Shown here piece after piece: positions 1-64,000 of a stretch of DNA of 64,000 bases; positions within the stretch are counted from its first letter, which is position 1; every line of letters starts with the position of its first letter. The notes beneath the pieces are model-generated. The model saw only the letters and a list, made by a program, of their open reading frames with translations, made no database searches and was not told the origin of the DNA. The translations under genes were made by a program, and so were the position numbers. Origin of the DNA: an uncultured Bacteroidota bacterium (GTDB lineage: Bacteria > Bacteroidota > Bacteroidia > Bacteroidales > WCHB1-69); NCBI GenBank assembly GCA_902786595.1, contig CADADB010000002.1, positions 158,011 to 222,010 of the forward strand, written 5' to 3'.

Positions 1-18
1 TTTTTAGCAAAAAAATCA

Positions 19-90
19 GCCGTTGTAGCTCAGTGGTAGAGTACATCCTTGGTAAGGATGGGGTCATGAGTTCAACTCTCATCAACGGCT
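19..90 (+). tRNA. tRNA-Thr (anticodon GGT)
   Basis: 72-nt cloverleaf. Acceptor GCCGTTG/CAACGGC, anticodon stem CATCC/GGATG around loop TTGGTAA, T-arm ATGAG-TTCAACT-CTCAT. Lies directly upstream of tuf. Confidence 0.9.
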
Positions 91-144
91 CTTTTTTTTT
101 TGAAATGAACATAAGGAAGGTTTAATAACATAAATTTATAAAAA

Positions 145-1332
145 ATGGCAAAAGAAAAATTTGAACGTACTAAACCCCACGTGAATGTGGGTACAATCGG
201 TCACATCGACCACGGTAAAACTACTCTTACCGCCGCCATCACCACAGTGTTGGCCGACCAAGGTCTCTCTGAACTCAGATCTTTCGATTCTATCGACAAT
301 GCTCCTGAGGAAAAAGAGCGTGGTATCACCATCAACACCGCTCACATTGAGTATCAGACCGCTAACCGTCACTATGCACACGTTGACTGTCCTGGTCACG
401 CCGACTATGTGAAGAACATGGTTACGGGTGCTGCCCAGATGGACGGCGCTATCCTCGTTGTGGCTGCTACCGATGGTCCTATGCCTCAAACTCGTGAGCA
501 CATCCTGTTGGCTAAGCAGGTTGGCGTGCCGAGAATGGTTGTTTTCATGAACAAGGTTGACTTGGTTGATGACCCTGAATTGCTCGACCTCGTTGAAATG
601 GAAATCCGCGACCTCCTCAACTTCTACGGTTTCGACGGCGACAACAGCCCTGTCATCCGTGGTTCTGCCCTTGGTGCTCTGAACAAAGAACCCAAGTGGG
701 TTGAAAAAGTCATCGAACTGATGGATGCCGTTGACACTTGGATTCCGCTGCCTCCTCGTGATGTGGATAAAGACTTCCTCATGCCTGTTGAGGACGTGTT
801 CTCCATCACCGGTCGTGGTACCGTGGCTACTGGTCGTATTGAGACTGGTGTCATCCACACCAGCGATCCCGTTGATATCATCGGTATGGGTGCAGAGAAA
901 CTGAAATCAGTCGTTACCGGTGTCGAGATGTTCCGCAAGATCCTCGACGAAGGTGAAGCTGGTGATAACGTGGGTTTGTTGCTCCGTGGTATCGACAAGG
1001 ACGAAATCCGTCGTGGTATGGTTATCGCGAAACCGGGTTCCATCCATCCGCACAAGAAATTCAAAGCTTCTGTGTATGTGTTGAAGAAAGAAGAAGGCGG
1101 CCGTCACACTCCGTTCGGCAACAACTATCGCCCGCAATTCTACTTCCGCACCACTGACGTTACCGGTGCCATCACCCTGCCTGCAGGCGTTGAAATGTGC
1201 ATGCCTGGTGATAACGTGGAAATCACGGTGGAACTGCTCTCTGAAATCGCTCTGAACATGAACCTCCGTTTCGCTATCCGTGAGGGTGGTCGTACGGTCG
1301 GCGCTGGTCAGGTTACTGAAATCTTAGACTAA
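145..1332 (+). CDS. tuf: Elongation factor Tu
   Basis: 395-aa ORF with [18 protein letters not shown] and NKVD GTPase motifs. Reads as full-length EF-Tu. Confidence 0.99.
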
Positions 1333-1354
1333 GATTCCATCTAACATCCATAAA

Positions 1355-1384
1355 AATCGGGGTGTTGAATAGCACCCCGATTTT
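1355..1384 (+). terminator. Rho-independent terminator after tuf
   Basis: Stem AATCGGGGTG/CACCCCGATT with an 8-nt loop, followed by TTTT. Confidence 0.8.
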
Positions 1385-1386
1385 AC

Positions 1387-1457
1387 AGGGGAATAGTTTA
1401 AGGGCAGAATAGTGGTCTCCAAAACCATTGATGGGAGTTCGAATCTCTCTTCCCCTG
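1387..1457 (+). tRNA. tRNA-Trp (anticodon CCA)
   Basis: Acceptor AGGGGAA/TTCCCCT, anticodon loop CTCCAAA, T-arm GGGAG-TTCGAAT-CTCTC. The D stem has G-U pairs. Confidence 0.85.
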
Positions 1458-1463
1458 CTAAAA

Positions 1464-1495
1464 AAGTCAGGTCTCTGTAACCTGACTTTTGTTTT
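1464..1495 (+). terminator. Hairpin plus T-run after tRNA-Trp
   Basis: Stem AAGTCAGGT/ACCTGACTT with a 7-nt loop, then TTTTGTTTT. Confidence 0.7.
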
Positions 1496-1508
1496 ATTAG
1501 CGGTCGCC

Positions 1509-2234
1509 ATGATCTTGATGTACCATAATGTGGACGAAAAAGCCGGTTTCAATACCGTTTCCGCCGAAGACTTCGCGCGGCAGCTCCTTTTTGTGCAGCA
1601 ACACTGGCAGCTCACGGATATGGACACCTATTTGCGCGGATGCCGCACGAATCCCCGTCTTGCCACTGTTACATTCGACGATGCCTACTCCTGCATCTTC
1701 ACACATGTTTTGCCCATCATACAGGAGCTTGACATACCCATTATGGTTTTTGTGCCCGTCTCCTATGTAGGAAAATATAACGAATGGGACAAGAATCTTT
1801 CTGGTTATGAGAGAATTAACATTCTTTCTTGGAATGAGATTGAGAGACTGTCGCAAGATTCGCATATCACTTTCGGGTCGCATGGAATGAGTCACATTTC
1901 TCTTAAAAATCTTTCGAAAAGTCAAACCGAGTCGGAACTGAGAGAGTCCAAAGAGATTTTAGAGCAACATTTGAAAAAGCAGGTGCAATGCTTTGCTTTT
2001 CCTTTCGGACAGCGCAAGGATTTTGGCTGCGCTACCCCGGATTTGCTATATGAAGCCGGGTATAAGATGGCGGTAACCACTTTATGGCGACGGCACAATC
2101 TAAATGAAAATCCCTATTGTCTTCACCGAGTCGAGGTGAAAACGACAGATTCTATGGAGGATTTCCAATGTTATTTGAAGCGCAAAATCGATTTCCGACT
2201 CATCAAACAGGAAATTAAAAATCTGATACGCTAA
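1509..2234 (+). CDS. Polysaccharide deacetylase (NodB-homology) family protein
   Basis: ILMYHNV and ATVTFDDAY motifs. The tracked ORF begins at 1428, which overlaps tRNA-Trp and its terminator. The ATG at 1509 (MILMYHNV) is therefore the likely start. Confidence 0.85.
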   Translation: MILMYHNVDEKAGFNTVSAEDFARQLLFVQQHWQLTDMDTYLRGCRTNPRLATVTFDDAYSCIFTHVLPIIQELDIPIMVFVPVSYVGKYNEWDKNLSGYERINILSWNEIERLSQDSHITFGSHGMSHISLKNLSKSQTESELRESKEILEQHLKKQVQCFAFPFGQRKDFGCATPDLLYEAGYKMAVTTLWRRHNLNENPYCLHRVEVKTTDSMEDFQCYLKRKIDFRLIKQEIKNLIR

Positions 2235-2237
2235 AAT

Positions 2238-2267
2238 TGTAGAGACGTTTCAGGAAACGTCTCTACA
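2238..2267. repeat. GTAGAGACG palindromic element, T-subtype (H1)
   Basis: TGTAGAGACGTTTCAGGAAACGTCTCTACA, 3 nt after the deacetylase stop. Confidence 0.9.
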
Positions 2268-2285
2268 GGGGTTGTGTCTCAATCG

Positions 2286-2316
2286 TTTGTATGTATTCGA
2301 AATTTATGTACTTTTG
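2286..2316 (+). promoter_or_regulatory. Bacteroidota-type promoter (-33 TTTG, -7 TACTTTTG)
   Basis: TTTG at 2286-2289 and TACTTTTG at 2309-2316, 19 nt apart. The ATG lies 25 nt downstream. Confidence 0.65.
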
Positions 2317-2340
2317 CGCTCGAATGAAAAATCTTAAGAG

Positions 2341-3468
2341 ATGAATCCCATACAGATGGTCGATTTGAAAAGTCAGTATCTGCGCATCAAGCCGGAGGTG
2401 GATGCGGCCATTCAGCATGTGTTGGATTCAACGGCTTTCATCCAAGGTTCTTCTGTTCGCGAATTTGAAGAGCAGCTTGGTCAATACTCTGGTTCTAAGT
2501 ATGTTGTGAGCTGCGGTAATGGTACTGACGCGCTTTTGGTCGCTTTGATGGCCTTGGGTGTTGGACCCGGCGATGAGGTTATTACGGTTCCTTTTACTTT
2601 CGTGGCATCGGTGGAGGCCATTGCGCTTGTAGGAGCAAAACCGGTCTTCGTGGATGTTTGCGAGGATACCTTTACGATGGATCCCTCCTTGTTGGAATCG
2701 GCCATCACCCCGAAGACCAAAGCTATCCTTCCTGTGCATCTTTATGGTCAGTGTGCGGATATGGAGCCGATTTTGGATATTGCTAAGAGACACAATATCA
2801 AGGTGATAGAAGATGCTTGCCAGGCCGTTGGGACGGAATACTCCTTTGCTGACGGAACAGTGAAACAGGCAGGAACGATGGGCGATATCGGATGCCTTTC
2901 CTTCTTCCCTTCAAAAAATTTAGGATGTTATGGAGATGGCGGTGCTATGATGACACAAAATGTCGATTGGGCCGCGAAACTTCGCGCTATTTGCAAGCAT
3001 GGTTCAATAGAAAAATATCACCATGTGTGTCTGGGACTGAATTCGCGCTTGGATGCATTGCAGGCCGCTGTCTTGCAGGTGAAACTCCACCATTTGGATG
3101 AGTTTATCGCCAACCGCAAAGCTGCCGCCCGGTTTTATTTCGAGGCCTTAAAGAATGTTGATTGGATAGAACTTCCTGATAATAAAGAGAATACAGTGCA
3201 TACGTTTCATCAGTTCACCATTAAAGTGAAGGAAGGTAAGCGGGATGTGTTAAGACAGTATTTGACCGCGAAGGCGATTCCTTCAATGATCTATTACCCC
3301 ATTCCGGCGCATTTGCAGCCCGCCTATAAGTATTTGAATTACAAGGAAACGGATTTTCCCGTTTCGGAACGACTGTGCAACGAGGTTTTGTCTTTGCCAA
3401 TGCACACAGAACTCTCTGAGAATCAGTTACAATATATTTGTGAAACCATCGTTAATTGTCCGCTATGA
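2341..3468 (+). CDS. DegT/DnrJ/EryC1/StrS-family sugar aminotransferase
   Basis: 375 aa with the typical N-terminus [10 protein letters not shown] and GNGTDAL, plus SFFPSKNLG containing the PLP lysine. Confidence 0.9.
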
Positions 3469-4040
3469 AGGATTATTTTGCACACGAGACCGCCGTTCTA
3501 GACGAAGGATGTCAGATAGGAAAGAACACCAAGATCTGGCATTTCACGCATGTCATGTCGCAGGCAGTGGTTGGTGAAAATTGCGTCATCGGACAGAATG
3601 TGATGATAGCAAATCGTGTAACTTTAGGGAACAACGTGAAAGTGCAGAATAATGTCTCTGTTTATGAAGGTGTTACATGCGAGGATGACGTTTTTTTGGG
3701 TCCATCGATGGTGTTCACCAACGTCATTAATCCAAGGGCCTTCATTGAACGGAAGCTGGAGTTTAAACAGACCTTGGTGCGGCGAGGAGCAACAATAGGC
3801 GCGAACGCAACAATCTTGTGCGGTCACACCATTGGGCGTTATGCGATGGTCGGCGCTGGGGCGGTGGTCACTTCCGATGTGTCGGATTATGCGCTGGTGG
3901 TGGGGAATCCTGCCCAGCAAATTGGTTGGGTCAGTGAATACGGACACCGTCTTCTGTTCGATGAAACGGGCAGCGCCTCATGTCCTGAAAGTGGTCAAAA
4001 GTATCAACTATTTGATAATCAAGCCAAACGAATAAAATAA
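3456..4040 (+). CDS. Hexapeptide-repeat sugar N-acetyltransferase (WbpD-like)
   Basis: 194 aa of left-handed beta-helix hexapeptide repeats ([20 protein letters not shown] and others). Overlaps the upstream aminotransferase by 13 nt. Confidence 0.85.
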
Positions 4041-4041
4041 G

Positions 4042-6642
4042 ATGGTTAAAACGATTACTCGTTTTCTTTTGATTTTCATTACGTTATTGGCTGTTAAACC
4101 GATGGCTTTCGCTACGCATCAACGGGCCGGAGAAATCAGTTATACCTACATTTCCGGGTTGACATACGAATTCACTATCGTCACTTACACGTACACTCCA
4201 AGTCCAGCCGATCGTCCGCAGATTGAAGTGTTTTGGGGCGATGGCACCTCTTCGGAGATTGACCGTTTCATCAAGGTCAATATGGAGAACAACATCAGCA
4301 AGAACGTGTATGTCACGCAGCACACTTTTCCGGCTGCGGGCACTTTCCATGTCACTTTTGAGGACCCTAACCGAAATGCCGGCATCGTGAACATCCCGAG
4401 TTCGGTTGAGATTCCCTTTTTCATTGAAACCATCTTGATTATCAACCCTTTCATAGGAGGAAACTCTTCGCCGCAGTTGTTGAATCCGCCTTTGGACAAC
4501 GGTTGTACAAATGTCCCTTATTATCACAATCCAGGCGCATACGATGCGGAAGGGGACAGTCTTTCATACTCCTTGATTAACTGTCGGGGGTATGAAGGAG
4601 AGGATATTCCGGGTTACACATTGCCGCAGGCATCCAATTTCATAGCTATTGACCCAATTACTGGTGATTTGACATGGGATTCCCCCCTCATGGCAGGAGA
4701 ATACAATATCGCCATTCTGATTGAGGAGTGGCGCAACGGAGTGTTTGTCGGCAGCATGGTCAGGGACATGCAGATTACCATTGCGCCCTGCAATAATGAG
4801 CCGCCTGTGGTGGAAGTGTACGACACATGCGTGATAGCTGGTGCCAGAATAGATTTGCTCGTGCATGTCAAGGACGAAACCTCCACTCATGTTACGTTGA
4901 CGGCGACAGGAGAACCTTTCTTGCTCGGTGTGTCGCCTGCTCAGTTTGCCGAGATTACAGACAGTGTTCCATACGTCACCCATTTTGTTTGGCAAACGAC
5001 CTGTGAACATGTAAAGTCGGTTCCATATGAAGTACTATTCAAAGCTAAGGATAATGGTCCGCAAGTGGAGCTTGTGTCGTTTAAAACAATTCGCATTCGT
5101 GTGATCGCGCCAGCTCCGGAAAGCCTGCATGCCGTCCCGGAAGGAAATCTAATTCACTTGGATTGGTCTCCTGACTCCTGTTCCAATGCAGTCGGATATG
5201 ATGTGTATCGTCGAAACGGAAGTGATGATTTTGTTCCCGATTCCTGTCAGACTGGATTGCCGACGGAAGTTGGTTATTCTAAGATAGGGTCCACGTTTTC
5301 TTGGATTGATACGGTTTTTACCGATGACGGCACTACGAAACCGCTATATCATGGTAATGAATACTGCTATCGTGTGGTGGCGTTGTTCCCGGATGGATCG
5401 GAGAGTATAGTGTCGGATAAGGTGTGTGTCCATATTGCCAATGACGCGCCTATTATCATCAATTCTGATGTCGTAACCACAGATAAAGAGAGCGGGGAAG
5501 TGCTTGTGCGCTGGCTGTTTCCGCCAGAAATGGATTCCGTCGCCTTCCCGCCACCTTATGAGTATCAACTCTTCAGAATTTCTGAGAATCAAGAAAATGA
5601 ATTGATTTATTCGGTTAACGCGCCTGAAAATCCGAGTGATACACTTTTCTTTATGGATGGTAATCTAAATACGTCAGATTTTGATTATACTTATCGTGTT
5701 GAGATTCTCAATTCTGACACTGTTATCGAAAATTCGGATCCCGCTACATCAATTTTCCTTACAGTAGCTTCTGCCGATAAACGTTTGGCTCTTTCCTGGA
5801 CGGATACACAACCATGGAATAATATAAGCTATACGGTGTATAGATACAATAATCATACTGTCAGCTGGGATTCTCTTGCAATAGTCGCTGAGCCATATTA
5901 TACGGATTATAACCTTGAAAATGGGAAGACATACTGCTACTACATTAAGGCAGAGGGTTATTATTGGCTTCCGGACACTATTGGAGCACTTTATAACCGT
6001 TCGCAGCAGGAATGCGGTGTGCCGTACGACAATGAGCCCCCTGAGATGCCGGAAATCACTATCTCCACGGATTGCCAAAATGTTGAATTCAACTGGGTGT
6101 TCAGTTCCGATTCTGCTGCCACGGATGCAGTACATTACTATATTTACTACAAACCCACTTTGGAAGGGACATTTACTTGTATTGACTCTTTCGACAATGC
6201 TGAGATTTGTTTTCCAGCACCATGTAGCTATTCAATATATGCAAGCGGATCCGAGGTGCTTGTCGGTTGTTACGCCATGCAGGTAGCTGATAGCAACCGC
6301 AATGCCACTGAATTGACAGATTCCGTGTGTATTGACGTGTTTGATTGTCTGGATTACCAACTGCCGAATGTGTTCACTCCGAATGGTGACGGCATCAACG
6401 ACATTTTCACGCCGTTTATGCCCTATTCCGGGATTGTCAAGATCGAGATGGAGATTTACAACCGCTGGGGCAAGCGGGTTTTCCGCACGACTGACCCTGA
6501 CATTCTATGGGACGGCAGCGATGAAACCACCAAGCAACCCTCCTCCGACGGGGTTTATTACTACGGTTGCAAGTTGTTCGTCAACACGCTTTCGGGTGAG
6601 GTAACCTATTTGTTGAACGGGTCCATCACGTTAATCCGATAG
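4042..6642 (+). CDS. Large secreted protein with T9SS type-B (gliding-motility-associated) C-terminal domain
   Basis: Signal peptide followed by THQRAGEISY. The C-terminus reads LPNVFTPNGDGINDIF...WDG...GVYYY. Confidence 0.85.
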   Translation: MVKTITRFLLIFITLLAVKPMAFATHQRAGEISYTYISGLTYEFTIVTYTYTPSPADRPQIEVFWGDGTSSEIDRFIKVNMENNISKNVYVTQHTFPAAGTFHVTFEDPNRNAGIVNIPSSVEIPFFIETILIINPFIGGNSSPQLLNPPLDNGCTNVPYYHNPGAYDAEGDSLSYSLINCRGYEGEDIPGYTLPQASNFIAIDPITGDLTWDSPLMAGEYNIAILIEEWRNGVFVGSMVRDMQITIAPCNNEPPVVEVYDTCVIAGARIDLLVHVKDETSTHVTLTATGEPFLLGVSPAQFAEITDSVPYVTHFVWQTTCEHVKSVPYEVLFKAKDNGPQVELVSFKTIRIRVIAPAPESLHAVPEGNLIHLDWSPDSCSNAVGYDVYRRNGSDDFVPDSCQTGLPTEVGYSKIGSTFSWIDTVFTDDGTTKPLYHGNEYCYRVVALFPDGSESIVSDKVCVHIANDAPIIINSDVVTTDKESGEVLVRWLFPPEMDSVAFPPPYEYQLFRISENQENELIYSVNAPENPSDTLFFMDGNLNTSDFDYTYRVEILNSDTVIENSDPATSIFLTVASADKRLALSWTDTQPWNNISYTVYRYNNHTVSWDSLAIVAEPYYTDYNLENGKTYCYYIKAEGYYWLPDTIGALYNRSQQECGVPYDNEPPEMPEITISTDCQNVEFNWVFSSDSAATDAVHYYIYYKPTLEGTFTCIDSFDNAEICFPAPCSYSIYASGSEVLVGCYAMQVADSNRNATELTDSVCIDVFDCLDYQLPNVFTPNGDGINDIFTPFMPYSGIVKIEMEIYNRWGKRVFRTTDPDILWDGSDETTKQPSSDGVYYYGCKLFVNTLSGEVTYLLNGSITLIR

Positions 6643-6676
6643 TTTTTTCAGTGTATAATGATGATAAAGGATAATT

Positions 6677-6728
6677 GGCTGCCAACAGTCAACAGCCAAT
6701 GGCCAACAGCGAATAGCTAAAAGCTAAT
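6677..6728. repeat. Degenerate period-7 tandem array (CCAACAG/CCAATGG/GCTAAAA)
   Basis: ggctgccaacagtcaacagccaatggccaacagcgaatagctaaaagctaat. Confidence 0.8.
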
Positions 6729-6748
6729 TTCCCAATTCACATTTTTTG

Positions 6749-6756
6749 TATTTTTG
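6749..6756 (+). promoter_or_regulatory. -7 box TATTTTTG
   Basis: Matches TAnnTTTG, 65 nt upstream of the ATG at 6821. Confidence 0.5.
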
Positions 6757-6820
6757 CCGTTGGTTTAAAAGAATGGAATTACCAAACTAAAAAATATATT
6801 TATCAATAAATCAAAAAGAT

Positions 6821-8086
6821 ATGTCAGTCATTAAACCCTTTAGAGGATTCCGTCCTCCGAAAGAAATCGTTGAAAAATTAGCTTCTCGTCCTTACGACGT
6901 GTTGAATTCAGAAGAGGCCCGCAAGGAATGTGAAGGCAACCCCTACAGCTTGTTGCATGTCACCAAGGCCGAAATCGACCTTCCGGTGGGTACCGATGAG
7001 CATTCTCTCGAAGTGTATCTTCAGGTGGTGAAAAACTACAACAGCTTCAAGGATTACGGCTGGTTGGTGCAGGACAAAGAGGAGAAACTCTACATCTACG
7101 CCCAAAGCATGAATCCGACAGCTGCTGACGCGAAATGGCAATATGGTATCGTGGCTTGCGCCTACAGCGAGGACTATGTTAACAAGATCATCAAGAAACA
7201 CGAGTTGACCCGCAAGGACAAAGAGGAAGACCGCATGAAACACGTGCGCATCACCAACGCCAATGTGGAGCCGGTGTTCTTCGCATATCCCGCAGTTGCC
7301 CGCATTGACGAAATCGTGGCTTCCGTGACCGCCAAGGAACCGGTTTACGACTTCGTTGCCAAGGAAGACGGCTTCGGTCACCGTTTCTGGGTGATTGACG
7401 ACCGCAAGCTCATTGACGAGCTGGTGGAACTCTTCGCCACTAAAGTGCCCGCCATGTACATCGCCGACGGTCACCACCGTAGCGCGGCAGCCGCTCTCGT
7501 GGGTCAGGAGAAGAAAGAGCACAACCCGAACCACACCGGCAAGGAGGAGTACAACTACTTCATGACGGTGATTTTCCCGGACAACCAGCTCAACATCATC
7601 GACTACAACCGCGTGGTGAAAGACCTCAACGGTCTGACCAAGGAGCAGTTCCTCAACGCTGTTGGCGAGGCCTATACGGTGGAAGATATGGGCACGGACA
7701 TTTACAAACCTAGCAAATTGCATGAGTTCAGCATGTATCTGGACGGACATTGGTACAAGATGAACGCCAAACCCGGCACGTTCAACGACAGCGATCCCAT
7801 CGGTGTTCTGGATGTCACCATCCTCAGCAACCTTGTGCTTGACAAGATTTTGGGTATCAAGGATCTGCGTACCGACAAGCGCATTGACTTCGTGGGTGGT
7901 ATCCGCGGTCTCGGTGAGTTGAAACGCCGTGTCGATAACGGTGAGATGAAGGTGGCTTTCGCCCTCTATCCTGTTTCCATGCAGCAGATTATCGACATTG
8001 CTGACACTGGCAACATCATGCCTCCCAAAACCACCTGGTTTGAGCCGAAGTTGCGTTCAGGCCTTGTTATTCACGAATTAGCATAA
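6821..8086 (+). CDS. DUF1015-family protein
   Basis: 421 aa. The N-terminus MSVIKPFRGFRP and the ADGHHR motif are typical of DUF1015. Confidence 0.8.
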   Translation: MSVIKPFRGFRPPKEIVEKLASRPYDVLNSEEARKECEGNPYSLLHVTKAEIDLPVGTDEHSLEVYLQVVKNYNSFKDYGWLVQDKEEKLYIYAQSMNPTAADAKWQYGIVACAYSEDYVNKIIKKHELTRKDKEEDRMKHVRITNANVEPVFFAYPAVARIDEIVASVTAKEPVYDFVAKEDGFGHRFWVIDDRKLIDELVELFATKVPAMYIADGHHRSAAAALVGQEKKEHNPNHTGKEEYNYFMTVIFPDNQLNIIDYNRVVKDLNGLTKEQFLNAVGEAYTVEDMGTDIYKPSKLHEFSMYLDGHWYKMNAKPGTFNDSDPIGVLDVTILSNLVLDKILGIKDLRTDKRIDFVGGIRGLGELKRRVDNGEMKVAFALYPVSMQQIIDIADTGNIMPPKTTWFEPKLRSGLVIHELA

Positions 8087-8088
8087 AA

Positions 8089-9018
8089 ATGTTCAAAGTT
8101 CCCGTTTTACTCATACTATATAATAGAGTAGAGGAAACGCACGACGTATTTCAAGTATTACGCACGGTGCAGCCTACTCAGCTTTATGTGGCAGGTGATG
8201 CCGCGCAGCCGGATTCCATGTTGGACCGTATGCGCACTTATCAGGCAAGAGCCGTCATCCAGCCCGAGTGGCCGTGCCAGGTGCACAAATTATGGCAGGA
8301 CAATCATCTGGGGAAATCCCAGATGATTGCCACCGCTATAAAATGGTTTTTCGAACAAGAGGAGGAGGGTATCATCCTGTTTGACGATACTGTGCCGGGA
8401 TATGATTTCTTCCCCTATTGCGAACAGTTGCTCGAAAAATACCGTAACGACAAGAAGATTTATAGTATCGGTGGCTTCTATTGGCGCCATAGAAGTCGGA
8501 AAAGATACAAAAAAAGGATGAAAAAAGGGGAATCTTCCTACTTTTTCTCCGCCTATGCCTCCACCTGGGGCTTCGCCACCTGGAAAAACCGCTGGAACGA
8601 TTTCACTCTTTCCATGGACCAATATACCAGGGAGGGTTTCGAGAAGATGATAGAACCATACATGAATAAGAAAAAACAGAAAATGTATTGGATCAATCGC
8701 TTCAACAGTCTCAAGAAGTACAAGGCCTCCTATTGGGCTTACCAGTACAATTTCCACATTTGGGCGCACGAGGGGCTTTGCATAACCCCTTACCTCAATT
8801 TGGTGTCCAACGTGGGGTTCCGCAAGCAAGCCGAACGCAAAATCCGCCATCTGAAACGCAATGCCTATCCTATCATGCCGTTGGTCCACCCGACGGACAT
8901 CCAGCAGGATTTTGGTGAGGATCGCTATATGTTCAGGCATATCTTCAACAGTGCCTACATCACCTTGTTTAAGGAATGGCTTAATGATTTGGTGTCTGGT
9001 AATAAGACGGAGGGTTAG
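8089..9018 (+). CDS. Putative nucleotide-diphospho-sugar transferase (HlpA-like)
   Basis: 309 aa. The N-terminal VPVLLILYNRVEET...YVAGD resembles GT-A fold transferases. The assignment is from memory only. Confidence 0.55.
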   Translation: MFKVPVLLILYNRVEETHDVFQVLRTVQPTQLYVAGDAAQPDSMLDRMRTYQARAVIQPEWPCQVHKLWQDNHLGKSQMIATAIKWFFEQEEEGIILFDDTVPGYDFFPYCEQLLEKYRNDKKIYSIGGFYWRHRSRKRYKKRMKKGESSYFFSAYASTWGFATWKNRWNDFTLSMDQYTREGFEKMIEPYMNKKKQKMYWINRFNSLKKYKASYWAYQYNFHIWAHEGLCITPYLNLVSNVGFRKQAERKIRHLKRNAYPIMPLVHPTDIQQDFGEDRYMFRHIFNSAYITLFKEWLNDLVSGNKTEG

Positions 9019-9096
9019 AATGTGACTCTAACTATGACTTAGGCAAGAGTTTCAACTTCTTGCATTTAACTATTACTAATACTGATAAACCAAACA

Positions 9097-9969
9097 ATGG
9101 AGAAAAAACTGACGTTCAAAAAGGTTTTGCAAGAGGCGAAGAATTATTTCTTCATCTTTTTGGGGTTGGCTATGTTCACTTTCGGGTGGTCAGCGTTTCT
9201 GACGCCATACGAGGTGTCAGGAGGTGGTGTGGCGGGTGCGGCCTCCATTCTCTATTTCGCCACGAAGATCCCCATTGGCCTCACCACCTTTGCCCTAAAT
9301 GCCATCTTAATTGCTATCGCGTGGAAGATTCTAGGAACCAAGTTTTGTGTCAATTCGCTGATATGCACTGTGGTGATGAGTGTTTTCTTCTCCATATTCC
9401 AGCCACTGTTCCCCAAACCGCTTGTGGATGACATGTTTATGAGTGTCATCATTGGGTCGGCGATAGCGGCGTATGGAATCGGTATGGCCATCAACTGGGG
9501 CGGCAACACCGGAGGCGTTGACATTATCGCCTTGATGGTCGGGAAATACCGCAATATCTCTTACGGGCGGGTCAGCTTGCTCTCCAATGTCGTTATAGTG
9601 GGTGCTTCCTACTTTGTGCTTTACGATGTCCAAAAATTGGTTTACAGTTTTGTGGTGTTGTTGGTTTCCATCATCATCTCCGATCTGGTGATAGACGGAT
9701 ACCGGCAGACGTATCAGTTTATGGTTTTCTCCCAGAAAAACCATGAGATTGCCCAAAGAATCAATTCCAGCTTACATCGCGGAGCCACGTTTCTGAAAGG
9801 ATACGGTTCCTACAACCAACAGGAGAGCGATGTGCTGTTGATTGTGGCGCATAAAACGGATAAGGGTGCCATCACTCGCATTATCAAAGATATAGACCCT
9901 AACGCTTTCATTACTATCTCGAAAACAGCCAGTGTGTTCGGCAAGAATTTCGACAATATTAAGATATGA
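9097..9969 (+). CDS. YitT-family membrane protein (DUF2179 C-terminus)
   Basis: 290 aa with multiple TM segments, a GGGVAGAASILY motif and a soluble C-terminal domain. Confidence 0.8.
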   Translation: MEKKLTFKKVLQEAKNYFFIFLGLAMFTFGWSAFLTPYEVSGGGVAGAASILYFATKIPIGLTTFALNAILIAIAWKILGTKFCVNSLICTVVMSVFFSIFQPLFPKPLVDDMFMSVIIGSAIAAYGIGMAINWGGNTGGVDIIALMVGKYRNISYGRVSLLSNVVIVGASYFVLYDVQKLVYSFVVLLVSIIISDLVIDGYRQTYQFMVFSQKNHEIAQRINSSLHRGATFLKGYGSYNQQESDVLLIVAHKTDKGAITRIIKDIDPNAFITISKTASVFGKNFDNIKI

Positions 9970-10745
9970 AGAAAGATTTCGAACCCGTGGAGGCGCGGGT
10001 GAACGCCAAAATCAACATTGGCTTGCAGATTGTACGCAAACGTCCTGACGGTTACCACGATTTGCAGACGGTTTTTTACCCCACGGATTATTTCACGGAT
10101 TTTCTGCGCATTTCCCCGTCCGAGCAGGAAATTGTATTCAATATGGAGAGCGTGGAAGATTTGGGCGTTGCCGATAACAATCTTTGTGTCAAGGCGTTCC
10201 GTTTGCTACAGAACGACTTTGGGATTTCCAATGTGGAGATATTTCTGCGCAAGGGGATTCCTTCGGGCGCGGGTTTGGGCGGGGGTTCCGCGGATGCCGC
10301 TTTCACGCTCAGGATGCTTCGAGACATTTTCCAACTGCCTGTTTCTGAGGAGAAAATGGTGGAATACGCCCTACAGCTGGGCAGTGACGTTCCATTCTTC
10401 CTGTATAACAAGCCGGTGTACGCCACAGGGCGTGGGGAAGTGCTCACCCCCATTGACCTGGATCTGTCTTCTTATCGGTTAAAAATCGTTAAACCCGACA
10501 TTCACATCTCCACCAGGGAAGCATACGCTGGTGTGACTCCGCATGAATCTGACATTTTCCTTCCGGAAATTCTGAGAAACAGCCCAGAAGATTGGAGAAA
10601 TTTGGTGGTCAATGATTTTGAGGAATCGTTGTTTAAGAAAATACCCGCGTTAAAAATTGTGAAAGAGGCGTTGTATCACGAGGGTGCGCTTTACGCCTCC
10701 ATGTCGGGCAGCGGCTCCGCTTTTTTCGGAGTGTTCGGTGAATAG
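9966..10745 (+). CDS. ispE: 4-diphosphocytidyl-2-C-methyl-D-erythritol kinase
   Basis: KINIGLQIV..RPDGYHDL and the GHMP kinase motif GIPSGAGLGGGSADAA. Overlaps yitT by 4 nt. Confidence 0.92.
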   Translation: MKKDFEPVEARVNAKINIGLQIVRKRPDGYHDLQTVFYPTDYFTDFLRISPSEQEIVFNMESVEDLGVADNNLCVKAFRLLQNDFGISNVEIFLRKGIPSGAGLGGGSADAAFTLRMLRDIFQLPVSEEKMVEYALQLGSDVPFFLYNKPVYATGRGEVLTPIDLDLSSYRLKIVKPDIHISTREAYAGVTPHESDIFLPEILRNSPEDWRNLVVNDFEESLFKKIPALKIVKEALYHEGALYASMSGSGSAFFGVFGE

Positions 10746-10754
10746 TGAATGGTG

Positions 10755-10790
10755 AGCCAACAGCCAACAGCTAATAGCCAATAGCCAAAA
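10755..10790. repeat. Period-7 array (AGCCAAC/AGCTAAT)
   Basis: agccaacagccaacagctaatagccaatagccaaaa, between convergent genes. Confidence 0.8.
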
Positions 10791-10791
10791 A

Positions 10792-11247
10792 TCACTTTTC
10801 CGTTTGTTTGTTTCTTTTGAAATTAAAGAAACGAGCTTTTCTTTTATAGACAAAAATGCTGTTCAATACATAATTCAACAAGCCGACTGGCACAGCCATG
10901 ATGGTGAGGTTTAGGTAATTGTTATGGCTGCCAAGATGTTCCAGCAGGGCGATTCCACCGATATTGAGAAGGTAAGTGAATGTTGTGACGGCAAGGAAGC
11001 GGAGAATCAGTTTGTTGTCCTTGTTCTTGAACACCAAGATGCCATAAGTCTTGAAATTGAAGAGGATGCTGACAATAGTGGCGATGAAGTTGGAAACGAT
11101 GTAGGCGTGGTTGAGTTTGAGGAGGTGTTCGAAGATAAAGAGAAAGACATAGTTGACGAACAAGCCAAAGGCCGTGTTCAGCATGGCTACCAGCACAAAC
11201 CGGATGAACTGGGGTTCAAAATACCGTTTCAAAAATGTCTTTATCAC
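10792..11247 (-). CDS. GtrA-family membrane protein
   Basis: 151 aa with four TM segments. N-terminus FIRFVLVAMLNTAFG is typical of GtrA. Confidence 0.75.
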   Translation of the reverse strand: MIKTFLKRYFEPQFIRFVLVAMLNTAFGLFVNYVFLFIFEHLLKLNHAYIVSNFIATIVSILFNFKTYGILVFKNKDNKLILRFLAVTTFTYLLNIGGIALLEHLGSHNNYLNLTIMAVPVGLLNYVLNSIFVYKRKARFFNFKRNKQTEK

Positions 11248-11265
11248 GTATTAACTTTAAGACGG

Positions 11266-11273
11266 CAAAAATA
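11266..11273 (-). promoter_or_regulatory. -7 box TATTTTTG (minus strand)
   Basis: CAAAAATA on the plus strand, 18 nt upstream of the gtrA-like ATG. Confidence 0.5.
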
Positions 11274-11309
11274 AAAAATAATACCATACGGCGGATATAG
11301 AAAAAAGAG

Positions 11310-11317
11310 TATATTTG
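11310..11317 (+). promoter_or_regulatory. -7 box TATATTTG
   Basis: 19 nt upstream of the ATG at 11337. Confidence 0.55.
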
Positions 11318-11336
11318 CACCCCAAAATTTATTGCG

Positions 11337-11891
11337 ATGGAAGAGAGGCAATTGCGTAGCCAATTTAAGATTAGAATCTCTGGCATTGAACTCGGAAAGC
11401 ATTGTTTTTCAATAAATTGTGATAAAGAGTTCTTTGACTTGGCAGGGATAGAACAGTTGATGGATGGCCATTTGGTTTTGCGGATTGAGATGGAAAAATC
11501 TGAGAAAATGGTCGATTTCCATTTCCACTTTGAAGGTGATGTCGTGGCCGAATGCGACCGCTGCCTCGCCCCGGTAACCCTGCCGATGAACTTTGATGAA
11601 AGACTGCTCGTGAAGCTGGTGTCCGAAAACTATCATTCCGAAGAGGAACAGGAAGACGATATCTGGATGATGGATGAGAACACCTACGAGATAGACCTCT
11701 TTCATTTTGTGTATGAGTCCATAGTGCTGGCGTTGCCCATCCGCATCGTACATGAGGATGATGCGGACGGAAAGCCGACATGCGATCCCGAGGTGATGCG
11801 CCGCTTAAATGAGATGAATGCCGAAAGTGTTGATAATGAACAAGAAACGGATCCCCGATGGGATGCGCTCAAAAATATAAAACTGGATTAA
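11337..11891 (+). CDS. yceD: YceD/DUF177 family protein
   Basis: 184 aa with a CDRC motif. Sits in the conserved position immediately upstream of rpmF. Confidence 0.8.
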   Translation: MEERQLRSQFKIRISGIELGKHCFSINCDKEFFDLAGIEQLMDGHLVLRIEMEKSEKMVDFHFHFEGDVVAECDRCLAPVTLPMNFDERLLVKLVSENYHSEEEQEDDIWMMDENTYEIDLFHFVYESIVLALPIRIVHEDDADGKPTCDPEVMRRLNEMNAESVDNEQETDPRWDALKNIKLD

Positions 11892-11914
11892 TAACAATAA
11901 AAAATTAAATAGAT

Positions 11915-12103
11915 ATGCCACATCCGAAAAGAAGACACTCTGCTATCAGAAGAGATAAGAGAAGAGCCAACGATTTCATCACCGCTCCCAACCTGACCAC
12001 GTGCAGCCACTGCGGTGCCCCTATCCTTCCTCACCACATTTGTCCTGAATGCGGTTACTACAGAGGAAAACAAGCCATCGAAATCGGTAACACGGCTGAA
12101 TAA
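11915..12103 (+). CDS. rpmF: 50S ribosomal protein L32
   Basis: MPHPKRRHS... with a CxxC...CPxC zinc ribbon. Confidence 0.95.
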   Translation: MPHPKRRHSAIRRDKRRANDFITAPNLTTCSHCGAPILPHHICPECGYYRGKQAIEIGNTAE

Positions 12104-12125
12104 CATCCCTTGAGATGTTATTTTG
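12101..12125 (+). terminator. Terminator hairpin 1 after rpmF
   Basis: TAACATC-ccttga-GATGTTA followed by TTTT. Confidence 0.65.
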
Positions 12126-12135
12126 AAAAACAATG

Positions 12136-12164
12136 GATGACATGAGTAATCATGTCATCTTTTT
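12136..12164 (+). terminator. Terminator hairpin 2 after rpmF
   Basis: GATGACATGA-gtaa-TCATGTCATC followed by TTTTT. Confidence 0.75.
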
Positions 12165-12178
12165 GAGTTTTTATTGCT

Positions 12179-12763
12179 ATGGAAATCATTTTTGCCACGC
12201 ATAATAAACATAAAGCGGAGGAAGTGCGCGCTATCCTCGGCCCGAATTATCACATCAAAAGTCTTCCTGAAATCGGTTGCCCTGACATTCCTGAAACCTC
12301 GGACACCTTGAAAGGCAATGCATTGCAGAAAGCGCAGTATGTGGTTGAACATTACCATTGTAATTGCTTCGCCGATGACACCGGACTGGAAATTGAAGCC
12401 CTTGACGGGCGTCCTGGCGTTTTTTCCGCCCGCTACGCTGGCGAAGGGTGCTCTTATCAGGACAATGTGCTGAAAGTGCTGGAAGAGATGCAGGGCATAA
12501 CCAACCGAAGGGCCTGTTTCAAAACCGTGATTGCGCTTATTTTGGACGGCAAGCAATACTTTTTCGAAGGAAAGGTGGACGGTGAGATCCTGACTGAACA
12601 GCGCGGAGCGGATGGCTTCGGGTACGACCCGATTTTCCGTCCTGCCGGCTTTAGACAAACCTTTGCCGAAATGGGTGCATTGTCTAAAAACACCATCAGC
12701 CATCGCGGCCGCGCCATGCAGCAGCTGAAGGAGTTCTTGAAGGATTACCAAAGCGAACAGTAG
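12179..12763 (+). CDS. rdgB: Non-canonical purine NTP pyrophosphatase (RdgB/HAM1)
   Basis: FATHNKHK, FADDTGLEI, GFGYDPIF and SHR motifs. Confidence 0.92.
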   Translation: MEIIFATHNKHKAEEVRAILGPNYHIKSLPEIGCPDIPETSDTLKGNALQKAQYVVEHYHCNCFADDTGLEIEALDGRPGVFSARYAGEGCSYQDNVLKVLEEMQGITNRRACFKTVIALILDGKQYFFEGKVDGEILTEQRGADGFGYDPIFRPAGFRQTFAEMGALSKNTISHRGRAMQQLKEFLKDYQSEQ

Positions 12764-12793
12764 GTGCGATTTACGGTTTGCGATGTGTAATAT

Positions 12794-12833
12794 CAATAGC
12801 CAAAAGCCAAAAGCTAATAGCCAACAGCCAAAA
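12794..12833. repeat. Period-7 array (AGCCAAA/AGCTAAT)
   Basis: caatagccaaaagccaaaagctaatagccaacagccaaaa. Confidence 0.8.
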
Positions 12834-12836
12834 ATA

Positions 12837-13352
12837 TTATTTTCGTGTGGAGTCCATATTATCCCCGCACGCTTCCTTCTCCTGATCCCGCGTCTCTTTC
12901 CACTCCAGCACGTGTGACATCACGGGCGAGAGATGTTTGTAGGCAATAGACGCCTCTTTTACCTCATGCTTGATGAAAATCTCTTTTTTATCGACGGTGT
13001 CGATGAAATAGAACAGCACGCCCGCCACCAAAACCACTTTCAGGATGCCGAAAAGAATGCCGAGCACCTTGTCGAGGAACTCGGACAACACGGGCTTGAG
13101 TACCCGTTTCAGAATCCGTCCCAATAGGTTGACTAACACGATGGTGAGTATGAAACATAACGAGAAGGAGATGGGTTTCGCCAAGGTGGTGCCGGTAATC
13201 CACAACGCAATCAAATCGGAAAATTTATAAGAGATAAACAGCCCTAAAAACAAGGCGGCTAAGGAGACAATCTCCATTAGGAATCCGTTTTTGAATCCCC
13301 TGAAGGCGTACCAGCAGAGGGGGATTAATACGATGATGTCGATCCAGTTCAT
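12837..13352 (-). CDS. cvpA: CvpA-family membrane protein
   Basis: N-terminus MNWIDIIVLIPLCWYAFRGFKNGF and four TM segments. Confidence 0.85.
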   Translation of the reverse strand: MNWIDIIVLIPLCWYAFRGFKNGFLMEIVSLAALFLGLFISYKFSDLIALWITGTTLAKPISFSLCFILTIVLVNLLGRILKRVLKPVLSEFLDKVLGILFGILKVVLVAGVLFYFIDTVDKKEIFIKHEVKEASIAYKHLSPVMSHVLEWKETRDQEKEACGDNMDSTRK

Positions 13353-13355
13353 TTT

Positions 13356-13430
13356 GGTAATGGTTATGGGTTATGGGTTATGGGTTATTGAGGGTTATTG
13401 GTTATGGGTTATTGGTTAGGAGGTTAAGGT
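13356..13430. repeat. Period-7 array (GGTTATG), G3-tract rich
   Basis: ggtaatggttatgggttatgggttatgggttattgagggttattggttatgggttattggttaggaggttaagg. Abuts the cvpA ATG. Confidence 0.9.
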
Positions 13431-13476
13431 TTTTTAGATGTTTAATTTGGCGGCAAAAGTACATAAATTACCATTG

Positions 13477-13502
13477 TCGAGACGCAAAATTTTGCGTCTC
13501 GA
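13477..13502. repeat. Palindromic element, A-subtype with variant outer arm (H2)
   Basis: TCGAGACGCAAAATTTTGCGTCTCGA, a perfect 26-nt palindrome. Confidence 0.85.
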
Positions 13503-13523
13503 TGGAAATTCCGCTTTTTTTTT

Positions 13524-13531
13524 TATTTTTG
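13524..13531 (+). promoter_or_regulatory. -7 box TATTTTTG
   Basis: 23 nt upstream of the ATG at 13555. Confidence 0.55.
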
Positions 13532-13554
13532 CCATCGTTATTATGATTACCGAT

Positions 13555-16500
13555 ATGAAAAAGACATTTACTTTCCTAACCATAATGCTACTGTTTGCGG
13601 CGGTTTCGGCGCAGACGGTGAGTGTGACGTTTACGGGGCGCGATATCAATGACTTGTATGTGCCGCTGCAACGGGTGGTTGTCAGTAACCTTACCAAAGG
13701 CTGGCAGGATACGTTGACTTGGCCCAATGATACGGTACTGACGATGACGGACGAGACCGGTGTCGGGGATGTAGAGACGTTTCCTGAAACATCTCTGCGG
13801 TTGTCGCAAAACACCCCCAACCCATTTGACGGCACCACGTTTGCGAACCTGCAGGTGGCAGAACTGGGAGACGTGGTAGTAGAGATCACCGATATCACCG
13901 GACGCATTGTAGGGGTGAATCATTATTCTCCCCTACAGCCAGGCATCCACGGAATCCGTATCACCCTCACTTCGGCAGGCATCTATTTCCTGACAGCGAG
14001 GCAAAACGGGATGACCTCTTCGGTGAAGATGGTGAATCGAACTAACGGTGGCAATAACTCCATTGCCATCAACCCTTCAGTTCTACAACTCAAAAGCAGT
14101 CACAGAGATGGTACAGACAATCCTTTTGAGGCAGGTGACCAAATGGAATATGTGGGCTTTGCCACCCTTGATGGCATGGAGGTCGAAAGCGAGCATATCG
14201 TACAGGTGCAGGAAGTCTCAGAGCTGATTACACTTTCTTTTTCTTCCTCAATGGAAGTCACGGATGCTCAACCCTGCCCTGCCACGCCAACCGTGACGGA
14301 TCACGAGGGCAATGTCTATCAGACGGTTATGATTGGCAATCAGTGTTGGATGCGGGAAAATATGCGTTGTGTGACCTCTCCGAGTACGGGTACCTACCTT
14401 GTGGATACAACCTATAATAGCACCTACACAGGCAAGATGGCAAAAAGATATAGGCATTATGATTCTATAACCGTGGACAGCAGTTTTGGTTTGTTGTACA
14501 ATTGGAATGCCATGATGGACACGTTCAACATAGCATATGGGGAGACCAGTGTGGACGACAGTGCCGACCATGCTTTTTCTGTGAATTACAACGGTTACAG
14601 ACGTGGCATTTGTCCGGCAGGTTGGCATCTCCCTACGGAAGACGAGTGGTGGCAGTTACTGTCTTATGTGATGTCACAACCGGATTACTGGTGTGACAGC
14701 TATTTTGATGATCACATTGCCAAGGCGCTTGCTTCCACAACCTCATGGAGTTATTTCTCTGATGAATGTTCACCAGGACACAACCTGAGCACAAACAATG
14801 CTACGGGGTTCAGTGCAATGCCTGCGGGTACTTTTACGAACAACACTTTCCCTACAGTGTTCCCCACATTTTGCTCTGCCTATTTCTGGACGGCCACACA
14901 ACATTCCAAAAGGAGTGCAAAGTCGCATTTCTTTCCATTCTGTAGTTCGACTGTTGATTGGGTATACAGCAACAAGTGTGATTGTTATTCAGTACGTTGC
15001 ATCCGAGGTGACGACACTTTTTCTGTCATAACGCCGCCCACGGTCACCACCGATTCTGTGATGGTGACACATACCTTGATAACCACGGTTACTTGTGGCG
15101 GTGATGTGGTATCGGATGGCGGTGCGCCGATTCTCACGCGGGGTGTATGCTGGAGTACCTCACCGAACCCTACGGTTGAGGATCCACATACCTTCAATGG
15201 CGATAGCCTTGGTTCGTTCACAAGCAACCTCATAGCTCTTCAGGCCAATACCACCTACTATGTGCGAGCATACGCCACCAATGAAGAAGGGATAGCATAC
15301 GGAAATGAGGTGGTGTTTTCCATGCTACCTACCGATTCCGTTCCCATAGCTGCACCTTGTCCCGGCATTCCTACAGTGACAGATATAGAAGGCAATGTGT
15401 ACAACACGGTTCAGATTGGCGCCCAGTGCTGGATGCGGGAAAATATGAGGGTGACTTATTTTTCGAATGGGTCGGCTGTTTCTCCTAACGGCTATTTTGA
15501 TTACAGTAGTTCAAATATTCCGTTTGTGGAACGCGGTTATTTATACAATTGGAATACGGCCATGCATGGAGCCTCTGCCACCAATGCCAATCCTTCCTGC
15601 GTGCAAGGCGTCTGTCCTATCGGTTGGCACGTGCCGAGTATTGCGGAGTGGACACAGCTCAGGAATTATGTGAGCAGCCAGAATCTGTTCGTTTGTGGAG
15701 ATTACTCGTGGTCTGTTGCCAAGGCATTATCTTCTACGACCGGATGGAATTATTTTTCAGAACTCTGTACTGTTGGCAACAGCCAAAGTACGAATAATGC
15801 TACGGGGTTCAGTGCTGTTCCTGCCGGTTGGTGGAAAGCAGCGTTTGGGCATTTTGACGATCAGGGGATGCATGCCTTTTTTTGCTCTACTACGAAATAT
15901 TATGGTAGTGTATTGAGTTGTCAACTATTTAACTACAGAAATGATGTGTTTTTTTATGATGGCTGCGATGTAGCCGATGGCCTCTCTGTTCGTTGCCTCC
16001 GCGATTCGCTCGGAGGAAGCGGCCATACGGTCTTCCTTCCCACGGTCACTACCGATTCGGTAAGCAATATAACGGATACGTCTGCCACTTGTGGCGGTGT
16101 GGTCACAACGGACGGCGGTGACACGATTATAGCTCGAGGGGTGTGTTGGGGAACATCATCGAACCCGACCATAGCGGGAGCTCATACTTCTGACAGTACG
16201 GGTTTGGGGACGTTCACGAGCAGCATTACAGGGCTCAACGCCGGTACCACGTACTATGTCCGGGCATACGTTACAAATAGTATAGGCACTTCCTATGGAA
16301 TGACGATGGCGTTCACCACAGCGCCTCTTACCCCGAATAACCAGCCTTGTCCCGATGCCCCTGTGGTGTTTGATTTTGAAGGTAATTCCTACAATACCAT
16401 ACAAATTGGTAACCAATGTTGGATGCGGGAAAACTTACGTTCCACGTACTATTCGGATGGTGAACCTATCCCTGCCGGGAACAGCAATATGAGCAGTACC

Positions 16501-17007
16501 AATCCTTACTATTATGACAATGGGATTTCAACACCATTGGAGGATCGAGGCTATCTGTATAACTGGCCTGCTGTGATGTACGGTGCATTATCAACGGAAG
16601 CTAACCCGTCCGGGGTGCAGGGAATCTGTCCCGACGGGTGGCACTTGCCAAGCAATGCAGAGTGGACACAGTTGATCAACTACTTAGGTACAGTCTCCGA
16701 TTATTGTTGTGGAGGCAATAGCAATTATATCGCTAAGGCAATGGCCTCACAGAGCGGTTGGCAGTCTACCTTTGATTACTGTACCCCTGGCAACAACCAA
16801 CTCGTGAACAATCTTTCAGGTTTTAGCGCTGTTCCTGTAAGTAATTACCTTGGAACACCAGGCTTTAACGCCGTCTTCTGGAGTTTTTCAGCAGGATCAA
16901 CCAGCTACTATGCCAAGGATTTTCAAATATACTGTTCTGCATCGAATGTGATTCAGGGTTCGTGTCCTACAGATTGGGGACTGTCTGTCCGCTGCCTCCG
17001 CGACTAA
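13555..17007 (+). CDS. Secreted multidomain protein with an N-terminal T9SS-CTD-like module and three FISUMP (Fibrobacter succinogenes major paralogous) domains
   Basis: Signal peptide MKKTFTFLTIMLLFAAVSAQ at the ATG 13555; the tracked ORF begins at 13438. Three repeats of CP..PTV.D.EGN.Y.T..IG.QCWM.EN...GYLYNW..A...CP.GWH.PS..EW..L...ATGFSA.PAG...SVRC.RD. Two Ig-like spacer domains. Confidence 0.85.
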   Translation: MKKTFTFLTIMLLFAAVSAQTVSVTFTGRDINDLYVPLQRVVVSNLTKGWQDTLTWPNDTVLTMTDETGVGDVETFPETSLRLSQNTPNPFDGTTFANLQVAELGDVVVEITDITGRIVGVNHYSPLQPGIHGIRITLTSAGIYFLTARQNGMTSSVKMVNRTNGGNNSIAINPSVLQLKSSHRDGTDNPFEAGDQMEYVGFATLDGMEVESEHIVQVQEVSELITLSFSSSMEVTDAQPCPATPTVTDHEGNVYQTVMIGNQCWMRENMRCVTSPSTGTYLVDTTYNSTYTGKMAKRYRHYDSITVDSSFGLLYNWNAMMDTFNIAYGETSVDDSADHAFSVNYNGYRRGICPAGWHLPTEDEWWQLLSYVMSQPDYWCDSYFDDHIAKALASTTSWSYFSDECSPGHNLSTNNATGFSAMPAGTFTNNTFPTVFPTFCSAYFWTATQHSKRSAKSHFFPFCSSTVDWVYSNKCDCYSVRCIRGDDTFSVITPPTVTTDSVMVTHTLITTVTCGGDVVSDGGAPILTRGVCWSTSPNPTVEDPHTFNGDSLGSFTSNLIALQANTTYYVRAYATNEEGIAYGNEVVFSMLPTDSVPIAAPCPGIPTVTDIEGNVYNTVQIGAQCWMRENMRVTYFSNGSAVSPNGYFDYSSSNIPFVERGYLYNWNTAMHGASATNANPSCVQGVCPIGWHVPSIAEWTQLRNYVSSQNLFVCGDYSWSVAKALSSTTGWNYFSELCTVGNSQSTNNATGFSAVPAGWWKAAFGHFDDQGMHAFFCSTTKYYGSVLSCQLFNYRNDVFFYDGCDVADGLSVRCLRDSLGGSGHTVFLPTVTTDSVSNITDTSATCGGVVTTDGGDTIIARGVCWGTSSNPTIAGAHTSDSTGLGTFTSSITGLNAGTTYYVRAYVTNSIGTSYGMTMAFTTAPLTPNNQPCPDAPVVFDFEGNSYNTIQIGNQCWMRENLRSTYYSDGEPIPAGNSNMSSTNPYYYDNGISTPLEDRGYLYNWPAVMYGALSTEANPSGVQGICPDGWHLPSNAEWTQLINYLGTVSDYCCGGNSNYIAKAMASQSGWQSTFDYCTPGNNQLVNNLSGFSAVPVSNYLGTPGFNAVFWSFSAGSTSYYAKDFQIYCSASNVIQGSCPTDWGLSVRCLRD
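13771..13798. repeat. Decayed GTAGAGACG element inside a CDS (H3)
   Basis: GTAGAGACGTTTCCTGAAACATCTCTGC, read in frame as VETFPETSL. Confidence 0.8.
13909..13936. repeat. GTAGGGG-type palindrome inside a CDS
   Basis: GTAGGGGTGAATCATTATTCTCCCCTAC, 12 of 14 positions paired. Read in frame as VGVNHYSPL. Confidence 0.8.
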
Positions 17008-17020
17008 ACCAAGCCAAGCA

Positions 17021-17773
17021 TCACAACGTTTTCCGCAACCGCTGCGTCAGCGGCTGCGCGTAGATGAAGTCGTTCAGCGTTTGGTTGTCGGAGGTAAGGA
17101 TGTTGTCGCTGCTGCCGCGCCAGGCGAGGTGCCCCTGATAGATGAACGAGATAGTCTCGCCGATGGTGATGATGGAGTTGAGGTCGTGGGTGTTGACGAC
17201 TGTCGTGGTGTTGAACTCATGGGTGATCTTGGTGATGAGCTCGTCAATGAGCAGGGAGGTTTTGGGGTCGAGACCGGAGTTGGGCTCGTCAAAGAAGAGG
17301 TATTTGGGGTTGCAGGCCAACGCACGGGCGATGGCGGCGCGTTTCTTCATGCCGCCACTTAATTCCGCCGGATAGAGTTTGTTTACCCCTTCCAAATCCA
17401 CGCATTCCAAGCAGAAGTTGGCGCGGTCGAGTTTTTCGCTCTCGCTCTGTTCGGTGAACATGTCCAACGGGAAGGTGACGTTTTCCTCAATAGTCATGGA
17501 GTCGAAAAGGGCTGAACCCTGGAACACCATCCCCATCTCTTTGCGGAGCAGCAGTTTGTCCTTTTCCGGCAAATTATGGAACTCTCGGCCGCTGTAGAGC
17601 ACATTGCCCTCCTCGGGCGTGTGCAGACCCACCAAGCACTTCATCAGCACCGTCTTGCCCGACCCGGACCGCCCGATGATGAGGTTCACCTTGCCCTCCT
17701 CGAACTGCGTGTCGATGCCGAAAAGCACCTGCTTCTCGCCGAAATATTTGGAAACGTGGTTGACTTCGATCAT
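17021..17773 (-). CDS. mlaF: ABC transporter ATP-binding protein (MlaF-like)
   Basis: Walker A GRSGSGKT, signature LSGGMKKR, Walker B LFFDEP. Confidence 0.88.
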   Translation of the reverse strand: MIEVNHVSKYFGEKQVLFGIDTQFEEGKVNLIIGRSGSGKTVLMKCLVGLHTPEEGNVLYSGREFHNLPEKDKLLLRKEMGMVFQGSALFDSMTIEENVTFPLDMFTEQSESEKLDRANFCLECVDLEGVNKLYPAELSGGMKKRAAIARALACNPKYLFFDEPNSGLDPKTSLLIDELITKITHEFNTTTVVNTHDLNSIITIGETISFIYQGHLAWRGSSDNILTSDNQTLNDFIYAQPLTQRLRKTL

Positions 17774-17778
17774 AGAAA

Positions 17779-17825
17779 GGTTATAGGTTATGAGTTATAG
17801 GTTATTGAATGGTTATTGGTTATAA
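17779..17825. repeat. Period-7 array (GGTTATA/GGTTATT) at the mlaE-mlaF junction
   Basis: ggttataggttatgagttataggttattgaatggttattggttata. Confidence 0.85.
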
Positions 17826-18563
17826 CATAATATCCGTAATCACCACATTCAACACCAAGATGATGAAACTCGACACCACAATCCCTTGCGTGCTGGCCTT
17901 GCCGAGTTCCAAGGCGCCGCCTTCGATGCGGTAGCCGTAGAAGGAGGCGACGGTGGACATGATGAAGGCGAAAATGCAGGTTTTTGTCAGCGCATAGACC
18001 ACGTCATAGACGCGAAAACAGTAAGTAAGGCCGTCCATAAAGTCGTATGTGGAGATACAGTTGGTAAGCCAAACGGTCAGGAATCCGCCAAAAAGGGCGA
18101 ATGCAATGCTGAACACACAGAGGATTGGATTCACGATGATGGAAGCCGTTACCTTCGGCAACACTAAGTGCGATGCCGGATTGATGCCCATAACTTCCAA
18201 AGCATCAATTTGTTCCGTAACCCGCATACTGCCGATTTCCGCCGTGATGCGGGAGCCGAGGTTGCCCACCAACAGCAGACTGATGATGGTCGGACAAAGT
18301 TCCATCACGATGGAGGTGCGGGCGACGAAACCCACTGTCCAAGAAGGAATCCAGCCGCTCTCGATCTGCAGGGCAGTCTGCAACGTGATGACGCTGCCCA
18401 TGGCCAACGACACGATGCAGACAATCAGCATGGAGCCGATGCCCATGGCGTCCATCTCAAACACCCATTTCTTCAGAAAAACGGACCATTTGGCCGGTTT
18501 GGAGAATACTTTGCGCAGAAAGATGAGATATTCGCCGATCGTGGAGAGCAGCTGACGTAGCAT
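17820..18563 (-). CDS. mlaE: ABC transporter permease (MlaE family)
   Basis: 247-aa polytopic protein with the typical MlaE layout. Its start abuts the aspS stop. Confidence 0.85.
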   Translation of the reverse strand: MLRQLLSTIGEYLIFLRKVFSKPAKWSVFLKKWVFEMDAMGIGSMLIVCIVSLAMGSVITLQTALQIESGWIPSWTVGFVARTSIVMELCPTIISLLLVGNLGSRITAEIGSMRVTEQIDALEVMGINPASHLVLPKVTASIIVNPILCVFSIAFALFGGFLTVWLTNCISTYDFMDGLTYCFRVYDVVYALTKTCIFAFIMSTVASFYGYRIEGGALELGKASTQGIVVSSFIILVLNVVITDIML

Positions 18564-20306
18564 TTATTTCAGTTTGATGTTCAATTCGTCCAACTGTTTC
18601 GGATCGATCGGGGTGGGGGCGGGCAGCATAGTGTCACGACCGGCGTTGTTCTTCGGGAACGCGATGAAGTCGCGGATGCTGTCGCAGTCGCTGAGCACAG
18701 CGCACAGTCGGTCGAAGCCGAAGGCGATGCCACCGTGAGGCGGAGCACCGTACTTGAAGGCGTTGATGAGGAATCCGAACTGGCTCTGCGCTTGCTCCTC
18801 GGTGAAGTTCAGGGCCTTGAACATGCGTTTCTGCAGTTCCGGACGGTGGATACGGATGGAACCGCCGCCGATTTCAGAACCGTTGATAACCAAGTCGTAA
18901 GCATTTGCCAGTACCTCGCCGGGACGGGTTTCGAGCCAGTCTTCGTGTTCGGGCTTCGGAGCGGTGAACGGGTGGTGCATAGCGTAGTAGCGTTGCGTCT
19001 CCTCGTCCCACTCCAACAGCGGGAAATCGATGACCCACATGGCCTTGTACTCGCCGGCCTTGCGCAGACCGAGACGGTTGCCCATCTCGAGACGCAGCTC
19101 GCACATCTGCTTACGCGTCTTCATCGCCTTGCCGGAGAGGATGAGGATGAGGTCGCCGGCGTGCGCCTCGCAACGTTCGGCCACCACCTTCAGATCGTCC
19201 TGCGTGTAGAATTTATCCACGGAGGATTTGTACGTACCATCCTGATTGCAAAGGATATAGACGAGACCAGCGGCACCCACGCGCGGGCTCTTCACGAACT
19301 CGGTGAGGTTGTCGAGTTGCTTGCGGGAGTAGTTGCCGCAACCCTCGGCCTTGATGCCTACGATGAGTTCGGCCTCGTTGAAGACCTTGAAATCCTTATG
19401 TTGCAGCACGTCGTTGAGTTCCACAAAGCGCATCCCGAAGCGGGCATCGGGCTTGTCGGAACCGTAGTATTTCATCGCATCGTTCCAGGTCATGCGGTCC
19501 AGTTTGCCGATTTCCATTCCCTTGAAAGTACGGAAGATATGTTGCACGAGACCTTCGAACAGGTTGAGGATGTCCTCCTGCTCGATGAACGACATCTCGC
19601 AATCGACTTGGGTGAACTCTGGCTGACGGTCGGCGCGGAGGTCTTCGTCACGGAAGCAGCGCACGATTTGGAAGTAGCGGTCCATACCGGCCATCATCAG
19701 CAGCTGTTTCAGCGTCTGCGGAGACTGCGGCAGGGCGTAGAACTCGCCGGGGTTCATGCGGGAGGGCACGAGGAAGTCGCGGGCGCCTTCGGGGGTGCTG
19801 TTCACGAGGAACGGCGTCTCGATTTCGAGGAATCCTTGTCCGCTCAGGTATTTGCGGATCTCCAGACCCAGTTTGTGACGGAAGATGAGGTTGTTCTTCA
19901 CGGGGTTGCGACGGATGTCGAGGTAGCGGTAGCGCATGCGCAGCTCGTCGCCGCCATCGGACTCGTCCTCAATGGTGAACGGCGGCACTTCGGCGGCGTT
20001 GAGCACGTTCAGCTCATGCACCTCGATTTCGATGTCGCCGGTGGGGATGTTCTTGTTCTTGCTGTAACGTTCAATCACCATGCCCGTTACCTGGATCACC
20101 CATTCGCGACCCAACTGTTCGGCGCGCTCGCACAGTGCGGGGCGCTCCTCATGGTTGAAGGCCAGCTGCGTGATGCCATAACGGTCGCGCAAGTCAATGA
20201 AAATCATGCCGCCCAGATGACGGATCTTCTGAATCCAACCGCTCAAAGTCACGGTTTGCTGAATATTCTCAAGCGTCAGCTCGCCACAGGTATGTGTTCT
20301 ATACAT
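18564..20306 (-). CDS. aspS: Aspartate--tRNA ligase
   Basis: 580 aa with [29 protein letters not shown] and GGGSIR class II motifs. Confidence 0.98.
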
Positions 20307-20342
20307 ATTCTGAGAGATTTTATTCCAAATAATTCAAACTTG

Positions 20343-20350
20343 CAAAAGTA
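20343..20350 (-). promoter_or_regulatory. -7 box TACTTTTG (minus strand)
   Basis: CAAAAGTA on the plus strand, 36 nt upstream of the aspS ATG. Confidence 0.55.
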
Positions 20351-20388
20351 CAATTTTTTTGGGTTAAGTGGGAAAATGGGTTACAAGC

Positions 20389-21333
20389 TTATCGCGCAAC
20401 CCGCACCATACTAAACGCCCCGAACAACCCGAAACCGCCTTCGATGTTCGTGAAGGTGTGCGTGGGCTCCAACATCAGGAAATTCAGGTCGTAGTCATCG
20501 TTGTTTAACGTTTTCTCATATAAGTAGCTGTTGCGGTCGAGGAACAGGAAAAAATATTCGTCCTCGTTCTCGTCTTCCTCGTCATCCCAATCACCTTCAC
20601 CCTCTAAGGGAAGATTTTCATCCACCAGGAATCGCATCACCGCCCCGTCATTGCCTTCATCGGACACATACCGGTAGTCCTGGTTATTCCGGTACATCCA
20701 GACAGTGTAAAAATCCCAGTAATAGGAGGTTACCATGGGACCGCTACCATCACCAAAATCGTTGTGGGTGAACAAAACCTTCCCCATCAGCGCATAATGG
20801 TTCTCCTCACCCGCCACATCGCGCCATTCCGCATACACGTCCCGGTGCGGCCAGTCATTGATTTGTCCTAAGTGCATGTCGCTATTCACCGTCACAGTGT
20901 CGAACCGGAATCCCACATCATGCGCTACGGGAACAGTACAGGAGGACGAAACATCCTCAAAATCAGGATGTGACGCGCGGATGTAGTAGGTGTGCCCCTC
21001 TTCGACAGGAAATTCCTCTTTTGTCAAGAAAAAGTGTTGCCGCGGCTGATCATAGGCAGCGCGTGTCCATGTCTGACCGTCAGCAGAGAGTTCCACCACG
21101 CCGTCTTTCAGATTCGTCATTTCGATGTTGCTGCTGGCGTATAACAACGTGGTGTTACTTAGCAAGATATAAGTCGTGTCTAATTGCGGACAAAGACGGC
21201 AGTACAGCACCAATTTCTGCGTTTCATGAAAATCTTGGTCGATATGTACCTCATCCACACAACTCGAAAAGGTGAGTGCGCTTATAACGCAACAAGTGAA
21301 CACCAAAAGTCGAAATATGTTGAGCGATTTCAT
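20389..21333 (-). CDS. DUF4249-like lipoprotein (partner of the upstream TonB-dependent receptor)
   Basis: Lipoprotein signal ...LTFSSC. Sits immediately downstream of a CarboxypepD_reg-type TonB-dependent receptor. The family call is from memory. Confidence 0.6.
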   Translation of the reverse strand: MKSLNIFRLLVFTCCVISALTFSSCVDEVHIDQDFHETQKLVLYCRLCPQLDTTYILLSNTTLLYASSNIEMTNLKDGVVELSADGQTWTRAAYDQPRQHFFLTKEEFPVEEGHTYYIRASHPDFEDVSSSCTVPVAHDVGFRFDTVTVNSDMHLGQINDWPHRDVYAEWRDVAGEENHYALMGKVLFTHNDFGDGSGPMVTSYYWDFYTVWMYRNNQDYRYVSDEGNDGAVMRFLVDENLPLEGEGDWDDEEDENEDEYFFLFLDRNSYLYEKTLNNDDYDLNFLMLEPTHTFTNIEGGFGLFGAFSMVRVAR

Positions 21334-21337
21334 TGTC

Positions 21338-23758
21338 CTAGAATTTGAAATGATAGGTGAATGTGGGGATAATCGGGAAAATGCTGACCTGTTTCAGCGT
21401 ATATCTGGCCTGACCATTGACGTAATCTTGTTCCGTGAAGTAGAAGAACGGGTTGTGGTGGTTATAGACGTTATAAATGCTGATCTCGAAGATACTCTGG
21501 CCGTTGTTTTTCTTGTGCGGCTTGATAAACTGCACGCCGATATCAAGATGATGGAACGGTTTCATGCGGAAATCGTTTTTCTTACCGTAATTCTCCACAA
21601 AACCAGAGAGGTTTATTAAGTTCTCCTCGGTTGGAAGGAAAATGTCCATGTAGTCTTCAAGATCTTCAGCCGTATAAACCGAAGAGGGCAGAGTGACAGC
21701 GTTGCCGGTGGCGAAAACCCACGACAGCGAGAGGTTGATCTTCTTGGTCGGGCTGTACATCAATACGATGGAGACGTCATGCCGACGATCGTAGCGGGCG
21801 AAGAATGGTTTCCCGAAGTTCAGCTCGTCGAACTGCTGCTTGGTCCAAGAGAGCGTGTAGCCAACCCATCCCGTAAACTTTCCAACTTCCTTACGCACAA
21901 GGAATTCCACGCCGTATGACCAACCCTTGCCAGAGGTCACGTTATCAGACCATTGTCTTTCGAAACTGTTGTTTTGCTCTTCTTCAAGCAGTTGCTGAAG
22001 CGCAGTGGTGAAATACGAAGTACCTTCTTTGTAAGCCAAAATGTGGTCCATTTTCTTGTAATAACCCTCCAAAGAGAATGAAAGTTGCGGCTTTTTCAGG
22101 TCGTAGTGCAAACCAAGTGCGACTTGTTGCGAGCGTTGCGGCCGAACCTTGTCCGTAACGGGTACCCACAAGTCCGTTGGAAGTCCTATCGTACTGGTAC
22201 TCAATAGAATCATATTCTGGCTCATCATGGCGTAAGATGCTTTCAGGGCAAGGTTGGGAAGGAAATTGTAGCTCATGGAGAGTCGTGGTTCTGGCGAGAA
22301 CCAGGTTTTGCGCGGCACGGAGAACCCCACTAAGCGGACACCCGGATTAATGCGGAACTTGTTGCGGATGTTGATCTCATCTTCCACATAGACAGCGTAT
22401 TCCAGACCGCGGTTTTTATCTACTTGTCGCAATGTGAGGGTGTCGGTTTTCATGGTCATGGCATTGGGCCGTGCTTCATGGTAAGTGACAGCCGCGCCGG
22501 TGAGGATGCGGTGTGTGGCATTCGGATGGAAGGAGACATCGTACTTCAGCGTGTAGTCGCGGATGCCGGAATTGAAATCGGAACTGAACATCTCATTGTC
22601 AGGGTCATTAGGCCCGTAGTAGTACTTGTACTTCATGTAGGTGTTCATCGTGTAATCGCTGAACACGAACGAAAGATTGGAAAATATCTTATTGGAAAAC
22701 AGATGGTTCCATCGCGCAGTGGTCGTGGCATTCTGCCAAAAAAGCCCCATCTTGTACTTGTCGGAGTTTCCCATATTGTGGTCGCTTTGGGCTATGTGGA
22801 ATTTGTCGCGACCGAAATAGGCACTGAGGTAGAGTTTGTCTTTTTTGCTGAGGTCAAAATTGAATTTGCCGTTCAGGTCGAAGAAATAGTAACCACCAGC
22901 CGCCCCATTTCCTGTGATTTTCATGAGGGGTATCATCAGCAGGTCAAGGTAGGTGGTTCGCCCGGAAATCATAAAGGAAGCCTTGTCCTTGATGATGGGA
23001 CCCTCCACCATCACGTTGGAGGAGATAATTCCGATACCGCCTTCCACGTGGTAGCTGTCCTTGTTGCCGTCTTTCATGTTGATGTCGATGACAGAGGAGA
23101 GCCGCCCGCCATAACGTGCAGGAAATCCACCTTTTACAAGCTCAACGGATTTGATGGCATCGCCGTTGAAGATAGAAAAGAACCCTAAAAGGTGGCTGGC
23201 GTTATAAATAGTGGCTTCGTCGAGGATGATGAGGTTCTGGTCGGGACCACCGCCGCGCACATAAATACCGGAGGTGCCTTCCGATGCCGACTGCACGCCA
23301 GGCAGCAGCAGCAACGTCTTGAAGACGTCCTTTTCTCCAAAGAGCATCGGGACTTGTTGTATCTCCCTGGTGGTCAGTTTGATGGAACTCATCTGTACCT
23401 GCTCGGTGTTTGTCTTTTCTCCCTTGATGGTTACTGTTTCCAGCATCGTGATTTTCGACAGTCGCGCATCGTATTCGACATTCTCGGCATTGCGAATCCG
23501 TAGGGTATCGTTGATATAGCCGAAACTATTGAAAACGAGATACATACCTTCGCGATATGGCAATGTAAGCGTGTAGAAGCCGTATGTATTCGTTGTGGTG
23601 GCCGTCTGTGAAACAGGTTCATAAATCAAGCCCCCGGGTAACGATTCCAGACTCCCGCGCTCGTAAAGGTGACCGCTCACGGTGATGTTCTGGGCGAGAA
23701 CAGGACCGCAAAACATCAAAAAAAAGATAACATAGAGAAAATTCTTTTTCCCCAGCAT
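21338..23758 (-). CDS. TonB-dependent receptor with N-terminal carboxypeptidase-regulatory-like domain
   Basis: Signal peptide MLGKKNFLYVIFFLMFCGPVLAQ at internal Met 17, which avoids overlap with the upstream gene. Plug region and a C-terminus ending TYHFKF. Confidence 0.88.
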   Translation of the reverse strand: MLGKKNFLYVIFFLMFCGPVLAQNITVSGHLYERGSLESLPGGLIYEPVSQTATTTNTYGFYTLTLPYREGMYLVFNSFGYINDTLRIRNAENVEYDARLSKITMLETVTIKGEKTNTEQVQMSSIKLTTREIQQVPMLFGEKDVFKTLLLLPGVQSASEGTSGIYVRGGGPDQNLIILDEATIYNASHLLGFFSIFNGDAIKSVELVKGGFPARYGGRLSSVIDINMKDGNKDSYHVEGGIGIISSNVMVEGPIIKDKASFMISGRTTYLDLLMIPLMKITGNGAAGGYYFFDLNGKFNFDLSKKDKLYLSAYFGRDKFHIAQSDHNMGNSDKYKMGLFWQNATTTARWNHLFSNKIFSNLSFVFSDYTMNTYMKYKYYYGPNDPDNEMFSSDFNSGIRDYTLKYDVSFHPNATHRILTGAAVTYHEARPNAMTMKTDTLTLRQVDKNRGLEYAVYVEDEINIRNKFRINPGVRLVGFSVPRKTWFSPEPRLSMSYNFLPNLALKASYAMMSQNMILLSTSTIGLPTDLWVPVTDKVRPQRSQQVALGLHYDLKKPQLSFSLEGYYKKMDHILAYKEGTSYFTTALQQLLEEEQNNSFERQWSDNVTSGKGWSYGVEFLVRKEVGKFTGWVGYTLSWTKQQFDELNFGKPFFARYDRRHDVSIVLMYSPTKKINLSLSWVFATGNAVTLPSSVYTAEDLEDYMDIFLPTEENLINLSGFVENYGKKNDFRMKPFHHLDIGVQFIKPHKKNNGQSIFEISIYNVYNHHNPFFYFTEQDYVNGQARYTLKQVSIFPIIPTFTYHFKF

Positions 23759-23769
23759 ATCCAATTGTC

Positions 23770-24348
23770 TTACAATCCAAGAATCATCTTGGCAAGGTCT
23801 TTGCAAACGTCTTTCACGCCCTTGGCAGCAAGTTTCGAATAATTATCCATCTGGGAGATGCGGCGGTGTTTGAAGGTAATGACCGCATTGTCGCCGTCAT
23901 AAATTACACCTTCTGTGCCGAAGACCGCGTTACCGGCGCCGAAACCGACCCACGCGCGCAACGCGCGGTTACCGAGATCAAACTCCGCCCAGTTCAGCTG
24001 CAGCACGATGGCCTCAGGGTCACGCACATCGGCATTCTCGGCTACAACGACCTTGTAGCCCTTCTTTTCCAAGTTTTTGTTCAATTCATTTGCCACCGAA
24101 TTCGTGAGAGTGGTAAGTGCTTTTGTTACCAGATTGTAATTGTCGTTGTCTTCTTCAGGCAACTTTACATCAGAGGTCATCACCGGCAACAGGATCACCG
24201 TCTTGCGGCCTGAAAAATCATACGCCGCCTTCACTTCCAGTTGGTCAATGGTATTCTTCCAGTCTTGGTACTTTCCGACCTTAACTTGGGCCATCATCCC
24301 CATACAGGAGAACATCAGGATGGCCAGGATAATGGTTGTTCTTTTCAT
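23770..24348 (-). CDS. Hypothetical secreted protein or lipoprotein
   Basis: 192 aa with an N-terminal signal (MKRTTIILAILMFSCMGMMAQ). I did not recognise a family. Confidence 0.6.
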   Translation of the reverse strand: MKRTTIILAILMFSCMGMMAQVKVGKYQDWKNTIDQLEVKAAYDFSGRKTVILLPVMTSDVKLPEEDNDNYNLVTKALTTLTNSVANELNKNLEKKGYKVVVAENADVRDPEAIVLQLNWAEFDLGNRALRAWVGFGAGNAVFGTEGVIYDGDNAVITFKHRRISQMDNYSKLAAKGVKDVCKDLAKMILGL

Positions 24349-24354
24349 TGTATT

Positions 24355-24414
24355 AAGGTTTAGGGTTTAAGGTTTAAGGTTAAAAGGTTAGGAGGTTAGA
24401 AGGTAAAAGGTTAA
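24355..24414. repeat. Period-7 array (AAGGTTT/AAGGTTA)
   Basis: aaggtttagggtttaaggtttaaggttaaaaggttaggaggttagaaggtaaaaggttaa. Confidence 0.85.
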
Positions 24415-24479
24415 TATTATGGGGTTTATAAAAAATTTCCTTGAGCAGCCCCGTTAGGGGCAAGAGCTTGGTAGCAGGT

Positions 24480-26315
24480 TTACGATTCTTCCGAGAAATT
24501 GTCAATCTCCTCCCTCAGGTTCTCCATGATGAAGTTCTGTCGTTGCGGCGTGTTCTTGCCCATGTAGTACTCGATGACTGCGTCGATGTTGCTCTTCGCG
24601 TCGAGGACCACCGGCTCCAGGCGGATGTTCTTGCCGATGAAACCCTTGAACTCCGGCGGGGAAATCTCACCCAGACCTTTGAATCGGGTGATTTCTGGCT
24701 TCTTCCCTAACGACTTGATAGCTTGCAATTTTTCTTCCTCGGAGTAGCAATAGACGGTTTTCTGCTTGTTGCGCACGCGGAAGAGCGGCGTTTGCAGGAC
24801 ATAAACATGCCCCGAGCGGACTACGTCGGGGAAGTATTTCAGGAAGAAGGCCATCAGCAGCAGCCGGATGTGCATGCCATCGACATCGGCATCGGTGGCG
24901 ATGATGATGTTGTTGTAGCGCAGCCCATCGACGCCGTCCTCGATGTTGAGGGCGGCCTGTAGCAGACTCAGCTCCTCGTTGGAGTAGATGGCGCTCTTCG
25001 ACTTGATGATGTTCGCCGGCTTGCCCTTCAAGCTGAAGACCGCCTGCGTGTTCGCGTCGCGCGACTGCGTGATGGAACCGGATGCCGAGTCGCCCTCGGT
25101 GATGAAAATCATCGTCTCCAACCCGCGTGAGTCGTTGGTGTTGAAATGGTACTTGCAATCGCGCAGCTTCTTGTTGTGCAGACTCACCTTCTTCTGGATT
25201 TCTTTGGTCTGCTTCTTCAGATTGGAGATGGCAATACGCTCTTTTTCAGCTTCTTGTATCTTTTTCAGAATCACATCGGCTACATCGGGATGCTTGTGCA
25301 GGTAGTTGTCTAACAAGCGGCCGATCATGTCGTTCACATAGTTGCGGATGGTCTGCCCGCCGGGTTCAATATGCTCGGAGCCCAACTTGGTTTTGGTCTG
25401 GGAGTCGAAGATGGGGTCTTTGACCTTGATGGACATGTTGGCGACGACGGAATTGCGGACATCCGCAGGCTCGAAGTTCTTCTTGAAGAAGTCGCGGAAA
25501 GTTTTGACGATGGCCTCGCGCATGGCCTGTTGGTGGGTGCCGCCGTGCTCCGTGTACTGGCTGTTGACGAATGTGTAGTACTCCTCGCCGTATTTTCGGT
25601 TAGTGTGGACCATGGCGAACTCGAAGTTGTCGTCTTTCAGGTAGATGGGCTCATACAGGGCGTTGTCGCCCACTTTTTTGTTGAGCAAATCCAAGAGGCC
25701 GTTTTTGGAGTAGAAGCGTTTGCCGTTGAAGTTGATGGTCAGGCCGCGGTTCAGATAGACGTAGTTCCAGAGCAGATTCTCGATGTATTCGGTGTACCAT
25801 TCGTAATTCTCGAAGATGGTGTTGTCGGGGAGGAAGGAGGCCATCGTGCCGTTCTTCTCGTCGGTGGCCTCGATGGGATACTCCTTGGTCAGCAGGCCGG
25901 CGGAGAACTCGGCTCTTTTCATCTGGCCGTCGCGCACGCTTTGCACGAGCAGGTGCGTGGAGAGCGCGTTCACCGCCTTCACGCCCACACCGTTCATGCC
26001 GATGGATGCGAAATCGCCCTTGAAGTTGCGGCCCGTGTTCATCTTGGAGTAGCAATCGACCACCTTGTTCAAGGGGATGCCGCGGCCGTAGTCGCGCACG
26101 GTCACGCGGTTTTCCTTGATGGTGATGTCGATGACCTTGCCGTAGCCGTTCATGAACTCGTCGATGGCGTTGTCCATCACCTCCTTCAGGAGCACGTAGA
26201 TGCCGTCGTCGTGCGACGAGCCGTCGCCCTTCTTGCCGATGTACATGCCGGGTCTCGTCCGGATGTGCTCGTACCAATTCAGGGTTATAATGTTATCATC
26301 TTGATAATCTGCCAT
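24480..26315 (-). CDS. parE: Type IIA topoisomerase subunit B (topoisomerase IV ParE-like)
   Basis: 611 aa. GHKL ATPase N-terminus (RPGMYIG, EVMDNAIDE), TOPRIM EGDSASGS and ATDADVDGMHIR. Confidence 0.93.
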   Translation of the reverse strand: MADYQDDNIITLNWYEHIRTRPGMYIGKKGDGSSHDDGIYVLLKEVMDNAIDEFMNGYGKVIDITIKENRVTVRDYGRGIPLNKVVDCYSKMNTGRNFKGDFASIGMNGVGVKAVNALSTHLLVQSVRDGQMKRAEFSAGLLTKEYPIEATDEKNGTMASFLPDNTIFENYEWYTEYIENLLWNYVYLNRGLTINFNGKRFYSKNGLLDLLNKKVGDNALYEPIYLKDDNFEFAMVHTNRKYGEEYYTFVNSQYTEHGGTHQQAMREAIVKTFRDFFKKNFEPADVRNSVVANMSIKVKDPIFDSQTKTKLGSEHIEPGGQTIRNYVNDMIGRLLDNYLHKHPDVADVILKKIQEAEKERIAISNLKKQTKEIQKKVSLHNKKLRDCKYHFNTNDSRGLETMIFITEGDSASGSITQSRDANTQAVFSLKGKPANIIKSKSAIYSNEELSLLQAALNIEDGVDGLRYNNIIIATDADVDGMHIRLLLMAFFLKYFPDVVRSGHVYVLQTPLFRVRNKQKTVYCYSEEEKLQAIKSLGKKPEITRFKGLGEISPPEFKGFIGKNIRLEPVVLDAKSNIDAVIEYYMGKNTPQRQNFIMENLREEIDNFSEES

Positions 26316-26353
26316 ATCACTGTCTTACAATTGTCAAATCAGGTTTTTCGGTC

Positions 26354-26383
26354 TGTAGAGACGTTTCCTGAAACGTCTCTACA
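26354..26383. repeat. GTAGAGACG palindromic element, T-subtype (H4)
   Basis: TGTAGAGACGTTTCCTGAAACGTCTCTACA, between the sigma-gene stop and the parE start. Confidence 0.9.
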
Positions 26384-26450
26384 ACGACGTTTCAGGCGCG
26401 TCCATACAAAGGTTACATAATGGTTTTGCCGCATTCTTGAAAATGCGGCG

Positions 26451-26458
26451 CAAAAGTA
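26451..26458 (-). promoter_or_regulatory. -7 box TACTTTTG (minus strand), parE
   Basis: CAAAAGTA on the plus strand. Confidence 0.5.
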
Positions 26459-26488
26459 CAAAAAATTCGGTTGCTCGCGGCGTGACAA

Positions 26489-27637
26489 TCACTGCTCACC
26501 GATAACCTGATACACCGTGTCCGACACGATGGTGGTGTCGCGGATCACGACGGTCCGGCGGACGGGCACCTTTTGGGTGATGATGACGGGGTCGGGATTC
26601 GTTGTTTCTTCCGTTTTCGCTAATGCGGCGGGTGGTGTCCCGACAACGCTGGCGGGTGACGTTTCGGCGTCGGTCCGTAGGGGCGAATAATTATTCGCCC
26701 CTACAACGGAATTTGTTCCTACAACGGATTTCGTCCCTACAACAGAATCTGTCGCCACAACGCGTTCCGTCAATGTATTCGTGTTAGGAGATGCAACCGT
26801 ATCAGGAGACATTGCGCGCACCGTCTCTACCATCGGGGACGGATTATTGGCCGGGTTTGGGGCGACGGGGTGGTGACGGCCCGCCTGCCAACCGACGGCG
26901 CCGCCCGTGATGCCCGCAGCCGTGACGAGGAGGAGGGTGGCCTTGTGCGCCGCGATAGCGGTGACGAATTTGCCCGGGGAGGTGGCCGCCGTTTGGACGA
27001 TTCCGGCGGCGGAATCCATTCGCAATCCCGACAATTTGGAACGGTACAACCGGTCCAACCGGCGGGAATCGGCGTTGGTTCGTTTCAGGATAAAAAGCAG
27101 GGGTATCATAAGCAATCCTTTCCTCTTGTTCTCTTTTTGTTTGTATTTGTCTGTGAGCATTTGGCCCAGACGCACGCGGGCCCGGTGGTGCAACTGCTTG
27201 GAGTAGGCCACCGAGATGTCGAGCAGTCCCGCGATGCGCCGGTGCGAGTATCCTTCGATGGCGTAGAGGTTGAAGACCGTCCGTTGCTGTTCCGGCAGCT
27301 GCTGGACGGTTTCCAACAGCTCCTTCTCTGTGAAGTCGGCGGTCCAAATCGGTTCGGTGTCTTCGTCTGGGCGTTCGGCGGCGGGTTCCGACTCCAAGGC
27401 GATGAAATCGGGCTTTTGTCGCAGGTAGTCGATGCAGTGGTTCACGGCGATGCGGGTCAGCCAGGCATCGAAGCGGCCGAAGGCGCGGTAGGCCTTGAAG
27501 GTTTCCATTGCCTTCAGGAACACGTCCTGCGCCAGATCCTGCGCCACCGTCCAGTCGTTGACATAGCGGTAGCAGATCCCGACAATCCTGCCGTGCCCCC
27601 TCCGGTACTGCTTCTCCCAAAATTTCGCCTTGTCCAT
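26489..27637 (-). CDS. ECF-type sigma-70 factor fused to a transmembrane segment and a low-complexity extracytoplasmic tail
   Basis: Probable start MDKAKFW at 27637. Region 2: DLAQDVFLKAMETF...DAWLTRIAVNHCIDYLRQ. Region 4: LPEQQRTVFNLYAIEGYSHRRIAGLLDISVAYSKQLHHRAR. About 200 further residues follow with one hydrophobic helix (ATLLLVTAAGITGGAVGW). Confidence 0.8.
   Translation of the reverse strand: MDKAKFWEKQYRRGHGRIVGICYRYVNDWTVAQDLAQDVFLKAMETFKAYRAFGRFDAWLTRIAVNHCIDYLRQKPDFIALESEPAAERPDEDTEPIWTADFTEKELLETVQQLPEQQRTVFNLYAIEGYSHRRIAGLLDISVAYSKQLHHRARVRLGQMLTDKYKQKENKRKGLLMIPLLFILKRTNADSRRLDRLYRSKLSGLRMDSAAGIVQTAATSPGKFVTAIAAHKATLLLVTAAGITGGAVGWQAGRHHPVAPNPANNPSPMVETVRAMSPDTVASPNTNTLTERVVATDSVVGTKSVVGTNSVVGANNYSPLRTDAETSPASVVGTPPAALAKTEETTNPDPVIITQKVPVRRTVVIRDTTIVSDTVYQVIGEQ
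26677..26704. repeat. GTAGGGG-type perfect palindrome inside the sigma-tail CDS
   Basis: GTAGGGGCGAATAATTATTCGCCCCTAC, 14 of 14 paired. Encodes VGANNYSPL. Confidence 0.9.
26701..26772. repeat. Four tandem 18-bp units inside the sigma-tail CDS
   Basis: ctacaacggaatttgttc / ctacaacggatttcgtcc / ctacaacagaatctgtcg / ccacaacgcgttccgtca. Encodes a (T/D)xSVVG hexapeptide repeat. Confidence 0.85.
26803..26830. repeat. Decayed GTAGAGACG element inside the sigma-tail CDS
   Basis: caGGAGACattgcgcgcacCGTCTCTAC. The right arm is intact and the left arm is decayed. Encodes VETVRAMSP. Confidence 0.6.
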
Positions 27638-27666
27638 TCGATACTGTTGCCGACTGCCTGCCCACC

Positions 27667-27734
27667 ACTCACTAATCACTGATCACTAATCACTAATATC
27701 ATAACGTGAAAAAGTGAAAAGGTGACAGCCGGGG
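27667..27734 (-). promoter_or_regulatory. Conserved leader element, copy A (upstream of the sigma gene; lacks the -7 box)
   Basis: Minus-strand reading: CCCCGGCTGTCACCTTTTCACTTTTTCACGTTATGATATTAGTGATTAGTGATCAGTGATTAGTGAG. Confidence 0.75.
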
Positions 27735-27763
27735 TGATATTTTTTGCGGTGAAATTACAAAAA

Positions 27764-28453
27764 TCAGAATTTCAAACGGTACCCCACATTCAAGATTCCT
27801 TGCGTGCCGTACCCCAATTCGATGTTCCCGTTGTTACGCTTGCCGAGGGAGACACCGAGCAGTGTGAGATGTCCGGAAGGAAAAATCACCAAATCGCCTT
27901 TCCAGTGTTCGTCCATAAAATACAAAGTAAACCCTAAAGAACAACCTGAATATAAGGTACAAACAGGGTATCTTTTAAAAGTGATTCGATAGGAAGTTTG
28001 CAATGCCCAAAACGCATTCAACGAATTATAGGGCTGATTCTCTCGTTTTAGAGTCTTAATCAACGGAGAATAGGGCTCTTGATAAGGGTTGTCGGTGGGC
28101 AGCGTGGTGATATGGCGGAATGCCAATGTGGATTGTATCCCGACGGCGTGAAACCGGGTCATGTTGTAGTAATAATTAAACGTGAAAGACCCTATCAGCC
28201 AGCTGTCTATGGTATCTCCTATATCCGTCTTGTAGTGTTCGTGATGGCTGAACCACTTTTCGTCGCTACGTGCACGATCCCACATTCCAATCACAGGATA
28301 AATTCCCATCGAAAAACCAATCTCATGTTTAGGCACATCAGACAACCCATCTGATGTGTTTTGTGCAGTACAAGTGACGGATACAAACAGAAACATGCAC
28401 AAAAACAAGAGTGAATACATTCCTAACAGGTCTTTTTTCATAATATGCAGCAT
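27764..28453 (-). CDS. Small outer-membrane beta-barrel-like protein (paralog of the 28454..29302 C-terminal domain)
   Basis: Signal peptide. Shares KHEI..S.G..P.IG and NIELG.GTQG.L..GY..KF with the upstream gene and has a C-terminal Phe. Its ATG abuts the upstream stop; Met5 at 28441 is an alternative start. Confidence 0.7.
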   Translation of the reverse strand: MLHIMKKDLLGMYSLLFLCMFLFVSVTCTAQNTSDGLSDVPKHEIGFSMGIYPVIGMWDRARSDEKWFSHHEHYKTDIGDTIDSWLIGSFTFNYYYNMTRFHAVGIQSTLAFRHITTLPTDNPYQEPYSPLIKTLKRENQPYNSLNAFWALQTSYRITFKRYPVCTLYSGCSLGFTLYFMDEHWKGDLVIFPSGHLTLLGVSLGKRNNGNIELGYGTQGILNVGYRLKF

Positions 28454-29302
28454 TTAGAATTTGTAACTGTAACCGATCTTCAACATCCCTTGTGTCCCTA
28501 ACCCAAGTTCTATGTTGGCAGCATTATGATTGCCTATACGTATTCCAAGATAATTGATGTTGAAATCGAAACGCCAATCGTGGCAGTTTTTTAATGGGTA
28601 AACGTTGGGGACTTCTGGCAAATGATTGATGCCATCCTCATAATAGGCTGCATCACCGATAAGATATAATGTGGCTCCAAAAGAAACCGAAGAATACAGG
28701 GATATTTTTTCTGTGTTAAAAAAATGTATGCTGTAGCCTGCTTGGAAACAGAGGTAGTGAACATAATCGTTTCTGTATGCCCAATGTCTCACATATATAG
28801 TCGGTGCCGTATGCTTCATCGCCGCCCAAGTAAGGTTGAAGTCCACACTGTGCAACTTGTTGAAATAAAGGTGGTATTGTAGATTGACACCTCCGAAGAA
28901 GAGCTCTTTTAAAGAACTATAGTCTTCAAAAGACACATTTTCAAAACTCCCTCGGTAAAAAGTGCCGATATAAGGGGCTAAACCGTACGAGACCTCGATC
29001 TCATGCTTGAGATCCAGACCGTTTTGACGTGCATGGTGGACAGGGCTTTGGCGGTACTCGTCCATGGCCAGCGCGACAGTGTCGTGCACTCGGAGCGTGT
29101 CGTGCACGAAGAGGGTGTCATAGACAGGCTCTTCCTCCACCACGTACAGGGTGTCGCGGTGCTGGGCGGAGAGGGGAGAGGCGAGGGCGAGGAGGACGAC
29201 GAGGGACAGACACGCACGTATTGCGCTGCGCGCATACTGTGCTACCGAGCTCTTGTCCCTCCGGGACTGCTTAAGGAAGTAGTTTCTTATATACATAGCC
29301 AT
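28454..29302 (-). CDS. Beta-barrel-like protein with a shared N-terminal module (MAMYIRN...QHRDTLYVVEEEPVYDTLFVHDTLRVHDT)
   Basis: 282 aa. Long signal/anchor region and a C-terminus ending GYSYKF. Confidence 0.7.
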   Translation of the reverse strand: MAMYIRNYFLKQSRRDKSSVAQYARSAIRACLSLVVLLALASPLSAQHRDTLYVVEEEPVYDTLFVHDTLRVHDTVALAMDEYRQSPVHHARQNGLDLKHEIEVSYGLAPYIGTFYRGSFENVSFEDYSSLKELFFGGVNLQYHLYFNKLHSVDFNLTWAAMKHTAPTIYVRHWAYRNDYVHYLCFQAGYSIHFFNTEKISLYSSVSFGATLYLIGDAAYYEDGINHLPEVPNVYPLKNCHDWRFDFNINYLGIRIGNHNAANIELGLGTQGMLKIGYSYKF

Positions 29303-29317
29303 ATCGGTTTAGCGCTA

Positions 29318-29393
29318 TTCACTGCTCACTGTTCACTGTTCACTAATATCATAACGTGAAAAAGCGAAAAGGTGACAGTCGGGGGCAAAAATA
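29318..29393 (-). promoter_or_regulatory. Conserved promoter plus leader element, copy B
   Basis: -7 box TATTTTTG (plus-strand 29386-29393), then CCCCCGACTGTCACCTTTTCGCTTTTTCACGTTATGATATTAGTGAACAGTGAACAGTGAGCAGTGAA on the minus strand. Confidence 0.75.
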
Positions 29394-29398
29394 AAATC

Positions 29399-30259
29399 TT
29401 ATTTAATCATACAGAATCTGACGGCGAAATTCAGCGAAATGTCATATCCGTGATAAGGATATTCCGTCGGCATACCCGTATAGCAAATCAACCATAACGG
29501 ATTGTTGTCCAAACTGGTACGTGGCGGTTTGGCATTTGCCGATTTCAGAAGGGAACAATAACCTGCCCTGAGGTCTATTTGAAAAGAGAGTTTAGGTTTT
29601 TTCAAGACAAACTCCACCCCAAACAAAGGATATACCCCAAGTTTCCAAAGCGTTGGTCGGAGTATTGAAACGCCTCCCGACAAGCCAGCTCCGACCATAT
29701 AATAGTAAAGCACCCCGTTTTTCTCAGCAATTTGACGTTGATATAAAAAGTTTTGAGAAAGTTCATATACGTACAGTATAAAACTATTCTCCGGAGAATA
29801 GTTGTTAATGAAAAATCTGCCTGAAAAATCGGTTTGGAAAACACAATTCTTGGAAATGCCGTATTTGATGGAAGGCCCGCCTCCGAGCACGTTAACATTC
29901 AAACCTGCACTAAACTTGTAAAATCCAGTACTATCCGTCTGCATCGGGACCAACGTGTCGTGCACTCGGAGCGTGTCGTGCACGAAGAGGGTGTCATAGA
30001 CCGGCTCTTCCTCCACCACATACAGGGTGTCGCGGTGCTGGGCGAAGAGGGGAGAGGCGAGGGCGAGGAGGACGACGATGACGAGGGACAGACACACACG
30101 TATTGCGCTGCGCGTACCGGTATCGCTGTCTCCGCAGTCCGAACCTGTCTCCAGCATCAAGCCCCACACTGCGCTGCGCTTGTGTGGGGTTAATTGCGCT
30201 TCGCGCGTGTTGCCTCTCCGAGGCTGCTTAAGGAAGTGGTTTCTAATATACATAGCCAT
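29399..30259 (-). CDS. Small beta-rich envelope protein carrying the same N-terminal module but a different C-terminal domain
   Basis: 286 aa. The N-terminal ~75 aa are near-identical to 28454..29302 apart from a ~25-aa insertion. The C-terminal domain is unrelated and ends RFCMIK. Confidence 0.65.
   Translation of the reverse strand: MAMYIRNHFLKQPRRGNTREAQLTPHKRSAVWGLMLETGSDCGDSDTGTRSAIRVCLSLVIVVLLALASPLFAQHRDTLYVVEEEPVYDTLFVHDTLRVHDTLVPMQTDSTGFYKFSAGLNVNVLGGGPSIKYGISKNCVFQTDFSGRFFINNYSPENSFILYVYELSQNFLYQRQIAEKNGVLYYYMVGAGLSGGVSILRPTLWKLGVYPLFGVEFVLKKPKLSFQIDLRAGYCSLLKSANAKPPRTSLDNNPLWLICYTGMPTEYPYHGYDISLNFAVRFCMIK
30162..30189. repeat. Hairpin inside the paralog-specific insertion
   Basis: CCCCACAC-tgcgctgcgctt-GTGTGGGG. 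Encodes TPHKRSAVWG in the n-region. Confidence 0.7.
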
Positions 30260-30267
30260 ATCGGTTT

Positions 30268-30350
30268 ATCACTGATCACTATTCACTATTTACTGCTCAC
30301 TATATTCATAACGTGAAAAAGTGAAAAGGTGACAGCCGGGGGCAAAAATA
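30268..30350 (-). promoter_or_regulatory. Conserved promoter plus leader element, copy C
   Basis: -7 box TATTTTTG (30343-30350), then CCCCCGGCTGTCACCTTTTCACTTTTTCACGTTATGAATATAGTGAGCAGTAAATAGTGAATAGTGATCAGTGAT. Confidence 0.75.
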
Positions 30351-30465
30351 CAAAAAAATGTTACAACTCATTCTTCCACAGCGCATCTTATTTCTCTAAA
30401 TTCATCAGACAATGGTTGTTTTTAGATAAATAAAACATCTTATCCGTCTGAAAAAGAAAAAAATA

Positions 30466-30473
30466 TATCTTTG
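30466..30473 (+). promoter_or_regulatory. -7 box TATCTTTG
   Basis: 28 nt upstream of the ATG at 30502. Confidence 0.55.
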
Positions 30474-30501
30474 CAGCAAAATAAAACCAACGATTATAGT
30501 T

Positions 30502-31932
30502 ATGAACATTGTAGGAAGAACCCAGGAAATAGAAGAGCTTGAGCGATTGTATAATGCTGACAATTCGGAATTTGTAGCCGTTTATGGTCGCCGGCGTGTC
30601 GGAAAAACCTATTTAATCAAGGAAGTTTTCAAAGACAGGTTTGCTTTTTGGCACACAGGATTATCACCTTACGACCGAGACAAGAAATTCCTGCTTCGTG
30701 ACCAATTGCAAACTTTTTTCTATTCATTGCAAGATTATGGATTGCGAGGCGAACCATGTCCAAAATCATGGCTTGAGGCATTCCGCCTTTTGGAGAAATT
30801 GCTTGAGCAAAAGGATAATGGTGAAAAATTGGTGGTTTTCATAGACGAAATGCCGTGGATGGACACGGCGCGGTCACGATTTATACCGGCTTTTGAACAT
30901 TTTTGGAATGGTTGGGCGGCGAAACGTGACAACATCTTATTGATTGTCTGTGGTTCGGCTACATCGTGGATAGAGGACAATATCCTTAACAGCAAAGGTG
31001 GTTTGTACAACAGGTTGCATCGGGAAATCAAACTTCGCCCTTTCACGTTGGCAGAAAGCGAAGAGTATTTCCGCAGCAAAGGGATAGCAATGAGTCGTTA
31101 TGATGTAGCCCAAACATATATGGTGTTGGGCGGCATTCCTCATTATTTGAGTCTTTTCGAGAAAGGTTTCAGCGCGGCGCAGAATATCGACCGCCTTTTC
31201 TTTGAAAAAAAGGCGATGTTGGAAGACGAATTTGACCGTCTTTTCGGATCCTTGTTCAAGAATGCGGATGACCATAAGAAAATTGTCAGATTTCTTTCAC
31301 GGCGAAGAGGCGGTTACACCAGAAAAGAAATTCTCGAACATACGGGCATTCAGGATGGTGGTGGTGCTTCTGAAATGCTCAAGGGATTGGAGGCGAGCGA
31401 TTTTGTCACCTCATACTATCCTTTTGGAGAACGAAAAACAGAACGGTACAGACTTTCGGACCCGTTTTGTCTCTTTTGGCTTCAATTTGTAGATGGTACG
31501 GGGTCTCGGGATGTGCAGTTTTGGCAGAAAAATGCAATCTCTCCACAGTTGAATGTTTGGCGTGGACTCGCCTTCGAAGAGCTGTGTTTCTCACATATTG
31601 CCCAAATCAAACGAAAATTAGGCATCGCTGGGGTCTGTTCCTCTGAGTCTTCTTGGTTGGTGGTTAATGTTGATAAAAAGCAGCAGCTGGATATGCTTAT
31701 CGACCGAGCCGATAACGTTGTAAATCTTTGTGAAATAAAGTTTTATGGAAAACCTTTCGTTATAGACAAATCTTACGACATTATTCTTCGCGAGCGCGTT
31801 CAGACGCTGATGGATGTTGTGCCACACAAGAAGAGCATTCATCTGACTATGATAGTGGCATCCGGACTGAAACAGAACGAATATAGCGGGCAAGTGCAGA
31901 ACGTGGTCACTCTTGACGATCTGTTCGTGTGA
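30502..31932 (+). CDS. AAA ATPase (archaeal-ATPase/DUF234-type) with a PD-(D/E)xK-like C-terminus
   Basis: Walker A GRRRVGKT, Walker B LVVFIDEMPW, and C-terminal D...NLCEIKF. Confidence 0.8.
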   Translation: MNIVGRTQEIEELERLYNADNSEFVAVYGRRRVGKTYLIKEVFKDRFAFWHTGLSPYDRDKKFLLRDQLQTFFYSLQDYGLRGEPCPKSWLEAFRLLEKLLEQKDNGEKLVVFIDEMPWMDTARSRFIPAFEHFWNGWAAKRDNILLIVCGSATSWIEDNILNSKGGLYNRLHREIKLRPFTLAESEEYFRSKGIAMSRYDVAQTYMVLGGIPHYLSLFEKGFSAAQNIDRLFFEKKAMLEDEFDRLFGSLFKNADDHKKIVRFLSRRRGGYTRKEILEHTGIQDGGGASEMLKGLEASDFVTSYYPFGERKTERYRLSDPFCLFWLQFVDGTGSRDVQFWQKNAISPQLNVWRGLAFEELCFSHIAQIKRKLGIAGVCSSESSWLVVNVDKKQQLDMLIDRADNVVNLCEIKFYGKPFVIDKSYDIILRERVQTLMDVVPHKKSIHLTMIVASGLKQNEYSGQVQNVVTLDDLFV

Positions 31933-31948
31933 ATCACAACATCGGGTT

Positions 31949-32023
31949 GTCACTGTTCACTGCTCACTGTTCACTATATTCGTAACGTGAAAAAGTGAAA
32001 AGGTGACAGTCGGGGCAAAAATA
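31949..32023 (-). promoter_or_regulatory. Conserved promoter plus leader element, copy D (orphan)
   Basis: -7 box TATTTTTG (32016-32023), then CCCCGACTGTCACCTTTTCACTTTTTCACGTTACGAATATAGTGAACAGTGAGCAGTGAACAGTGAC. No cognate gene follows. It points into the 3' end of the ATPase gene. Confidence 0.7.
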
Positions 32024-32063
32024 AAAAAAATCGGACAAACAATATTGCATTCGAAAAATATTG

Positions 32064-32071
32064 TAATTTTG
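32064..32071 (+). promoter_or_regulatory. -7 box TAATTTTG
   Basis: 25 nt upstream of the ATG at 32097. Confidence 0.55.
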
Positions 32072-32096
32072 CAGTGGATTTCGAATAAACATAGAT

Positions 32097-33365
32097 ATGC
32101 AAGCATACGTAAAAAGAGACACCTATCTTAATCGGTTGATTGTCAGGAGAAACAACAACATGGTTAAAGCTATAACAGGACCGCGGCGTGCAGGAAAATC
32201 CTTCCTGCTGAATCCTATTTTTAAAGATTATCTATTGGAGCAAGGGGTTCAGGAAGACCACATCATCAGCATTTCTTTTGACATTGAGGATGAAGATACT
32301 CCTCGTGAACTGCTGGACAGGGAGAAGCTAAAAGAATATCTGTATTCACGAATCATCTCAAAAACAGAACCTTACTATGTGTTTTTAGATGAGATTCAGG
32401 AAGTTGAGAATTTTGAGAAGATTGTCAACGGACTGAACAATCGTCCAAATGTGGACGTGTATATCACGGGCAGCAATTCGAAATTCCTCTCCAATGACAT
32501 CATCACGATTTTCAGAGGTCGCAGCGACGAGGTGAACATCATGCCTTTCACATTTAAGGAATTTTGTCAGGACCGGCAAGAGTCAGTCGGTGAATTATGG
32601 AAGGAGTATTACACCTTCGGAGGACTTCCTGCACTCAGGATGATGCCGACATACGAACAGAAAACCTCGTATCTGCAAAGGCTCTGGAAGAAGACCTATC
32701 TCGACGATGTGGTAGAACGGCATCACGTGGAAAACCGAGAGGCACTTGAGGCGATTACCGATGCATTGTGTTCCTCCGTCGGATCGCTGACAAACACTTC
32801 ACGAATCACCAACACATTGGCGAGTGTGAGGAAAATTAAAATCTCAGACGATACGGTTTCCAAATATATCGGATATTTGGAAGAGGCGTTCTTGTTCAAC
32901 GAAGCCAAAAGATACAACATCAAAGGGAATAAGTATTACGAAAACATTAAAAAATACTATTCGGTTGATGTTGGGCTAAGGAATGTCCGTTTGAATTACA
33001 GACAACTGGAGCAGACCCACCTGATGGAAAATATTATCTTCAATGAGCTTTTACATCGGGGTTACGTTGTTGATGTCGGGGTGATCGAAGCTCGAGTGAT
33101 GAAAAATGGGAAATCAGAATACAAACAGTATGAGGTGGATTTTATTGCAACCAACGGGAACGAAAAGTATTACATCCAGTCGGCATACGAGTTGTCCTCC
33201 GATACTAAACGCGAGCAGGAACTTAACTCTCTGAAACGAATTGACGATTCTTTCCAGAAGATTGTCATTGTCAAAGACGATATTATGCCTTATCGAGATG
33301 AAAAAGGCATTTACTTTATTGGATTGTTTCAGTTCCTGATGAGTGACAAGATAGTGGCAATCTAA
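32097..33365 (+). CDS. AAA ATPase (AAA_14 plus DUF4143-type)
   Basis: Walker A GPRRAGKS and Walker B YYVFLDEIQ. The C-terminal EVDFIA...YYIQSAY resembles the DUF4143 nuclease-like core, but with Q/A where E/K are usual. Confidence 0.8.
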   Translation: MQAYVKRDTYLNRLIVRRNNNMVKAITGPRRAGKSFLLNPIFKDYLLEQGVQEDHIISISFDIEDEDTPRELLDREKLKEYLYSRIISKTEPYYVFLDEIQEVENFEKIVNGLNNRPNVDVYITGSNSKFLSNDIITIFRGRSDEVNIMPFTFKEFCQDRQESVGELWKEYYTFGGLPALRMMPTYEQKTSYLQRLWKKTYLDDVVERHHVENREALEAITDALCSSVGSLTNTSRITNTLASVRKIKISDDTVSKYIGYLEEAFLFNEAKRYNIKGNKYYENIKKYYSVDVGLRNVRLNYRQLEQTHLMENIIFNELLHRGYVVDVGVIEARVMKNGKSEYKQYEVDFIATNGNEKYYIQSAYELSSDTKREQELNSLKRIDDSFQKIVIVKDDIMPYRDEKGIYFIGLFQFLMSDKIVAI

Positions 33366-33396
33366 AGATTTCTGTAAAAATACGATTAATTCGCAA

Positions 33397-34617
33397 TCAC
33401 CACTCCACCTCCTTGATTTCCCCCTCGGGACTGCGAAACACAAAGCGTTTCGTTACTCCTTGGCGCTCCAGCAACATATACGTACACATATCCGGGATGG
33501 GAGTGCCGTCAACGCTGATGAGGTAATCACCGTTGCGGAGGCCCTTCTCGTAGGCTTTCGTCCCTTTGCGCACAATCGCCTTCACCGTCCCGAGGGTGTC
33601 GCCCTCCTCGGCAGGAACAAGATTGAGGCCTCTTCCCCTGTTCGCCACGGTGATTTCCGGGTTCCCGTCGTGGGGCAGAAAGTAGAAACTTTTCTTCGGC
33701 GCGTCGATAATCAGCGAGACGTGTTCCAACAAGGCCGAACCGACGGCCCTGTTGTGCGTGGCGGTCGAGACCCACACCTCCTTGAGGACGATGTCGCCGA
33801 TCTCAATCTCAGGGAAACAGAGTTCTCCACCAATAACCGTATCGTAGGAGGCGCCGAAAAGACCGGCGTAGGTCATCACGGTCGTATCCACATTCACCGT
33901 CATCGAATCCAATTGCCGATTGATGTTTGGGTTGTCCTTCGCCCACAGATCCAGCAAATCCTGCGGGAGGCCGAACCAACCGCCGACAGCGCCCATATCG
34001 AAAAGCATTCTCGGGTGGGCAAAGGGAATTTTTGTCCACAGGAAGGGTACGTTGCCATAAACTTTGTAGGGCACCTTGGCGTGTCCTTTCTCCTCTTTGG
34101 CGAAAAAGCCCTTGCGGGAGGTCATGATCAGCAGACTGTCACGGGTGTCGAATTTGAACGAGATGCCTTTGGAGACGAGGTCGAAGCCGAAAGCGCCGTC
34201 AATGATGCCGCAGGTGAAATTACTGAGCCCTTCGTCCACCACCACCGGATAGCCCTTGATGGTGAGATGTCCCATTTTAAGGGAAGGAATCTTCATCATC
34301 GCTTTCTTTTTCGTTCTGTTTTGGGCGTCACGGGTGGTGATACTGGCGCCCATCGGTTGCATCCACGGCTCTTCTTCTCCTATCCAGAACCCTGTCCCGG
34401 CACCCGTGTCGAACATCAGGTTCTTGGTTTCCCCCTCGATTTCCACGGGCACAATGATGGCCCCCTCCCACATCTTTATCTTGATGGTATCGACAAAATC
34501 CTGTTCGGAGATGCCGAAATAGCGGTCGCTCAACCGCTGGGCTGGTGCTTGCCAAAGCACCGCAAACAGCAGCAAAACGGCCGTCGTGATGATTTTTATC
34601 GGATTATTCATTCGCAT
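33397..34617 (-). CDS. Secreted retropepsin-like aspartyl protease with a C-terminal PDZ domain
   Basis: Signal peptide, MFDTGAGTG (DTG motif), a second pseudo-repeat FDMGAVGG, and a PDZ-like GLRNGDYLISVDG. Confidence 0.7.
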   Translation of the reverse strand: MRMNNPIKIITTAVLLLFAVLWQAPAQRLSDRYFGISEQDFVDTIKIKMWEGAIIVPVEIEGETKNLMFDTGAGTGFWIGEEEPWMQPMGASITTRDAQNRTKKKAMMKIPSLKMGHLTIKGYPVVVDEGLSNFTCGIIDGAFGFDLVSKGISFKFDTRDSLLIMTSRKGFFAKEEKGHAKVPYKVYGNVPFLWTKIPFAHPRMLFDMGAVGGWFGLPQDLLDLWAKDNPNINRQLDSMTVNVDTTVMTYAGLFGASYDTVIGGELCFPEIEIGDIVLKEVWVSTATHNRAVGSALLEHVSLIIDAPKKSFYFLPHDGNPEITVANRGRGLNLVPAEEGDTLGTVKAIVRKGTKAYEKGLRNGDYLISVDGTPIPDMCTYMLLERQGVTKRFVFRSPEGEIKEVEW

Positions 34618-34658
34618 CTTTTCGGTTTTTAGTCACTTTCCGTGACGATTTGAGGCCG

Positions 34659-34666
34659 CAAAGATA
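34659..34666 (-). promoter_or_regulatory. -7 box TATCTTTG (minus strand)
   Basis: CAAAGATA on the plus strand, 41 nt upstream of the ATG at 34617. Confidence 0.55.
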
Positions 34667-34765
34667 CACTTTTAGACTTTTGGAACCACCGTCCGAATGT
34701 TAAAGCTATAAAGGTCATACTTTCGCTCTAACTAAAATTCGCATAATTCGTAAAATTCGCCGAAA

Positions 34766-35317
34766 CTAGCGCCACTCCGCGAAGCACGAGAAGCCATACC
34801 AAGTTTCAATGTTGCCCTCTGGCAGGAAGAAATAGAGCGTTTTCAAATCCGCCGGCATCATCCCTTTCTTGACGCTGAAGTAGTTTTCGGGTGTCTGATT
34901 GGGATCATATTCTATCCTCCCCAACCTGCCGAGCATCTGCTCTGCCACGCGGTCGGTGCGCCATTCACAGTAGGTGCGGGCCTGCGCTGGCGAGACTCCA
35001 AACACGGGAGAATACCTGTATGCAGGGTGATTCGCATAGACTTCAGCAAGACTGTCGGGGAGCAGTTGCCGGAGTGCCTGCTTGTCGGGGAGCGCCGCTT
35101 GGTACTCGGCCGACTCCTTCCCGTAGATTTGCTCCAGCCAGTAGAGGTACTCCATCCAATCGACGTTGGAGATTGGATTCTGGTCGCGATAAAGCTCCAT
35201 TGTGATGGCTGTCAGGCCGGGGTGTACTTTCTTCTGGTAATTCTTGACGGTGAGGTGCTGTGCGGAGACACCGGTGGCGCAGAGCCATAACAACACGCAG
35301 AGGAGTTTGCATTTCAT
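34766..35317 (-). CDS. Short SUMF1/FGE-like domain protein (secreted)
   Basis: Signal peptide. NHPAYRYSPVFGVSPAQARTYCEWRTDR resembles the HP..V(S)W..A..YC.W core of the family. Weak assignment. Confidence 0.5.
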   Translation of the reverse strand: MKCKLLCVLLWLCATGVSAQHLTVKNYQKKVHPGLTAITMELYRDQNPISNVDWMEYLYWLEQIYGKESAEYQAALPDKQALRQLLPDSLAEVYANHPAYRYSPVFGVSPAQARTYCEWRTDRVAEQMLGRLGRIEYDPNQTPENYFSVKKGMMPADLKTLYFFLPEGNIETWYGFSCFAEWR

Positions 35318-35406
35318 AATCTTACATTTTGGGTGGGTTCTTTATTATATAAACGTAAGATTTGGGGAGAATCTTGGGTGAAATGTGAGATTTTTTTTGT
35401 TGTTCG

Positions 35407-35414
35407 GGGGGGGG
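35407..35414. repeat. G8 homopolymer
   Basis: cGGGGGGGGt in the divergent intergenic region. Confidence 0.95.
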
Positions 35415-35459
35415 TATAATATATTGAATATCAATAAAATACGGGTTGATATTTGGGGT

Positions 35460-35489
35460 TGTAGAGACGCGCCATGGCACGTCTCTACA
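35460..35489. repeat. GTAGAGACG palindromic element, C-subtype (H5)
   Basis: TGTAGAGACGCGCCATGGCACGTCTCTACA. Confidence 0.9.
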
Positions 35490-35535
35490 TCGCCCTGTTA
35501 CCGTTTCACCGCAAACGCCGTAAATGAAATAAATG

Positions 35536-35543
35536 TATCTTTG
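35536..35543 (+). promoter_or_regulatory. -7 box TATCTTTG
   Basis: Upstream of the ATG at 35613. Confidence 0.5.
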
Positions 35544-35612
35544 CGGTCGTTTACCTAATTGTGGCCCTTTTATGTTTTTTTGCGTCTTAATAAAAAGTGA
35601 ACGTTATTTATT

Positions 35613-36887
35613 ATGAATATGAAAAATATACGACTGACAACCATTTTTCTTACACTTTTACTGTCATATGGACACGTTTGTATGTCCCAGCAGTTAGACA
35701 AGCATATTTTGAAGACTCAGCGGGATATTGACTTGTTTTTTGAAAAATATGATGAGATTTATGATGTGTATCATGACTTTTACAAAGATAAACAGTTCGA
35801 TAAGGCGATTCTCCATCTAAAAGAACTTGTCACATTCTTTGACACAACTGCTATTGACAGTCAGTGGGTGGATGCTAGGATCTACAAGGAAGAAATGACA
35901 GCCGATGTATATTATAATCTTGCATGCTGCTACGCATTGACGGCACAAAAGAAACTGGCATTGGAAACACTGGAAAAATCCATACGCGTAGGTTACAAGG
36001 ATTATCGTAATATGCTTAACGACAGCGATTTTGAGAGTATCAGAGAAGACAAGAAATTCAAATCCTTACTTGAAGAGATTAAGCAATATGACCGATTGAC
36101 GATTTTGCAAAATTCGTCTGCCTATATCAAAGATGACAACGATTCGCTGCCGCAATTTGTTTATCAGGATTCTGGAGACTATCGTTTGTTGAATGTCAGA
36201 AAGTTTTTTGATCTGGACTCCGTTGCCGGTGACGGTGATGAGATTTCCAAGATCCTGAATATCCTTCATTTCGTTCATAAAGTTATCCGGCACGATGGGG
36301 GCAATTTTGCGCTGTGTGAATTTGATGCTATCGATATCTACAATTATCACAAATCAACAGGAAAAGGTGTCAATTGCCGTCATCTGGCCATTGCTTTGAA
36401 TGAGATGTATCTTTCGATGGGCATACCGTCGCGATATGTGACCTGTATGCCATACGACGAGAAAGATCAGGATTGCCACGTCATCAATTCGGTTTGGTCG
36501 TCACAATATCAGAAATGGATTTGGATAGACCCCACTTTCGAAGCATACGTGAAAGACGAAAATGGTAATTTCTTGAGCATCCTGGAAGTGCGGGAGAGAC
36601 TAATTGACGGTCGGCCTCTTTTCTTGAACGAGGATGCCAACTGGAATTATGAGAACAAGCAGACAAAAGAGTATTATCTGGAGGGCTATATGGCCAAAAA
36701 CCTATATTGGTTTGATTGCGTGACAAATTATTGTTTTAATCCGGAGAGCAGATATAGGTATGTGAAGAATAAGCACGTGGTTTTAACACCGTCAACATAC
36801 AAAACGCCATCAACATACGAAAATTCCAGCGATTGGGCCGTTATCACCCACGATGCCGATTATTTTTGGCAAACTCCGACAAAATAA
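35613..36887 (+). CDS. Secreted TPR plus transglutaminase-like cysteine peptidase-fold protein
   Basis: Signal peptide and an N-terminal TPR-like helix region. Candidate triad context: GVNCRHLA (Cys), DCHVINSVW (His), WIWIDPT (Asp). Confidence 0.7.
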   Translation: MNMKNIRLTTIFLTLLLSYGHVCMSQQLDKHILKTQRDIDLFFEKYDEIYDVYHDFYKDKQFDKAILHLKELVTFFDTTAIDSQWVDARIYKEEMTADVYYNLACCYALTAQKKLALETLEKSIRVGYKDYRNMLNDSDFESIREDKKFKSLLEEIKQYDRLTILQNSSAYIKDDNDSLPQFVYQDSGDYRLLNVRKFFDLDSVAGDGDEISKILNILHFVHKVIRHDGGNFALCEFDAIDIYNYHKSTGKGVNCRHLAIALNEMYLSMGIPSRYVTCMPYDEKDQDCHVINSVWSSQYQKWIWIDPTFEAYVKDENGNFLSILEVRERLIDGRPLFLNEDANWNYENKQTKEYYLEGYMAKNLYWFDCVTNYCFNPESRYRYVKNKHVVLTPSTYKTPSTYENSSDWAVITHDADYFWQTPTK

Positions 36888-36902
36888 ACGATATGTAACG
36901 GT

Positions 36903-36930
36903 GTGGGGGCGAGGATAATCATTCTCCCTA
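36903..36930. repeat. Possible degenerate GTAGGGG-type element
   Basis: GTGGGGGCGAGGATAATCATTCTCCCTA. Resembles the copies at 13909 and 26677, with indels. Confidence 0.4.
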
Positions 36931-36956
36931 AAATGCAATTATACCATTTTCGATCC

Positions 36957-36984
36957 GTAGAGACGCGCCATGGCACGTCTCTAC
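36957..36984. repeat. GTAGAGACG palindromic element, C-subtype (H6)
   Basis: GTAGAGACGCGCCATGGCACGTCTCTAC. The core is identical to H5. Confidence 0.9.
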
Positions 36985-37027
36985 ATTACCCCCGCCTCCG
37001 TGCTTATGCGCACGAAGTACAGTCGGA

Positions 37028-37711
37028 TCAAAACTGAAACGAGTACACAAAATAGAACGTGGAGTTGTAGTATTTCTTGAGGATTCCGGTGGTGACTTCT
37101 TGTTCAGGGATGCCAACCGGGATGAGGGAATGGCTGAAGCGGAGTGACAGGCCGTGGTGACGTTTGAAGACGTAGGAAAGGCCCGCAAGAAAAGAAAACT
37201 CAAACCGATTGAGGCCATAATAGTCGTCCCACACATCGCTCCAACTCGAAGTGCCAGCAGGAGTGCCAACATGGTGTCGTTGTACAGTCCTCTGATACAA
37301 CAGAAAGCCGATTGTGGGGCCGAAATCAAGCCATACTCCATCATTGTCAGTTTTAATGCTATTAAAGCGAAATCGTAATAGAAGCGGAAATTCTATGTAG
37401 CCTAAAGACGTTGAATGCTTGTCTTTACGTGCTAATCCTTTAACACCGAAATTAGGTTTGGAGCGGGTGCCTTTCATTGTAAAGTTCATATCCAGCTGCA
37501 ACAACATTCGTACATTGTAGTTGTCAACAAGTTTCACATTGCCGAATAATCCAGCTGTTATTCCTGTTTTCCAATATCCAGGAATATTATCCGCAGACAT
37601 CGCTGAAAATGTATTGCCGAATACAACACCTCCGCCGAAATAGGACTTTTGGGAGAAGCCTTGCAGAAAGCACAGGCTCAACGCAAAAATCAAAATCAGT
37701 CGGTTTCTCAT
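37028..37711 (-). CDS. Outer-membrane beta-barrel (porin-family/OMP_b-brl-like) protein
   Basis: Signal peptide, alternating beta-strand pattern, C-terminus ending YSFQF. Confidence 0.75.
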   Translation of the reverse strand: MRNRLILIFALSLCFLQGFSQKSYFGGGVVFGNTFSAMSADNIPGYWKTGITAGLFGNVKLVDNYNVRMLLQLDMNFTMKGTRSKPNFGVKGLARKDKHSTSLGYIEFPLLLRFRFNSIKTDNDGVWLDFGPTIGFLLYQRTVQRHHVGTPAGTSSWSDVWDDYYGLNRFEFSFLAGLSYVFKRHHGLSLRFSHSLIPVGIPEQEVTTGILKKYYNSTFYFVYSFQF

Positions 37712-37799
37712 TGTTTTTTTATTGGATTGTTAACGTGGGAAAAGGGAATGTAGCTTGGATATGGATGTGTGCGGTGTGGCGGTAGATATGTTCTTCCGA

Positions 37800-38120
37800 T
37801 TACCAAAGGGCAACGCGGCCGAGACGACCGAGGTCGAGTGTGGCGGTCTCTGCGCCGAGAGCTTTGAAAGCCCGCATGATGGTGCTGTAGGTGATGCTTC
37901 GCCCGCTCTCAATCTTGGATACTTCCGCCCGTTTCACCCCCATACGCTCTCCCAGCTGCTGCTGCGTGAATCCGATTTTCTTCCGAGTCTGTTTGATGGC
38001 CTCTCCAATGCGATATTCCTCCACTCCTGCTCGCACTTGCGCGTCAAAAGCGTCTCTTTCAGGAGTGCCGACCTCGCCAATGTATTTGACGAGCATTTCT
38101 TTGTGTGTCTTAATCTCCAT
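37800..38120 (-). CDS. XRE-family HTH antitoxin (HigA-like)
   Basis: HTH core FTQQQLGERMGVKRAEVSKIESG. The start MEIKTHKEM at 38120 overlaps the toxin stop by 11 nt. The tracked ORF extends to 38207. Confidence 0.75.
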   Translation of the reverse strand: MEIKTHKEMLVKYIGEVGTPERDAFDAQVRAGVEEYRIGEAIKQTRKKIGFTQQQLGERMGVKRAEVSKIESGRSITYSTIMRAFKALGAETATLDLGRLGRVALW

Positions 38121-38454
38121 TTTCTTCTCGTGTTTTATAATAGTTGTCTCTAATACTTTCTGCATGTTCAATCTCTTGCTTTGGCGTTTTTCGGGTCTTT
38201 TTGTCAAATCCGTGCGTTGCCACTACAATCGAAGACCGTGTTTTGTCCCAAAACGAAAGCAATCTGTACTCGTTGCTCTCATATTCGGCCCGGAACTCCC
38301 ATATCCTTGATTCGCCCAATTTCTTGAAAATCCGGGAATCTACGACTCCCATACTCACCAAGGAGATATTGTAGAATAGTTTTTTCCTTGCCTTATCCGG
38401 CATAGCATCTATATATGACCGAGCTTCTTCGAGATATTCAACATCAATGTTCAT
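38110..38454 (-). CDS. RelE/ParE-superfamily toxin (Gp49/HigB-like)
   Basis: IWEFRAEYESNEYRLLSFWD...IVVATHGFDKKTRKTPKQEI is typical of Gp49-like toxins. Probable start MNIDVEYL. Confidence 0.75.
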   Translation of the reverse strand: MNIDVEYLEEARSYIDAMPDKARKKLFYNISLVSMGVVDSRIFKKLGESRIWEFRAEYESNEYRLLSFWDKTRSSIVVATHGFDKKTRKTPKQEIEHAESIRDNYYKTREENGD

Positions 38455-38475
38455 CGCCTTGTTTTTTTCAAAACG

Positions 38476-38483
38476 CAAAAATA
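38476..38483 (-). promoter_or_regulatory. -7 box TATTTTTG (minus strand), toxin-antitoxin operon
   Basis: CAAAAATA on the plus strand, 21 nt upstream of the ATG at 38454. Confidence 0.55.
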
Positions 38484-38891
38484 CAAAAAATGTTACAATA
38501 TTGGAAACAAAAAAAAGAGTAGGTTAGCGACAAAAAGTTATCTTCACATATCGCTCGTATCTTCACGTATTATTTCATTGTTATCTACTATTCTTAACTG
38601 TTTCACCTTTGCGCTCCCCACTTCCGTATTCACATGCACGACATACATCCTTGCTGGGTGGTGGCGGACTGAGATTTCGGTGCGGCAGAAGGTGCACTCT
38701 CTTGGGCAAAATCTTCCCAAAAATCCAAGTGATTCACCCGAGGCGTGTTCGCTAACGACTTCTCGCATTTTTTACAAGTTGCATCTTTATCGCAAAAATT
38801 GCATCTTTTCAATTGAATAATGTCATTTTTATAATATTGATTATCAATGAATTAAAAGTATTTTGCTCTTGTTTTGTTTGCTTTAATTTTG

Positions 38892-38899
38892 TAACTTTG
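38892..38899 (+). promoter_or_regulatory. -7 box TAACTTTG
   Basis: 19 nt upstream of the ATG at 38919. Confidence 0.5.
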
Positions 38900-38918
38900 C
38901 GGGCAAACAATATCAAAG

Positions 38919-39018
38919 ATGAAAGAGAATATTCTACCCTCCGACAACCCCATTCAAGACATCATCTATGACATCAGAGGTGCCAAAGCTATGCTGGACT
39001 ATGACTTAGCAGCTATTT
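38919..39018 (+). pseudogene. 5' fragment of an ORF6N/KilA-N-like gene
   Basis: IQDIIYDIRGAKAMLDYDLAAI matches the ORF6N N-terminal motif (I..IRG..VMLD.DLA..Y). Similarity ends where the convergent lipoprotein gene begins. Confidence 0.55.
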
Positions 39019-39492
39019 CTAATATGCAGCGTAATCGAGAACAATGTTGCGTTCACGTAATTCTCCATCAAACAGTTCCAGTGGTTCCATCCAACCATAT
39101 CCATCACCTCCGGATAAACTACGACGCAAGAGGGTATCACCATCCACCAATGCAATGGAATATTTCCCCGCAGGAATCTCTAATTGGTAAATACCTTTAT
39201 TGTTGGTGGATGTGCGAGCGATTTCGTGTATATTGAGATCAGAAATAGCTACCCTGTCCATCCAATATATCCAATATCCTTGCAAATCATGGATATTGAT
39301 AGAGTCGAAAACAGCTACTTCACATTCTATCGGATATTCCTGTGCGGAAGGATCATTCGCCCCTGGCATCCAATTTCCTACTCTTTTCGTGACTTTTCCA
39401 TATACACCGCATTTTATGGTAACCTTATTACAAGAAGCACATAAAACAATCAAAAGACTGGCTATTACAGCCACTATGCCAATTTTTTTCAT
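39019..39492 (-). CDS. Hypothetical lipoprotein (beta-sandwich-like)
   Basis: Lipobox LVLCASC. 157 aa. Starts 7 nt after the ileS stop. Confidence 0.65.
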   Translation of the reverse strand: MKKIGIVAVIASLLIVLCASCNKVTIKCGVYGKVTKRVGNWMPGANDPSAQEYPIECEVAVFDSINIHDLQGYWIYWMDRVAISDLNIHEIARTSTNNKGIYQLEIPAGKYSIALVDGDTLLRRSLSGGDGYGWMEPLELFDGELRERNIVLDYAAY

Positions 39493-39499
39493 AATTCAT

Positions 39500-42400
39500 T
39501 TATTGTTTCTCAATCTTCACCCTAATCTTCACATCCTCCAGATCCATCTCCACGCCGTCGGAAACCGTGGCGGCGATGGTCAGGGAGGTGCAGAGGGTCT
39601 CGTTGCAGATGTGGCTCTCGAAGGCCTTCAAAGCGGGAGTGATGACCTCGTTGTTCTCCACGGTGACGGCGATCTTGTCCAGCACCTCGAAGTTGTTCTC
39701 CTTGCGGTAGGTCTGCACCAGCTTCACGAACTCGCGGGCGTAACCCTCGTTCTTCAGCTCCTCGGTGACCTCGATGTCCAAGGCCACGGTCAATGCGCCG
39801 AAGTTGGCCACCACCCAGCCGGGGATGTCCTGCGCCTGGATCTCCACATCGTCGGTGGTGATCTCCACGGGCTGACCCTCAATCTCGAACCTCATCACGC
39901 CCTCTTTCTCCAACTGCGCGATCTCTTGCTGCGAGAAGCCCGTGATCTTGGCGGCCACTAACTTCATGATCTTGCCGTATTTCGGTCCCAACTTCTTGAA
40001 ATCGGGTTTGATACGCTTCACGAAGACGCCGTCCTCGTTGCTGACGAACACCAACTCCTTGACGTTGACCTCGTGCAGAATCAGATCCTGCACCAACGAA
40101 ATCTGCTGTTTGAAATGTTCGTCCATCACGGGAATCATAATCTTGGAGAGCGGCTGACGCACCTTCAGGTTGGTCTTCTTACGCAACGCTAACACCATGG
40201 AGCTGAACTGCTGCGCAAGCTGCATACGCTCCTCCAACTCCTTGTCAATCAGCTCCTCGTGTACCTCGGGATAGTCGGCCAAATGCACGGACTCGAACGC
40301 TTCCTTACCGGTGACGCGGTTGAGGTCCTGATAGAGCTTGTCCATGAAGAACGGCGCGATGGGCGAGGCGATCTTGGCGATGGTCTCCAAGCAGGTGTAG
40401 AGTGTCTGGTAGGCGGAAATTTTGTCTTCGCTGTATTCGCCCTTCCAGAAGCGGCGGCGGCAGAGACGCACATACCAGTTGCTGAGGTAAGCGTCCGTAA
40501 AATCCTGAATCTCACGGCCCACCTTGGTTGGCTCATAGTCGATGTAGTTTTCCTGACAGTGCTTCACCAATGTGTTCAGCTCGGAGAGAATCCAACGGTC
40601 GATTTCGGGACGTTTGGCGAACGGAATCTCCGCCTCTTTGTACGTGAATCCGTCAATGTTGGCGTACAGCGCGAAAAAGTTGTAGGTGTTGAACAGCGTG
40701 CCGAAGAACTTGCGCTGCACTTCGCCGATGCCGGCCTCGTCGAACTTGAGGTTGTCCCACGGGGAGGCGTTGGTGATCATATACCAGCGGGTCGCGTCGG
40801 GACCGTATTTGTGGATGATCTCGAACGGATCGACGGCGTTGCCCAAACGTTTGGACATCTTGTTGCCGTTTTTGTCGAGCACCAAGCCGTTGGAAATCAC
40901 GGACTTGAAAGCCACACTGTCGAACAGCATTGTGGCGATGGCGTGCAACGTGAAGAACCAGCCGCGCGTCTGATCGACACCCTCCGCGATGAAGTCGGCG
41001 GGGAAGTTGGTCTTGAAGAACTCCTTGTTCTCGAACGGGTAGTGCAGCTGGCTGTAGGGCATCGAGCCGGAGTCGAACCAGACATCGATGAGGTCGCTCT
41101 CGCGGTACATCTTCTGACCCGTCGGGGAGACCAGCACGATGCTATCGACGTAGGGTTTGTGCAGGTCGATGTTGTTGTCGTAGTTCTCCTGCGACATATC
41201 GTTGACCTTGAAGTTTTTATACGGATTCTCGGTCATAAAGCCGGCGGCGATGGACTTGTCGATTTCGGCCATCAGCTGCTCGATGGAGCCGATGCAGATC
41301 TGCTCTTTCTTGTCCTCGGTGGTCCAGATGGGCAGCGGCACGCCCCAGAAGCGGGAGCGGGAGAGGTTCCAATCGACGAGGTTCTCGAGCCAGTTGCCAA
41401 AACGGCCGGAGCCGGTGGCGGCAGGCTTCCACTTGATGGTCTTGTTCAGCTCCATCATACGCTCTTTGTAGGCCGTGGTCTTGATGAACCAGGAGTCGAG
41501 CGGATAGTAGAGCACGGGCTTGTCGGTACGCCAGCAGTGCGGGTAGTTGTGGGTGTGCTTCTCGCTCTTGAAAAGCTTGCCCTGCTCCTTCAGCATCACC
41601 ACGATATCCACGTCCAAGGATTTGTCCTTCTCGGTTTTGGTCGGGTCGTAGGCGTTCTTCACGAACTGGCCGGCGTAGGGACGGTAGGCCTCCACATCCA
41701 TGCAGTTTTGGACAAATTCGGGGTCGAGGTCTTCGATGCGGTAGAACTTGCCGGTGCGATCGACCATCGGCTGGCGGATGCCGTCCTTGTCGATCATCAC
41801 GAGCGGCGGGATGCCGGCGGCGGCGGCCACGCGCTTGTCGTCGGCGCCGAAGGTCGGGGCGATGTGGACGATGCCGGTACCGTCTTCCGTGGTGACATAG
41901 TCGCCGGGGATGATGCGGAAGGCACCTTCGCCGGGGTTCACCCACGGGATGAGCTGCTCGTAGGAGATGCCCACGAGGTCTTTGCCCTTGAACTCCTTCA
42001 CAACCTCCGGGGCCTCCTTGAACATCGTGGAAACCAACGCTTTGGCCATCAGGATATAGCAAGGCTGTTCCGTGTAAGGATGCACGGTCTTCAGCAGCAC
42101 ATAGTCGATGTTCGGACCCACGCACAACGCCGTGTTGCTCGGCAGTGTCCACGGGGTGGTCGTCCACGCAATCGCGTATGTAGGCATCGGGTCGTTGGCG
42201 TTAATGGACAAATTGTCGTTGCCGTTCACCAATTTGAACAGGGCAACGCAGGTCAAATCTTTCACATCGCGGTAGCAGCCGGGCAGATTGAGCTCGTGGG
42301 AGCTGAGGCCGGTGCCGGCAGCGGGGGAGTAGGGCTGGATGGAGTAGCCCTTATAGAGCAGACCTTTCTTGTAAAGTTCTGACAGTAAATACCATACGGT

Positions 42401-42871
42401 TTCGATGTACTTGTTGTCGAAGGTGATGTAGGGGTGTTCGAGATCGACCCAGTAGCCCATCTCGCGGGTGAGGTCATCCCATTTGTCCTTGAATTTCATC
42501 ACCTCGCGGCGGCAGGCCTTGTTGTAGTCCTCCACGGAGATTTTCTTGCCGATGTCCTCCTTGGTGATGCCGAGGGTTTTCTCCACGCCAAGCTCCACGG
42601 GCAGACCGTGCGTGTCCCAGCCGCCCTTACGTCCGACGTACTTACCGGTGAGGGTCTGGTAGCGGCAGACAATGTCCTTGATGGTGCGGGCCATCACGTG
42701 GTGGATGCCGGGCATACCGTTGGCGGACGGCGGTCCCTCAAAGAAAACGAACCGTTCGTGTCCCTCGCGGGTCGATAGACTCTTGGCGAAGATGTCATTG
42801 TCTTCCCAATATTTTCTCATTTCCTCCCCAAGGGCAGGGAGATTAAGACCTTTGTATTCAGTATATTTCAT
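39500..42871 (-). CDS. ileS: Isoleucine--tRNA ligase (type 2)
   Basis: PPSANGMPGIHH (HIGH-like) and KMSKRLGN (KMSKS). Probable start MKYTEYKGL at 42871, 29 nt after a -7 box. The tracked ORF runs to 42958. Confidence 0.97.
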   Translation of the reverse strand: MKYTEYKGLNLPALGEEMRKYWEDNDIFAKSLSTREGHERFVFFEGPPSANGMPGIHHVMARTIKDIVCRYQTLTGKYVGRKGGWDTHGLPVELGVEKTLGITKEDIGKKISVEDYNKACRREVMKFKDKWDDLTREMGYWVDLEHPYITFDNKYIETVWYLLSELYKKGLLYKGYSIQPYSPAAGTGLSSHELNLPGCYRDVKDLTCVALFKLVNGNDNLSINANDPMPTYAIAWTTTPWTLPSNTALCVGPNIDYVLLKTVHPYTEQPCYILMAKALVSTMFKEAPEVVKEFKGKDLVGISYEQLIPWVNPGEGAFRIIPGDYVTTEDGTGIVHIAPTFGADDKRVAAAAGIPPLVMIDKDGIRQPMVDRTGKFYRIEDLDPEFVQNCMDVEAYRPYAGQFVKNAYDPTKTEKDKSLDVDIVVMLKEQGKLFKSEKHTHNYPHCWRTDKPVLYYPLDSWFIKTTAYKERMMELNKTIKWKPAATGSGRFGNWLENLVDWNLSRSRFWGVPLPIWTTEDKKEQICIGSIEQLMAEIDKSIAAGFMTENPYKNFKVNDMSQENYDNNIDLHKPYVDSIVLVSPTGQKMYRESDLIDVWFDSGSMPYSQLHYPFENKEFFKTNFPADFIAEGVDQTRGWFFTLHAIATMLFDSVAFKSVISNGLVLDKNGNKMSKRLGNAVDPFEIIHKYGPDATRWYMITNASPWDNLKFDEAGIGEVQRKFFGTLFNTYNFFALYANIDGFTYKEAEIPFAKRPEIDRWILSELNTLVKHCQENYIDYEPTKVGREIQDFTDAYLSNWYVRLCRRRFWKGEYSEDKISAYQTLYTCLETIAKIASPIAPFFMDKLYQDLNRVTGKEAFESVHLADYPEVHEELIDKELEERMQLAQQFSSMVLALRKKTNLKVRQPLSKIMIPVMDEHFKQQISLVQDLILHEVNVKELVFVSNEDGVFVKRIKPDFKKLGPKYGKIMKLVAAKITGFSQQEIAQLEKEGVMRFEIEGQPVEITTDDVEIQAQDIPGWVVANFGALTVALDIEVTEELKNEGYAREFVKLVQTYRKENNFEVLDKIAVTVENNEVITPALKAFESHICNETLCTSLTIAATVSDGVEMDLEDVKIRVKIEKQ

Positions 42872-42899
42872 CGAAGTATAGATTTTTCCAAAAAACTGG

Positions 42900-42907
42900 C
42901 AAAGATA
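42900..42907 (-). promoter_or_regulatory. -7 box TATCTTTG (minus strand), ileS
   Basis: CAAAGATA on the plus strand. Confidence 0.6.
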
Positions 42908-42969
42908 CAATTTTTTTGGGATTAGTGAGTAGTGAACAGTGATCGGTTCGGGGGCCATTATATGAGAAT

Positions 42970-43428
42970 CTAATCCCCCTGCATCAAAACAAACAATTCT
43001 TGAATCTCTTTTTGTGCCAAAGGGAGCAAGCAGTTGTCCTTCTTCGCCAAAATGGCAGCCCTAATTTGTTCCACGGAGTAATCTATTTTCGTCACAATGT
43101 TATCATTGTTCAAAATCTTGTACCAATAATGGAACAATCTCATCCTGCATTCAGATCGTCCGTCAGATGAATCACACACAAACAAGATAACCTCTTCATA
43201 ATCATCCCAAAAATCAGAAATAATACTGAGGATTGTGTTTCGTATCCTTGGATCCATGCCATATCGCCCGACCGTGCTTTTGGCAAAAACAAAATTATAG
43301 ACTACACAAGATTCTATGGGAACCTTGTTGAAATAGGCAATATACTCGACCCCTTTGTCGGTCACAAAACGATATTCTCCATCAATGCTTTTACTGTACG
43401 GATAATGGCTTAACGATTTCAATTCCAC
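42970..43428 (-). CDS. Hypothetical protein (152 aa, GTG start)
   Basis: AT-rich ORF with no recognised motif. Overlapped at its 5' end by the 53-aa ORF. Confidence 0.6.
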   Translation of the reverse strand: MELKSLSHYPYSKSIDGEYRFVTDKGVEYIAYFNKVPIESCVVYNFVFAKSTVGRYGMDPRIRNTILSIISDFWDDYEEVILFVCDSSDGRSECRMRLFHYWYKILNNDNIVTKIDYSVEQIRAAILAKKDNCLLPLAQKEIQELFVLMQGD

Positions 43429-43552
43429 GGTTTTTGATTAATGCTTTCATGTCTCCTCCGTTTTCAATGCAGTCAATCATCGCGTTTTTGTCATCGATGA
43501 TTTTTTGGAAAAAGGCCCTTGCCTCCTCTTTAGTTTTAATTTTCTTCTTCAT
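43391..43552 (-). CDS. Small hypothetical protein (53 aa), below the ORF-track cutoff
   Basis: Hand translation: MKKKIKTKEEARAFFQKIIDDKNAMIDCIENGGDMKALIKNRGIEIVKPLSVQ. A -7 box lies 23 nt upstream. Overlaps the downstream ORF by 38 nt. Confidence 0.45.
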   Translation of the reverse strand: MKKKIKTKEEARAFFQKIIDDKNAMIDCIENGGDMKALIKNRGIEIVKPLSVQ

Positions 43553-43575
43553 AGTTTGTTCATTTTCATCATCTG

Positions 43576-43583
43576 CAAAAATA
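43576..43583 (-). promoter_or_regulatory. -7 box TATTTTTG (minus strand)
   Basis: CAAAAATA on the plus strand. Confidence 0.5.
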
Positions 43584-43714
43584 CATTTTTTTTAATATCC
43601 ATACATTATTCGATAATTTTTTCAACTTCCCTCTCCCGCGTGCGGGACGCACGCCGCAAACTCCTCTTTCAAGAGAATTGCCCATTATAACTATATACAA
43701 ATCAATTACTTACA

Positions 43715-43723
43715 CCCCCCCCC
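43715..43723. repeat. C9 homopolymer
   Basis: acaCCCCCCCCCgag in the divergent intergenic region. Confidence 0.95.
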
Positions 43724-43892
43724 GAGATCACTAAAAAACGCATTTTTTTGTAATCTTTCGGGCGTTTTTTCGTTATAAGAATAAACCAATTATGAATTAT
43801 GAATGATGATAATACGATAAAAACTACCGAGCTCTTGCCCCTACCGACCAACTGCTAACAGCCTATTGCCTATTAACTTAATACCCAACAAT

Positions 43893-45893
43893 ATGAAAAA
43901 CCAACTACCCCTTTTCGTGGCCACCTTCGCCACCCTTTTCATCACCCTCGCCGCCTCCGCCCAAGGCGAGTGGAAGTGGGCGCATTGCTGGAGCAGTACA
44001 CCACCCCCAAACAACTACGATGTTAACACTGTAAAAAACATCGATTTTGACGATGAGGGGAATGTTTATGTGTTGGGGACTTTTGGTGGAAACCTGACGT
44101 TTGACGGTAACACGTTCCTTTTCCTCAATAATCCAACTGTTTATTACAATTCCAGCTGGAGCGCATTTATTATGAAATATGACACTATGGGCAATATGTT
44201 GTGGCATAAAGAGGTGAAAACCAGTCGGGATAGCAGGTGCATACCCCACTGGTTGGAAGTGAGAGACAATAAAGTTTATGTCATGGGGAATGCTGGCCTG
44301 ACCGATGTGGATGCTTATTCCGATGATCAGGCTTGGCACTATTGGCTCGACACCTTGATAACCGGTTCTCAGGTGCGGCCTATCCCAAGAGATCAAAGGG
44401 TTCCGCCGTGTACGGTAGGACGATGGTCCTATTTGGCCACTTTTGACTTGGACGGAAACCTGTTGGACAGCCATTTCGTTCAGCCTTTCGGTCGAAAAAT
44501 ATATGCTAATAATATCCGTGCAGAAGAATATCTTTGCAACGAGGCGAGTTTAAATATCTCACCTTTTCATGTTGATGCGCAGGGGAATACATACATTTTC
44601 ACTAAATTAGTTTATGACGGCCCCAGCACCAATCCATATACCTTGGTGGTGGATGGCGACACCAACAGAAAATATGATATTTATTTTCCTGAAGGAAGCG
44701 ATGTCCCAGGCCCTTATTTCACAAATATAATGATGTATAAGTTTTCCCCAGATTGGGAATTGCTGTTCGCGAAACAATTGATAGATCATTCGGACGGTAT
44801 TGGACTTTCGATAGGAGACTCTATTAATCCATATACACCGTCCCTGTCTGGTTTTTCTGTTGATGAGGAAGGGAACTTCTACTTGTCTGGCCATTTTGTG
44901 ATTCCTAGTGAAGATATCTACTTTAATGTACCTCCCCAATTCCCTGTTCACATATATTGGGATAGTATTCATTATGTAACGATTCAGGATTATAGCTCTG
45001 ATATTACGCCTTTTATTATCAAATATAATGCGGACGGGGAACTTCTTTGGTGTAACCAGATATATACGCTCGGTTCTCATGATCCGAATCTTCCAGACCA
45101 TGCAAACAGCAATGTGTCGGGTTGTTATTATAATAATGGACATGTATATATGATAGGAGTGGGAGCTTATGGGCCACAGGGCAGCGTTTATTTTGATGAT
45201 CCGAGCCATCCGTTAAGCCAAATGGTGGAAAACCAACTCAACATCGGTTTTTTTGTCGGCTATGATGCCATGACGGGGCATTATGTCAGCCATGGTATTG
45301 TTCCGGCAAACAATTCAGGAACAGGGTTTCGCTTGGCGGCTCTCCACAACAGAGTCTTTGCCTATGCAATAGCAAATCTTATAAACCAAGCTTTTTACCA
45401 ATGGAGAGAAGACGGTTTGTTCATTCATGCGGATACCATATATTCCTCAAGTTCGTTTGGCTACGGCAATACGTATGTCAATAATCAAGGATATATGGCG
45501 ATTTCAGGCGAATGCCAATCTTCCGTAACGTTCTCTGACAACGTATCTGTTTGCAGCAGTCCAACAGTTTGCAAAAGTGCAGTCATCGCCCTCTATCATA
45601 ACCCCGAATTCACCACGCCATACGTGGGCATCCCCGCGTATGACAGGCTGAAGCCGGGGGTGCGGCTGTGGCCCAACCCCGCCACCGAGCGGATCACCAT
45701 CGAGAGCGAGGAGGAGTTCCTCATCATCTCCGTCTCCGTGGCCAACATGCAGGGCACTATCCTCACTCTCCTCCCCGTCAACGACGTGCGCTGCACCCTC
45801 AACGTCCACAATCTCGCCCCCGGCACTTACATTGCGCACGTGGAGACCAAGGCGGGAATCAACGATGTGAAGTTTGTGGTGGGGAGAAATTAA
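43893..45893 (+). CDS. SBBP-like beta-propeller repeat protein with T9SS type-A C-terminal sorting domain
   Basis: Signal peptide at the ATG 43893. Recurrent D..GN.Y..G motifs. CTD: LWPNPATERITIES...GTYIAHVETKAGINDVKFVV. Confidence 0.8.
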   Translation: MKNQLPLFVATFATLFITLAASAQGEWKWAHCWSSTPPPNNYDVNTVKNIDFDDEGNVYVLGTFGGNLTFDGNTFLFLNNPTVYYNSSWSAFIMKYDTMGNMLWHKEVKTSRDSRCIPHWLEVRDNKVYVMGNAGLTDVDAYSDDQAWHYWLDTLITGSQVRPIPRDQRVPPCTVGRWSYLATFDLDGNLLDSHFVQPFGRKIYANNIRAEEYLCNEASLNISPFHVDAQGNTYIFTKLVYDGPSTNPYTLVVDGDTNRKYDIYFPEGSDVPGPYFTNIMMYKFSPDWELLFAKQLIDHSDGIGLSIGDSINPYTPSLSGFSVDEEGNFYLSGHFVIPSEDIYFNVPPQFPVHIYWDSIHYVTIQDYSSDITPFIIKYNADGELLWCNQIYTLGSHDPNLPDHANSNVSGCYYNNGHVYMIGVGAYGPQGSVYFDDPSHPLSQMVENQLNIGFFVGYDAMTGHYVSHGIVPANNSGTGFRLAALHNRVFAYAIANLINQAFYQWREDGLFIHADTIYSSSSFGYGNTYVNNQGYMAISGECQSSVTFSDNVSVCSSPTVCKSAVIALYHNPEFTTPYVGIPAYDRLKPGVRLWPNPATERITIESEEEFLIISVSVANMQGTILTLLPVNDVRCTLNVHNLAPGTYIAHVETKAGINDVKFVVGRN

Positions 45894-45964
45894 GAATGCA
45901 GAATTCAGAATGGCGATGAGGCTGTAATACCCAGCAATTGTAAATCTCTGGAACAAAGCAATTT

Positions 45965-46621
45965 TCAAACATTTTGCCTGCTCTGATAGGCTTTCCACTT
46001 GTCTGGAATTGTCAAATCAAAATCAGCCGATTCAAGATGCACAACATCAGGTAAGATGCACTGGCGGAATCGTGATTCATAACGTTCGAGATTGATTACT
46101 CGCGATATGCTGATGCTACTCAAACTGTTGGAACGGTGAAAAGGCGGGAAATAGACGAACACTTTCGTTCCCGCCGCCATGGCTAACTCGATAGCGGGAA
46201 CCATGTCGCTGTCGGCAGACACGACAATGGCCATATCGCAATTGTGATTATTGGCATCGTTGACGATTTGTGTCGCAATCCTAACATCGGACTCTTTCTC
46301 TTCGTATGTCTGAATGACGTAGCCACAATTGTAGCACTTGATGTTCTTGCGGAGATATTTGCCCAAGAATAACTGGAACTTCGGATTCTCTTTGTTGGCT
46401 TGAAAAAAGGCGTTTTGCCGCAATGCTTTATCGAGATTGTCGGGTTTGGCAGAGAAGTATTTCACACACACTAACTCTTGGTTCGGTTTCATGAACATTT
46501 CAAAAAACTTCACCACATCCAACCAGTAATAACGCCTCCACTTCAGGTTCTTTTTCAAACCATAATAGAGGTTAAACCCATCAACATAGACTATAACTTT
46601 CTGTTTATCCATTGTTTTCAT
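45965..46621 (-). CDS. NYN (LabA-like, PIN-fold) domain protein
   Basis: VIVYVDGFNLYYG, EKESDVRIA and VVSADSDMVPAIE acidic motifs, with an embedded CYNCG. Confidence 0.8.
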   Translation of the reverse strand: MKTMDKQKVIVYVDGFNLYYGLKKNLKWRRYYWLDVVKFFEMFMKPNQELVCVKYFSAKPDNLDKALRQNAFFQANKENPKFQLFLGKYLRKNIKCYNCGYVIQTYEEKESDVRIATQIVNDANNHNCDMAIVVSADSDMVPAIELAMAAGTKVFVYFPPFHRSNSLSSISISRVINLERYESRFRQCILPDVVHLESADFDLTIPDKWKAYQSRQNV

Positions 46622-46638
46622 TGTTATTCAAAAAATAA

Positions 46639-46659
46639 GCCCACTTATTGGGAGTGGGC
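46639..46659 (-). promoter_or_regulatory. Terminator-like hairpin plus U-run inside the NYN 5' leader
   Basis: Minus strand: GCCCACT-cccaata-AGTGGGC then TTATTTTTT, ending about 10 nt before the ATG. Confidence 0.5.
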
Positions 46660-46696
46660 GAGCCTTAGTATATTCCACCTAAGGGGGATTCGGCTG

Positions 46697-46704
46697 CAAA
46701 GATA
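46697..46704 (-). promoter_or_regulatory. -7 box TATCTTTG (minus strand), NYN gene
   Basis: CAAAGATA on the plus strand, about 75 nt upstream of the ATG. Confidence 0.55.
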
Positions 46705-46755
46705 CAAAATATTTTATTTCTTCGTTACTTTCGAAAAAATTATTTTAGAAAATAA

Positions 46756-47004
46756 CCGCAACGCGGTATCTATCTCTATCCCAACCCCACGGACGGGCAG
46801 ATCACCGTGTGCGGCTACATGTATGGCTACCGCAGCATCGAGCTGCTCGACCTCCAGAGCCGCAAGCTGGCCACCCTCTTAGATTCGCCCCACGGCACGT
46901 CCCTGCCCGAAATCGACCTCTCGCCCTATCCCTCCGGCACCTACCTCGTGAAGATCAACTTCAACCGAGGGGTGAGCGTGGTGAGGAAAATAGTTAGGAG
47001 TTAG
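46756..47004 (+). pseudogene. Orphan T9SS type-A C-terminal domain (3' remnant of a cargo gene)
   Basis: The frame opens right after a TAA at 46753. It reads TQRGIYLYPNPTDGQITV...IDLSPYPSGTYLVKINFNRGVSVVRKIV. There is no passenger domain, signal peptide or start codon upstream. Confidence 0.7.
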
Positions 47005-47017
47005 CAGTTAGTAGTTG
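46992..47017. repeat. Period-7 array (AGTTAGN)
   Basis: agttaggagttagcagttagtagttg, covering the stops of both convergent ORFs. Confidence 0.7.
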
Positions 47018-47244
47018 CGCTGGTTATAACTTTCGGCAAGACTGTTTAATTTTTCTTTTGTAAGTTCTAATGTTTTTTGTATCTTTGCAGCGTCATTTTC
47101 CTGAGAAGCTCTAGTGACTAAAGGTCTGCTTATCAGTTCAGGAGAATGACTTTTTTGTTTCTTCATATTTTGCGTTTTTAGTTTATCTGGCGGGTGTCCG
47201 TCTGCATGGATATTATCAACAAGTTCAGCCTCGTTCTTTTTCAT
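47008..47244 (-). CDS. Small hydrophilic hypothetical protein (78 aa)
   Basis: Has its own -7 box TAACTTTG (47270-47277) 25 nt upstream. No recognised motif. Confidence 0.5.
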   Translation of the reverse strand: MKKNEAELVDNIHADGHPPDKLKTQNMKKQKSHSPELISRPLVTRASQENDAAKIQKTLELTKEKLNSLAESYNQRNY

Positions 47245-47314
47245 CTCTAAATTTTTAAGTTGTTGCCCGCAAAGTTACAAAATAAAAGCAAACAATTCAA
47301 GAGCCAATGATATT

Positions 47315-47776
47315 TCACTTACGGCAAAACACCCGCCGGTTCCCGCACACCCGGTCGCCGAACCGGTTCGCCCACTTTTCGCAGTACAGCTCGTAATACG
47401 ACATCCCTTTCCTCTTCCGGAACCGTTCAAAACAGGGCAGGGTGGCCCAAAGGATGGAGGGGATGGCGATGACCGGTAAAAACAGCGGTCCCAACAGGAT
47501 GGACTGCAGACAGTGCCCGTATTCGTGCACCATCAAGTCGTAGTCCATCTTCGAAATCGCCCCTTTTTCGCTTTCGCTCAAGTCCGTGTCGTTCAGAAAG
47601 ATGAACATCCCGCAACCGGCACTGTAAGGGATTTTCCAACAGGTCACCACGCTTGATCGGAAGAGGAAATGCCGATTCGGAAGAAACACCAGAAACAGAA
47701 GCAGACCAATGGCGTTCTGGACAATCCCCCACGTCCACTGCACAACCGCGCAAAGCAAAAATCTGACCGTTTTCAT
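47315..47776 (-). CDS. Hypothetical membrane protein with an HEYGH motif
   Basis: 153 aa with 3-4 TM segments. MVHEYGH fits the HExxH pattern. Confidence 0.6.
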   Translation of the reverse strand: MKTVRFLLCAVVQWTWGIVQNAIGLLLFLVFLPNRHFLFRSSVVTCWKIPYSAGCGMFIFLNDTDLSESEKGAISKMDYDLMVHEYGHCLQSILLGPLFLPVIAIPSILWATLPCFERFRKRKGMSYYELYCEKWANRFGDRVCGNRRVFCRK

Positions 47777-47885
47777 AAGCTAAGCAATAGGGACTTCTTC
47801 GTTAAACTCCACTCCGTTCTTATATCGTCCGGACACACGGACAACGTGCCGCTTCGCATCCCCGAACCTTTAACTCTACCTCTTC

Positions 47886-47913
47886 AATAACCAATAACCT
47901 ATAACCTATAACC
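47886..47913. repeat. Period-7 array (ATAACCN)
   Basis: ataaccaataacctataacctataacca, abutting the rlmH stop. Confidence 0.85.
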
Positions 47914-47914
47914 A

Positions 47915-48385
47915 TTAATGATGGTACGGCTCACCCTTCAAAATCGTACACGCCCGGTAGAGTTGCTCGGTGAAGATGAGGCGCACCATGATGTGCGGGA
48001 AGGTGAGCTTCGAGAGGGCCAGCTGCGCGTTCTGTCGGGCATAGACGGCTTCGGAGAAACCATAGGCACCGCCGATGACGAAGGTGAGCGTCTTCAACCC
48101 CGAGTTAGCACGCTGCTGGATGAACTCCGCGAACTGCACGGAGGTTTTCTCCTTGCCGCGCTCGTCCCATAACACCACGTACTCGTCCGACTCTATCTTC
48201 TTGAGTATCAGCTCGCCCTCGCGCTTTTTCTGCTCCTCCACCGGCATCGACTTGGCATTCTTCAGATACGGAATCGCCACGGTCTCGTACGGGATGTAGG
48301 TGGCGATTTTGGCCGTGTACTGCCGGATGGCCTCGTCAAAGATGTCGCCATCAGGTTTGCCGATCCATATTAATTTGATTTTCAT
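47915..48385 (-). CDS. rlmH: 23S rRNA (pseudouridine1915-N3)-methyltransferase
   Basis: 156-aa SPOUT fold with the typical MKIKLIWIGK start and the ending GEPYHH. Confidence 0.93.
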   Translation of the reverse strand: MKIKLIWIGKPDGDIFDEAIRQYTAKIATYIPYETVAIPYLKNAKSMPVEEQKKREGELILKKIESDEYVVLWDERGKEKTSVQFAEFIQQRANSGLKTLTFVIGGAYGFSEAVYARQNAQLALSKLTFPHIMVRLIFTEQLYRACTILKGEPYHH

Positions 48386-48392
48386 TTTTTTA

Positions 48393-48422
48393 AGGCAATA
48401 GGCAATAGGGAACAGGGAATAG
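48393..48422. repeat. Period-7 array (GGCAATA/GGGAACA)
   Basis: aggcaataggcaatagggaacagggaatag. Confidence 0.8.
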
Positions 48423-48423
48423 T

Positions 48424-48450
48424 GTAGAGACGCAAAAATTTTGCGTCTTA
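48424..48450. repeat. GTAGAGACG element, A-subtype with a decayed 3' arm (H7)
   Basis: GTAGAGACGCAAAAATTTTGCGTCTTA, 3 nt from the LRR-gene stop. Confidence 0.8.
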
Positions 48451-48453
48451 TGG

Positions 48454-49977
48454 TTAGCGTTTAACAATTTTCCTCCAGTATTCGTGTTTCCCCATGTCCG
48501 TCACGCGCAACATGTACACACCTGAGGGGAGAGATTTTATATTCAATATATGTGAATTGGGCGAGTTTTGGAAATATATCACCCGGCCTTGCAAATCGTA
48601 CAGCGTGATATTTACAATTTTCAAATCACCATCATTCTTCACATACAAGACATCATCAACGGGATTGGGATAAACCGTCAATGTTGCAGTTTTATGATCT
48701 TCCAGTCCGACACATTCCTCATAGATGAAATTACTGTAGCTGCTCCAACCAGGTGCAGACTGATACACGGATGTTTTTCCGCATGGTACTCGAACGTAAA
48801 TCGTATCTGTGTAGTAAAATGTTCCATTAGTCGAAAGGGCGGTGATGGTGGGTGGCATCTCACAGTAGATGTCCAATACTTTGAGCCCACTATCTGAAAC
48901 TGTCCAGAAAGCCTGTTTACCAATAAAGTTCACAGAAGCGGGAATGGAGATTTGCCTTAGCATAGGTGTTCCTGCAAAAGCAAAACGCTCAATTGTGGTC
49001 AGCAGTTGCGGTAAGACGACACTGCTCAAAGAGTGGCAATCGGAGAAGCATCCTTCGGGAATGGTGTCAATCTGAGGGGGAATGATTACTGATTGGATAT
49101 TAGTGAACTCAAAACTGTGTCTCCCAAGCCGAACTGTATTATTTGATAGAACAACTTTTTCCAAATGGTTGAAATAAGCGAAAGTGTAATCAGCCAATTC
49201 CAGGGGCTCTGTTCCTGGTTTAAACTCCACATAACGACATGCAATGTCCTTCAACGCGAAAGAATCTCCTAATGAGGAAAACGGATTGTTGTCACCCAAT
49301 GAAATTTTCCGCAGGGTACTAGGAAAAACCAGTGAATCAATCAAATCTGCTGAAAAAGCACCACATCTTATCTCTTGTAGTCCCTCATGGAAGGTGATTT
49401 TTGTCAACGGACAGTAATAAAAAACATCTGCTGGTAATAATGTCACTCCAGCAGGAATATCCACCTGTGACAATTTCGCCTGATAGAACGCATATCTTTC
49501 GATTTGTTCAACACCGGGCATACTGATATGACAAAGAGAAGACACCAGAAATGCACCTTCTCGTATTGTCTTTACCGAAGAGGGAAGTGACACCGATTTC
49601 AAATTGGCTTGCATATAGAAAGCCTCGTTGTCCACAGCCGTGACAACGTATTCTATATTGTTATAGTTGACGGAGGCAGGCACGGTAATAGCGGAATCAT
49701 AATCAAACACAGGATAGACAAACCCCGGCTGTCCCACTTGAGAGGAACTCTGTGGCCACGGCAGCTTGTGATAGACAGAGTCGTGGCAACGGGTCACAGC
49801 AACGGTGTAGGGTGCTATGGAGGATGTGATGCGGTAATATAGCGTGTCCCCGTCAGCATTGGCAGCCTTGAAGTCGTAATCAGGGTATGGGTTCTGGGCA
49901 CTTACGCTGCCGATGAACAGAGAGAACAAAAACGACATCAGAATTCCTACAACTCCGAAAATATTATTTTTCTTCAT
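48454..49977 (-). CDS. BspA-type leucine-rich-repeat protein with T9SS type-A C-terminal domain
   Basis: Signal peptide at Met14 (49977). Repeats of the form IP.SV..I...AF. CTD: VYPNPVDDVLYV...LPSGVYMLRV...KIVK. Confidence 0.85.
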   Translation of the reverse strand: MKKNNIFGVVGILMSFLFSLFIGSVSAQNPYPDYDFKAANADGDTLYYRITSSIAPYTVAVTRCHDSVYHKLPWPQSSSQVGQPGFVYPVFDYDSAITVPASVNYNNIEYVVTAVDNEAFYMQANLKSVSLPSSVKTIREGAFLVSSLCHISMPGVEQIERYAFYQAKLSQVDIPAGVTLLPADVFYYCPLTKITFHEGLQEIRCGAFSADLIDSLVFPSTLRKISLGDNNPFSSLGDSFALKDIACRYVEFKPGTEPLELADYTFAYFNHLEKVVLSNNTVRLGRHSFEFTNIQSVIIPPQIDTIPEGCFSDCHSLSSVVLPQLLTTIERFAFAGTPMLRQISIPASVNFIGKQAFWTVSDSGLKVLDIYCEMPPTITALSTNGTFYYTDTIYVRVPCGKTSVYQSAPGWSSYSNFIYEECVGLEDHKTATLTVYPNPVDDVLYVKNDGDLKIVNITLYDLQGRVIYFQNSPNSHILNIKSLPSGVYMLRVTDMGKHEYWRKIVKR

Positions 49978-50013
49978 AATTTTGATTTTAGGAATACGGA
50001 AAAAATAATTTGG

Positions 50014-50021
50014 CAAAAATA
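50014..50021 (-). promoter_or_regulatory. -7 box TATTTTTG (minus strand), LRR gene
   Basis: CAAAAATA on the plus strand, 36 nt upstream of 49977. Confidence 0.55.
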
Positions 50022-50045
50022 CAAATTTTCAATTATTTGCTAAAG

Positions 50046-50073
50046 GTAGAGACGCAAAATTTTGCGTCTCTAC
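50046..50073. repeat. GTAGAGACG palindromic element, A-subtype (H8)
   Basis: GTAGAGACGCAAAATTTTGCGTCTCTAC, a perfect palindrome. Confidence 0.9.
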
Positions 50074-50089
50074 AACGGTCGATGCCGAA

Positions 50090-51463
50090 TTATTCCTCCA
50101 TCGTTATCGGGAACACAATGTTGTTGTTCAACATACATTGCGCGCAGACGTTCAGTTCACCGTGCAGACGGTGCTGCACCATGTTGCTGAGACGGTCGCG
50201 GAGGGCTTCGATGGTCACGTTCTGCACGATTTCGTTGGCAAAGGCGAACATGAGCAGACGGTTGGCCGCCGCCTCGCCGATGCCGCGGGTGCGCAGATAG
50301 TACAACGCCTCTTCGTCCAACTGTCCCACCGTCGCGCCGTGACTGCACTGCACATCGTCGGCGTAGATCTCCAAGAACGGCTTCGTGGTGACGTGCGCCT
50401 TGTCGGTCAGCAGCAGGTTCTTGTTGGTCTGGAAGGCTGCCGTGCGCTGCGAATCTTGTGCCACGAGAATGTGTCCGTGGAAATTCGCCGATGCTTCATC
50501 GTCCATAATGCCCTTGTAGAGCTGGTAGCTCTTGCAGTCGGGCGCGGCATGGTTGATGAAGATGTGGTTGTCGCAAACCTGCTCTTTGTCAACGAGATAC
50601 AAGCCATACAGCTTGGCTTCCGCCATCGGCTCGTTGAGGTTGACGTGGAAGGTGTTGCAGATGTAGCCCGCATTGAACGTGATGGCCGTGGAGGTGAATG
50701 TCGAATAGCTCTGCTGATGTACGAAAACATGGTTCAACAGCATGGAAGCGGCATCCTTGTTCTCGGTTTTGTAGTAATGCAGATGCGCGTTCTCGCCCAA
50801 GTAAATCTCCGAAACGATATTCGAGAAGGAAGATTCCTTTTGGATGGAGTCATCGCATTGGATGACGGAGAGTTCGGTGTTCTTTCCCATCACGATGAGG
50901 TGACGATTGTTGACTAACAACGGATCAGTGGTGTTCATCAACGAGACAATCTGCATCGGTTTCTCAACCTTCACATTGTCAGGAATATAGATAAATGCAC
51001 CATCGTTGAAGAGGGCTTCGTTGAGGGCCACCAAGCCGTTCTCTTTCTCCAAGTTGGCATGTGCCAACAACGACAGCACCAAGTCGGGATACTGACGGAT
51101 GGCTGCGAACAAACTGCCCGTGATTACGCCCTGTTCGTCAACAGTAACTTCCTGCTTCTCAGAAATAAACCAACCGTTGCTGACGGGCAGTACCGTGGGG
51201 TGCAGATCCTGCACGCGGCACTGGAAATACTCCGCCAACGGGCGGTACGGATCGGGCTGCAGCTTTTGGATGTAGTCGGTTTTCACTTTCTTGTTCAGCA
51301 CCGACTGTTGCCAGCCTTGCAAATGCTTGTCGGGCAGCTCTTTCTGCAAGAAAAGGTCCATCGCTTTTTGACGGAGGTCGCGGATGGCCGCCTGCCCGCC
51401 GTCAGGATATTGCGCCTGGTTTTCGTTGAAAAGCCCCTGGATGAATTGTGTGAACGCTCTCAT
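50090..51463 (-). CDS. sufD: Fe-S cluster assembly protein SufD
   Basis: 457 aa. Downstream of sufC with a 4-nt overlap. C-terminal CSHGATVGQLDEEALYYLRTRGI is typical. Confidence 0.9.
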   Translation of the reverse strand: MRAFTQFIQGLFNENQAQYPDGGQAAIRDLRQKAMDLFLQKELPDKHLQGWQQSVLNKKVKTDYIQKLQPDPYRPLAEYFQCRVQDLHPTVLPVSNGWFISEKQEVTVDEQGVITGSLFAAIRQYPDLVLSLLAHANLEKENGLVALNEALFNDGAFIYIPDNVKVEKPMQIVSLMNTTDPLLVNNRHLIVMGKNTELSVIQCDDSIQKESSFSNIVSEIYLGENAHLHYYKTENKDAASMLLNHVFVHQQSYSTFTSTAITFNAGYICNTFHVNLNEPMAEAKLYGLYLVDKEQVCDNHIFINHAAPDCKSYQLYKGIMDDEASANFHGHILVAQDSQRTAAFQTNKNLLLTDKAHVTTKPFLEIYADDVQCSHGATVGQLDEEALYYLRTRGIGEAAANRLLMFAFANEIVQNVTIEALRDRLSNMVQHRLHGELNVCAQCMLNNNIVFPITMEE

Positions 51464-52227
51464 AACTTGCCCTGTTCGTATTCTTCCTTAATCCAGTCGT
51501 AACCGCGCTCTTCCAGTTCGAGGGCCAGTTCCTTCGGACCCGATTTCACGATTTTGCCATCGAAAAGGACGTGCACCACATCGGGGACGATGTAGTCCAG
51601 CAGCCGCTGGTAGTGGGTGATGACGATGATGGCCTTGTCTGCACCGCGAAGGTGGTTGATACCGTTGGCGACCACGCGGAGCGCGTCAATGTCGAGGCCG
51701 GAGTCGGTTTCGTCGAGGATGGCGAGGTAAGGGTCGAGGAGCGCCATCTGGAAGATTTCGTTGCGCTTTTTCTCGCCGCCGGAGAAGCCCTCGTTCACGG
51801 AGCGGTTGCTGAGCTTGTCAGTCAGTTCCACCACTTTCTGCTTCTCGGCCATCAGTTTGAGGAACTGGGCGCCGTTGAGCGGGTCGAGGCCGCGGTATTT
51901 GCGCACTTCGTTGAGGGCGGTGCGCATGAAATTGGCGATGCTCACGCCGGGGATCTCCACCGGGTATTGGAAACCGATGAAGACGCCTTCGCGGGCGCGG
52001 TCCTCAATGGACAAATCCAGCAGGTTTTTGCCTTTGAACCAGACATTTCCCTGTGTCACCTCATAGCCGCTCTTGCCGGCAATGGCGGATGCCAACGTAC
52101 TTTTTCCGGTGCCGTTCGGACCCATAATGGCGTGCACTTCCCCCGCGTTCACCTCCAAATTGACGCCTTTCAATATCTCTCTATCCTTGATGGATACGTG
52201 TAAATCTTCAATCTTAAGCATATTCAA
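51460..52227 (-). CDS. sufC: Fe-S cluster assembly ATPase SufC
   Basis: Walker A GPNGTGKST, FSGGEKKRNEI, Walker B AILDETDSGLD. Confidence 0.95.
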   Translation of the reverse strand: MNMLKIEDLHVSIKDREILKGVNLEVNAGEVHAIMGPNGTGKSTLASAIAGKSGYEVTQGNVWFKGKNLLDLSIEDRAREGVFIGFQYPVEIPGVSIANFMRTALNEVRKYRGLDPLNGAQFLKLMAEKQKVVELTDKLSNRSVNEGFSGGEKKRNEIFQMALLDPYLAILDETDSGLDIDALRVVANGINHLRGADKAIIVITHYQRLLDYIVPDVVHVLFDGKIVKSGPKELALELEERGYDWIKEEYEQGKL

Positions 52228-52238
52228 AAATTAGGGCG

Positions 52239-52246
52239 CAAAGATA
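52239..52246 (-). promoter_or_regulatory. -7 box TATCTTTG (minus strand), sufCD
   Basis: CAAAGATA on the plus strand, only 11 nt from the first ATG, which implies a very short leader. Confidence 0.5.
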
Positions 52247-52260
52247 CGATTTTTTAGAAT

Positions 52261-52288
52261 GTAGAGACGCACCATGGCACGTCTCTAC
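52261..52288. repeat. GTAGAGACG palindromic element, C-subtype (H9)
   Basis: GTAGAGACGCACCATGGCACGTCTCTAC. Its right arm supplies the TAG stop of the 1099-aa ORF. Confidence 0.9.
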
Positions 52289-55200
52289 GGGCGCAAAAAC
52301 GCGGATTTCAACAACAACCCGTTGGGTGCGACAATGCACGTGGGCACACCGGCGAAGGGGAAATCGCGGGTGCCGGAAACTCCTTTGACTTTCGTCATAA
52401 CAGGATACGCCTCCTTTTGGTTGGAAACAGCTTGAATATCATTCAACATGAAAAAGTGGAAATAAGAGCTCATCAGATAAGCATCGGTGACAGGAATTTC
52501 CTCCCCTGTGCGCACATCAACCCGATAAAGCTGAAGAAGTGGCAAATTGGGGTTGTTTCTGCAGTTTATATTTTGCATATTGTCATCATACACTTGTCGG
52601 AGAATATAGGCATGACGGCTACCCTGCTTTTTCGCCTCCCGCAGGAGCATTTTCTTGAGCTTTTCGTGTGAAACAGCGGTTTTATGGTCAAAATCCAAAC
52701 GAGAAGCGCCCTTTGCAAGAACAAATCCATCGCAGTGGAAAGCCAACTGCTGGAAACCATTACTGAAAGGAGTTGCTTTGGTGGGCACTCTGTTTCCCAT
52801 CAAAGTAATCAGCTCGCCGTTTCTAATGATTTCAGTCTCTTGCGTTTCAACACCTTCCGCATCCGTTTTGTCGTGACGAACAAATGTAGCCAGATCGAAT
52901 ACATCTCCAACCACATTGGCTGTGACAGATATTTTTCGGGATGTGATGATACGATCCAACAACTGCTCAAATGGGTGAACACCTTGACGGAGACTTTCTT
53001 CTGTTATCCAAGAGCCATCCGCTTCTTTCCTGTTAGTCAACAAGTTCGGATAACCTCCTAACAGTGCCGTCATCAGCACCTGCCCGACTGCCTCTCCTTC
53101 CACCAACATCGGTCCAGCCCAATAATTTCCTTCGAAAGACACACCTTTCTCATTCACTTTTTTCAAGTGAGTAACCAACATGTCTATTTCATTTTTAGCA
53201 TATTGAGCAGAAAACAAAGAATCAGTACAAGGGAAGAAAAGCGTTTTTGTATCCATATATTCTTCTCCATCCGCCTTTTCCACTGCGCCGTAAACCTGCA
53301 TACTTATGAGCGAAACCGGACGACTGTAGGTCGTTTTTTCGCTGTTCCAAAAATAGGCATTGCCCATCATGATGTAAATATTGACCCCGGATCGAATCAG
53401 AAAGTCATGCTTGGCGAGCAGGGAGGAGGCCTCGCAGGCAAAATGCTCCAGATTGTTCATCGTCGGGTAGTCGAACGTGCGCTCTTCATCCGATTGGGTC
53501 GCAGGGGCGTATGAGCGGTCAGGAAAGGTGTGTGACTCCGGTGTAGATTGCTGTGCCTGCTTGGTCTTCCATTGTTTAAGGACTTCCCGATATTCCGCAT
53601 CAGCCGCATCCCGAAAGTCTTTTGCAAATGTGGTATGGTTTTCGAAGGGCAACGGATAACTTGTAGGAACTGTTTCCTCGGTCAGATTTTCATTATTGAA
53701 TCGGTCACTCCCCAGCAACAAACGCGGGACAAATTGTCTGACTGGCTTTTCGTTAGCATAAAAAACACTTCCCTCTGAAGCTTCTACAGTGAAAATCCGC
53801 GCGTCAGTCATCAAGAATTCTTCGTAATAGGGTGCTGTCTCCTCGGCGACTTTCAGTTGGTCAACGTCTATTTGCCATTCGTGTTGCGCAGAGAAACGGA
53901 AAACCTCTGCTGTTGACATAGGCACATTAGCCCCTGTACCCGTAAGGTTCCGCTTGATACGGAATTGTGGCGTTTTCGGCTGCTGACGTACTTCAGCGTT
54001 ACGGAAAAGCAACATCGGAGCAGTGGTGCTGGTAAGCAAATCGTCTTGCTGACTGTTACAAGTCATTGTCACACAGTTACTCCCATAACTTGCAGCGACT
54101 AAATTGTTGAGCCACTGCTGTTTGGTACCTGTCAGTATTACATCCCTCACGATTTCATCCGGTTTTCGATGATGGGCATAAATTTTATAACATACTGTCG
54201 GATAAATGCTTACAAGATCATTTGTGTCGCAACGAATCTCCACTTCTGACACAAATAAGGCGTAATCCTGATCGTCGTTTAGTTGGTTTAGTTGCTTGAA
54301 CAACTCATCGGTGTCCAATGTTTTGTCGGATTCAAGGACAAGGTTGGATTGGCGGGCAGAGGGGAGCAAAGTATTTCCTCGTGCATTACCGTTGGATTTG
54401 AAGGCATTCGACTGTTGCATCCGAGTGGAAAGAAACTGCCGAAATACACCGTGGTCAACATGTTGCACTCGATGTCCTTTAACACCTTCGTCATCAAACA
54501 TATACGAACCTCCAGGATAGACCCCATGGATGGGTGTGAGGGTAGGGTCGCTATATACTGAAAATGATTCCGGCAACACCTGCTGCCATAGCCGATTACG
54601 TAACCAATTGTTATCCTGATTTTCCAAATCGTGGCCTAAGAGATTATGAATCAGTACTGCGGAAGCATACGGAGAGAGTAAAACGGGAGCGTGGGTAAGT
54701 TCGCACTTCTCGGCAAGAACTACACTCGACAGCAAAGTTTCCATTTCCTCCATCTCTTTTCGCAGCTCTTCCATATCGGGAAGTTGTTCAGGAAAATATA
54801 CAAAATGCTGCCTCTCAATATGTTCTGGAATGTTGTCTGGAGTAAGACCTTCTGCTCGCAAGGTGAGTGTTGTGGCGGAATGATTCTCTACGAAGTAACC
54901 ATTTTCGCTGTTAACCAGATATTTGCGAGATGTTTGATAGACAAGGACAGCAGATTCTTCCCTCAGGTCTGAATGCTGCAAACCTGTTGCATGGCATAAA
55001 GTTTGTTCAATGTGTGCTTCGTTCCAATCAGACTCCGTTACGGGCGGCTCATAATAACCGTCCAGGTCTTGACGCATGTAGAGGAACTTTTCGTAATCTT
55101 CTTCCCCAAACAGCAACGTTTCTGCAACCTTATTCTCAATACATTGAATTACAGCTTCTTGATACGCTTTACGGGTCTCGTTCCGAAGAATTTTCCTGAT

Positions 55201-55584
55201 GATGTCAGGATTTCCGTCTAGAGGCAACGGAATCTGCTTGACAAATGTGTTTTTGTGTGTAAGATAATGGTAATTGTCCGTTTCTTGGTTTCCTACTCGC
55301 AGTTCTATCGTCAAAACGATTGATTTGGCGGAGGATTTGTCGTATATTTTCCCGAAATTGGCCGTCATTCGGTGCTCCGTGGTTTCCTTGACGCGGTATG
55401 CCATGAAATAGGCCTGTTGTTCTGAGTGCTGCAAGGAGTCACTCTGCCTACGCAGTTCCTGGCGCAAAAGTTGCAGAAAATCGTCCTCCTCCGGGGTGTT
55501 CTGCGCAAAAACAGTCATACCACCCGCCAAAAGCAGTGCACAGCATAGCAGCCGTAGTAGCCAATCTTTTGGGGATGAGTACAT
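52285..55584 (-). CDS. Secreted 1099-aa protein, putatively a doubled TldD/PmbA-like metallopeptidase fold
   Basis: Signal peptide. SNGNARGNTLLPSARQSNLVL resembles the TldD/PmbA GNARR...P.R.SN motif. The IHNLLGHDLE site resembles HExxxH with Asn in place of Glu. The size is about twice that of TldD. Assignment from memory. Confidence 0.5.
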   Translation of the reverse strand: MYSSPKDWLLRLLCCALLLAGGMTVFAQNTPEEDDFLQLLRQELRRQSDSLQHSEQQAYFMAYRVKETTEHRMTANFGKIYDKSSAKSIVLTIELRVGNQETDNYHYLTHKNTFVKQIPLPLDGNPDIIRKILRNETRKAYQEAVIQCIENKVAETLLFGEEDYEKFLYMRQDLDGYYEPPVTESDWNEAHIEQTLCHATGLQHSDLREESAVLVYQTSRKYLVNSENGYFVENHSATTLTLRAEGLTPDNIPEHIERQHFVYFPEQLPDMEELRKEMEEMETLLSSVVLAEKCELTHAPVLLSPYASAVLIHNLLGHDLENQDNNWLRNRLWQQVLPESFSVYSDPTLTPIHGVYPGGSYMFDDEGVKGHRVQHVDHGVFRQFLSTRMQQSNAFKSNGNARGNTLLPSARQSNLVLESDKTLDTDELFKQLNQLNDDQDYALFVSEVEIRCDTNDLVSIYPTVCYKIYAHHRKPDEIVRDVILTGTKQQWLNNLVAASYGSNCVTMTCNSQQDDLLTSTTAPMLLFRNAEVRQQPKTPQFRIKRNLTGTGANVPMSTAEVFRFSAQHEWQIDVDQLKVAEETAPYYEEFLMTDARIFTVEASEGSVFYANEKPVRQFVPRLLLGSDRFNNENLTEETVPTSYPLPFENHTTFAKDFRDAADAEYREVLKQWKTKQAQQSTPESHTFPDRSYAPATQSDEERTFDYPTMNNLEHFACEASSLLAKHDFLIRSGVNIYIMMGNAYFWNSEKTTYSRPVSLISMQVYGAVEKADGEEYMDTKTLFFPCTDSLFSAQYAKNEIDMLVTHLKKVNEKGVSFEGNYWAGPMLVEGEAVGQVLMTALLGGYPNLLTNRKEADGSWITEESLRQGVHPFEQLLDRIITSRKISVTANVVGDVFDLATFVRHDKTDAEGVETQETEIIRNGELITLMGNRVPTKATPFSNGFQQLAFHCDGFVLAKGASRLDFDHKTAVSHEKLKKMLLREAKKQGSRHAYILRQVYDDNMQNINCRNNPNLPLLQLYRVDVRTGEEIPVTDAYLMSSYFHFFMLNDIQAVSNQKEAYPVMTKVKGVSGTRDFPFAGVPTCIVAPNGLLLKSAFLRP

Positions 55585-55586
55585 GA

Positions 55587-55618
55587 AACCCTTAACCTTT
55601 AACCCTTAACCCTTAAAC
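55587..55618. repeat. Period-7 array (AACCCTT)
   Basis: aacccttaacctttaacccttaacccttaaac, filling the purA-stop to next-ATG gap. Confidence 0.9.
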
Positions 55619-56886
55619 TACCTGAATATCGTTCCTTCTCGGTCAGGGCTCACAGACACGATGGAAATCTTCGTATGGGTCTTATCCTCAATGAATTGGA
55701 TGTAATCCTTGAACGTCTGCGGAAGTTCTTCGTAGGTTTTGCAGTTCGAGATGGCGGTCTTCCAGCCGGGCAGGGTAGTATAGACAGGTTCGATTTCCAC
55801 ATCGGTGGCCGAGGGCATCCGATCGGTGAGTTCTCCGTTGACACGGTAGGCGGTGCAGACCTTGATTTCATTGAGTTTGTCGAGGACGTCGGCCTTGGTG
55901 AGCGCGATGTCGGTCACCCCATTGATCATCAAGGCGTACTGGAGCGCGACAAGGTCAAGCCAGCCGCAACGTCTTGGTCTTCCGGTGGTTGCGCCGTATT
56001 CGTTACCTTCCTTGCGGAGAAATTCGCCCGTCTCGTCGAAGAGTTCGGTCGGGAAAGGACCGCTGCCCACGCGGGTGCAGTAGGCCTTCACGATGCCGAA
56101 GACACGTCCTGCGAAGTGCGGGGCCAAACCCAGGCCCGTGAATGCACCGGCGGCGATGGTGTTGGAGGAGGTCACGAACGGGTACGCGCCGAACTCCACG
56201 TCCAATAACGTGCCCTGAGCTCCTTCGGCCAAGACGGATTTTTCTTCCGTAAGATATTGGTGTACTACGTATTCACTGTCAATAAACTGGAATTTGCGAA
56301 TGGTCTCCAGCGATTTGCGCCATTGGGCGTCCAACTCGGCGAGCTTCGCTTCATAGTCGAAGTGGAAATTCTGCAAAATCTCGATGTGCTCATCGATTTT
56401 CTGACGGTATTTGGTCTCGAAATCAGGGGATTCGAGGTCGCAGACACGCAAGCCCGTGCGAGCGGTCTTGTCGGTGTAGGTCGGTCCGATGCCCTTCAGC
56501 GTGGAGCCGATCTTCATGTTCCCTTTATGCGCCTCTTGCGCTGCGTCCAACAGCTTGTGTGTGGGCAGAATGAGGTGCGCCTTGCGGGATATATAGAGGT
56601 TGTCGGTGGGGGTCAACCCCATGTCAACCAGCGCGTTAATCTCTTCCTCAAAGATGATGGGGTCTATGACAACTCCATTGCCGATGATATTGATTTTGCT
56701 CTTGTGGAAGATGCCGGATGGAATAATGTGCAGCACATGCCGTATTCCGTTGAATTCCAAGGAGTGGCCGGCATTGGGACCACCTTGGAAACGGGCAATC
56801 ACATCATATTTGGGCGTGAGAACGTCCACGATTTTTCCTTTTCCTTCATCGCCCCATTGCAGGCCGAGCAGAATGTCCATTTTCAT
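55618..56886 (-). CDS. purA: Adenylosuccinate synthetase
   Basis: LLGLQWGDEGKGKIVD P-loop. Start MKMDILLG at 56886, 25 nt after a -7 box. The tracked ORF runs to 56973. Confidence 0.96.
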   Translation of the reverse strand: MKMDILLGLQWGDEGKGKIVDVLTPKYDVIARFQGGPNAGHSLEFNGIRHVLHIIPSGIFHKSKINIIGNGVVIDPIIFEEEINALVDMGLTPTDNLYISRKAHLILPTHKLLDAAQEAHKGNMKIGSTLKGIGPTYTDKTARTGLRVCDLESPDFETKYRQKIDEHIEILQNFHFDYEAKLAELDAQWRKSLETIRKFQFIDSEYVVHQYLTEEKSVLAEGAQGTLLDVEFGAYPFVTSSNTIAAGAFTGLGLAPHFAGRVFGIVKAYCTRVGSGPFPTELFDETGEFLRKEGNEYGATTGRPRRCGWLDLVALQYALMINGVTDIALTKADVLDKLNEIKVCTAYRVNGELTDRMPSATDVEIEPVYTTLPGWKTAISNCKTYEELPQTFKDYIQFIEDKTHTKISIVSVSPDREGTIFR

Positions 56887-56910
56887 ATTCTCGTTTTTTG
56901 AAAATCGGGG

Positions 56911-56918
56911 CAAAGATA
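56911..56918 (-). promoter_or_regulatory. -7 box TATCTTTG (minus strand), purA
   Basis: CAAAGATA on the plus strand. Confidence 0.6.
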
Positions 56919-56957
56919 CATAAATTACGAATATACACAGACAGATAAAATTGACGC

Positions 56958-56987
56958 TGTAGAGACGTTTCATGAAACGTCTCTACA
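56958..56987. repeat. GTAGAGACG palindromic element, T-subtype (H10)
   Basis: TGTAGAGACGTTTCATGAAACGTCTCTACA, a perfect 30-nt palindrome. Confidence 0.9.
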
Positions 56988-57026
56988 ATTTCAGAGGAAA
57001 GACACGATTTTTTGGAAAACGGAATG

Positions 57027-57554
57027 TTATCGGTCAAGATACAAATCAACCAACCCCTCCGGGGTGGAAACGTACAGGATTTTGTTTTCCCGGTCCACGT
57101 TTGTGACGAACTGTTGGGAGGCGGGGATGAGGATTTCCACGCCGTTGAAGTCGATCTGCATCAAAGGATTGTTCGTGAGCTCCATGAAGTCTTTGCAAAC
57201 GCCAATGTCTCCGGCTTTTTCATCGATTACCTTGAAGCCGATTACCTCGTGAAAATAGAAGCGGTTGCCAGTGAGTTTCGGCAGACTGCTGAGGGGCAGG
57301 TAGAGTTCCGTCTGCACAAACTCGCGCACATTGTCCATGTCCACATCCTGCAGTTTGATGATGAATTGGTTGTTTCCCCGGTATTGCAGGTTCTCAATGA
57401 TATAAGGTAACATTTCGCCATCCGTCTCGATAAAAACGGCTTCGAGATCAAGATAGCGATTACAGTCATCGACATCAAAAAAGGCACACAACTCGCCTTT
57501 CAGTCCGAAAGGTTTTGTTAGTGTGCCTAAATAGTAGAAGTTTTTGTCTGCCAT
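57027..57554 (-). CDS. rimM: 16S rRNA processing protein RimM
   Basis: 175 aa with YLGTLTKPFGLKGEL at the N-terminus and a PRC-barrel C-terminus. Downstream of rpsP. Confidence 0.9.
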   Translation of the reverse strand: MADKNFYYLGTLTKPFGLKGELCAFFDVDDCNRYLDLEAVFIETDGEMLPYIIENLQYRGNNQFIIKLQDVDMDNVREFVQTELYLPLSSLPKLTGNRFYFHEVIGFKVIDEKAGDIGVCKDFMELTNNPLMQIDFNGVEILIPASQQFVTNVDRENKILYVSTPEGLVDLYLDR

Positions 57555-57570
57555 AATCAGGCGGAAAAAA

Positions 57571-58158
57571 CTATTCAGCAGCCGGTTGTTCGGCTTCAGC
57601 GGCAGGTGCCTCTTCGGCAGCGGCAGCTTCTTCAGCGGCGGCCTCAGCGGCAGCGGCTTCAGCAGCTTCTTGTGCGGCCTTTGCCTGAGCAGCGGCGATT
57701 TCAGCGGCTTTGGCGGCCACTTTTGCGGAGATGGCTTCTTTCACTTTCGTCTCAGCGGCAAGACGTTCTTTCACGACTTTGCGCTTTGCCTCACGCTCTG
57801 CATTCTCGACATCCTTCAGCTTGGAGTTCTTCTCCTGCTTCCAGGCCTCGAATTTGCGTTGAGCTTCGTTCTCGCTGAAAGCGCCCTTAGCCACACCGCC
57901 TTTGAGGTGCTTCATCAAATAAACACCTTCACGTTTGAGAATCGCACGGGCAGTATCGGAAGGAGTGGCGCCCACTTCCAGCCAATACAAAGCTCTGTCA
58001 AAATTGATGTTCAATGTTGCAGGATTGGTCAGCGGGTTGTAGGTACCCAGATCCTCGATGAATCGTCCGTCACGTGGTGCTCGACCATCCGCAATTACAA
58101 GGTGGTAAAAAGGTTGGTTCTTCTTACCGCGTCTTTGTAATCTGATTCTTGTTGCCAT
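57571..58158 (-). CDS. rpsP: 30S ribosomal protein S16 with an Ala/Glu/Lys-rich C-terminal extension
   Basis: MATRIRLQRRGKKNQPFYHLVIAD core, followed by a ~100-aa low-complexity tail. Confidence 0.95.
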   Translation of the reverse strand: MATRIRLQRRGKKNQPFYHLVIADGRAPRDGRFIEDLGTYNPLTNPATLNINFDRALYWLEVGATPSDTARAILKREGVYLMKHLKGGVAKGAFSENEAQRKFEAWKQEKNSKLKDVENAEREAKRKVVKERLAAETKVKEAISAKVAAKAAEIAAAQAKAAQEAAEAAAAEAAAEEAAAAEEAPAAEAEQPAAE

Positions 58159-58194
58159 AATACGTTAATTTTTAAGGGTTAAAAAATTCGGCGG

Positions 58195-58202
58195 CAAAAA
58201 TA
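58195..58202 (-). promoter_or_regulatory. -7 box TATTTTTG (minus strand), rpsP
   Basis: CAAAAATA on the plus strand, 36 nt upstream of the ATG. Confidence 0.55.
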
Positions 58203-58307
58203 CACTTTTTTGGCATACGGACCATTGCAGGCGAAAAGTTTATTTTTCGCCTATAAAATGTTGGTTAAAAGCCAATAAACAGACCGCTTTCCATTACTTG
58301 AATGCCA

Positions 58308-59738
58308 CTACGGCAGTACCACTACCACCGCGTCTTTTGCTTTCTGGCGCACACCTTTTGGCAATGTTATGGTGTATTCGTCGCCTTTTTTGGAGATGGA
58401 GGCCTTCTCGGAGGAACCCAAAATGGTTGCTTTACCTGTTTTCACAGGTTTCTCAAGATTTTTGAAAGTATAGGTGGCGGGGGTGAGTTCGTTTTCGGGG
58501 AATAGCAGCAAAGCGTAGCGTTGTCCGTCTTTGCCCTGCGTGAAACGAACTTGTCCGTAGCAATAGGGGAGGCAAGGACGGGTGCTGTAAATTGCTTTTC
58601 CGTTGACGCTTAGCCATTTACCCATGTCTTGCAAGCGTTCCACGGCGGTTTGCGGGAGTGTGCCTTCTGGGGAGGGTCCCACATTCAACAGGAAGTTGCC
58701 GCCTTTGGCCACGATGTCAATCAGCAGGTGGATGAGCCGGTTGGTGGACTTGTAGTTGTCGGTGGCCACGTACGACCAGGAATCGCCCATCGACATGCAA
58801 GTTTCCCAGGGGTAGGGGAGCAGTGTGTCGGGAACCTCCTGTTCGGGGGTGCGGTAGTTCTCGTATTTGCCGTGTACACTGCGATCCACGATAATGAGGT
58901 CGGGGTTGTTGGCGCGCACATCTTCCGCCACCTGCGGCATGTCGATGTCCTGGATCCAGCCCTGGCATCCGAGCCAGTCGCGGACCTCCTCGTCAACGCT
59001 CCACGCGGGGCGTACCCAGCCGCCGTCGAGCCACAGGATGTCAATGTCGCCGTAGTTGTTGGCCAGCTCATGCAGCTGTTTGCGGGTGAAATCGCAGTAT
59101 TTCGCCCACCGTTCGGGATGTTTCTCGGGGTCGTAGTTCACGTTGCGGTCAGGGGTGGCCCATTCCGGCGCCCAGTAGTCGGGACAGTGCCAGTCGGGCT
59201 TCGAGAAATAAAGTCCTGTCCAAAGCCCTTGACTCCGGAAAGCTTTCACCAAGGCGCCGGTCACGTCGGCGTTAGGGTTTTTGGAGAATGGACAATCTTT
59301 TCCCGTGACGGAGTAGTCGGTCTCTTTAGTGTCATACATACAGAAGCCGTCGTGATGCTTGGTGGTGAACACGAAGTACTTCATGCCGCAATCTTTGGCC
59401 AGCTTCGCCCAAGATTCCGGGTCGAATTTTGTCGGATTGAAGGTTTTGTTAAGTGCCTGGTATTTGGCCTTATATTCTGTATAAGGAACGCCGTCGCGGC
59501 TGATCCACGGCTCATTGCAGATGGACCACGACTCCACCACGCCCCATTGTGCGTAAATACCCCAGTGCATCATCAGTCCGAACTTCAAGTCCTGCCACTG
59601 GTCGATGCGGTTCAGGATGACAGGGTCAGTTTCAAACTTCTGTTCGTCTTGTGCGTAAGATGTTGAAAATGAGATCGCTGCGAATGTCAATAATAAAAAA
59701 CGGAGGAGGTTGTTTTTTCTGAAAGCCATAAATATCAT
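58308..59738 (-). CDS. Alpha-L-fucosidase (GH29)
   Basis: Signal peptide. FGLMMHWGIYA and FTTKHHDGFCMYDT motifs. Confidence 0.9.
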   Translation of the reverse strand: MIFMAFRKNNLLRFLLLTFAAISFSTSYAQDEQKFETDPVILNRIDQWQDLKFGLMMHWGIYAQWGVVESWSICNEPWISRDGVPYTEYKAKYQALNKTFNPTKFDPESWAKLAKDCGMKYFVFTTKHHDGFCMYDTKETDYSVTGKDCPFSKNPNADVTGALVKAFRSQGLWTGLYFSKPDWHCPDYWAPEWATPDRNVNYDPEKHPERWAKYCDFTRKQLHELANNYGDIDILWLDGGWVRPAWSVDEEVRDWLGCQGWIQDIDMPQVAEDVRANNPDLIIVDRSVHGKYENYRTPEQEVPDTLLPYPWETCMSMGDSWSYVATDNYKSTNRLIHLLIDIVAKGGNFLLNVGPSPEGTLPQTAVERLQDMGKWLSVNGKAIYSTRPCLPYCYGQVRFTQGKDGQRYALLLFPENELTPATYTFKNLEKPVKTGKATILGSSEKASISKKGDEYTITLPKGVRQKAKDAVVVVLP

Positions 59739-59755
59739 TATTTAAATTGAAAGCG

Positions 59756-59763
59756 CAAAAGTA
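59756..59763 (-). promoter_or_regulatory. -7 box TACTTTTG (minus strand), fucosidase
   Basis: CAAAAGTA on the plus strand. Confidence 0.5.
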
Positions 59764-59921
59764 AACAAAATAACATTACATCGAAGTTTTGGGATTCAGC
59801 CCTTGAATCTTGCGAAATTGATGATTTAACCTTTACTATCAATAGTGAAAATAATCGTAAACAATTAGTTTCCAGTGAAATATTTTTCTGATTTAGGGCT
59901 TGGAACGATTGAAAAAAAGCG

Positions 59922-59929
59922 TACCTTTG
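59922..59929 (+). promoter_or_regulatory. -7 box TACCTTTG, recA
   Basis: 28 nt upstream of the ATG at 59958. Confidence 0.55.
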
Positions 59930-59957
59930 CCCCCTGAAATCATTAAACCTATCAAGA

Positions 59958-60980
59958 ATGGAAAAAGAAGAAATTAAAAACAATGTGAATGCTGAGAAAC
60001 TGAAAGTGCTCAATTCTACACTCGAGAAACTTGAAAAAACTTTCGGAAAAGGTTCTATTATGCGTATGGGCGAGACCCATATTGAAGAGATGGACGTCAT
60101 ATCTACCGGTTCTATTGGCCTGGACACGGCACTCGGTGTCGGCGGATTCCCGAAAGGCCGTATTGTTGAAATCTATGGCCCTGAATCCTCCGGTAAGACC
60201 ACATTGGCCATCCACGCCATCGCGGAGGCGCAAAAACAGGGCGGTATCGCCGCTTTCATCGATGCGGAACACGCCTTCGATCGCTTCTATGCCGAAAAAT
60301 TAGGCGTGAATACCGCTGAACTGCTAATTTCACAACCCGACAACGGTGAGCAGGCGCTCGAAATCGCCGACAACCTCATCCGCTCCGGCGCCATTGACAT
60401 CATCGTCATCGACTCCGTAGCCGCCCTTACCCCGAAAAGCGAAATCGAAGGCGACATGGGCGACTCCAAGGTCGGCCTTCAGGCGCGCCTGATGTCACAA
60501 GCACTGCGCAAACTGACGGCAACCATCAACAAGACAGGTTGTTGCTGCATCTTCATCAACCAATTGCGTGAGAAAATCGGCATCATGTTCGGCAACCCGG
60601 AGACCACCACGGGCGGTAATGCCTTGAAGTTCTACGCCTCTGTGCGCCTAGATATTCGCCGCCAGACCCAAATCAAGGACGGAGACAAGGCCATCGGTAA
60701 CCACGTGAAAGTCAAGGTGGTAAAGAACAAAGTCGCGCCTCCGTTCCGCACAGCGGAGTTTGACATCATGTTCGGCGAAGGCATCTCCAAGTCGGGCGAA
60801 ATTGTCGATCTCGGTGTCGAATACAATATTATAAAGAAGTCCGGCTCCTGGTTCTCCTACGGCGACTCCAAACTCGCCCAAGGTCGCGACAGCGTGAAAC
60901 AGCTGCTCAACGACAACCCCGAACTCTCCGATGAAATCGAGGCCAAAATCCGCGAAGCCATCAAAGAAGGAATGAAGTAG
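59958..60980 (+). CDS. recA: Recombinase A
   Basis: [11 protein letters not shown] Walker A and [10 protein letters not shown]. Confidence 0.99.
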
Positions 60981-61001
60981 TTGCTGTTAGTATTTTCCAA
61001 T

Positions 61002-61031
61002 TGTAGAGACGTTTCAGGAAACGTCTCTACA
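61002..61031. repeat. GTAGAGACG palindromic element, T-subtype (H11)
   Basis: TGTAGAGACGTTTCAGGAAACGTCTCTACA, identical to H1. Starts 21 nt after the recA stop. Confidence 0.9.
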
Positions 61032-61053
61032 GCCAAAAGCAAAAAAAGACAGA

Positions 61054-62055
61054 ATGAAAAAAATTATCACCTGCCTATTGGCCTTGTTCTTAGTTCTCAG
61101 TTACGGTTGCCACAACAAGAGCAAGTACGCCGATCTGCCGCCAGAGCTGGCCGAATTGTGTCTGAATATCGACAAACACCCTAAAAAGTCCGAAAACTAC
61201 TACAAAAGAGCGCAATATTATTACTCACACGAGAACATTGACAAGGGTATCGCCGACATGCAGACGGCTATCAAGTTGCAACCCGACAGCAGCAAGTACT
61301 ATGTGATGCTCTCCGACCTCTACTTTGCGCAGCATGAAACCGACTTGACGGAGGAGATGTTGTTGAAGGCCATTTCCACTGATGAGGACAACAACGAAGC
61401 GAGACTGAAATTAGCTGAGTTGCAATTCCATACTCGTCAGTATGAGGATTGTGGAAAAACCATTGACGAGGCCGTACAGCGGCAGCCACACAATCCGAAA
61501 GCATACCTCATCAAGGCCTTCATGTTGAAAGATATGCAAGACACGGTGGGTTATCTGCGTATGTTACAGCTTGTTATCGACCAGGACCCTCGGGAGACCA
61601 AAGCGTTCCTTGAGCTCGGCTACTTCTACCAGCAGAAAAACGACCCGATAGCGATTTCTTATTATCAAAATGGGTTGAAAGCCGACCCCAATAATGTGGA
61701 ATTGCACTATAATTTAGGCAAGATGTTCCAGGATATGGACAAGCTGGAGGAGGCGGAACAGGAATACAAGACGGCCATAGCCATTGATTCTACGCATATT
61801 CCATCACTTAACAATCTGGGTTACTTATACTTGGATGATAATATCAAGAGATACGACGAAGCGGTGAAACTCTTCACGCAAGTGTTGCAGATTAATCCGC
61901 AGTTTGTGTATGCCATTTGCAACCGCGGGGTGGCGTATGAGTATTTGGGCAATTATGTGGCCGCTCGCAAGGATTATGAAGAAACCCTGAAGCTTTCCAC
62001 TAATTTCGAACCAGCCATTTTGGGACTTAACCGATTGGACAAACTGCAACATTAG
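61054..62055 (+). CDS. TPR-repeat lipoprotein
   Basis: Lipobox LVLSYGC and multiple 34-aa TPR units. Confidence 0.8.
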   Translation: MKKIITCLLALFLVLSYGCHNKSKYADLPPELAELCLNIDKHPKKSENYYKRAQYYYSHENIDKGIADMQTAIKLQPDSSKYYVMLSDLYFAQHETDLTEEMLLKAISTDEDNNEARLKLAELQFHTRQYEDCGKTIDEAVQRQPHNPKAYLIKAFMLKDMQDTVGYLRMLQLVIDQDPRETKAFLELGYFYQQKNDPIAISYYQNGLKADPNNVELHYNLGKMFQDMDKLEEAEQEYKTAIAIDSTHIPSLNNLGYLYLDDNIKRYDEAVKLFTQVLQINPQFVYAICNRGVAYEYLGNYVAARKDYEETLKLSTNFEPAILGLNRLDKLQH

Positions 62056-62061
62056 GCGCGT

Positions 62062-63087
62062 ATGAACGAGAATTTAGATCCTACCCGGCAACATCTTTCC
62101 GCCTCGGACAAAGAGTTTGAGCGCGCCATACGCCCTGCGCAATTTACGGATTTCCAGGGGCAAAAACAGGTGCTGGAGAATCTGATGGTCTTCGTGCATG
62201 CCGCCAAAGGACGTGGCGAGGCACTGGATCACGTTTTGTTGCACGGGCCTCCTGGACTGGGCAAGACCACCTTGTCACACATCATCGGCAACGAGATGGG
62301 CGTGAACGTGCGTGTCACTTCCGGCCCTGTCATTGACAAGCCCGGCGATTTGGCAGGACTGCTCACCAATTTGGAACCCAACGATGTCCTGTTTATTGAT
62401 GAAATCCACCGATTGTCGCCTGTGGTGGAGGAGTATCTCTACTCAGCGATGGAGGACTACAAAATCGACATTATGATTGACAGTGGTCCGAGTGCTCGGA
62501 GCGTGCAGATTTCCATCAACCCGTTCACACTGGTGGGCGCCACCACGCGGTCGGGTCTGCTGACGGCACCGCTGAGGTCGCGTTTCGGCATTAACTTGCG
62601 TCTGCAATACTATGATGCCCAGACACTTGGCAATATCATTAAACGGTCGGCTTCCATTTTGGACATTCCCATCGACGAGGATGCCGCCTACGAAATCGCT
62701 TCCCGCAGTCGTGGCACTCCGCGTATCGCCAACCTGTTGTTGCGACGTGTCCGCGACTTCGCCCAGATCAAAGGCGACGGCACCATCACCCTGCCCATCA
62801 CGCAGATTGCCTTGACGGCGTTGAATGTTGATAAGCACGGATTGGACGAAATGGACAACCGTATCCTGAGCACCATCATCGAGAAGTTCAAGGGTGGTCC
62901 GGTGGGCTTGAGTACTATCGCCACTGCCGTGGGCGAAGACCCTGGCACCATCGAGGAGGTCTATGAGCCGTTCTTGATCCAGGAAGGTTACCTGATGCGT
63001 ACCCCCCGTGGCCGTGAAGCCACCGATCTGGCATTCACGCACCTGGGGAAGTCGAGGTATGTGTCGGGGCAGGGGGAACTGTTTTGA
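62062..63087 (+). CDS. ruvB: Holliday junction branch-migration helicase RuvB
   Basis: [18 protein letters not shown] and [16 protein letters not shown]. Confidence 0.98.
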
Positions 63088-63112
63088 ATTAAGAATTAAG
63101 AATTAAGAATGA
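63086..63112. repeat. Period-7 array (GAATTAA)
   Basis: gaattaagaattaagaattaagaatga, starting at the ruvB stop. Confidence 0.9.
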
Positions 63113-63134
63113 GGGAGAGGTAACTACTATCCCA

Positions 63135-63167
63135 ACAATTATCCATTATCCATTATCAATTCATTAC
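63135..63167. repeat. Period-7 array (CCATTAT)
   Basis: caattatccattatccattatcaattcattaca. Confidence 0.8.
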
Positions 63168-63243
63168 AAGTTCTTGATGGATAGTTGATTGCATTGCTTT
63201 AGTAAAAAAAATCAACATTGCACGTTTGATATCAAAAAAAGTG

Positions 63244-63251
63244 TATTTTTG
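63244..63251 (+). promoter_or_regulatory. -7 box TATTTTTG, rpmE2
   Basis: 37 nt upstream of the ATG at 63289. Confidence 0.55.
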
Positions 63252-63288
63252 CCGTCCAATTTTAACGACTAAAAAAATATAAGATATT

Positions 63289-63558
63289 ATGAAAAAAGAC
63301 ATCCATCCTAAGGAGTATAGAACCGTGGTTTTCAAGGACATGTCAAACGATTATGCGTTCCTGACCAAGTCAACGGTTAACACGAAAGATACGATTGTAT
63401 GGGAAGACGGAAATGAATATCCGCTCGTGAAATTAGAAATTTCCAGCACCTCTCACCCCTTCTTCACCGGTAAGATGAAGTTGGTTGACACCGCTGGCCG
63501 TGTGGATAAATTCCGCAACAAATATGCCCGCCATTTTGAAGCAGGCAAGACGAAATAA
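63289..63558 (+). CDS. rpmE2: 50S ribosomal protein L31, type B
   Basis: [10 protein letters not shown]... with no CxxC zinc motif, and HPFFTGK. Confidence 0.93.
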
Positions 63559-63579
63559 TCCATATATTTTGTACTTTTG

Positions 63580-63617
63580 CTGACCTTTTTTGTAGCCCGA
63601 AAAAGGTCAGTTTTTTT
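63580..63617 (+). terminator. Rho-independent terminator after rpmE2
   Basis: CTGACCTTTTT-tgtagcccg-AAAAAGGTCAG followed by TTTTTTT. Confidence 0.85.
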
Positions 63618-63644
63618 ATTGTAACTTCTTGAAATGATTAAAGA

Positions 63645-63652
63645 TATCTTTG
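63645..63652 (+). promoter_or_regulatory. -7 box TATCTTTG, lon
   Basis: Lies inside the longest possible lon reading frame. This argues for the ATG at 63667 as the real start. Confidence 0.5.
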
Positions 63653-63666
63653 CAGCAGGCGGTTTC

Positions 63667-64000
63667 ATGAATGGCGAGTCCAACGTCATACCTATTCTGT
63701 CTGTGGAAGACGAGCTCAAGCTGAGTGCGGAGGAACTGCCCGATGAGGTCCCTCTTCTCCCACTGCGCAACACCGTCCTTTTCCCCGGCATGGTCATCCC
63801 CATCACCATTGGTCGCGAAAAGTCTCTGAAACTTGCTCGCGACTGCTCCAACTACGACATCCCCATCGGAGTGGTGGCGCAACGTGACAACAACGTGGAA
63901 GACCCTACTATCAAGGATATGTATCGCGTGGGTACCATCGCCCGTATCCTCAAGACCCTCAACATTCCTGACGGCAATGTCATGATGGTCGTGCAGGGCG
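63667..64000 (+). CDS. lon: Lon protease, N-terminal part (runs off the window)
   Basis: Hand translation: ...LPLLPLRNTVLFPGMVIPITIGREKS...VGTIARILK, the LON substrate-binding domain. An in-frame alternative start lies at 63634. The ORF is not in the track because it has no stop in the window. Confidence 0.85.
   Translation, partial: MNGESNVIPILSVEDELKLSAEELPDEVPLLPLRNTVLFPGMVIPITIGREKSLKLARDCSNYDIPIGVVAQRDNNVEDPTIKDMYRVGTIARILKTLNIPDGNVMMVVQG

Follow-up and report, generated by a model that had tools for sequence, protein, structure and literature searches.

Palindromic repeats and a tandem array in frame within the disordered linker of a fused sigma factor gene from a rumen Bacteroidales bacterium

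Introduction

REPs are dispersed palindromes of 20–40 bp that form GTAG- and CGTC-tagged superfamilies and are mostly intergenic, a minority lying wholly inside ORFs, to which they add approximately 10–30 residues (Di Nocera, De Gregorio & Rocco, 2013; PMC3733652). Intragenic REPs sometimes occur several to a gene, and orthologues sometimes carry different REPs at approximately the same site (PMC3733652). The survey reported GTAG repeats for Proteobacteria, Cyanobacteria, Chloroflexi and the PVC group; for Bacteroidetes it reported CGTC repeats alone (PMC3733652). TnpA_REP subclasses 2.4 and 2.6 have been reported for Bacteroidetes (PMC6006769). In-frame insertion in protein-coding genes has been documented for the Rickettsia palindromic elements (RPEs), for which the same review cites Ogata et al. 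(2000) (PMC3733652). Among ECF sigma factors, ECF263 has a fused C-terminal extension with membrane helices (Casas-Pastor et al., 2021; PMC7826278), and the ECF52 family is presented in one source as having a fused C-terminal regulatory extension (PMC5826349).

Here we describe an ECF sigma factor gene in which palindromic elements are read in frame within a fused C-terminal extension. The gene lies in a 64-kb stretch of DNA (the window) from an uncultured rumen Bacteroidales bacterium with approximately 95 % identity to RUG083. A full-text literature search on the arm sequences of the elements found no relevant paper, and searches on intragenic palindromes of Bacteroidales or Prevotella gave general REP papers only.

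Results

Gene and protein architecture

The gene comprises the following parts.

26489–27637, minus strand: whole gene, an ECF sigma factor with a fused anti-sigma-like single-pass membrane module, 382 aa from the ATG at 27637
27113–27637, minus strand: sigma-70 region 2 and region 4, aa 1–175 (Pfam)
27032–27067, minus strand: conserved cytoplasmic helix RRLDRLYRSKLS, aa 191–202, which opens the anti-sigma-like module
26897–26965, minus strand: predicted transmembrane helix VTAIAAHKATLLLVTAAGITGGA, aa 225–247
26594–26878, minus strand: variable low-complexity linker rich in V, T, P, A, N and S, aa 254–348
26492–26593, minus strand: conserved C-terminal motif DPVIITQKVPVRRTVVIRDTTIVSDTVY..., 34 aa, aa 349–382

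A homologue search returned approximately 50 proteins of 330–420 aa at approximately 95 % query coverage, all of which began with MDKxKFWE when aligned; the GTG start at 27679 in the ORF list is probably spurious. The sigma part was matched by Pfam (Sigma70_r2, 5.7e-17; Sigma70_r4_2, 1.3e-13) and by NCBIfam sigma70-ECF (80 bits against a cut-off of 42.9), and its domains were modelled by AlphaFold2 with a pLDDT of about 90. The sigma core has sigma-70 regions 2 and 4 only; the extension runs for approximately 200 aa beyond it, and no Pfam domain was found there. The anti-sigma-like module opens with a helix predicted with a pLDDT of about 88, in which the D, Y, R and L positions are near-invariant across the family. 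The segment at aa 225–247, also helical in the AlphaFold2 model and kept across the family, is the top 19-residue Kyte–Doolittle window of the protein (1.58). The linker aligned poorly among homologues and had a pLDDT below 50 throughout; such values extended over residues 225–396 of the 396-aa ORF, corresponding to approximately 211–382 in the 382-aa numbering. In the C-terminal motif, the D and T positions are invariant across the family.

The protein has a single candidate membrane helix, and in relatives where the module is a separate gene its membrane helix comes after a short N-terminus, as is usual for anti-sigma factors. The tail is therefore most likely extracytoplasmic, as the preliminary description of this DNA had proposed. 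A first membrane helix at LLMIPLLFIL (aa 175–184), which would place the tail in the cytoplasm, was considered and rejected as unlikely: the segment has only about 10 hydrophobic residues and a Kyte–Doolittle value of 0.4, and is reduced to MFLRKII in the split form.

Translation through the repeats

In one clade (L003/4/7/8 and L089/90) the sigma ORF stops at approximately 170 aa, before the repeats. Taken alone, this early stop would favour a tail that is no part of the protein, whether a pseudogene-like run-on or an assembly artefact joining the sigma gene to non-coding repeat DNA. In this clade, however, the helix-plus-membrane module is encoded by the next ORF, which in L003 starts 4 nt after the sigma ORF and has the counterpart of the aa 191–202 helix at its N-terminus; the module is therefore translated in both arrangements. 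Homologues that stop ahead of the repeats thus exist, as the preliminary description had allowed for, but what they show is that the window protein is a fusion, not that the tail is untranslated. The fused form was moreover seen in dozens of independent assemblies.

The pattern of substitution points the same way. Estimates of dN/dS were 0.00–0.14 for the sigma domain, 0.26–0.46 for the linker and 0–0.17 for the C-terminal motif; purifying selection is strong on the motif and weaker on the linker, and such constraint beyond the repeats means that translation runs on through them. Every indel among strains was a multiple of 3. With the palindromes in frame and a conserved motif beyond them, the proposal that the repeats have stayed open-reading was borne out. 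Judged from these alignments the sigma-factor tail is translated, and the run-on or artefact reading is effectively refuted. The tryptic peptide SVVGTNSVVGANNYSPLR and the C-terminal peptides TVVIR and DTTIVSDTVYQVIGEQ would be markers of translation through the repeats.

Palindromes in the linker belong to a dispersed family

Two palindromic elements lie in the linker, and a further copy follows the gene.

26677–26704, within the minus-strand gene: intact 28-nt REP-like palindrome (REP B), encoding VGANNYSPLR, aa 312–321
26803–26830, within the minus-strand gene: decayed REP-like palindrome (REP A), encoding VETVRAMSPD, aa 270–279
26355–26382: intergenic copy of the same palindrome family, 107 nt downstream of the stop codon of the gene

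REP B (GTAGGGGCGAATAATTATTCGCCCCTAC) is complementary at 14 of 14 positions and lies exactly where the preliminary description had placed a perfect 28-nt palindrome. Its sequence is identical in L001 and L081, and its RNA hairpin has an energy of −20.4 kcal/mol. The coordinates given earlier for the decayed element were also right; REP A keeps 9 of 9 positions in one arm and 5 of 9 in the other, and is palindromic at 9 of 14. L001, L081 and L082 have an element at the orthologous site, that of L081 being less decayed (10 of 14), and in several deeper homologues a VET... element follows the membrane helix at a similar position. REP A, the 18-nt array described below and REP B share one minus-strand reading frame.

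The family pattern GTAGRGRCG-N10-CGYCYCTAC was matched perfectly nine times in the window, where shuffles predicted 0.00 matches. These nine copies were paired at 12–14 of 14 positions, and eight of them were outside long ORFs or at ORF edges; in the genomes of this lineage most copies of the 28-nt family are probably intergenic. Hairpin energies of family copies in RNA ranged from −15.7 to −20.4 kcal/mol. The 10-nt centre is itself palindromic or nearly so, and among 33 distinct perfect-arm copies in related rumen loci the centres formed recurring subfamilies. REP B represents a subfamily with GGGGCG arms and a AATAATTATT centre, two features that went together in every perfect-arm copy seen. 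Its 28-mer recurs base for base in unrelated contexts (L006:8679 and L011:7928), with a one-mismatch variant between called genes at L166:12307. Both linker palindromes are thus genuine members of the dispersed repeat family of the genome.

GTAG is invariant at the 5′ end and pairs with the 3′ CTAC, so that the tag is present on both strands and inside the stem. Outside the stem there was only a weak flank preference for Y-T before GTAG, with T at −1 in 46 of 66 flanks and C or T at −2 in 56 of 66. The flank string CTACAACGG, earlier assigned to intergenic copies H4 and H8, was present at only one other copy (50046); the copy at 26355 has CTACAACGA. One ORF (35613–36887) is bounded by two identical copies. 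It was examined as a RAYT, which would have made the arrangement a REPtron, and was rejected on its Pfam matches to transglutaminase-like and TPR repeat domains.

In-gene elements in homologues

Approximately 30 REP-derived elements were found in 17 sigma-family genes. Up to five occurred in one gene (L161 and L163), including one in the sigma2–sigma4 linker that uses the other open frame (R-D-A-I-S-R-V-S-T). In-gene copies were nearly all in the V-E-T frame (approximately 10 sites versus one), a marginal bias by binomial estimate (p of about 0.08 if a third is expected in the other open frame, about 0.006 if half). Perfect-arm REP peptides were present in 24 of 50 sigma-family proteins (42 peptides), and 74 % of the central tetrapeptides could be encoded by a perfectly palindromic DNA centre (0.58 % by chance). 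A second gene in the window, at 13558–17007, carries two in-frame elements.

13771–13798, plus strand: element encoding VETFPETSLR
13909–13936, plus strand: element encoding VGVNHYSPLQ

Of 120 homologues in its family, 94 likewise had REP peptides; across both protein sets together, shuffling yielded 0.2 hits. The two elements in this gene show that in-gene palindromes are a general phenomenon. In L165 and L166, where genes had been called, five of 11 elements were intergenic and the other six were in one gene family.

Elements at the same coding positions were still perfect palindromes in homologues only 45–70 % identical, with the subfamily switched in place. A history of single insertion and neutral decay is not enough to account for this; something must maintain the elements, be it re-insertion, conversion or selection acting on the hairpin. 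The last of these corresponds to the view that the palindromes are kept in coding regions for a hairpin function, the peptide being a by-product; the hairpin might act in RNA, by pausing ribosomes, protecting the message or attracting RNase, or in DNA, as a protein-binding or recombination site. Persistence of the palindromes at fixed coding positions over deep divergence fits this view, as does the high share of central tetrapeptides compatible with a perfectly palindromic DNA centre (66–74 % versus 0.58 % by chance). At one column the peptide is replaced wholesale (VGANNYSPL versus VETFHETSL) and the site is still a REP. The hairpins are also strong (−16 to −20 kcal/mol), and the repeat region folds better than shuffles (z = −3.75). 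REP A, however, is decaying in the clade of the window itself, and pairs of REP B have been lost in L082 and several members of the cluster (VGANNYSLL), no compensating changes being seen. Paralogues that have no recognizable element also exist. The elements lack a T-tract, and a terminator scan of 26200–27900 found no terminator-like site, so the in-gene elements are not intrinsic terminators; Rfam at gathering thresholds over the window gave two tRNAs only and no match at the palindromes. On balance a hairpin function is an unlikely explanation.

An 18-nt tandem array beside the intact palindrome

A third repeat feature adjoins REP B.

26705–26762, within the minus-strand gene: in-frame 18-nt tandem array (Tandem Repeats Finder)

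Tandem Repeats Finder reported a period of 18 with 3.6 copies and 76 % matches over 26699–26762. The coding-strand unit is TCCGTT followed by GTAGGRRCRAAW and encodes VV(G/A)T(D/K/N)S, giving the peptides VVATDS, VVGTKS and VVGTNS. The preliminary description had counted four tandem 18-mers; three are clear and one overlaps the palindrome, and the fourth as then drawn (26755–26772) is approximately 56 % identical to the first by hand count. It had also taken each 18-mer for a mini-palindrome, but in the example ACGGATTTCGT the loop would be just 1 nt long, and no general unit hairpin appeared in the minimum-energy fold.

Each unit consists of 6 nt of flank and the first 12 nt of REP B, and this derivation from a palindrome arm and its flank points to slippage associated with the hairpin. 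The 18-mers are local tandem duplications, neither independent dispersed elements nor mini-palindromes. The comparison of repeat number among strains that had been suggested earlier gave alleles with 1, 2, 3 and 4 units at at least 90 % identity, all length differences being multiples of 3; the window array is one unit longer than that of L001, the extra sequence being TCCGTTGTAGGAACAAAT. With head-to-tail units, a length divisible by 3 and a copy number that varies among close strains, the array is a coding VNTR.

Share of the linker made up of repeats

Repeats cover 39 of the approximately 95–100 linker residues. Their share is about 40 % in the linker and about 30 % in everything that follows the membrane helix; 'largely' repeat-encoded, as the tail had been called, is too strong. 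Nor does it hold that the linker was assembled from repeats. Paralogous clades in which no element was recognizable (L006, L010, L011, L084–L087, L012 and L016) have linkers of similar length, so that the disordered spacer must have been there before the elements that now reside in it; one such paralogue is in a close relative of the window organism. The data suggest that the region between membrane helix and C-terminal motif is a sequence-tolerant, length-variable spacer.

Replacement of elements in place

Subfamily replacement was seen at several fixed sites. At the intergenic site at 26355, L082 (L082:3861) has the centre CGCCATGGCA and the window TTTCAGGAAA, with 12 identical bases on each side. 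Site A of the sigma family has three different centres, in L005, L083 and L009/L088, between flanks approximately 85–90 % identical, and at Fib_succ-family sites the elements differ between L165 and L166. A 1.47-kb segment that the window has between two identical copies is missing from L082.

These replacements could be read as the work of an active, site-specific process that repeatedly swaps the resident element at a given coding site, either through a RAYT that excises and re-inserts elements at a fixed target or through short-tract conversion between copies. It would amount to a cassette mechanism that diversifies peptides of approximately 10 residues or joins paralogue segments in envelope proteins. 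Occupancy is indeed very gene-specific, with three of the 5–6 elements per 21-kb locus of L165 and L166 in one gene and none in approximately 35 others, and the L002 protein, on reading, resembles a mosaic in which a P0010-like allele gives way to a P0006-like one at about the second element. Swapping is equally visible at the intergenic site, however, so it need not concern proteins, and the linker is under relaxed, not positive, selection (dN/dS below 0.5). Different REPs at approximately the same site in orthologues have already been noted for Xanthomonas recB (PMC3733652). A regular-expression scan for the HUH...Y motif of a RAYT-type transposase gave no matches in 1.08 Mb (the window and all loci), which, the scan being crude, is a weak negative. 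We consider such active swapping very unlikely. The wider proposal that envelope-protein families (sigma/anti-sigma fusions and Fib_succ/T9SS-domain proteins) keep REPs at fixed coding positions, where a site-specific process exchanges the subfamily, has in our judgement only a slim chance of being correct; if true, it would constitute a REP-based cassette system that rewrites peptides of approximately 10 residues, or provides joints for paralogue shuffling, in exposed segments.

No clean pair of filled and empty sites was recovered among the candidates compared. L166:12307 versus the window at approximately 17.8 kb, and L009:3297 versus L005, were too diverged to place boundaries, and the sigma2–sigma4 linker site differs by 5 aa, not 10. 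We infer both insertion itself and how long the inserted unit was; of the two candidate lengths, 30 nt (counting the T...A flank) is divisible by 3 and 28 nt is not.

Discussion

The best reading of the locus is one of selfish DNA tolerated in a disordered spacer, together with slippage. We think it probable that selfish repeat DNA is translated within the disordered linker and that the tandem array arose there by slippage. The elements behave like GTAG-type REP elements, possibly moved by a RAYT-type transposase. Two of the three frames through an element are free of the TAG stop, so that one placed in an open frame of a tolerant, unstructured coding segment can persist as a peptide of approximately 10 residues, V-E-T-xxxx-S-L-Q or V-G-A-NNYS-P-L. 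The linker holds two of them, of which one is decayed and the other intact. Later, 6 nt of flank and 12 nt of arm, an 18-nt piece across the 5′ boundary of the intact element, were duplicated in tandem, likely by replication slippage beside the hairpin, to leave an in-frame array whose unit number differs between strains. The main phenotypic effect is presumably neutral or near-neutral variation in the length and sequence of the spacer.

Neither a coding tandem repeat traced directly to a palindrome arm, nor palindromes at the same coding positions with changing subfamily in more than 100 homologues, had been described in the literature searched. V-E-T-xxxx-S-L-Q and V-G-A-NNYS-P-L are not protein motifs but peptides that mark repeat DNA, and they may mislead the annotation of domains and repeats. 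The 18-nt array can be used as a strain marker.

Like ECF263 and ECF52, the protein carries, behind its sigma2–sigma4 core, a C-terminal extension longer than 50 aa, which would take the place of a separate anti-sigma factor. It differs from both in that the extension has no Pfam domain and in that close relatives of the window gene carry the same module as a separate downstream gene.

The array resembles the coding VNTRs of bacterial surface and envelope proteins in having an 18-nt unit, present in 1–4 copies by strain, within a low-complexity, presumably extracytoplasmic spacer; unlike theirs, its unit can be traced to the arm and flank of a dispersed palindrome. The array is unable to switch the gene on or off.

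The elements themselves are short, dispersed, mostly intergenic and GTAG-ended, with some in ORFs, as are intragenic REPs, but they are of GTAG type, whereas the survey reported only CGTC repeats for Bacteroidetes. In GTAG-tagged REPs the conserved GTAG is unpaired at one end of the hairpin, whereas here it is in the stem, mirrored by CTAC, and there is no tag that marks polarity. Unlike those of surveyed intragenic REPs, the centres form discrete subfamilies that are palindromic or nearly so, and the host genes encode envelope and signalling proteins rather than functions in DNA repair.

With RPEs the elements share the character of selfish palindromic repeats resident in frame, typically at tolerant sites, in a gene that stays functional; the frame is kept and the motif downstream is under purifying selection. 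Family sequence, length and host range are different, as these are 28-nt elements in a rumen Bacteroidales bacterium, whereas RPE-1 elements are much longer (approximately 100–150 bp) and are restricted to Rickettsia. To our knowledge, no coding tandem array with strain-variable copy number derives from an RPE. The in-frame palindromes of this sigma factor gene clearly add one more case to a phenomenon already familiar in Rickettsia and other bacteria. With them the Bacteroidales, an order dominant in gut and rumen, join the lineages whose functional genes contain translated selfish DNA of the REP type.

Architecture of the sigma factor gene

All the repeat features of the sigma linker are enclosed by one ORF of the ORF list (26489-27679, minus strand). 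Since every homologue in the family alignment starts with MDKxKFWE, the true start was placed at the ATG at 27637, giving a protein of 382 aa; the GTG-started extension to 27679 overlaps an 81-nt repeat also found ahead of other genes. The product reached the NCBIfam sigma70-ECF cut-off. The features considered here are as follows.

26489-27637, minus strand: sigma gene
aa 1-175: ECF-type sigma factor (Pfam Sigma70_r2, 5.7e-17; r4_2, 1.3e-13)
directly after the sigma domain, before the aa 191-202 helix: short hydrophobic stretch
aa 191-202: conserved helix, RRLDRLYRSKLS
aa 225-247: membrane helix, the sole credible one in the protein (Kyte-Doolittle 1.58)
aa 254-348: linker rich in V/T/P/A/N/S
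after the linker: conserved C-terminal motif, DPVIITQKVPVRRTVVIRDTTIVSDTVY
26677-26704: intact palindrome
26699-26762: 18-nt tandem array
26803-26830: decayed palindrome

AlphaFold2 with the family alignment gave a pLDDT of ~90 for the sigma domains and ~88 for the aa 191-202 helix, falling below 50 from just ahead of the membrane helix through the C-terminus.

Repeats in the linker

The palindrome at 26677-26704 is perfect, as the preliminary description had reported, and the decayed element retains one whole arm, with the other matching at 5/9 positions. For the four tandem 18-mers of that description, Tandem Repeats Finder gave the same period and 3.6 copies; they arose locally, by duplication of an element arm. 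On the coding strand the unit reads TCCGTT, the 6 nt of flank on the left, then GTAGG(G/A)(A/G)C(G/A)AA(A/T), which corresponds to nt 1-12 of the intact palindrome, GTAGGGGCGAAT. The array is therefore a tandem duplication over the 5' edge of the element rather than a set of independent insertions. We infer hairpin-promoted slippage as its simplest cause. A hairpin within each single 18-mer (the proposed 'mini-palindrome') is not feasible, and that point is not meaningful. DNA alignment with L001, the RUG083 locus, showed exactly one additional unit in the window, TCCGTTGTAGGAACAAAT, and comparison among strains revealed alleles of 1, 2, 3 and 4 units (L001, L081, L082 and 15 listed members of a 172-member cluster at 90 % identity).

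The flank CTACAACGG, said to recur beside intergenic copies, was exact at only one other copy, although Y-T ahead of GTAG is genuinely preferred and has its mirror on the opposite flank. A further match to CTACAACGG, at 20-28, lies within the first of two tRNA genes (19-90 and 1387-1457; Rfam RF00005) and has no connection with the repeat family.

Coding constraint was estimated by the Nei-Gojobori method in four strains that are 92-96 % identical. dN/dS was 0.00-0.14 in the sigma domain, 0.26-0.46 in the linker and 0-0.17 in the last 30 codons, which lie 3' of every repeat; these values show that the tail is translated. All length differences among strains are divisible by three, and the D and T positions of the C-terminal motif are invariant across the family alignment.

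The palindrome family

The pattern GTAGRGRCG-N10-CGYCYCTAC occurred nine times in the window and never in 100 shuffles. Eight of the nine copies lie between long ORFs or at ORF edges, the exception being the in-gene copy. That 28-mer is an exact base match to copies in unrelated contexts at L006:8679 and L011:7928, and a variant with one mismatch lies between called genes at L166:12307. The centres (middle 10 nt) of 33 distinct perfect-arm copies, gathered from the related rumen loci fetched up to that point, grouped into recurring types, and centre AATAATTATT was paired with GGGGCG arms in every perfect-arm copy observed.

Recurring centres among the 33 perfect-arm copies
Centre, copies
CGCCATGGCA, 7
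AATAATTATT, 6
TTTCAGGAAA, 4
CAAAATTTTG, 4
TTTCATGAAA, 3
CAATGCATTG, 3

A crude motif scan of the window and fetched loci, which is a weak test, found no transposase.

Two identical palindromes, GTAGAGACGCGCCATGGCACGTCTCTAC, flank a 1.47-kb segment at window 35461-36984 that holds a transglutaminase-like/TPR ORF (35613-36887). In the close relative L082 the segment is absent and one palindrome stands at the junction, which suggests insertion or deletion via the repeats.

Fused and split homologues

RUG083 (L001), the genome of an uncultured rumen Bacteroidales, is ~95-96 % identical to the window over aligned blocks. The whole architecture is common to ~50 database proteins (330-420 aa, 40-55 % identity), with more than one paralogue in several genomes (L161 and L162 in one assembly; L002 and L009 in one MAG). 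In one clade (L003, L004, L007, L008, L089 and L090) the sigma ORF stops at ~170 aa. L003, the only one of these loci to be read through, has a separate ORF, beginning 4 nt past the sigma stop in a different frame, for a 433-aa membrane protein with the helix-plus-membrane module and a much larger extracytoplasmic part. Because the module is an ORF of its own in L003, the window protein is a fusion of a sigma factor and an anti-sigma-like module, and the usual anti-sigma topology of the split form would place the tail outside the cytoplasm.

The block L006:1-3692 is 94 % identical to window 51588-47882, making L006 (sheep rumen MAG RGIG6723) a close relative. It is followed in L006 by a sigma-fusion paralogue without a recognisable element, which has no window counterpart there.

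Surroundings of the sigma gene

An 81-nt repeat occurs at 27669-27749, 29319-29399, 30276-30356 and 31950-32030 (74-85 % identical) and contains GTGAAAAAGTGAAAAGGTGACAG as well as runs of the octamer TCACTNNT. Its end is 32 nt ahead of the sigma ATG (minus strand), and it also sits ~17 nt upstream of the two OMP-like genes. It may be a promoter or leader that these genes share and is a candidate target of the sigma factor encoded here. The sigma gene is immediately preceded, on its own strand, by three paralogous genes (27764-30259; 229, 282 and 286 aa) for which no Pfam match was obtained. Their beta-barrel-like C-terminus, ...GYGTQG(I/M)L(N/K)(V/I)GY(R/S)(L/Y)KF, is similar to that of the split anti-sigma-like protein of L003.

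In-frame elements in homologues and in a second gene

At the DNA level, in-frame elements numbered three in L002, three or four in L091 and five each in L161 and L163, and L083 carried two perfect in-gene copies of the same sequence as intergenic copies of the window. In both L161 and L163, one of the five sits within the sigma2-sigma4 linker at aa ~95 and uses the alternative open frame (R-D-A-I-S-R-V-S-T); no other clear in-gene copy was found outside the V-E-T frame. The signature of perfect arms, V[EG][TA]xxxx[SP]L[HQPRL], gave 42 matches in 24 of 50 family proteins, compared with 0.2 in shuffled controls (both protein sets pooled), and the central tetrapeptide belonged to the palindrome-encodable set of 926 in 74 % of cases vs 0.58 % by chance.

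Linkers of similar length are also present in certain paralogous clades that lack any recognisable element (one such paralogue adjoins the block 94 % identical to window 47882-51588). The linker is therefore older than the repeats and was colonised, not built, by them, contrary to the assembly from repeat DNA first proposed. The repeats account for ~40 % of the linker rather than for the bulk of the tail. With these points and those on the 18-mers and their supposed hairpins corrected, the preliminary observation is confirmed and its core inference holds.

A second gene, 13558-17007 (plus strand), encodes a secreted protein that has a signal peptide and whose homologues carry Por_Secre_tail-like and Fib_succ_major domains. 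The elements of region 13476-13936 are as follows.

just 5' of the start of gene 13558-17007: third element
13771: in-frame element, VETFPETSLR
13909: in-frame element, VGVNHYSPLQ

A REP-type peptide was almost always present at both in-frame positions in 120 homologues (50-73 % identity), a single alignment column holding different subfamilies. The DNA of L165 and L166 agrees, with three in-frame elements per gene and none in ~35 adjacent called genes.

Turnover at fixed sites

At the intergenic 26355 site the window has centre TTTCAGGAAA and L082 has CGCCATGGCA (L082:3861), with identical 12-nt flanks on both sides; in L001 (L001:5260-5300) the element is of the CGCC type with one arm mutated. 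The window (26355-26420) and L082 show ~26 additional bases there, which include a partial copy of an element core, CCTGAAACGTC. At site A of the sigma family the centre is CAATGCATTG in L005, TTTCCTGAAA in L083 and decayed CAAAATTTTG-like in L009 and L088, with flanks ~85-90 % identical. The reading frame survives such swaps because every element is 28 nt long.

A passive mechanism is most likely, in which disordered segments would tolerate selfish palindromes that sit in an open frame, and a coding tandem repeat would arise by slippage beside a hairpin. The sole feature that it does not fully explain is the persistence of perfect palindromes, swapping in place, over deep divergence, and this raises rival readings. 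One of three processes would be needed for the in-place swapping: elements may re-insert at a favoured target, undergo conversion over short tracts or be selected for their hairpin.

Relation to known palindromic repeats

Among published repeats the GTAG-tagged REP superfamily comes closest; its intragenic in-frame copies are documented in several phyla, beside the Rickettsia RPEs; GTAG repeats were not reported for Bacteroidetes in that survey (PMC3733652). TnpA_REP subclasses that have atypical REPs are known from Bacteroidetes (PMC6006769).

Follow-up and report, generated by a model that had tools for sequence, protein, structure and literature searches.

Why does one short element recur four times, always on the same strand, around an ECF sigma factor gene and a few small genes in a rumen Bacteroidales genome, and is it a promoter, a structured leader or both? 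We suggest that each of the four repeats represents a single promoter-plus-leader module, likely composed of a recognition site for the ECF sigma factor and an unstable 7-base tandem repeat. The module is an ordinary sort of regulatory element rather than an RNA structure that is conserved. In the window, i.e., the whole 64,000-nucleotide stretch that was analyzed, the features concerned are the following, with scores from a PWM built from sigma orthologs and with the −35 and −10 elements as putative assignments:

26489..27637, minus strand: ECF sigma factor gene, 382 aa, Sigma70_r2 and r4_2 domains
27667..27734, minus strand: copy A, upstream of the ECF sigma gene, 34.1 bits; −35 TGTCAC (27722-27727) and −10 CGTTA (27702-27706), separated by a T-rich spacer of 15 nt; four AGTGANN heptamers at 27667-27697; sigma-gene ATG at 27637, after a linker of 30 nt
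27764..28453, minus strand: omp1, 229 aa, paralog of the omp2 barrel (26% identity)
28454..29302, minus strand: omp2, 282 aa; carries a signal peptide and a DTLYVVEEEPVYDTLFVHDT motif; its C-terminal barrel has 8 strands and ends GYSYKF
29318..29393, minus strand: copy B, upstream of omp2, 37.7 bits; −7-like box TATTTTTG at 29386-29393; −35 at 29372-29377; −10 at 29352-29356; heptamer tract at 29318-29345; omp2 ATG at 29302
29399..30259, minus strand: omp3, 286 aa
30268..30350, minus strand: copy C, upstream of omp3, 32.4 bits; −7-like box TATTTTTG at 30343-30350; −35 at 30329-30334; −10 at 30309-30313; heptamer tract at 30268-30303; omp3 ATG at 30259
30502..31932, plus strand: AAA ATPase gene (ATPase_2/AAA_14), between copies C and D
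31949..32023, minus strand: copy D, an orphan, 29.3 bits; −7-like box TATTTTTG at 32016-32023; −35 at 32003-32008; −10 at 31983-31987; heptamer tract at 31949-31976

The four copies, first described in the original prediction, are a well-defined family. The 26-nt core AACGTGAAAAAGYGAAAAGGTGACAG has four matches in the window (27703, 29353, 30310 and 31984, plus-strand coordinates) and none in 100 dinucleotide shuffles, and a repeat finder returned a single 81-nt family, the members of which are precisely copies A, B, C and D. Read on the minus strand, every copy has the sequence CCCCGRCTG-TCACC-TTTT-C(A/G)C-TTTTT-CAC-GTTAYGAWAT followed, as had been described, by 4-5 AGTGANN heptamers; TRF assigned period 8 to the left half and period 7 to the right half (3.7-4.1 copies, all four elements). 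The three CAC blocks face GUGA blocks as proposed, but they are spaced 8 and 8 nt apart rather than 7-8 nt. Also in agreement with the earlier description, TATTTTTG precedes copies B, C and D, while copy A has GCAAAAAATATCA at the equivalent position; copy A lacks the box because the stop codon of omp1 (27764) adjoins its upstream side. The proposal that the sigma-proximal copy lacks a −7 box is correct for this strain but does not apply generally, as TATTTTTG is present in 10 of 16 distinct sigma-proximal copies from related genomes. Downstream of copy D is a remnant, AACCCGATGTTGTGA, beyond which the ATPase gene on the opposite strand has its 3' end, a junction that recurs in L001, L019 and L113; the ATPase gene itself is found only in part of the related strains.

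The start codon of the sigma gene was placed at 27637 because MDKAKFW begins all orthologs. The protein contains one moderately hydrophobic segment (residues ~223-250) and a C-terminal tail of ~130 aa and is probably membrane-anchored; no separate anti-sigma gene was seen adjoining the sigma gene. Searches of Pfam and NCBIfam gave no matches for the three omp genes, the barrel fold of which was recognized solely via an AlphaFold model and Foldseek. The omp3 gene has its 5' end and N-terminal motif in common with omp2 but a different C-terminal domain. We infer that omp2 and omp3 are transcribed from the putative promoters in copies B and C, respectively, and co-transcription of omp1 with omp2 is probable because omp1 directly adjoins omp2 and is not preceded by a separate module copy. 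The linkage between the sigma and omp families is conserved, on the basis of the L026/P0130 pair: L026 has a 247-aa gene directly 3' of the sigma gene, which was equated with P0130, an omp2 homolog (46% identical), from protein length and a common 217,319-bp contig rather than from a sequence match.

Comparative evidence argues that the left half, TGTCAC-N15-CGTTA, is best regarded as the autoregulated promoter of the adjacent ECF sigma, within an explanation of the whole module that we hold with a probability of about three in four. First, GTCAC-N15-CGTTA is present in all four copies, and across the 64-kb window the PWM gave high scores (29-38 bits) only at these copies, the next best score being 20.7. 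Second, among sigma orthologs with 39-63% protein identity, GTNAC-N15-CGT lies ≤160 nt upstream of the sigma gene in 67 of 81 cases compared with 70 of 3909 control windows (1.8%), and distant full-length orthologs (48-53% identity) have TTGTCAC-N15-CGTC(A/T) 9-23 nt before the ATG without heptamers. The 29 distinct motif instances, GT(C/A/T)AC-N15-CGT(C/T), all have the 15-nt spacer and give the consensus (T/C)GT(A/T/C)ACC-TTTT-NN-TATTTTTG-CGTCAT. Only GTNAC, the T-tracts and CGT are retained across lineages; the spacer CAC blocks vary, being replaced in other lineages by CTC, TAC, CGT, CAT or TGC. The near-invariance of the whole 25-nt core in the window clade is uninformative because these strains are closely related. 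Third, when the −35 variant was compared with 200 alignment columns, the best predictor was residue 151 in the sigma-4.2 recognition helix (mutual information equal to the full class entropy; H with GTCAC, L/F with GTAAC, Y with GTTAC) and the second best was residue 117 at the start of sigma-4, a covariation that is confounded by shared ancestry. Fourth, a paralogous sigma has an identical spacer and −10 but a different −35 (TGGCCC). What had been noted as a loose resemblance to an ECF −35/−10 pair is favored by ortholog conservation and by the apparent tracking of the −35 with sigma-4. The 15-nt spacer is 1-2 nt below that of well-studied ECF promoters, and the −35 of the window clade has CAC where the canonical sequence is AAC. 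In Todor et al. 2020 (PMC7776599), spacers of 15-18 nt were searched and those of 16-18 nt scored; ECF sigmas often autoregulate, and motifs upstream of their genes are a routine way to ECF promoters (Todor et al. 2020, PMC7776599).

We suggest a model in which the adjacent ECF sigma recognizes the left half by means of the −35 TGTCAC, the invariant 15-nt T-rich spacer and the −10 CGTTA, and in which transcription would start a few bases past the −10, within the AT-rich TGAWAT. If the sigma recognizes the left half, its gene would consequently self-activate from copy A; the sigma may also switch on the neighboring small outer-membrane beta-barrel genes via copies B and C. In the right half, (AGTGANN)2-5 is a heptamer simple-sequence repeat that would form the 5' end of the leader and in which slippage may alter the number of units between strains and paralogs. 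The TAnnTTTG box ~9 nt upstream of the −35 probably provides basal transcription by the housekeeping sigma or serves as an A/T-rich upstream element; copy A is without the box only because omp1 abuts it, so that read-through from copy B could substitute there. Finally, direct-orientation repeats of the module together with the first ~16 omp codons would enable homologous recombination to reshuffle cassettes and leave orphans behind, and copy D may be such an orphan, left beside the inserted ATPase gene.

The repeat portion has the properties of a heptamer simple sequence repeat, i.e., at least three tandem 7-nt intergenic units and a polymorphic unit number. Among 32 otherwise near-identical window-clade copies the number of heptamers varies from 2 to 5, with AGTGA nearly fixed and the final two positions variable, and at another orthologous intergenic array both unit and length differ between strains. 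The window contains 11 stringent lag-7 arrays, all intergenic, compared with 0-1 at lags 5, 6 and 8-12. The module heptamers are one case of a genome-wide habit of intergenic heptamer arrays in this lineage. Leaders of orthologous sigma genes have heptamers of other types or none.

Among the alternatives, a structured 5' leader survives best, although we regard it as unlikely. Here, transcripts from the upstream TATTTTTG would hold both arms, UCAC would pair with the GUGA heptamers in a long mismatched hairpin, and the hairpin, tuned by heptamer number, would set stability, processing or translation; this idea is compatible with the promoter reading. The hairpin that had been predicted does form in silico, with an MFE of −18.7 to −28.1 kcal/mol for the four copies on the sense strand (z −1.7 to −2.4), but the antisense strand folds at least equally well (z −1.3 to −3.5). 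If read from upstream, all 32 window-clade copies have 15-28 inter-arm pairs (mean z −1.9 versus a shuffled right arm), and the near fixation of AGTGA also fits a paired arm. TAnnTTTG is enriched in the window (58 occurrences versus 35 expected) and usually lies 18-45 nt ahead of start codons, which suggests that the organism uses the box; however, this box is missing upstream of copy A. Moreover, the left arm is the very sequence that −35, spacer and −10 make up, so that the promoter sufficiently explains its conservation. The comparison of lineages counts against the leader half of the original promoter-or-leader proposal and leaves the promoter half standing: as in the refuting condition named there, the TCAC/GTGA register is lost in other lineages, which have unrelated heptamers and promoter-leader pairing no better than shuffles (z −1.3 to +0.8). 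The two features come apart in L045/L046, where GTGA heptamers persist although the CAC blocks of the spacer are gone (z +0.8), and in L042, where the spacer includes a CAC block and heptamers are absent; in 8 of 16 omp copies there are just two GUGA units. A systematic complementarity between leader heptamers and promoter spacer across lineages was not found. Rfam, searched with the whole window at the gathering score and with 27500-32200 at E up to 10, gave only two tRNAs and one chance match, and no match to the element. The TCAC/GTGA hairpin can fold in the window clade (z ~−2), but only in transcripts begun upstream, and its pairing is unconserved elsewhere.

The closest precedent for such a leader is Haemophilus influenzae hmw1A/hmw2A, in which a 5' UTR heptamer repeat, (ATCTTTC)n, forms one arm of an RNase III-cut hairpin (Rapun-Araiz et al. 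2025, PMC12721329). As in that system, a surface-protein gene has, between its promoter and start codon, a 7-nt repeat of polymorphic unit number that may form a 5' UTR hairpin arm. By contrast, there are 2-5 rather than at least 11 units here, the pairing is unconserved in relatives, and the complementary arm is the promoter itself, so that it would be transcribed only from an upstream start. It is conceivable, but improbable, that the two promoters together form an expression dial in which upstream-box transcripts hold the ECF promoter as the left hairpin arm and the heptamers as the right. Equally improbable is the remainder of this idea, that ECF-promoter transcripts hold the repeat alone and that slippage between 2 and 5 units sets hairpin strength and thus the basal output of the barrel cassettes. 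If true, the dial would be an hmw-like contingency mechanism in commensal rumen Bacteroidales, with promoter DNA doubling as an RNA arm.

It is very unlikely that the module is a housekeeping (primary sigma) promoter only, with conserved flanks in which GTNAC and CGTC would act as an operator or as a signal of the initiation region. The Bacteroidetes −7 consensus is TAnnTTTG (Ryan et al. 2020, PMC7366714), and in most lineages TATTTTTG, a perfect match, sits within the spacer, immediately ahead of CGTC; in the window clade and in the L030/L042/L047 lineage it is found ~10 nt ahead of the −35. With a TAnnTTTG box either in the spacer or close upstream of the −35 in most lineages, primary-sigma initiation is inseparable from ECF-dependent initiation. 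However, lineages without a spacer box still keep GTCAC, CGT and the exact 15-nt distance, and L031, L103 and L106 have the box at neither place. ECF recognition predicts just such a bipartite motif of fixed spacing, with an upstream half that is not the same for paralogous sigmas and that appears to follow a sigma-4 residue.

It is scarcely credible that the module is a mobile element or a recombination site (MITE/REP-like, or an attC-like cassette site) by which omp and ATPase cassettes are moved or shuffled. In strains with flanking genes 85-100% identical (mostly >93%), the stretch from the PDZ-protease gene to the sigma gene does contain differing cassette sets, each bounded by copies, plus orphans, and the element has the symmetry of an inverted repeat. 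However, copies are confined to one locus per genome, as the genome-wide count proposed earlier revealed, and all share one orientation and a short, fixed distance to the start codon that follows; in distant lineages the only copy is the one ahead of the sigma gene, at the orthologous place; no recombinase or integrase was found among the genes scanned within ~6 kb; and direct repeats of 80-145 nt suffice for ordinary homologous recombination. In an exact-pattern scan of 185,579 genomes, the element was confined to rumen Bacteroidales MAGs and to this locus within them; matches in Acidobacteriota and Planctomycetota were unrelated (TTTTCACN)n arrays, and single Prevotella and Christensenella matches had neither heptamers nor a −10. 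An invertible promoter was rejected because the inter-arm loop is only 12 nt and no inverted variants occur among 37 distinct copies. On sequence reasoning, a CRP/FNR-type operator has the wrong half-site order (TCAC-N12-GTGA), and the 7- and 8-nt periods are off helical phasing. A dCas12f-guided sigma system, which lacks conserved −35/−10 motifs unlike the module here (PMC12259090), was dismissed as no such gene adjoins the sigma gene.

As an autoregulated ECF promoter, the module has a familiar organization. The Bacillus subtilis SigW promoter is TGAAAC-N16-CGTA and that of SigX is TGTAAC-N17-CGAC. Like such promoters, the module is bipartite with a CGT-type −10, lies ahead of the gene for the sigma itself and of a few envelope genes close by, is near consensus in each copy, and has a −35 specificity that differs between paralogs and, with the confounding by shared ancestry noted above, appears to track sigma-4. 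It differs in its spacer (15 versus 16-17 nt), in its −35 (GTCAC here, GTAAC/GTTAC in relatives) and in embedding or adjoining TAnnTTTG; the sigma differs in its probable membrane anchor, its long C-terminal tail and the lack of a visible adjoining anti-sigma gene. Propagated ("mobile") promoters, reportedly described by Matus-Garcia et al. in 2012, are said to place the same promoter upstream of non-homologous genes. Similarly, one module precedes sigma and omp genes, which are unrelated, and has orphan copies as well; in contrast, its spread stays within one locus, and tandem duplication and recombination account for it.

GT(C/A/T)AC-N15-CGTC is a testable candidate promoter motif for an uncharacterized family of probably membrane-anchored ECF sigmas, with 80 related loci in the metagenome collection, and the minimal regulon that we propose comprises the sigma itself and small OmpA/OmpX-like barrel cassettes that vary between strains. 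Few ECF recognition motifs are available for Bacteroidetes, and the sole example named in Ryan et al. 2020 (PMC7366714) is that of B. fragilis EcfO; our literature search found no published Bacteroides ECF motif of the GTNAC-N15-CGT type. The gain in knowledge is incremental, and we do not claim a new principle. The locus also illustrates that a tempting periodic RNA hairpin can be a by-product of a promoter adjoining a simple-sequence repeat.

Cyanobacterial STRR are heptamer repeats. TAACTGA repeats are found in Beggiatoaceae, Cyanobacteria and five Bacteroidetes (MacGregor 2015, PMC4679880), and long simple sequence repeats (LSSR) were described by Mrazek 2007, as cited in MacGregor 2015 (PMC4679880). 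The arrays here resemble all three in being short 7-nt tandem arrays that are almost all intergenic and often directly ahead of start codons, with 7 nt the favored length. Unlike the TAACTGA repeats, this genome has many different units rather than one, among them TCACTRN, GCCAACA, GGTTATG, TTAAGGT, AGGCAAT and more, and the arrays are also present between convergent genes and are replaced from strain to strain.

We conclude from sequence comparison that the element is a putative promoter-plus-leader module in which a recognition site of the adjacent ECF sigma factor is joined at its downstream side to a heptamer tract that is unstable. On this basis we infer where transcription of the module starts and that it depends on the sigma factor. 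The module belongs to a known kind of element, of which this case is a new member, and the recognition site would be copied along with each cassette of omp genes, i.e., genes for outer-membrane barrel-type proteins. Four copies, all directed along the minus strand, are present in the window:

27667-27734, minus strand: copy A, ending 30 nt from the ATG (27637) of the ECF sigma gene
29318-29393, minus strand: copy B, ending 16 nt before the ATG of omp2
30268-30350, minus strand: copy C, ending 9 nt before the ATG of omp3
31949-32023, minus strand: copy D, an orphan: downstream of its leader come the remnant CCGATGTTGTGA and, on the opposite strand, the 3' end of a gene for an AAA ATPase

These positions agree with the original observation. 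All copies share a 26-nt core, AACGTGAAAAAGYGAAAAGGTGACAG, at 27703, 29353, 30310 and 31984 (0 in 100 shuffles), and a repeat finder grouped just these four in a single 81-nt family. On the minus strand, each copy reads CCCCGRCTG TCACC TTTT C(A/G)C TTTTT CAC GTTAYGAWAT, followed by four to five AGTGANN heptamers.

The proposal that the element is the sigma factor's own target promoter is well supported by several lines of comparative evidence. First, the sigma factor belongs to a well-defined family marked by a common C-terminal extension (245 matches, full-length identity 39-53%). In upstream regions taken from the contexts of four homologs and then from 80 metagenome loci collected with the family alignment, a bipartite motif precedes the sigma ATG in nearly all homologs and loci examined, with the variants TTGTCAC-atttttgtatttttg-CGTCA, TTGTCAC-cttttctctttttat-CGTCA and CTGTCAC-cttttcgttttttca-CGTCT and, in more distant clades, (T/C)GT(A/T)ACC-TTTT-NN-TATTTTTG-CGTCAT. 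GTNAC-N15-CGT lies ≤160 nt upstream of 67/81 orthologs compared to 70/3909 control windows, and its spacer is 15 nt in 29/29 distinct instances. Second, GTNAC, two T-tracts and CGT are constant across lineages, while the CAC blocks of the spacer, originally regarded as the left arm of a hairpin, are swapped in other lineages for CTC, TAC, CGT, CAT or TGC. By phylogenetic footprinting, this combination of fixed and replaced blocks argues for a putative ECF-type -35/-10 promoter. The same logic was used by Staron, Rhodius and Todor (PMC7776599), and roughly half of ECF sigma factors are autoregulated (PMC7776599). Third, the column that best predicts the -35 variant is residue 151 within the sigma-4.2 recognition helix (H with GTCAC, L or F with GTAAC, Y with GTTAC), with mutual information equal to the class entropy, followed by residue 117 at the start of sigma-4; this association is supportive only, because scores of this type are inflated by shared ancestry. 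Fourth, a paralogous sigma factor in several loci has an identical spacer and -10 with TGGCCC as -35, and an ortholog-derived weight matrix gives copies A-D 29-38 bits in the window, where the next best site reaches 20.7. Both results would fit an ECF promoter. In the related loci L050, L055, L061, L101, L102 and L108, a sister motif, TTG(T)GGCCC-N15-CGTC(A/T)T, stands before a paralogous sigma gene that is longer (MQAKQFW...; 307-471 aa per ORF, with some ORFs truncated by the end of the locus). The occurrence of this motif in the window, at 35559-35591 (plus strand; 20.7 bits) before a transglutaminase/TPR gene at 35613, may mark the regulon of a second sigma factor with a different -35.

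The gene downstream of copy A codes for an ECF sigma factor that has Sigma70_r2 and r4_2 domains, a moderately hydrophobic segment at residues ~223-250 and, at its C-terminus, a tail of ~130 aa. In its C-terminal coding region, an 18-nt tandem repeat (26694-26765, 3.6 copies) encodes SVVGT(K/N) repeats. The omp2 and omp3 genes are paralogs with their first ~16 codons and an N-terminal DTLYVVEEEPVYDTLFVHDT motif in common. Pfam and NCBIfam gave no match for omp2; an AlphaFold model from 15 homologs predicts eight confident strands, for which Foldseek gave matches to the OmpA transmembrane domain, OmpX, Ail and OmpW (E 5e-4 to 3e-3). The sigma-omp gene link is conserved beyond the window: in locus L026, a 247-aa gene directly after the sigma gene is taken as P0130, an omp2 homolog of 46% identity, an assignment that rests on shared length and a shared 217,319-bp contig, not on sequence comparison. 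The sigma tail DPVIITQKVPVRRTVVIRDTTIVSDTVY (~26489-26660, minus strand) resembles the mature omp N-terminus DTLYVVEEEPVYDTLFVHDTLRVHDTV (omp2, ~29090-29170, minus strand), with 32% identity over 44 aa and a pairwise E of 1e-5, and the motif is kept within both families; a common partner or sensing mechanism is conceivable.

In copies B, C and D, a housekeeping-type box precedes the module. The primary sigma factor of Bacteroidetes has TAnnTTTG as its -7 consensus (PMC7366714). Because this motif is enriched in the window (58 sites vs 35 expected) and typically placed 18-45 nt before start codons, the organism uses the box. As originally described, TATTTTTG precedes copies B, C and D, while copy A has GCAAAAAATATCA instead; however, 10/16 sigma-proximal copies in the clade of close rumen relatives carry TATTTTTG, and it is missing only where omp1 abuts the element, an arrangement that the window shares. 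Thus, the missing box at the sigma-proximal copy is a strain-level accident. Members of the sigma family have the box at one of two places, namely within the ECF spacer with CGTC directly after it or, as in the window clade and L030/L042/L047, ~10 nt upstream of the -35; a few lineages have it at neither. The dual arrangement could combine basal housekeeping-sigma transcription, or an A/T-rich upstream element, with ECF-dependent positive feedback.

A structured 5' leader had also been proposed, with conservation of the pairing as its touchstone. The hairpin is indeed predicted to form (-18.7 to -28.1 kcal/mol), but with modest z scores (-1.7 to -2.4) and no advantage over the antisense strand, which folds equally well or better. 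Rfam gave no match at the element, even at E up to 10. As a conserved RNA structure, the leader does not hold up: elsewhere the CAC blocks are replaced, the heptamers are other or absent, and leaders folded over the stretch that begins 9 nt before the -35 and ends at the ATG have z scores of -1.3 to +0.8 in lineages with simple heptamer leaders (window-clade mean -1.9), strongly negative values in some loci being due to an unrelated internal hairpin. In L045/L046, GTGA heptamers are retained and the spacer CAC blocks are gone; L042, with a CAC block in its spacer, lacks heptamers. We nevertheless retain, as an unlikely add-on to the promoter rather than an alternative to it, the idea that a regulatory hairpin in the 5' UTR has the heptamer repeat as one of its arms, because Haemophilus influenzae hmw1A provides a real precedent in which a heptamer repeat supplies one such arm (PMC12721329). 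Both arms would be contained solely in transcripts begun at the upstream box. A motif of ~45-80 nt, TTCCTTRAGCAG-[YCYC]G-RAG-[GRGR]CA..., often followed by CCCCAYAC..GTGTGGGG, occurs in ~30 related loci and in the window at 29251-29278 (minus), 30208-30235 (minus) and 24437-24464 (plus). Its stem has compensatory variants (CCCC/GGGG, CCTC/GAGG, TCCC/GGGA). Inside omp genes the motif codes for an N-terminal FLKQPRRG, in L051, L057, L088, L101 and L102 it is part of the non-coding leader of the sigma gene, and a non-coding copy in the window lies just 3' of parE.

In the promoter-plus-leader module, the GTGA heptamers are a simple-sequence repeat and not a conserved partner of the left arm. Orthologous sigma leaders have no array or 7-nt arrays of differing sequence: AGGCAAT (up to nine units), CAACAGC/TAATAGC, ATAGGTA or, in just two lineages besides the window clade, GTGA-type. 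Stringent period-7 arrays number 11 in the window, vs 0-1 at periods 5, 6 and 8-12, and 11/11 are intergenic in a window that is ~88% coding. Near parE, strains differ at an orthologous intergenic site in both the unit and the length of the array. Heptamers were described earlier as a favoured long repeat unit with no function assigned, with arrays just 5' of start codons in some Bacteroidetes (MacGregor 2015, PMC4679880). 7-nt arrays occur throughout the intergenic DNA of the window, some between convergent genes (6681-6710, 10755-10788, 12794-12833, 13362-13418, 17778-17823, 24353-24414, 43788-43809, 45888-45911, 46992-47016, 47885-47918, 48393-48422, 55587-55616 and 63086-63161), with units of many kinds (GCCAACA, CAAAAGC, GGTTATG, TTAAGGT, AATTATG, CAATAAC, AGGCAAT, AACCCTT, GAATTAA and others). 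Intergenic inverted 8-nt arrays in Acidobacteriota/Planctomycetota MAGs, (GTGAAAAN)3-5, a 25-35 nt spacer and (NTTTTCAC)4-10, came up solely through a 21-mer common with the element and look unrelated to it (L003-L006, L008, L009, L012, L014, L020, L021, L024, L025); they would give long near-perfect hairpins, and the L009 array itself recurs every 47 nt.

When one genome per species was scanned for the exact pattern, the element turned up only in rumen Bacteroidales MAGs, in one to three copies per contig and always at the same locus as in the window. In these strains, the PDZ-protease and ParE genes on either side share 85-100% (mostly >93%) identity with those of the window; despite these similar flanks, the protease-to-sigma stretch varies in its content of omp paralogs and ATPase genes, with a copy of the element bounding every cassette. 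Among 37 distinct window-clade copies, of which 16 are sigma-proximal, 16 lie upstream of omp genes and 5 are orphans, a 25-nt core is invariant save one spacer base (CAC, CGC or CTC), while the heptamers number two to five and the upstream C-run likewise varies in length. Within the cassette array, AAA ATPase genes lie on the opposite (plus) strand at 30502-31932 (ATPase_2/AAA_14) and 32097-33365 (AAA_14+DUF4143); their presence or absence among related strains is independent of each other, which suggests insertion or mobility. In one related MAG, L007 (5520-5972), only ~430 nt lie between parE and the element with the start codon of the sigma gene, and most of that gene appears to be deleted.

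Follow-up and report, generated by a model that had tools for sequence, protein, structure and literature searches.

RAYT subclass 2.4 is known for double-foot REPs, for a REP that lies in frame within the transposase gene between the motifs HuH and Y, and for hosts among the Bacteroidetes and Cyanobacteria (PMC6006769). REP clusters are recombination hot spots in P. fluorescens SBW25 (PMC11708052), and REP-mediated duplication was described by Shyamala, Schneider & Ames in 1990, as cited in PMC11708052. The cellular role of REPs and of the domesticated RAYT transposases is debated. Palindromic repeats also bound the gene cassettes of integrons, where the attC sites are 57-141 bp long, follow an R''-L''...L'-R' layout with extrahelical bases, and vary in sequence, and where the cassettes are usually promoterless. 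For the uncultured rumen Bacteroidales lineage that is the host of the locus considered here, and for its specific REP subtypes, we know of no description.

Why does a single transglutaminase-like gene lie between two identical palindromes, H5 and H6? The original prediction, made from the window (the whole 64-kb stretch of DNA analysed here), was that the gene may have been acquired, or may be exchangeable, as a unit bounded by these hairpins. The reading that we favour, and consider quite likely, is that H5 and H6 are double-foot REPs of the form T-GTAGAGACG-N10-CGTCTCTAC-A, the cognate DNA of a RAYT of subclass 2.4, and that the gene is a REP-bracketed bystander rather than a dedicated cassette.

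Table 1. Coordinates of the features discussed, numbered by window position
Feature	Position	Strand	Description
Variable island	26316..39499		~13 kb between gyrB/parE-like gene (24480-26315) and ileS (39500-42958)
A-subtype REP	26355..26382	+	Left edge of the variable island
H5	35461..35488	+	C-subtype double-foot REP; 30-nt palindrome 35460-35489 including T/A flanks
Segment 'a'	35489..35515	+	27 nt; right end of RAYT module, always 3' of REP
Promoter/leader of transglutaminase-like gene	35516..35612	+	Conserved among relatives
Transglutaminase-like gene	35613..36887	+	424 aa; Pfam Transglut_core, E 2.4e-9
Decayed B-subtype REP	36903..36930	+	GTAGGGGCGAATAATTATTCGCCCCTAC family; identified by alignment to intact REP in relatives
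H6	36957..36984	+	C-subtype double-foot REP; in spacer of convergent transglutaminase-like and OMP genes
Third C-subtype REP	52261..52288	+	1 mismatch to GTAGAGACGCGCCATGGCACGTCTCTAC; ~15 kb off

The hairpin pair and the REP family of the window

A scan of the window finds GTAGAGACGCGCCATGGCACGTCTCTAC at H5 and at H6 with 0 mismatches each, and shuffled windows yield 0 matches. The two copies stand in direct orientation 1496 bp apart, each is a single symmetrical palindrome, and the stretch common to both is 30 nt, the core plus AT. Their predicted DNA folds are stable (-9 to -13 kcal/mol, z -3.8 to -5.9). They enclose a single long ORF, whose GC content of 39.8% compares with 48.2% in the window and 56% in ileS, and a Bacteroidetes-type -7 box, TAtcTTTG, is found at 35536-35543, between H5 and the ATG. 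The descriptive part of the original prediction, an identical core on either side of one AT-rich gene that has its own -7 box, is thus borne out, and the degenerate GTAGGGG-type element that it placed beside H6 is real, being a decayed B-type REP. This relic no longer folds; its intact orthologue in relatives is a B-type REP between the stop codon of the gene and that of ileS, and homology among relatives breaks recurrently close by, at 36893-36900 (13 endpoints).

The pair is part of a window-wide REP family and does not stand isolated. Ten clean 28-nt copies of GTAG...CTAC palindromes, plus variants, occur in the 64 kb, about one per 5-6 kb; every copy starts with GTAG and ends with CTAC, and the subtypes are told apart solely by the central 10 nt. 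Like H5 and H6, most of the other copies fall between long ORFs; those at 13477, 13909 and 26677 are inside mechanically called ORFs. The family has the features of GTAG-tagged REPs (repetitive extragenic palindromes), a bacterial repeat class spread by RAYT transposases, whose many copies are palindromes of 20-40 bp with GT[AG]G at the 5' end. No longer repeat unit was found around the REP: among 71 distinct copies at related loci, conservation outside the 28 nt is limited to a T at -1 (61/71) and an A at +1 (59/71). Extended palindromes made of flank, REP and the reverse complement of the flank surround some copies, which is not a general feature. REP subtypes switch in situ at fixed sites, since the site orthologous to the A-subtype REP of Table 1 holds a C-subtype REP in L010 and L016, and the H6 site holds either a B-type or a C-type REP. 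A simple filled and empty pair of 28-nt sites was found among the relatives for neither H5 nor H6 (loci that lack the REP differ throughout the flank), and no target-site rule can therefore be derived. An Rfam scan of the window returned two tRNAs only, with no known RNA family over the hairpins.

RAYT modules at related loci

The H5 site is where relatives hold a REP-flanked RAYT gene. A 180-aa RAYT (TnpA_REP) gene lies exactly there in L007, L015, L048, L060 and L131-134, C-type REPs flank the gene in L007, L015, L048 and L131-138, and the homology break among relatives at H5 falls at 35455-35459. Segment 'a', with the sequence given as ATCGCCCTGTyACCGTTTCACCGCAAACGCC, adjoins the REP in every locus that has an upstream REP, whether the DNA to the left is hyp183 or the RAYT gene, and is missing from loci that lack one. 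Presence and absence of the RAYT gene at the H5 site differ by 747 bp, REP to REP (L007, L131-134), a polymorphism that recurs in many samples, and in L060 the C-terminal half of the gene has been deleted, again REP to REP. Aligned with these loci, the window shows a RAYT module that has evidently collapsed to one REP and 27 nt, namely H5 and segment 'a'. No RAYT was found in the 64-kb window; a tblastn match at 52257-52478 (27.8% identity, E 0.007) was seeded at the third C-type hairpin and was judged spurious.

To what kind of transposase does this gene belong? The L015 copy (7313-7855) matches NCBIfam REP_Tyr_transpos with an E-value of 8.7e-18, and the RAYT family is the top and only match in the NCBIfam and Pfam libraries. 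The scores, 64.6 bits for NCBIfam NF047646 and 20.4 for Pfam PF01797, lie below the respective cut-offs (curated cut-off 80, and 23), probably due to the REP inserted in frame. The best PDB match is E. coli TnpA_REP (4ER8), with which the HuH and Tyr motifs align. Membership was assessed by the definition of subclass 2.4 in PMC6006769, with the motifs NH[IFV]H (HuH), WQ and YIxNNP (Tyr). The relatives' protein has PNHIHLVV (HuH), AWQPRF (WQ) and DYIENNV (Tyr), the last residue of the Tyr motif being V and not the P of YIxNNP, and a C-type REP lies in frame between HuH and Tyr, where it encodes CRDVPWRVST. This inner REP is kept in homologues down to ~55% identity, as arrays in some. The homologues number more than 1200, and some of them are named 'REP element-mobilizing transposase RayT'. 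A paralogue with 62-65% identity (L011, L066) has its own REP subtype both inside and outside the gene. By its motifs and its in-frame REP, the protein is classified as an HUH tyrosine transposase of subclass 2.4, equivalent to RAYT group 4.

At the other end of the unit, H6 lies 70 nt past the stop codon of the transglutaminase-like gene, and the DNA to its right varies among relatives from exactly its 3' edge onward, with 7 homology endpoints at 36985-36992. On that side it is joined to the OMP module, to a DUF1016/YhcG gene (L016, L010, L130), to segment 'a' (L008), or to the window sequences that begin at 26386 (L131) and at 38816 (L055). In L015 a B-type REP occupies the H6 site. As judged from the aligned relatives with a B-type REP there, the spacer that separates the gene from ileS has long been a REP site, now occupied by H6.

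The transglutaminase-like gene and its variable island

The protein between the hairpins has a signal-peptide-like N-terminus, a TPR-like N-terminal region and a Transglut_core domain. Its homologues number 4033 at E<=1e-10, and many rumen Bacteroidales MAGs have orthologues with 82-99% amino acid identity. Relatives are homologous from 35515-35527 or from 35568 onward, whatever the DNA upstream, and the conserved block runs from 35516/35568 to 36893/36899, from promoter to stop and not from hairpin to hairpin. Relatives with the gene and without flanking hairpins, to which the original prediction had itself looked for evidence against it, are readily seen: among 21 related loci, the gene is without any C-type hairpin in 9 and has just one in 6, and hairpin presence varies among relatives that are 95-99% identical. 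The divergence of the gene follows that of the neighbouring ileS (rho 0.67), and no copy of the gene turned up at an unrelated locus with REP, 'a' and 'b' flanks. Since the orthologue is kept without C-type hairpins, the conserved block extends from promoter to stop, and gene and ileS diverge together, the idea that the gene was acquired as a unit bounded by hairpins is not supported; across the related loci the gene is inherited largely with ileS, with or without flanking REPs.

The surroundings are mosaic among relatives, with many haplotypes. Between the gyrB/parE-like gene and ileS, the island of the window contains an ECF sigma factor, AAA/DUF4143 ATPases, a PDZ/aspartyl-protease-like protein and hyp183. 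It also holds, besides the transglutaminase-like gene, an OMP beta-barrel gene, a Gp49/HTH toxin-antitoxin pair and the remnant of an ORF6N gene. Other modules of the island, too, start directly 3' of a REP, and in L059 and L073 the island is absent, the gyrB/parE-like gene abutting ileS. No recombinase or integrase domain was found in the 14 ORFs scanned from 24.5 to 45.9 kb, a set that excludes ileS and a few small ORFs. On the comparative sequence evidence, this 13-kb variable island holds the transglutaminase-like gene as an accessory gene.

Recombinant joints and comparison with known systems

Three relatives, each represented by one metagenomic or MAG contig, carry hybrid joints. In L057, the left flank of H5 is followed by a single REP and the right flank of H6, the 1496-bp unit being absent to the base; the transglutaminase-like gene of this relative is at its common position by ileS, without REP, 'a' or 'b' flanks, and either deletion of the gene unit or a move of the OMP module may account for the joint. 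L008 has the reciprocal joint, consisting of the left flank of H6, a REP and the right flank of H5 with 62 nt of the promoter. In L131, the left flank of H6 and a REP are followed by the window sequence from 26386 onward, the right flank of the A-subtype REP at the left edge of the island, 10 kb away. From the L057 and L008 joints it follows that the REP pair behaves as a deletion and duplication unit, and this much of the proposed hairpin-bounded unit stands, whereas a gene that is specifically mobile does not. Presence and absence compared precisely at the hairpins, as had been proposed, gave one exact empty site (L057); the search for circular or excised forms yielded that empty site and the circle-type joint of L008, but no circular contig of the unit. 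An exact-protein look-up of the two flanking genes for strain polymorphism returned few assemblies, all with the same arrangement.

Contigs of about 1.5 kb are a separate matter. A 1523-bp Logan contig running from hairpin to hairpin was considered as a circle and rejected, as a unitig break is expected at k=31 for a common 30-mer, and L129 and L130 (~1.5 kb) were rejected as circles because they are linear fragments with ordinary flanks. Logan unitig L002 corresponds to 35461-36983 and many public contigs are ~1.5 kb long; short-read assemblies break at these repeats, which explains the ~1.5-kb contigs of this clade at the transglutaminase-like gene. A 30-nt repeat in mixed strains also makes chimeric assembly of joints possible.

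We propose that a neighbouring RAYT renews or converts REP copies locally, and local renewal of this kind would place the same subtype on both sides of the gene. Identical, hairpin-forming direct repeats of 28-30 bp would then act as joints for REP x REP recombination, either by short-homology or RecA-type exchange or by RAYT-assisted cleavage and rejoining. Such recombination would delete, duplicate and reshuffle the modules between REPs, and the transglutaminase unit would have been removed REP to REP in L057 and duplicated in L008. What is mobile or variable at this locus is the REPs together with the modules next to them, and not the transglutaminase-like gene in particular.

A more active part for the transposase is conceivable, if unlikely: modules between REPs of one subtype (the transglutaminase unit, OMP/toxin-antitoxin, the 8-kb sigma/ATPase module and the RAYT gene) might be excised as circles by RAYT and rejoined at another REP, a REP-based, integron-like cassette exchange that would have the in-situ conversion of REP subtypes as a by-product. 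We think it quite unlikely that the transglutaminase unit is a true mobile cassette, with RAYT treating direct REPs as IS200/IS605 ends, excising a single-stranded DNA circle and reinserting it by a REP. Both products that this predicts, the resealed donor (L057) and a circle or tandem joint (L008), are present in relatives, a cognate RAYT adjoins there, and other island modules likewise begin 3' of a REP. However, ordinary unequal recombination between direct repeats yields this very pair of joints as its reciprocal products, the hairpins have no transposase between them, and no circular contig was recovered. The absence of one or both C-type REPs from 15/21 relatives, the lack of any unrelated locus with the gene inside REP, 'a' and 'b', and the ileS-linked gene of L057 all count against a cassette as well.

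The hairpins might instead act on RNA, as terminators or as stabilisers of mRNA 3' ends, and have been selected for insulating or tuning the gene. H6, shortly past a stop codon and between convergent genes, is where REPs with a supposed role in transcripts typically lie (PMC3733652), and the hairpins are stable; but H5 is upstream of the -7 box of the gene and of the start of the divergent gene, upstream of both divergent promoters, and so probably in neither transcript. No T-tract follows either hairpin, a terminator scan found none at H5 or H6, and presence that varies among near-identical relatives and subtypes that switch in situ are also at odds with selection on RNA, which makes this explanation very unlikely. 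Least probable of all is pure coincidence, in which two abundant repeats happen to lie in the spacers round one gene and the joints are assembly artefacts. The chance that two C-types are neighbours is ~0.49 (3 C-type among 11 intact elements), the breaks in public short-read assemblies do fall exactly at these repeats (as in L002), and breakpoints would be expected to coincide with REPs in part, as both occur only in short intergenic spacers. Against this, the three different hybrid joints come from independent assemblies and are base-exact with conserved flanks on both sides, the REP-to-REP RAYT indels recur across samples, and by our own reasoning the larger k-mers common in assembly would exceed a repeat of 28-30 nt in length.

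With the gene as a bystander between recombining REPs, the locus offers a natural series in which one REP pair is intact, collapsed, doubled and also recombined with a third REP site 10 kb off, together with present, absent and truncated RAYT alleles and with fixed sites at which the REP subtype has switched. Should long reads confirm it, the series would be direct comparative evidence that double-foot REPs shape how gene content varies in an island of gut/rumen Bacteroidales. It would also be a defined set of substrates for testing RAYT against general recombination as the maker of the joints.

Among described systems, the likeness is greatest to RAYT subclass 2.4, with its dense, intergenic 28-30-nt palindromes that have 5' GTAG and 3' CTAC feet (PMC6006769, PMC5581495) and its ~180-aa HUH-Y1 protein with NHIH, WQ and YIxNN motifs, a flanking and an in-frame REP, and a Bacteroidetes host; the differences are that the window has no RAYT and that the Tyr motif in relatives ends in V. 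Classical GTAG REPs, BIMEs and REPINs are likewise GTAG palindromes found after genes or between convergent genes with strain-to-strain turnover, and in Enterobacteria and Pseudomonas several REP classes share a genome, each with its own RAYT (PMC2817692, PMC3733652, PMC3337134). Unlike these one-footed inverted doublets, each REP here is one fully symmetrical palindrome that has a foot at either end, and unlike a REPIN, H5 and H6 are direct and far apart rather than inverted with a short spacer. REP-mediated duplication, as PMC11708052 recounts it, resembles our joints in that dispersed REPs recombine and the join-point is one hybrid REP, whereas the known cases given there are large, laboratory-selected duplications in Proteobacteria and ours are natural module polymorphisms of 0.3-10 kb. 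The analogy to attC- or REP-bounded cassettes in the original prediction holds for its REP half only. Like an integron cassette, one gene is bracketed by imperfect to perfect palindromic repeats and an empty site and a circle-type joint exist, but the ORFs scanned hold no IntI integrase, there is no attI, the repeats belong to a genome-wide family of perfect 28-nt palindromes, and within the unit the gene is served by a conserved -7 box promoter of its own. The HUH-Y1 enzyme is related to TnpA_IS200 of the IS200/IS605 elements, where subterminal hairpins are recognised, and two hairpins could in principle bound an excisable single-stranded DNA. Unlike in IS200/IS605 'peel-and-paste', there is no transposase between the hairpins and the 'ends' are identical instead of distinct left and right ends, and the copy number and distribution are those of REPs.

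The hairpin pair and its palindrome family

What might explain why two identical palindromes stand on either side of a single AT-rich gene? Everything that the original prediction described here, namely the identical palindromes, the single enclosed AT-rich gene, its -7 box and a degenerate element, is found in the window. The 28-mer GTAGAGACGCGCCATGGCACGTCTCTAC occurs without mismatch and in the same orientation at H5 and H6, the hairpins left and right of the gene, within a common stretch of 30 nt, and a third copy has one mismatch; shuffled sequence contained no match. On folding, H5 and H6 each form a stable single-stranded DNA hairpin, unlike the adjacent degenerate element, which has no stable fold. 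Between them is a single long ORF, whose 424-aa product has a signal-peptide-like N-terminus, a weak TPR-like region and a Transglut_core domain (E 2.4e-9). At 39.8% it is lower in GC than the window (48.2%) and the core genes flanking the region (~55%), and its start codon is separated from H5 by a -7 box of the Bacteroidetes type (TAtcTTTG). One rumen metagenome contig is identical to the window, and the nearest relatives of the gene are in uncultured rumen Bacteroidales MAGs, e.g. RUG083 and RUG312.

A scan for GTAG...CTAC found ten clean 28-nt palindromes and two variants in the window, nearly all between long ORFs. All copies have 9-bp "feet", GTAGAGACG or GTAGGGGCG plus the complement, and vary solely in the central 10 nt, itself palindromic, by which the A-, B- and C-subtypes are distinguished. 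They are repetitive extragenic palindromes (REPs). All related loci together hold 71 distinct copies with ~20 central-sequence subtypes, and outside the 28 nt only T at -1 and A at +1 are conserved. No window copy is followed by a T-tract, and the hairpins have no Rfam family. The adjacency of two C-type copies is a coin toss (chance 0.49, with three C-type among eleven intact elements).

Three copies of the family fall within long ORFs that were called mechanically, one of them in an ECF-sigma ORF whose sigma domains span the first 157 aa only, and these are either overlong ORF calls or in-frame intragenic REPs. Some REPs centre longer perfect palindromes, in which 15-16 nt of left flank recurs on the right as the reverse complement (L055, L131, also L132-L134), and these look like a template-switch or inverted-exchange scar.

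Coordinates of features in the window and in related loci (L-numbers)
Feature	Position	Detail
Clean REP copies (start)	2239, 13909, 26355, 26677, 35461, 36957, 50046, 52261, 56959, 61003	GTAG...CTAC scan
Variant REP copies (start)	13477, 36903	GTAG...CTAC scan
H5	35461-35488	GTAGAGACGCGCCATGGCACGTCTCTAC
H6	36957-36984	GTAGAGACGCGCCATGGCACGTCTCTAC
Third GTAGAGACGCGCCATGGCACGTCTCTAC copy	52261-52288	one mismatch
Degenerate element	36903-30	
-7 box	35536-43	
Transglutaminase-like ORF	35613-36887	
Variable island	26316-39499	~13 kb
REP in ECF-sigma ORF	26677-26704	ORF 26489-27637
REPs at 5' end of long ORF	13477-13502, 13909-13936	ORF 13438-17007
Toxin-antitoxin pair	37800-38478	adjoins OMP gene
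ORF6N remnant	38919-39018	N-terminal
Subtype-switching site	26355-26382	L010:2139, L016:187, L043:1310, L012 ~4290
Extended palindromes	L055:9872-9929; L131:~798-858	58 nt in L055
Inner REP of 180-aa ORF	L015:7593-7620	ORF 7313-7855
ileS 3' copies (window 39508-39641)	L011:9341-9476, 11491-11654	
DUF1016/YhcG gene	L016:9386-10600	404 aa

Distribution of the gene and its island among relatives

Related loci were anchored on the transglutaminase-like gene in species-representative genomes and on ileS in metagenomes, and 21, window included, were scorable on both gene sides. A C-type REP is present on both sides in six of these, upstream only in three, downstream only in another three and on neither side in nine; beside 48-65% identical homologues in other Bacteroidota there are none. 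The block common to all relatives runs from promoter to stop (35516 or 35568 to 36893-36899), not from hairpin to hairpin. In the most frequent layout (L015, L047, L057, L058, L060, L062, L063, L065, L067), the gene is the immediate neighbour of ileS, the two being separated by a B-type REP or by nothing, and the degenerate element is a relic of that B-type REP. The identity of the gene's protein to that of the window correlates with ileS identity (rho 0.67, p 0.001). The original prediction was that the gene may have been acquired, or be exchangeable, as a hairpin-bounded unit akin to attC- or REP-bounded cassettes, and it named relatives with the gene but no flanking hairpins as a refutation; such relatives exist. 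The prediction is thus partly supported. The gene was not acquired as a REP-bounded unit, and it is not attC-like. Polymorphism of the segment at the hairpins does occur, as presence/absence and duplication (L057, L008), but not as acquisition of the gene as a unit.

The gene sits in an island between a gyrB/parE-like gene and ileS, together with an ECF sigma factor, AAA/DUF4143 ATPases, a PDZ/aspartyl-protease-like protein, an OMP beta-barrel gene, a Gp49/HTH toxin-antitoxin pair and an ORF6N remnant. The gyrB/parE-like gene abuts ileS directly in L059 and L073 (window 26316 joined to 39500), and thus the whole 13-kb region, transglutaminase-like gene included, is an accessory island in the clade; the remaining relatives carry differing subsets and orders of its modules. 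In the window the ORF6N-domain gene is cut where the ileS-adjacent 157-aa gene starts; it is intact in L012 (208 aa), immediately upstream of the transglutaminase-like gene, and homologous sequence occupies this place in L011, L057 and L077. L057 and L007 lack part of the toxin gene (Gp49, HigB-like), and the antitoxin is 98-100% conserved.

REPs as recombination joints

Alignment of the relatives shows that the REPs are recombination joints, each recombinant joint coming from one metagenomic or MAG contig. L007 and L131-134 differ from the window by a 747-bp REP-to-REP indel at H5 that contains a RAYT (REP-linked HUH tyrosine transposase) gene, and L060 has a truncated RAYT gene, the deletion of 268 bp extending precisely from the inner REP to the downstream one. 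In L057 a single REP connects the left flank of H5 (the hyp183 gene side) to the right flank of H6 (OMP side), so that the transglutaminase unit of 1496 bp is absent, exact to the base, and the gene is beside ileS instead. L008 has the reciprocal joint, running from the H6 left flank through a REP into the H5 right flank, then into 62 nt of gene promoter and on into unrelated DNA; this is a tandem-duplication join-point or, equivalently, a circle junction. In L131, the H6 left flank and REP are fused to the right flank of the window 26355 site, which holds a C-type REP in L010 and L016. To the right of H6, relatives have at least five different sequences, each from the REP 3' edge onward. In L016 (RUG083) this edge is the exact insertion point of a DUF1016/YhcG PDDEXK-nuclease gene, whose far end has no second REP; L130 has the same junction, and the L010 right flank is similar.

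With the larger k-mers in common use, a 30-nt repeat is unlikely to cause misassembly, and part of the coincidence is expected with breakpoints and REPs both confined to short spacers. Public short-read assemblies break exactly at REPs (L002, which equals window 35461-36983, L004 and L006), yielding many ~1.5-kb contigs with this gene alone that are mistakable for small circular elements. Hairpin-prone, identical direct repeats of 28-30 bp would allow exchange that deletes or duplicates the intervening DNA, and the enzyme making the joints could be either general recombination or RAYT. That REPs can be recombination hot spots is established (PMC11708052), as is their occurrence at duplication join-points (Shyamala et al. 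1990, as quoted in PMC11708052). The REP x REP recombinants of this locus form an informative natural set.

Replacement or conversion of REP subtypes at a fixed site also seems to occur: at H6, after the same left flank, L015 has a B-type REP and the window a C-type. At the 26355 site, flanks are conserved and the central 10 nt differ wholesale among four sequences, TTTCCTGAAA, TGCCATGGCG, TTTCATGAAA and a GTGG-footed variant; in each of them the palindrome is intact. Most likely, H5 marks the right end of a former RAYT module, which underwent a REP-to-REP collapse in the lineage of the window, and H6 occupies an old REP site of the gene-ileS spacer. Since subtypes appear to switch in place, the best explanation of their matching subtype would be local renewal or conversion from an adjacent C-type RAYT/REP source.

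The RAYT transposase and its known relatives

No RAYT was found within the 64-kb window. A 180-aa ORF lies exactly at the H5 site in L015, L048, L007 and L060, and the order hyp183, 180-aa ORF, transglutaminase-like gene recurs in at least four contigs of other rumen samples. Its sole NCBIfam match is REP_Tyr_transpos (E 8.7e-18), its sole Pfam match is Y1_Tnp and its top solved-structure match is E. coli TnpA_REP (4ER8), aligned across the HuH and Tyr motifs, all three scores being below or near curated cut-offs. The motifs are NHIH, WQ and YIENN, and JGI labels some homologues "REP element-mobilizing transposase RayT". C-subtype palindromes lie on both sides of the gene, and another, in frame between HuH and Tyr, encodes CRDVPWRVST. 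This inner REP is kept in homologues down to ~55% identity, in some as arrays. A paralogue in L011 and L066 (62-65% identical) has subtype GCGGCGCGCCGC within the gene and around it alike.

Homologues P0121-P0238 have one to several inner copies, P0130 and P0141 several in tandem and partly decayed; P0197 has another subtype in another frame (VETGRAPSLH), and P0238 has lost the inner REP. In L011 the ileS 3' end is present twice, bracketing a ~2-kb insert that holds the paralogue with its own REP subtype.

TnpA_REP subclass 2.4 (RAYT group 4), abundant in Bacteroidetes and Cyanobacteria, is characterized by "double-foot" REPs, which begin with GT[AG]G and finish with its complement, and by REP insertions inside the gene, between HuH and Y, that keep the reading frame (PMC6006769). 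The 180-aa ORF and the palindromes agree point by point with this description, and we therefore assign the ORF as a RAYT and the H5/H6 hairpins as REPs, probably its own. The locus, from a lineage of uncultured rumen Bacteroidales, belongs to this known REP/RAYT subclass 2.4.
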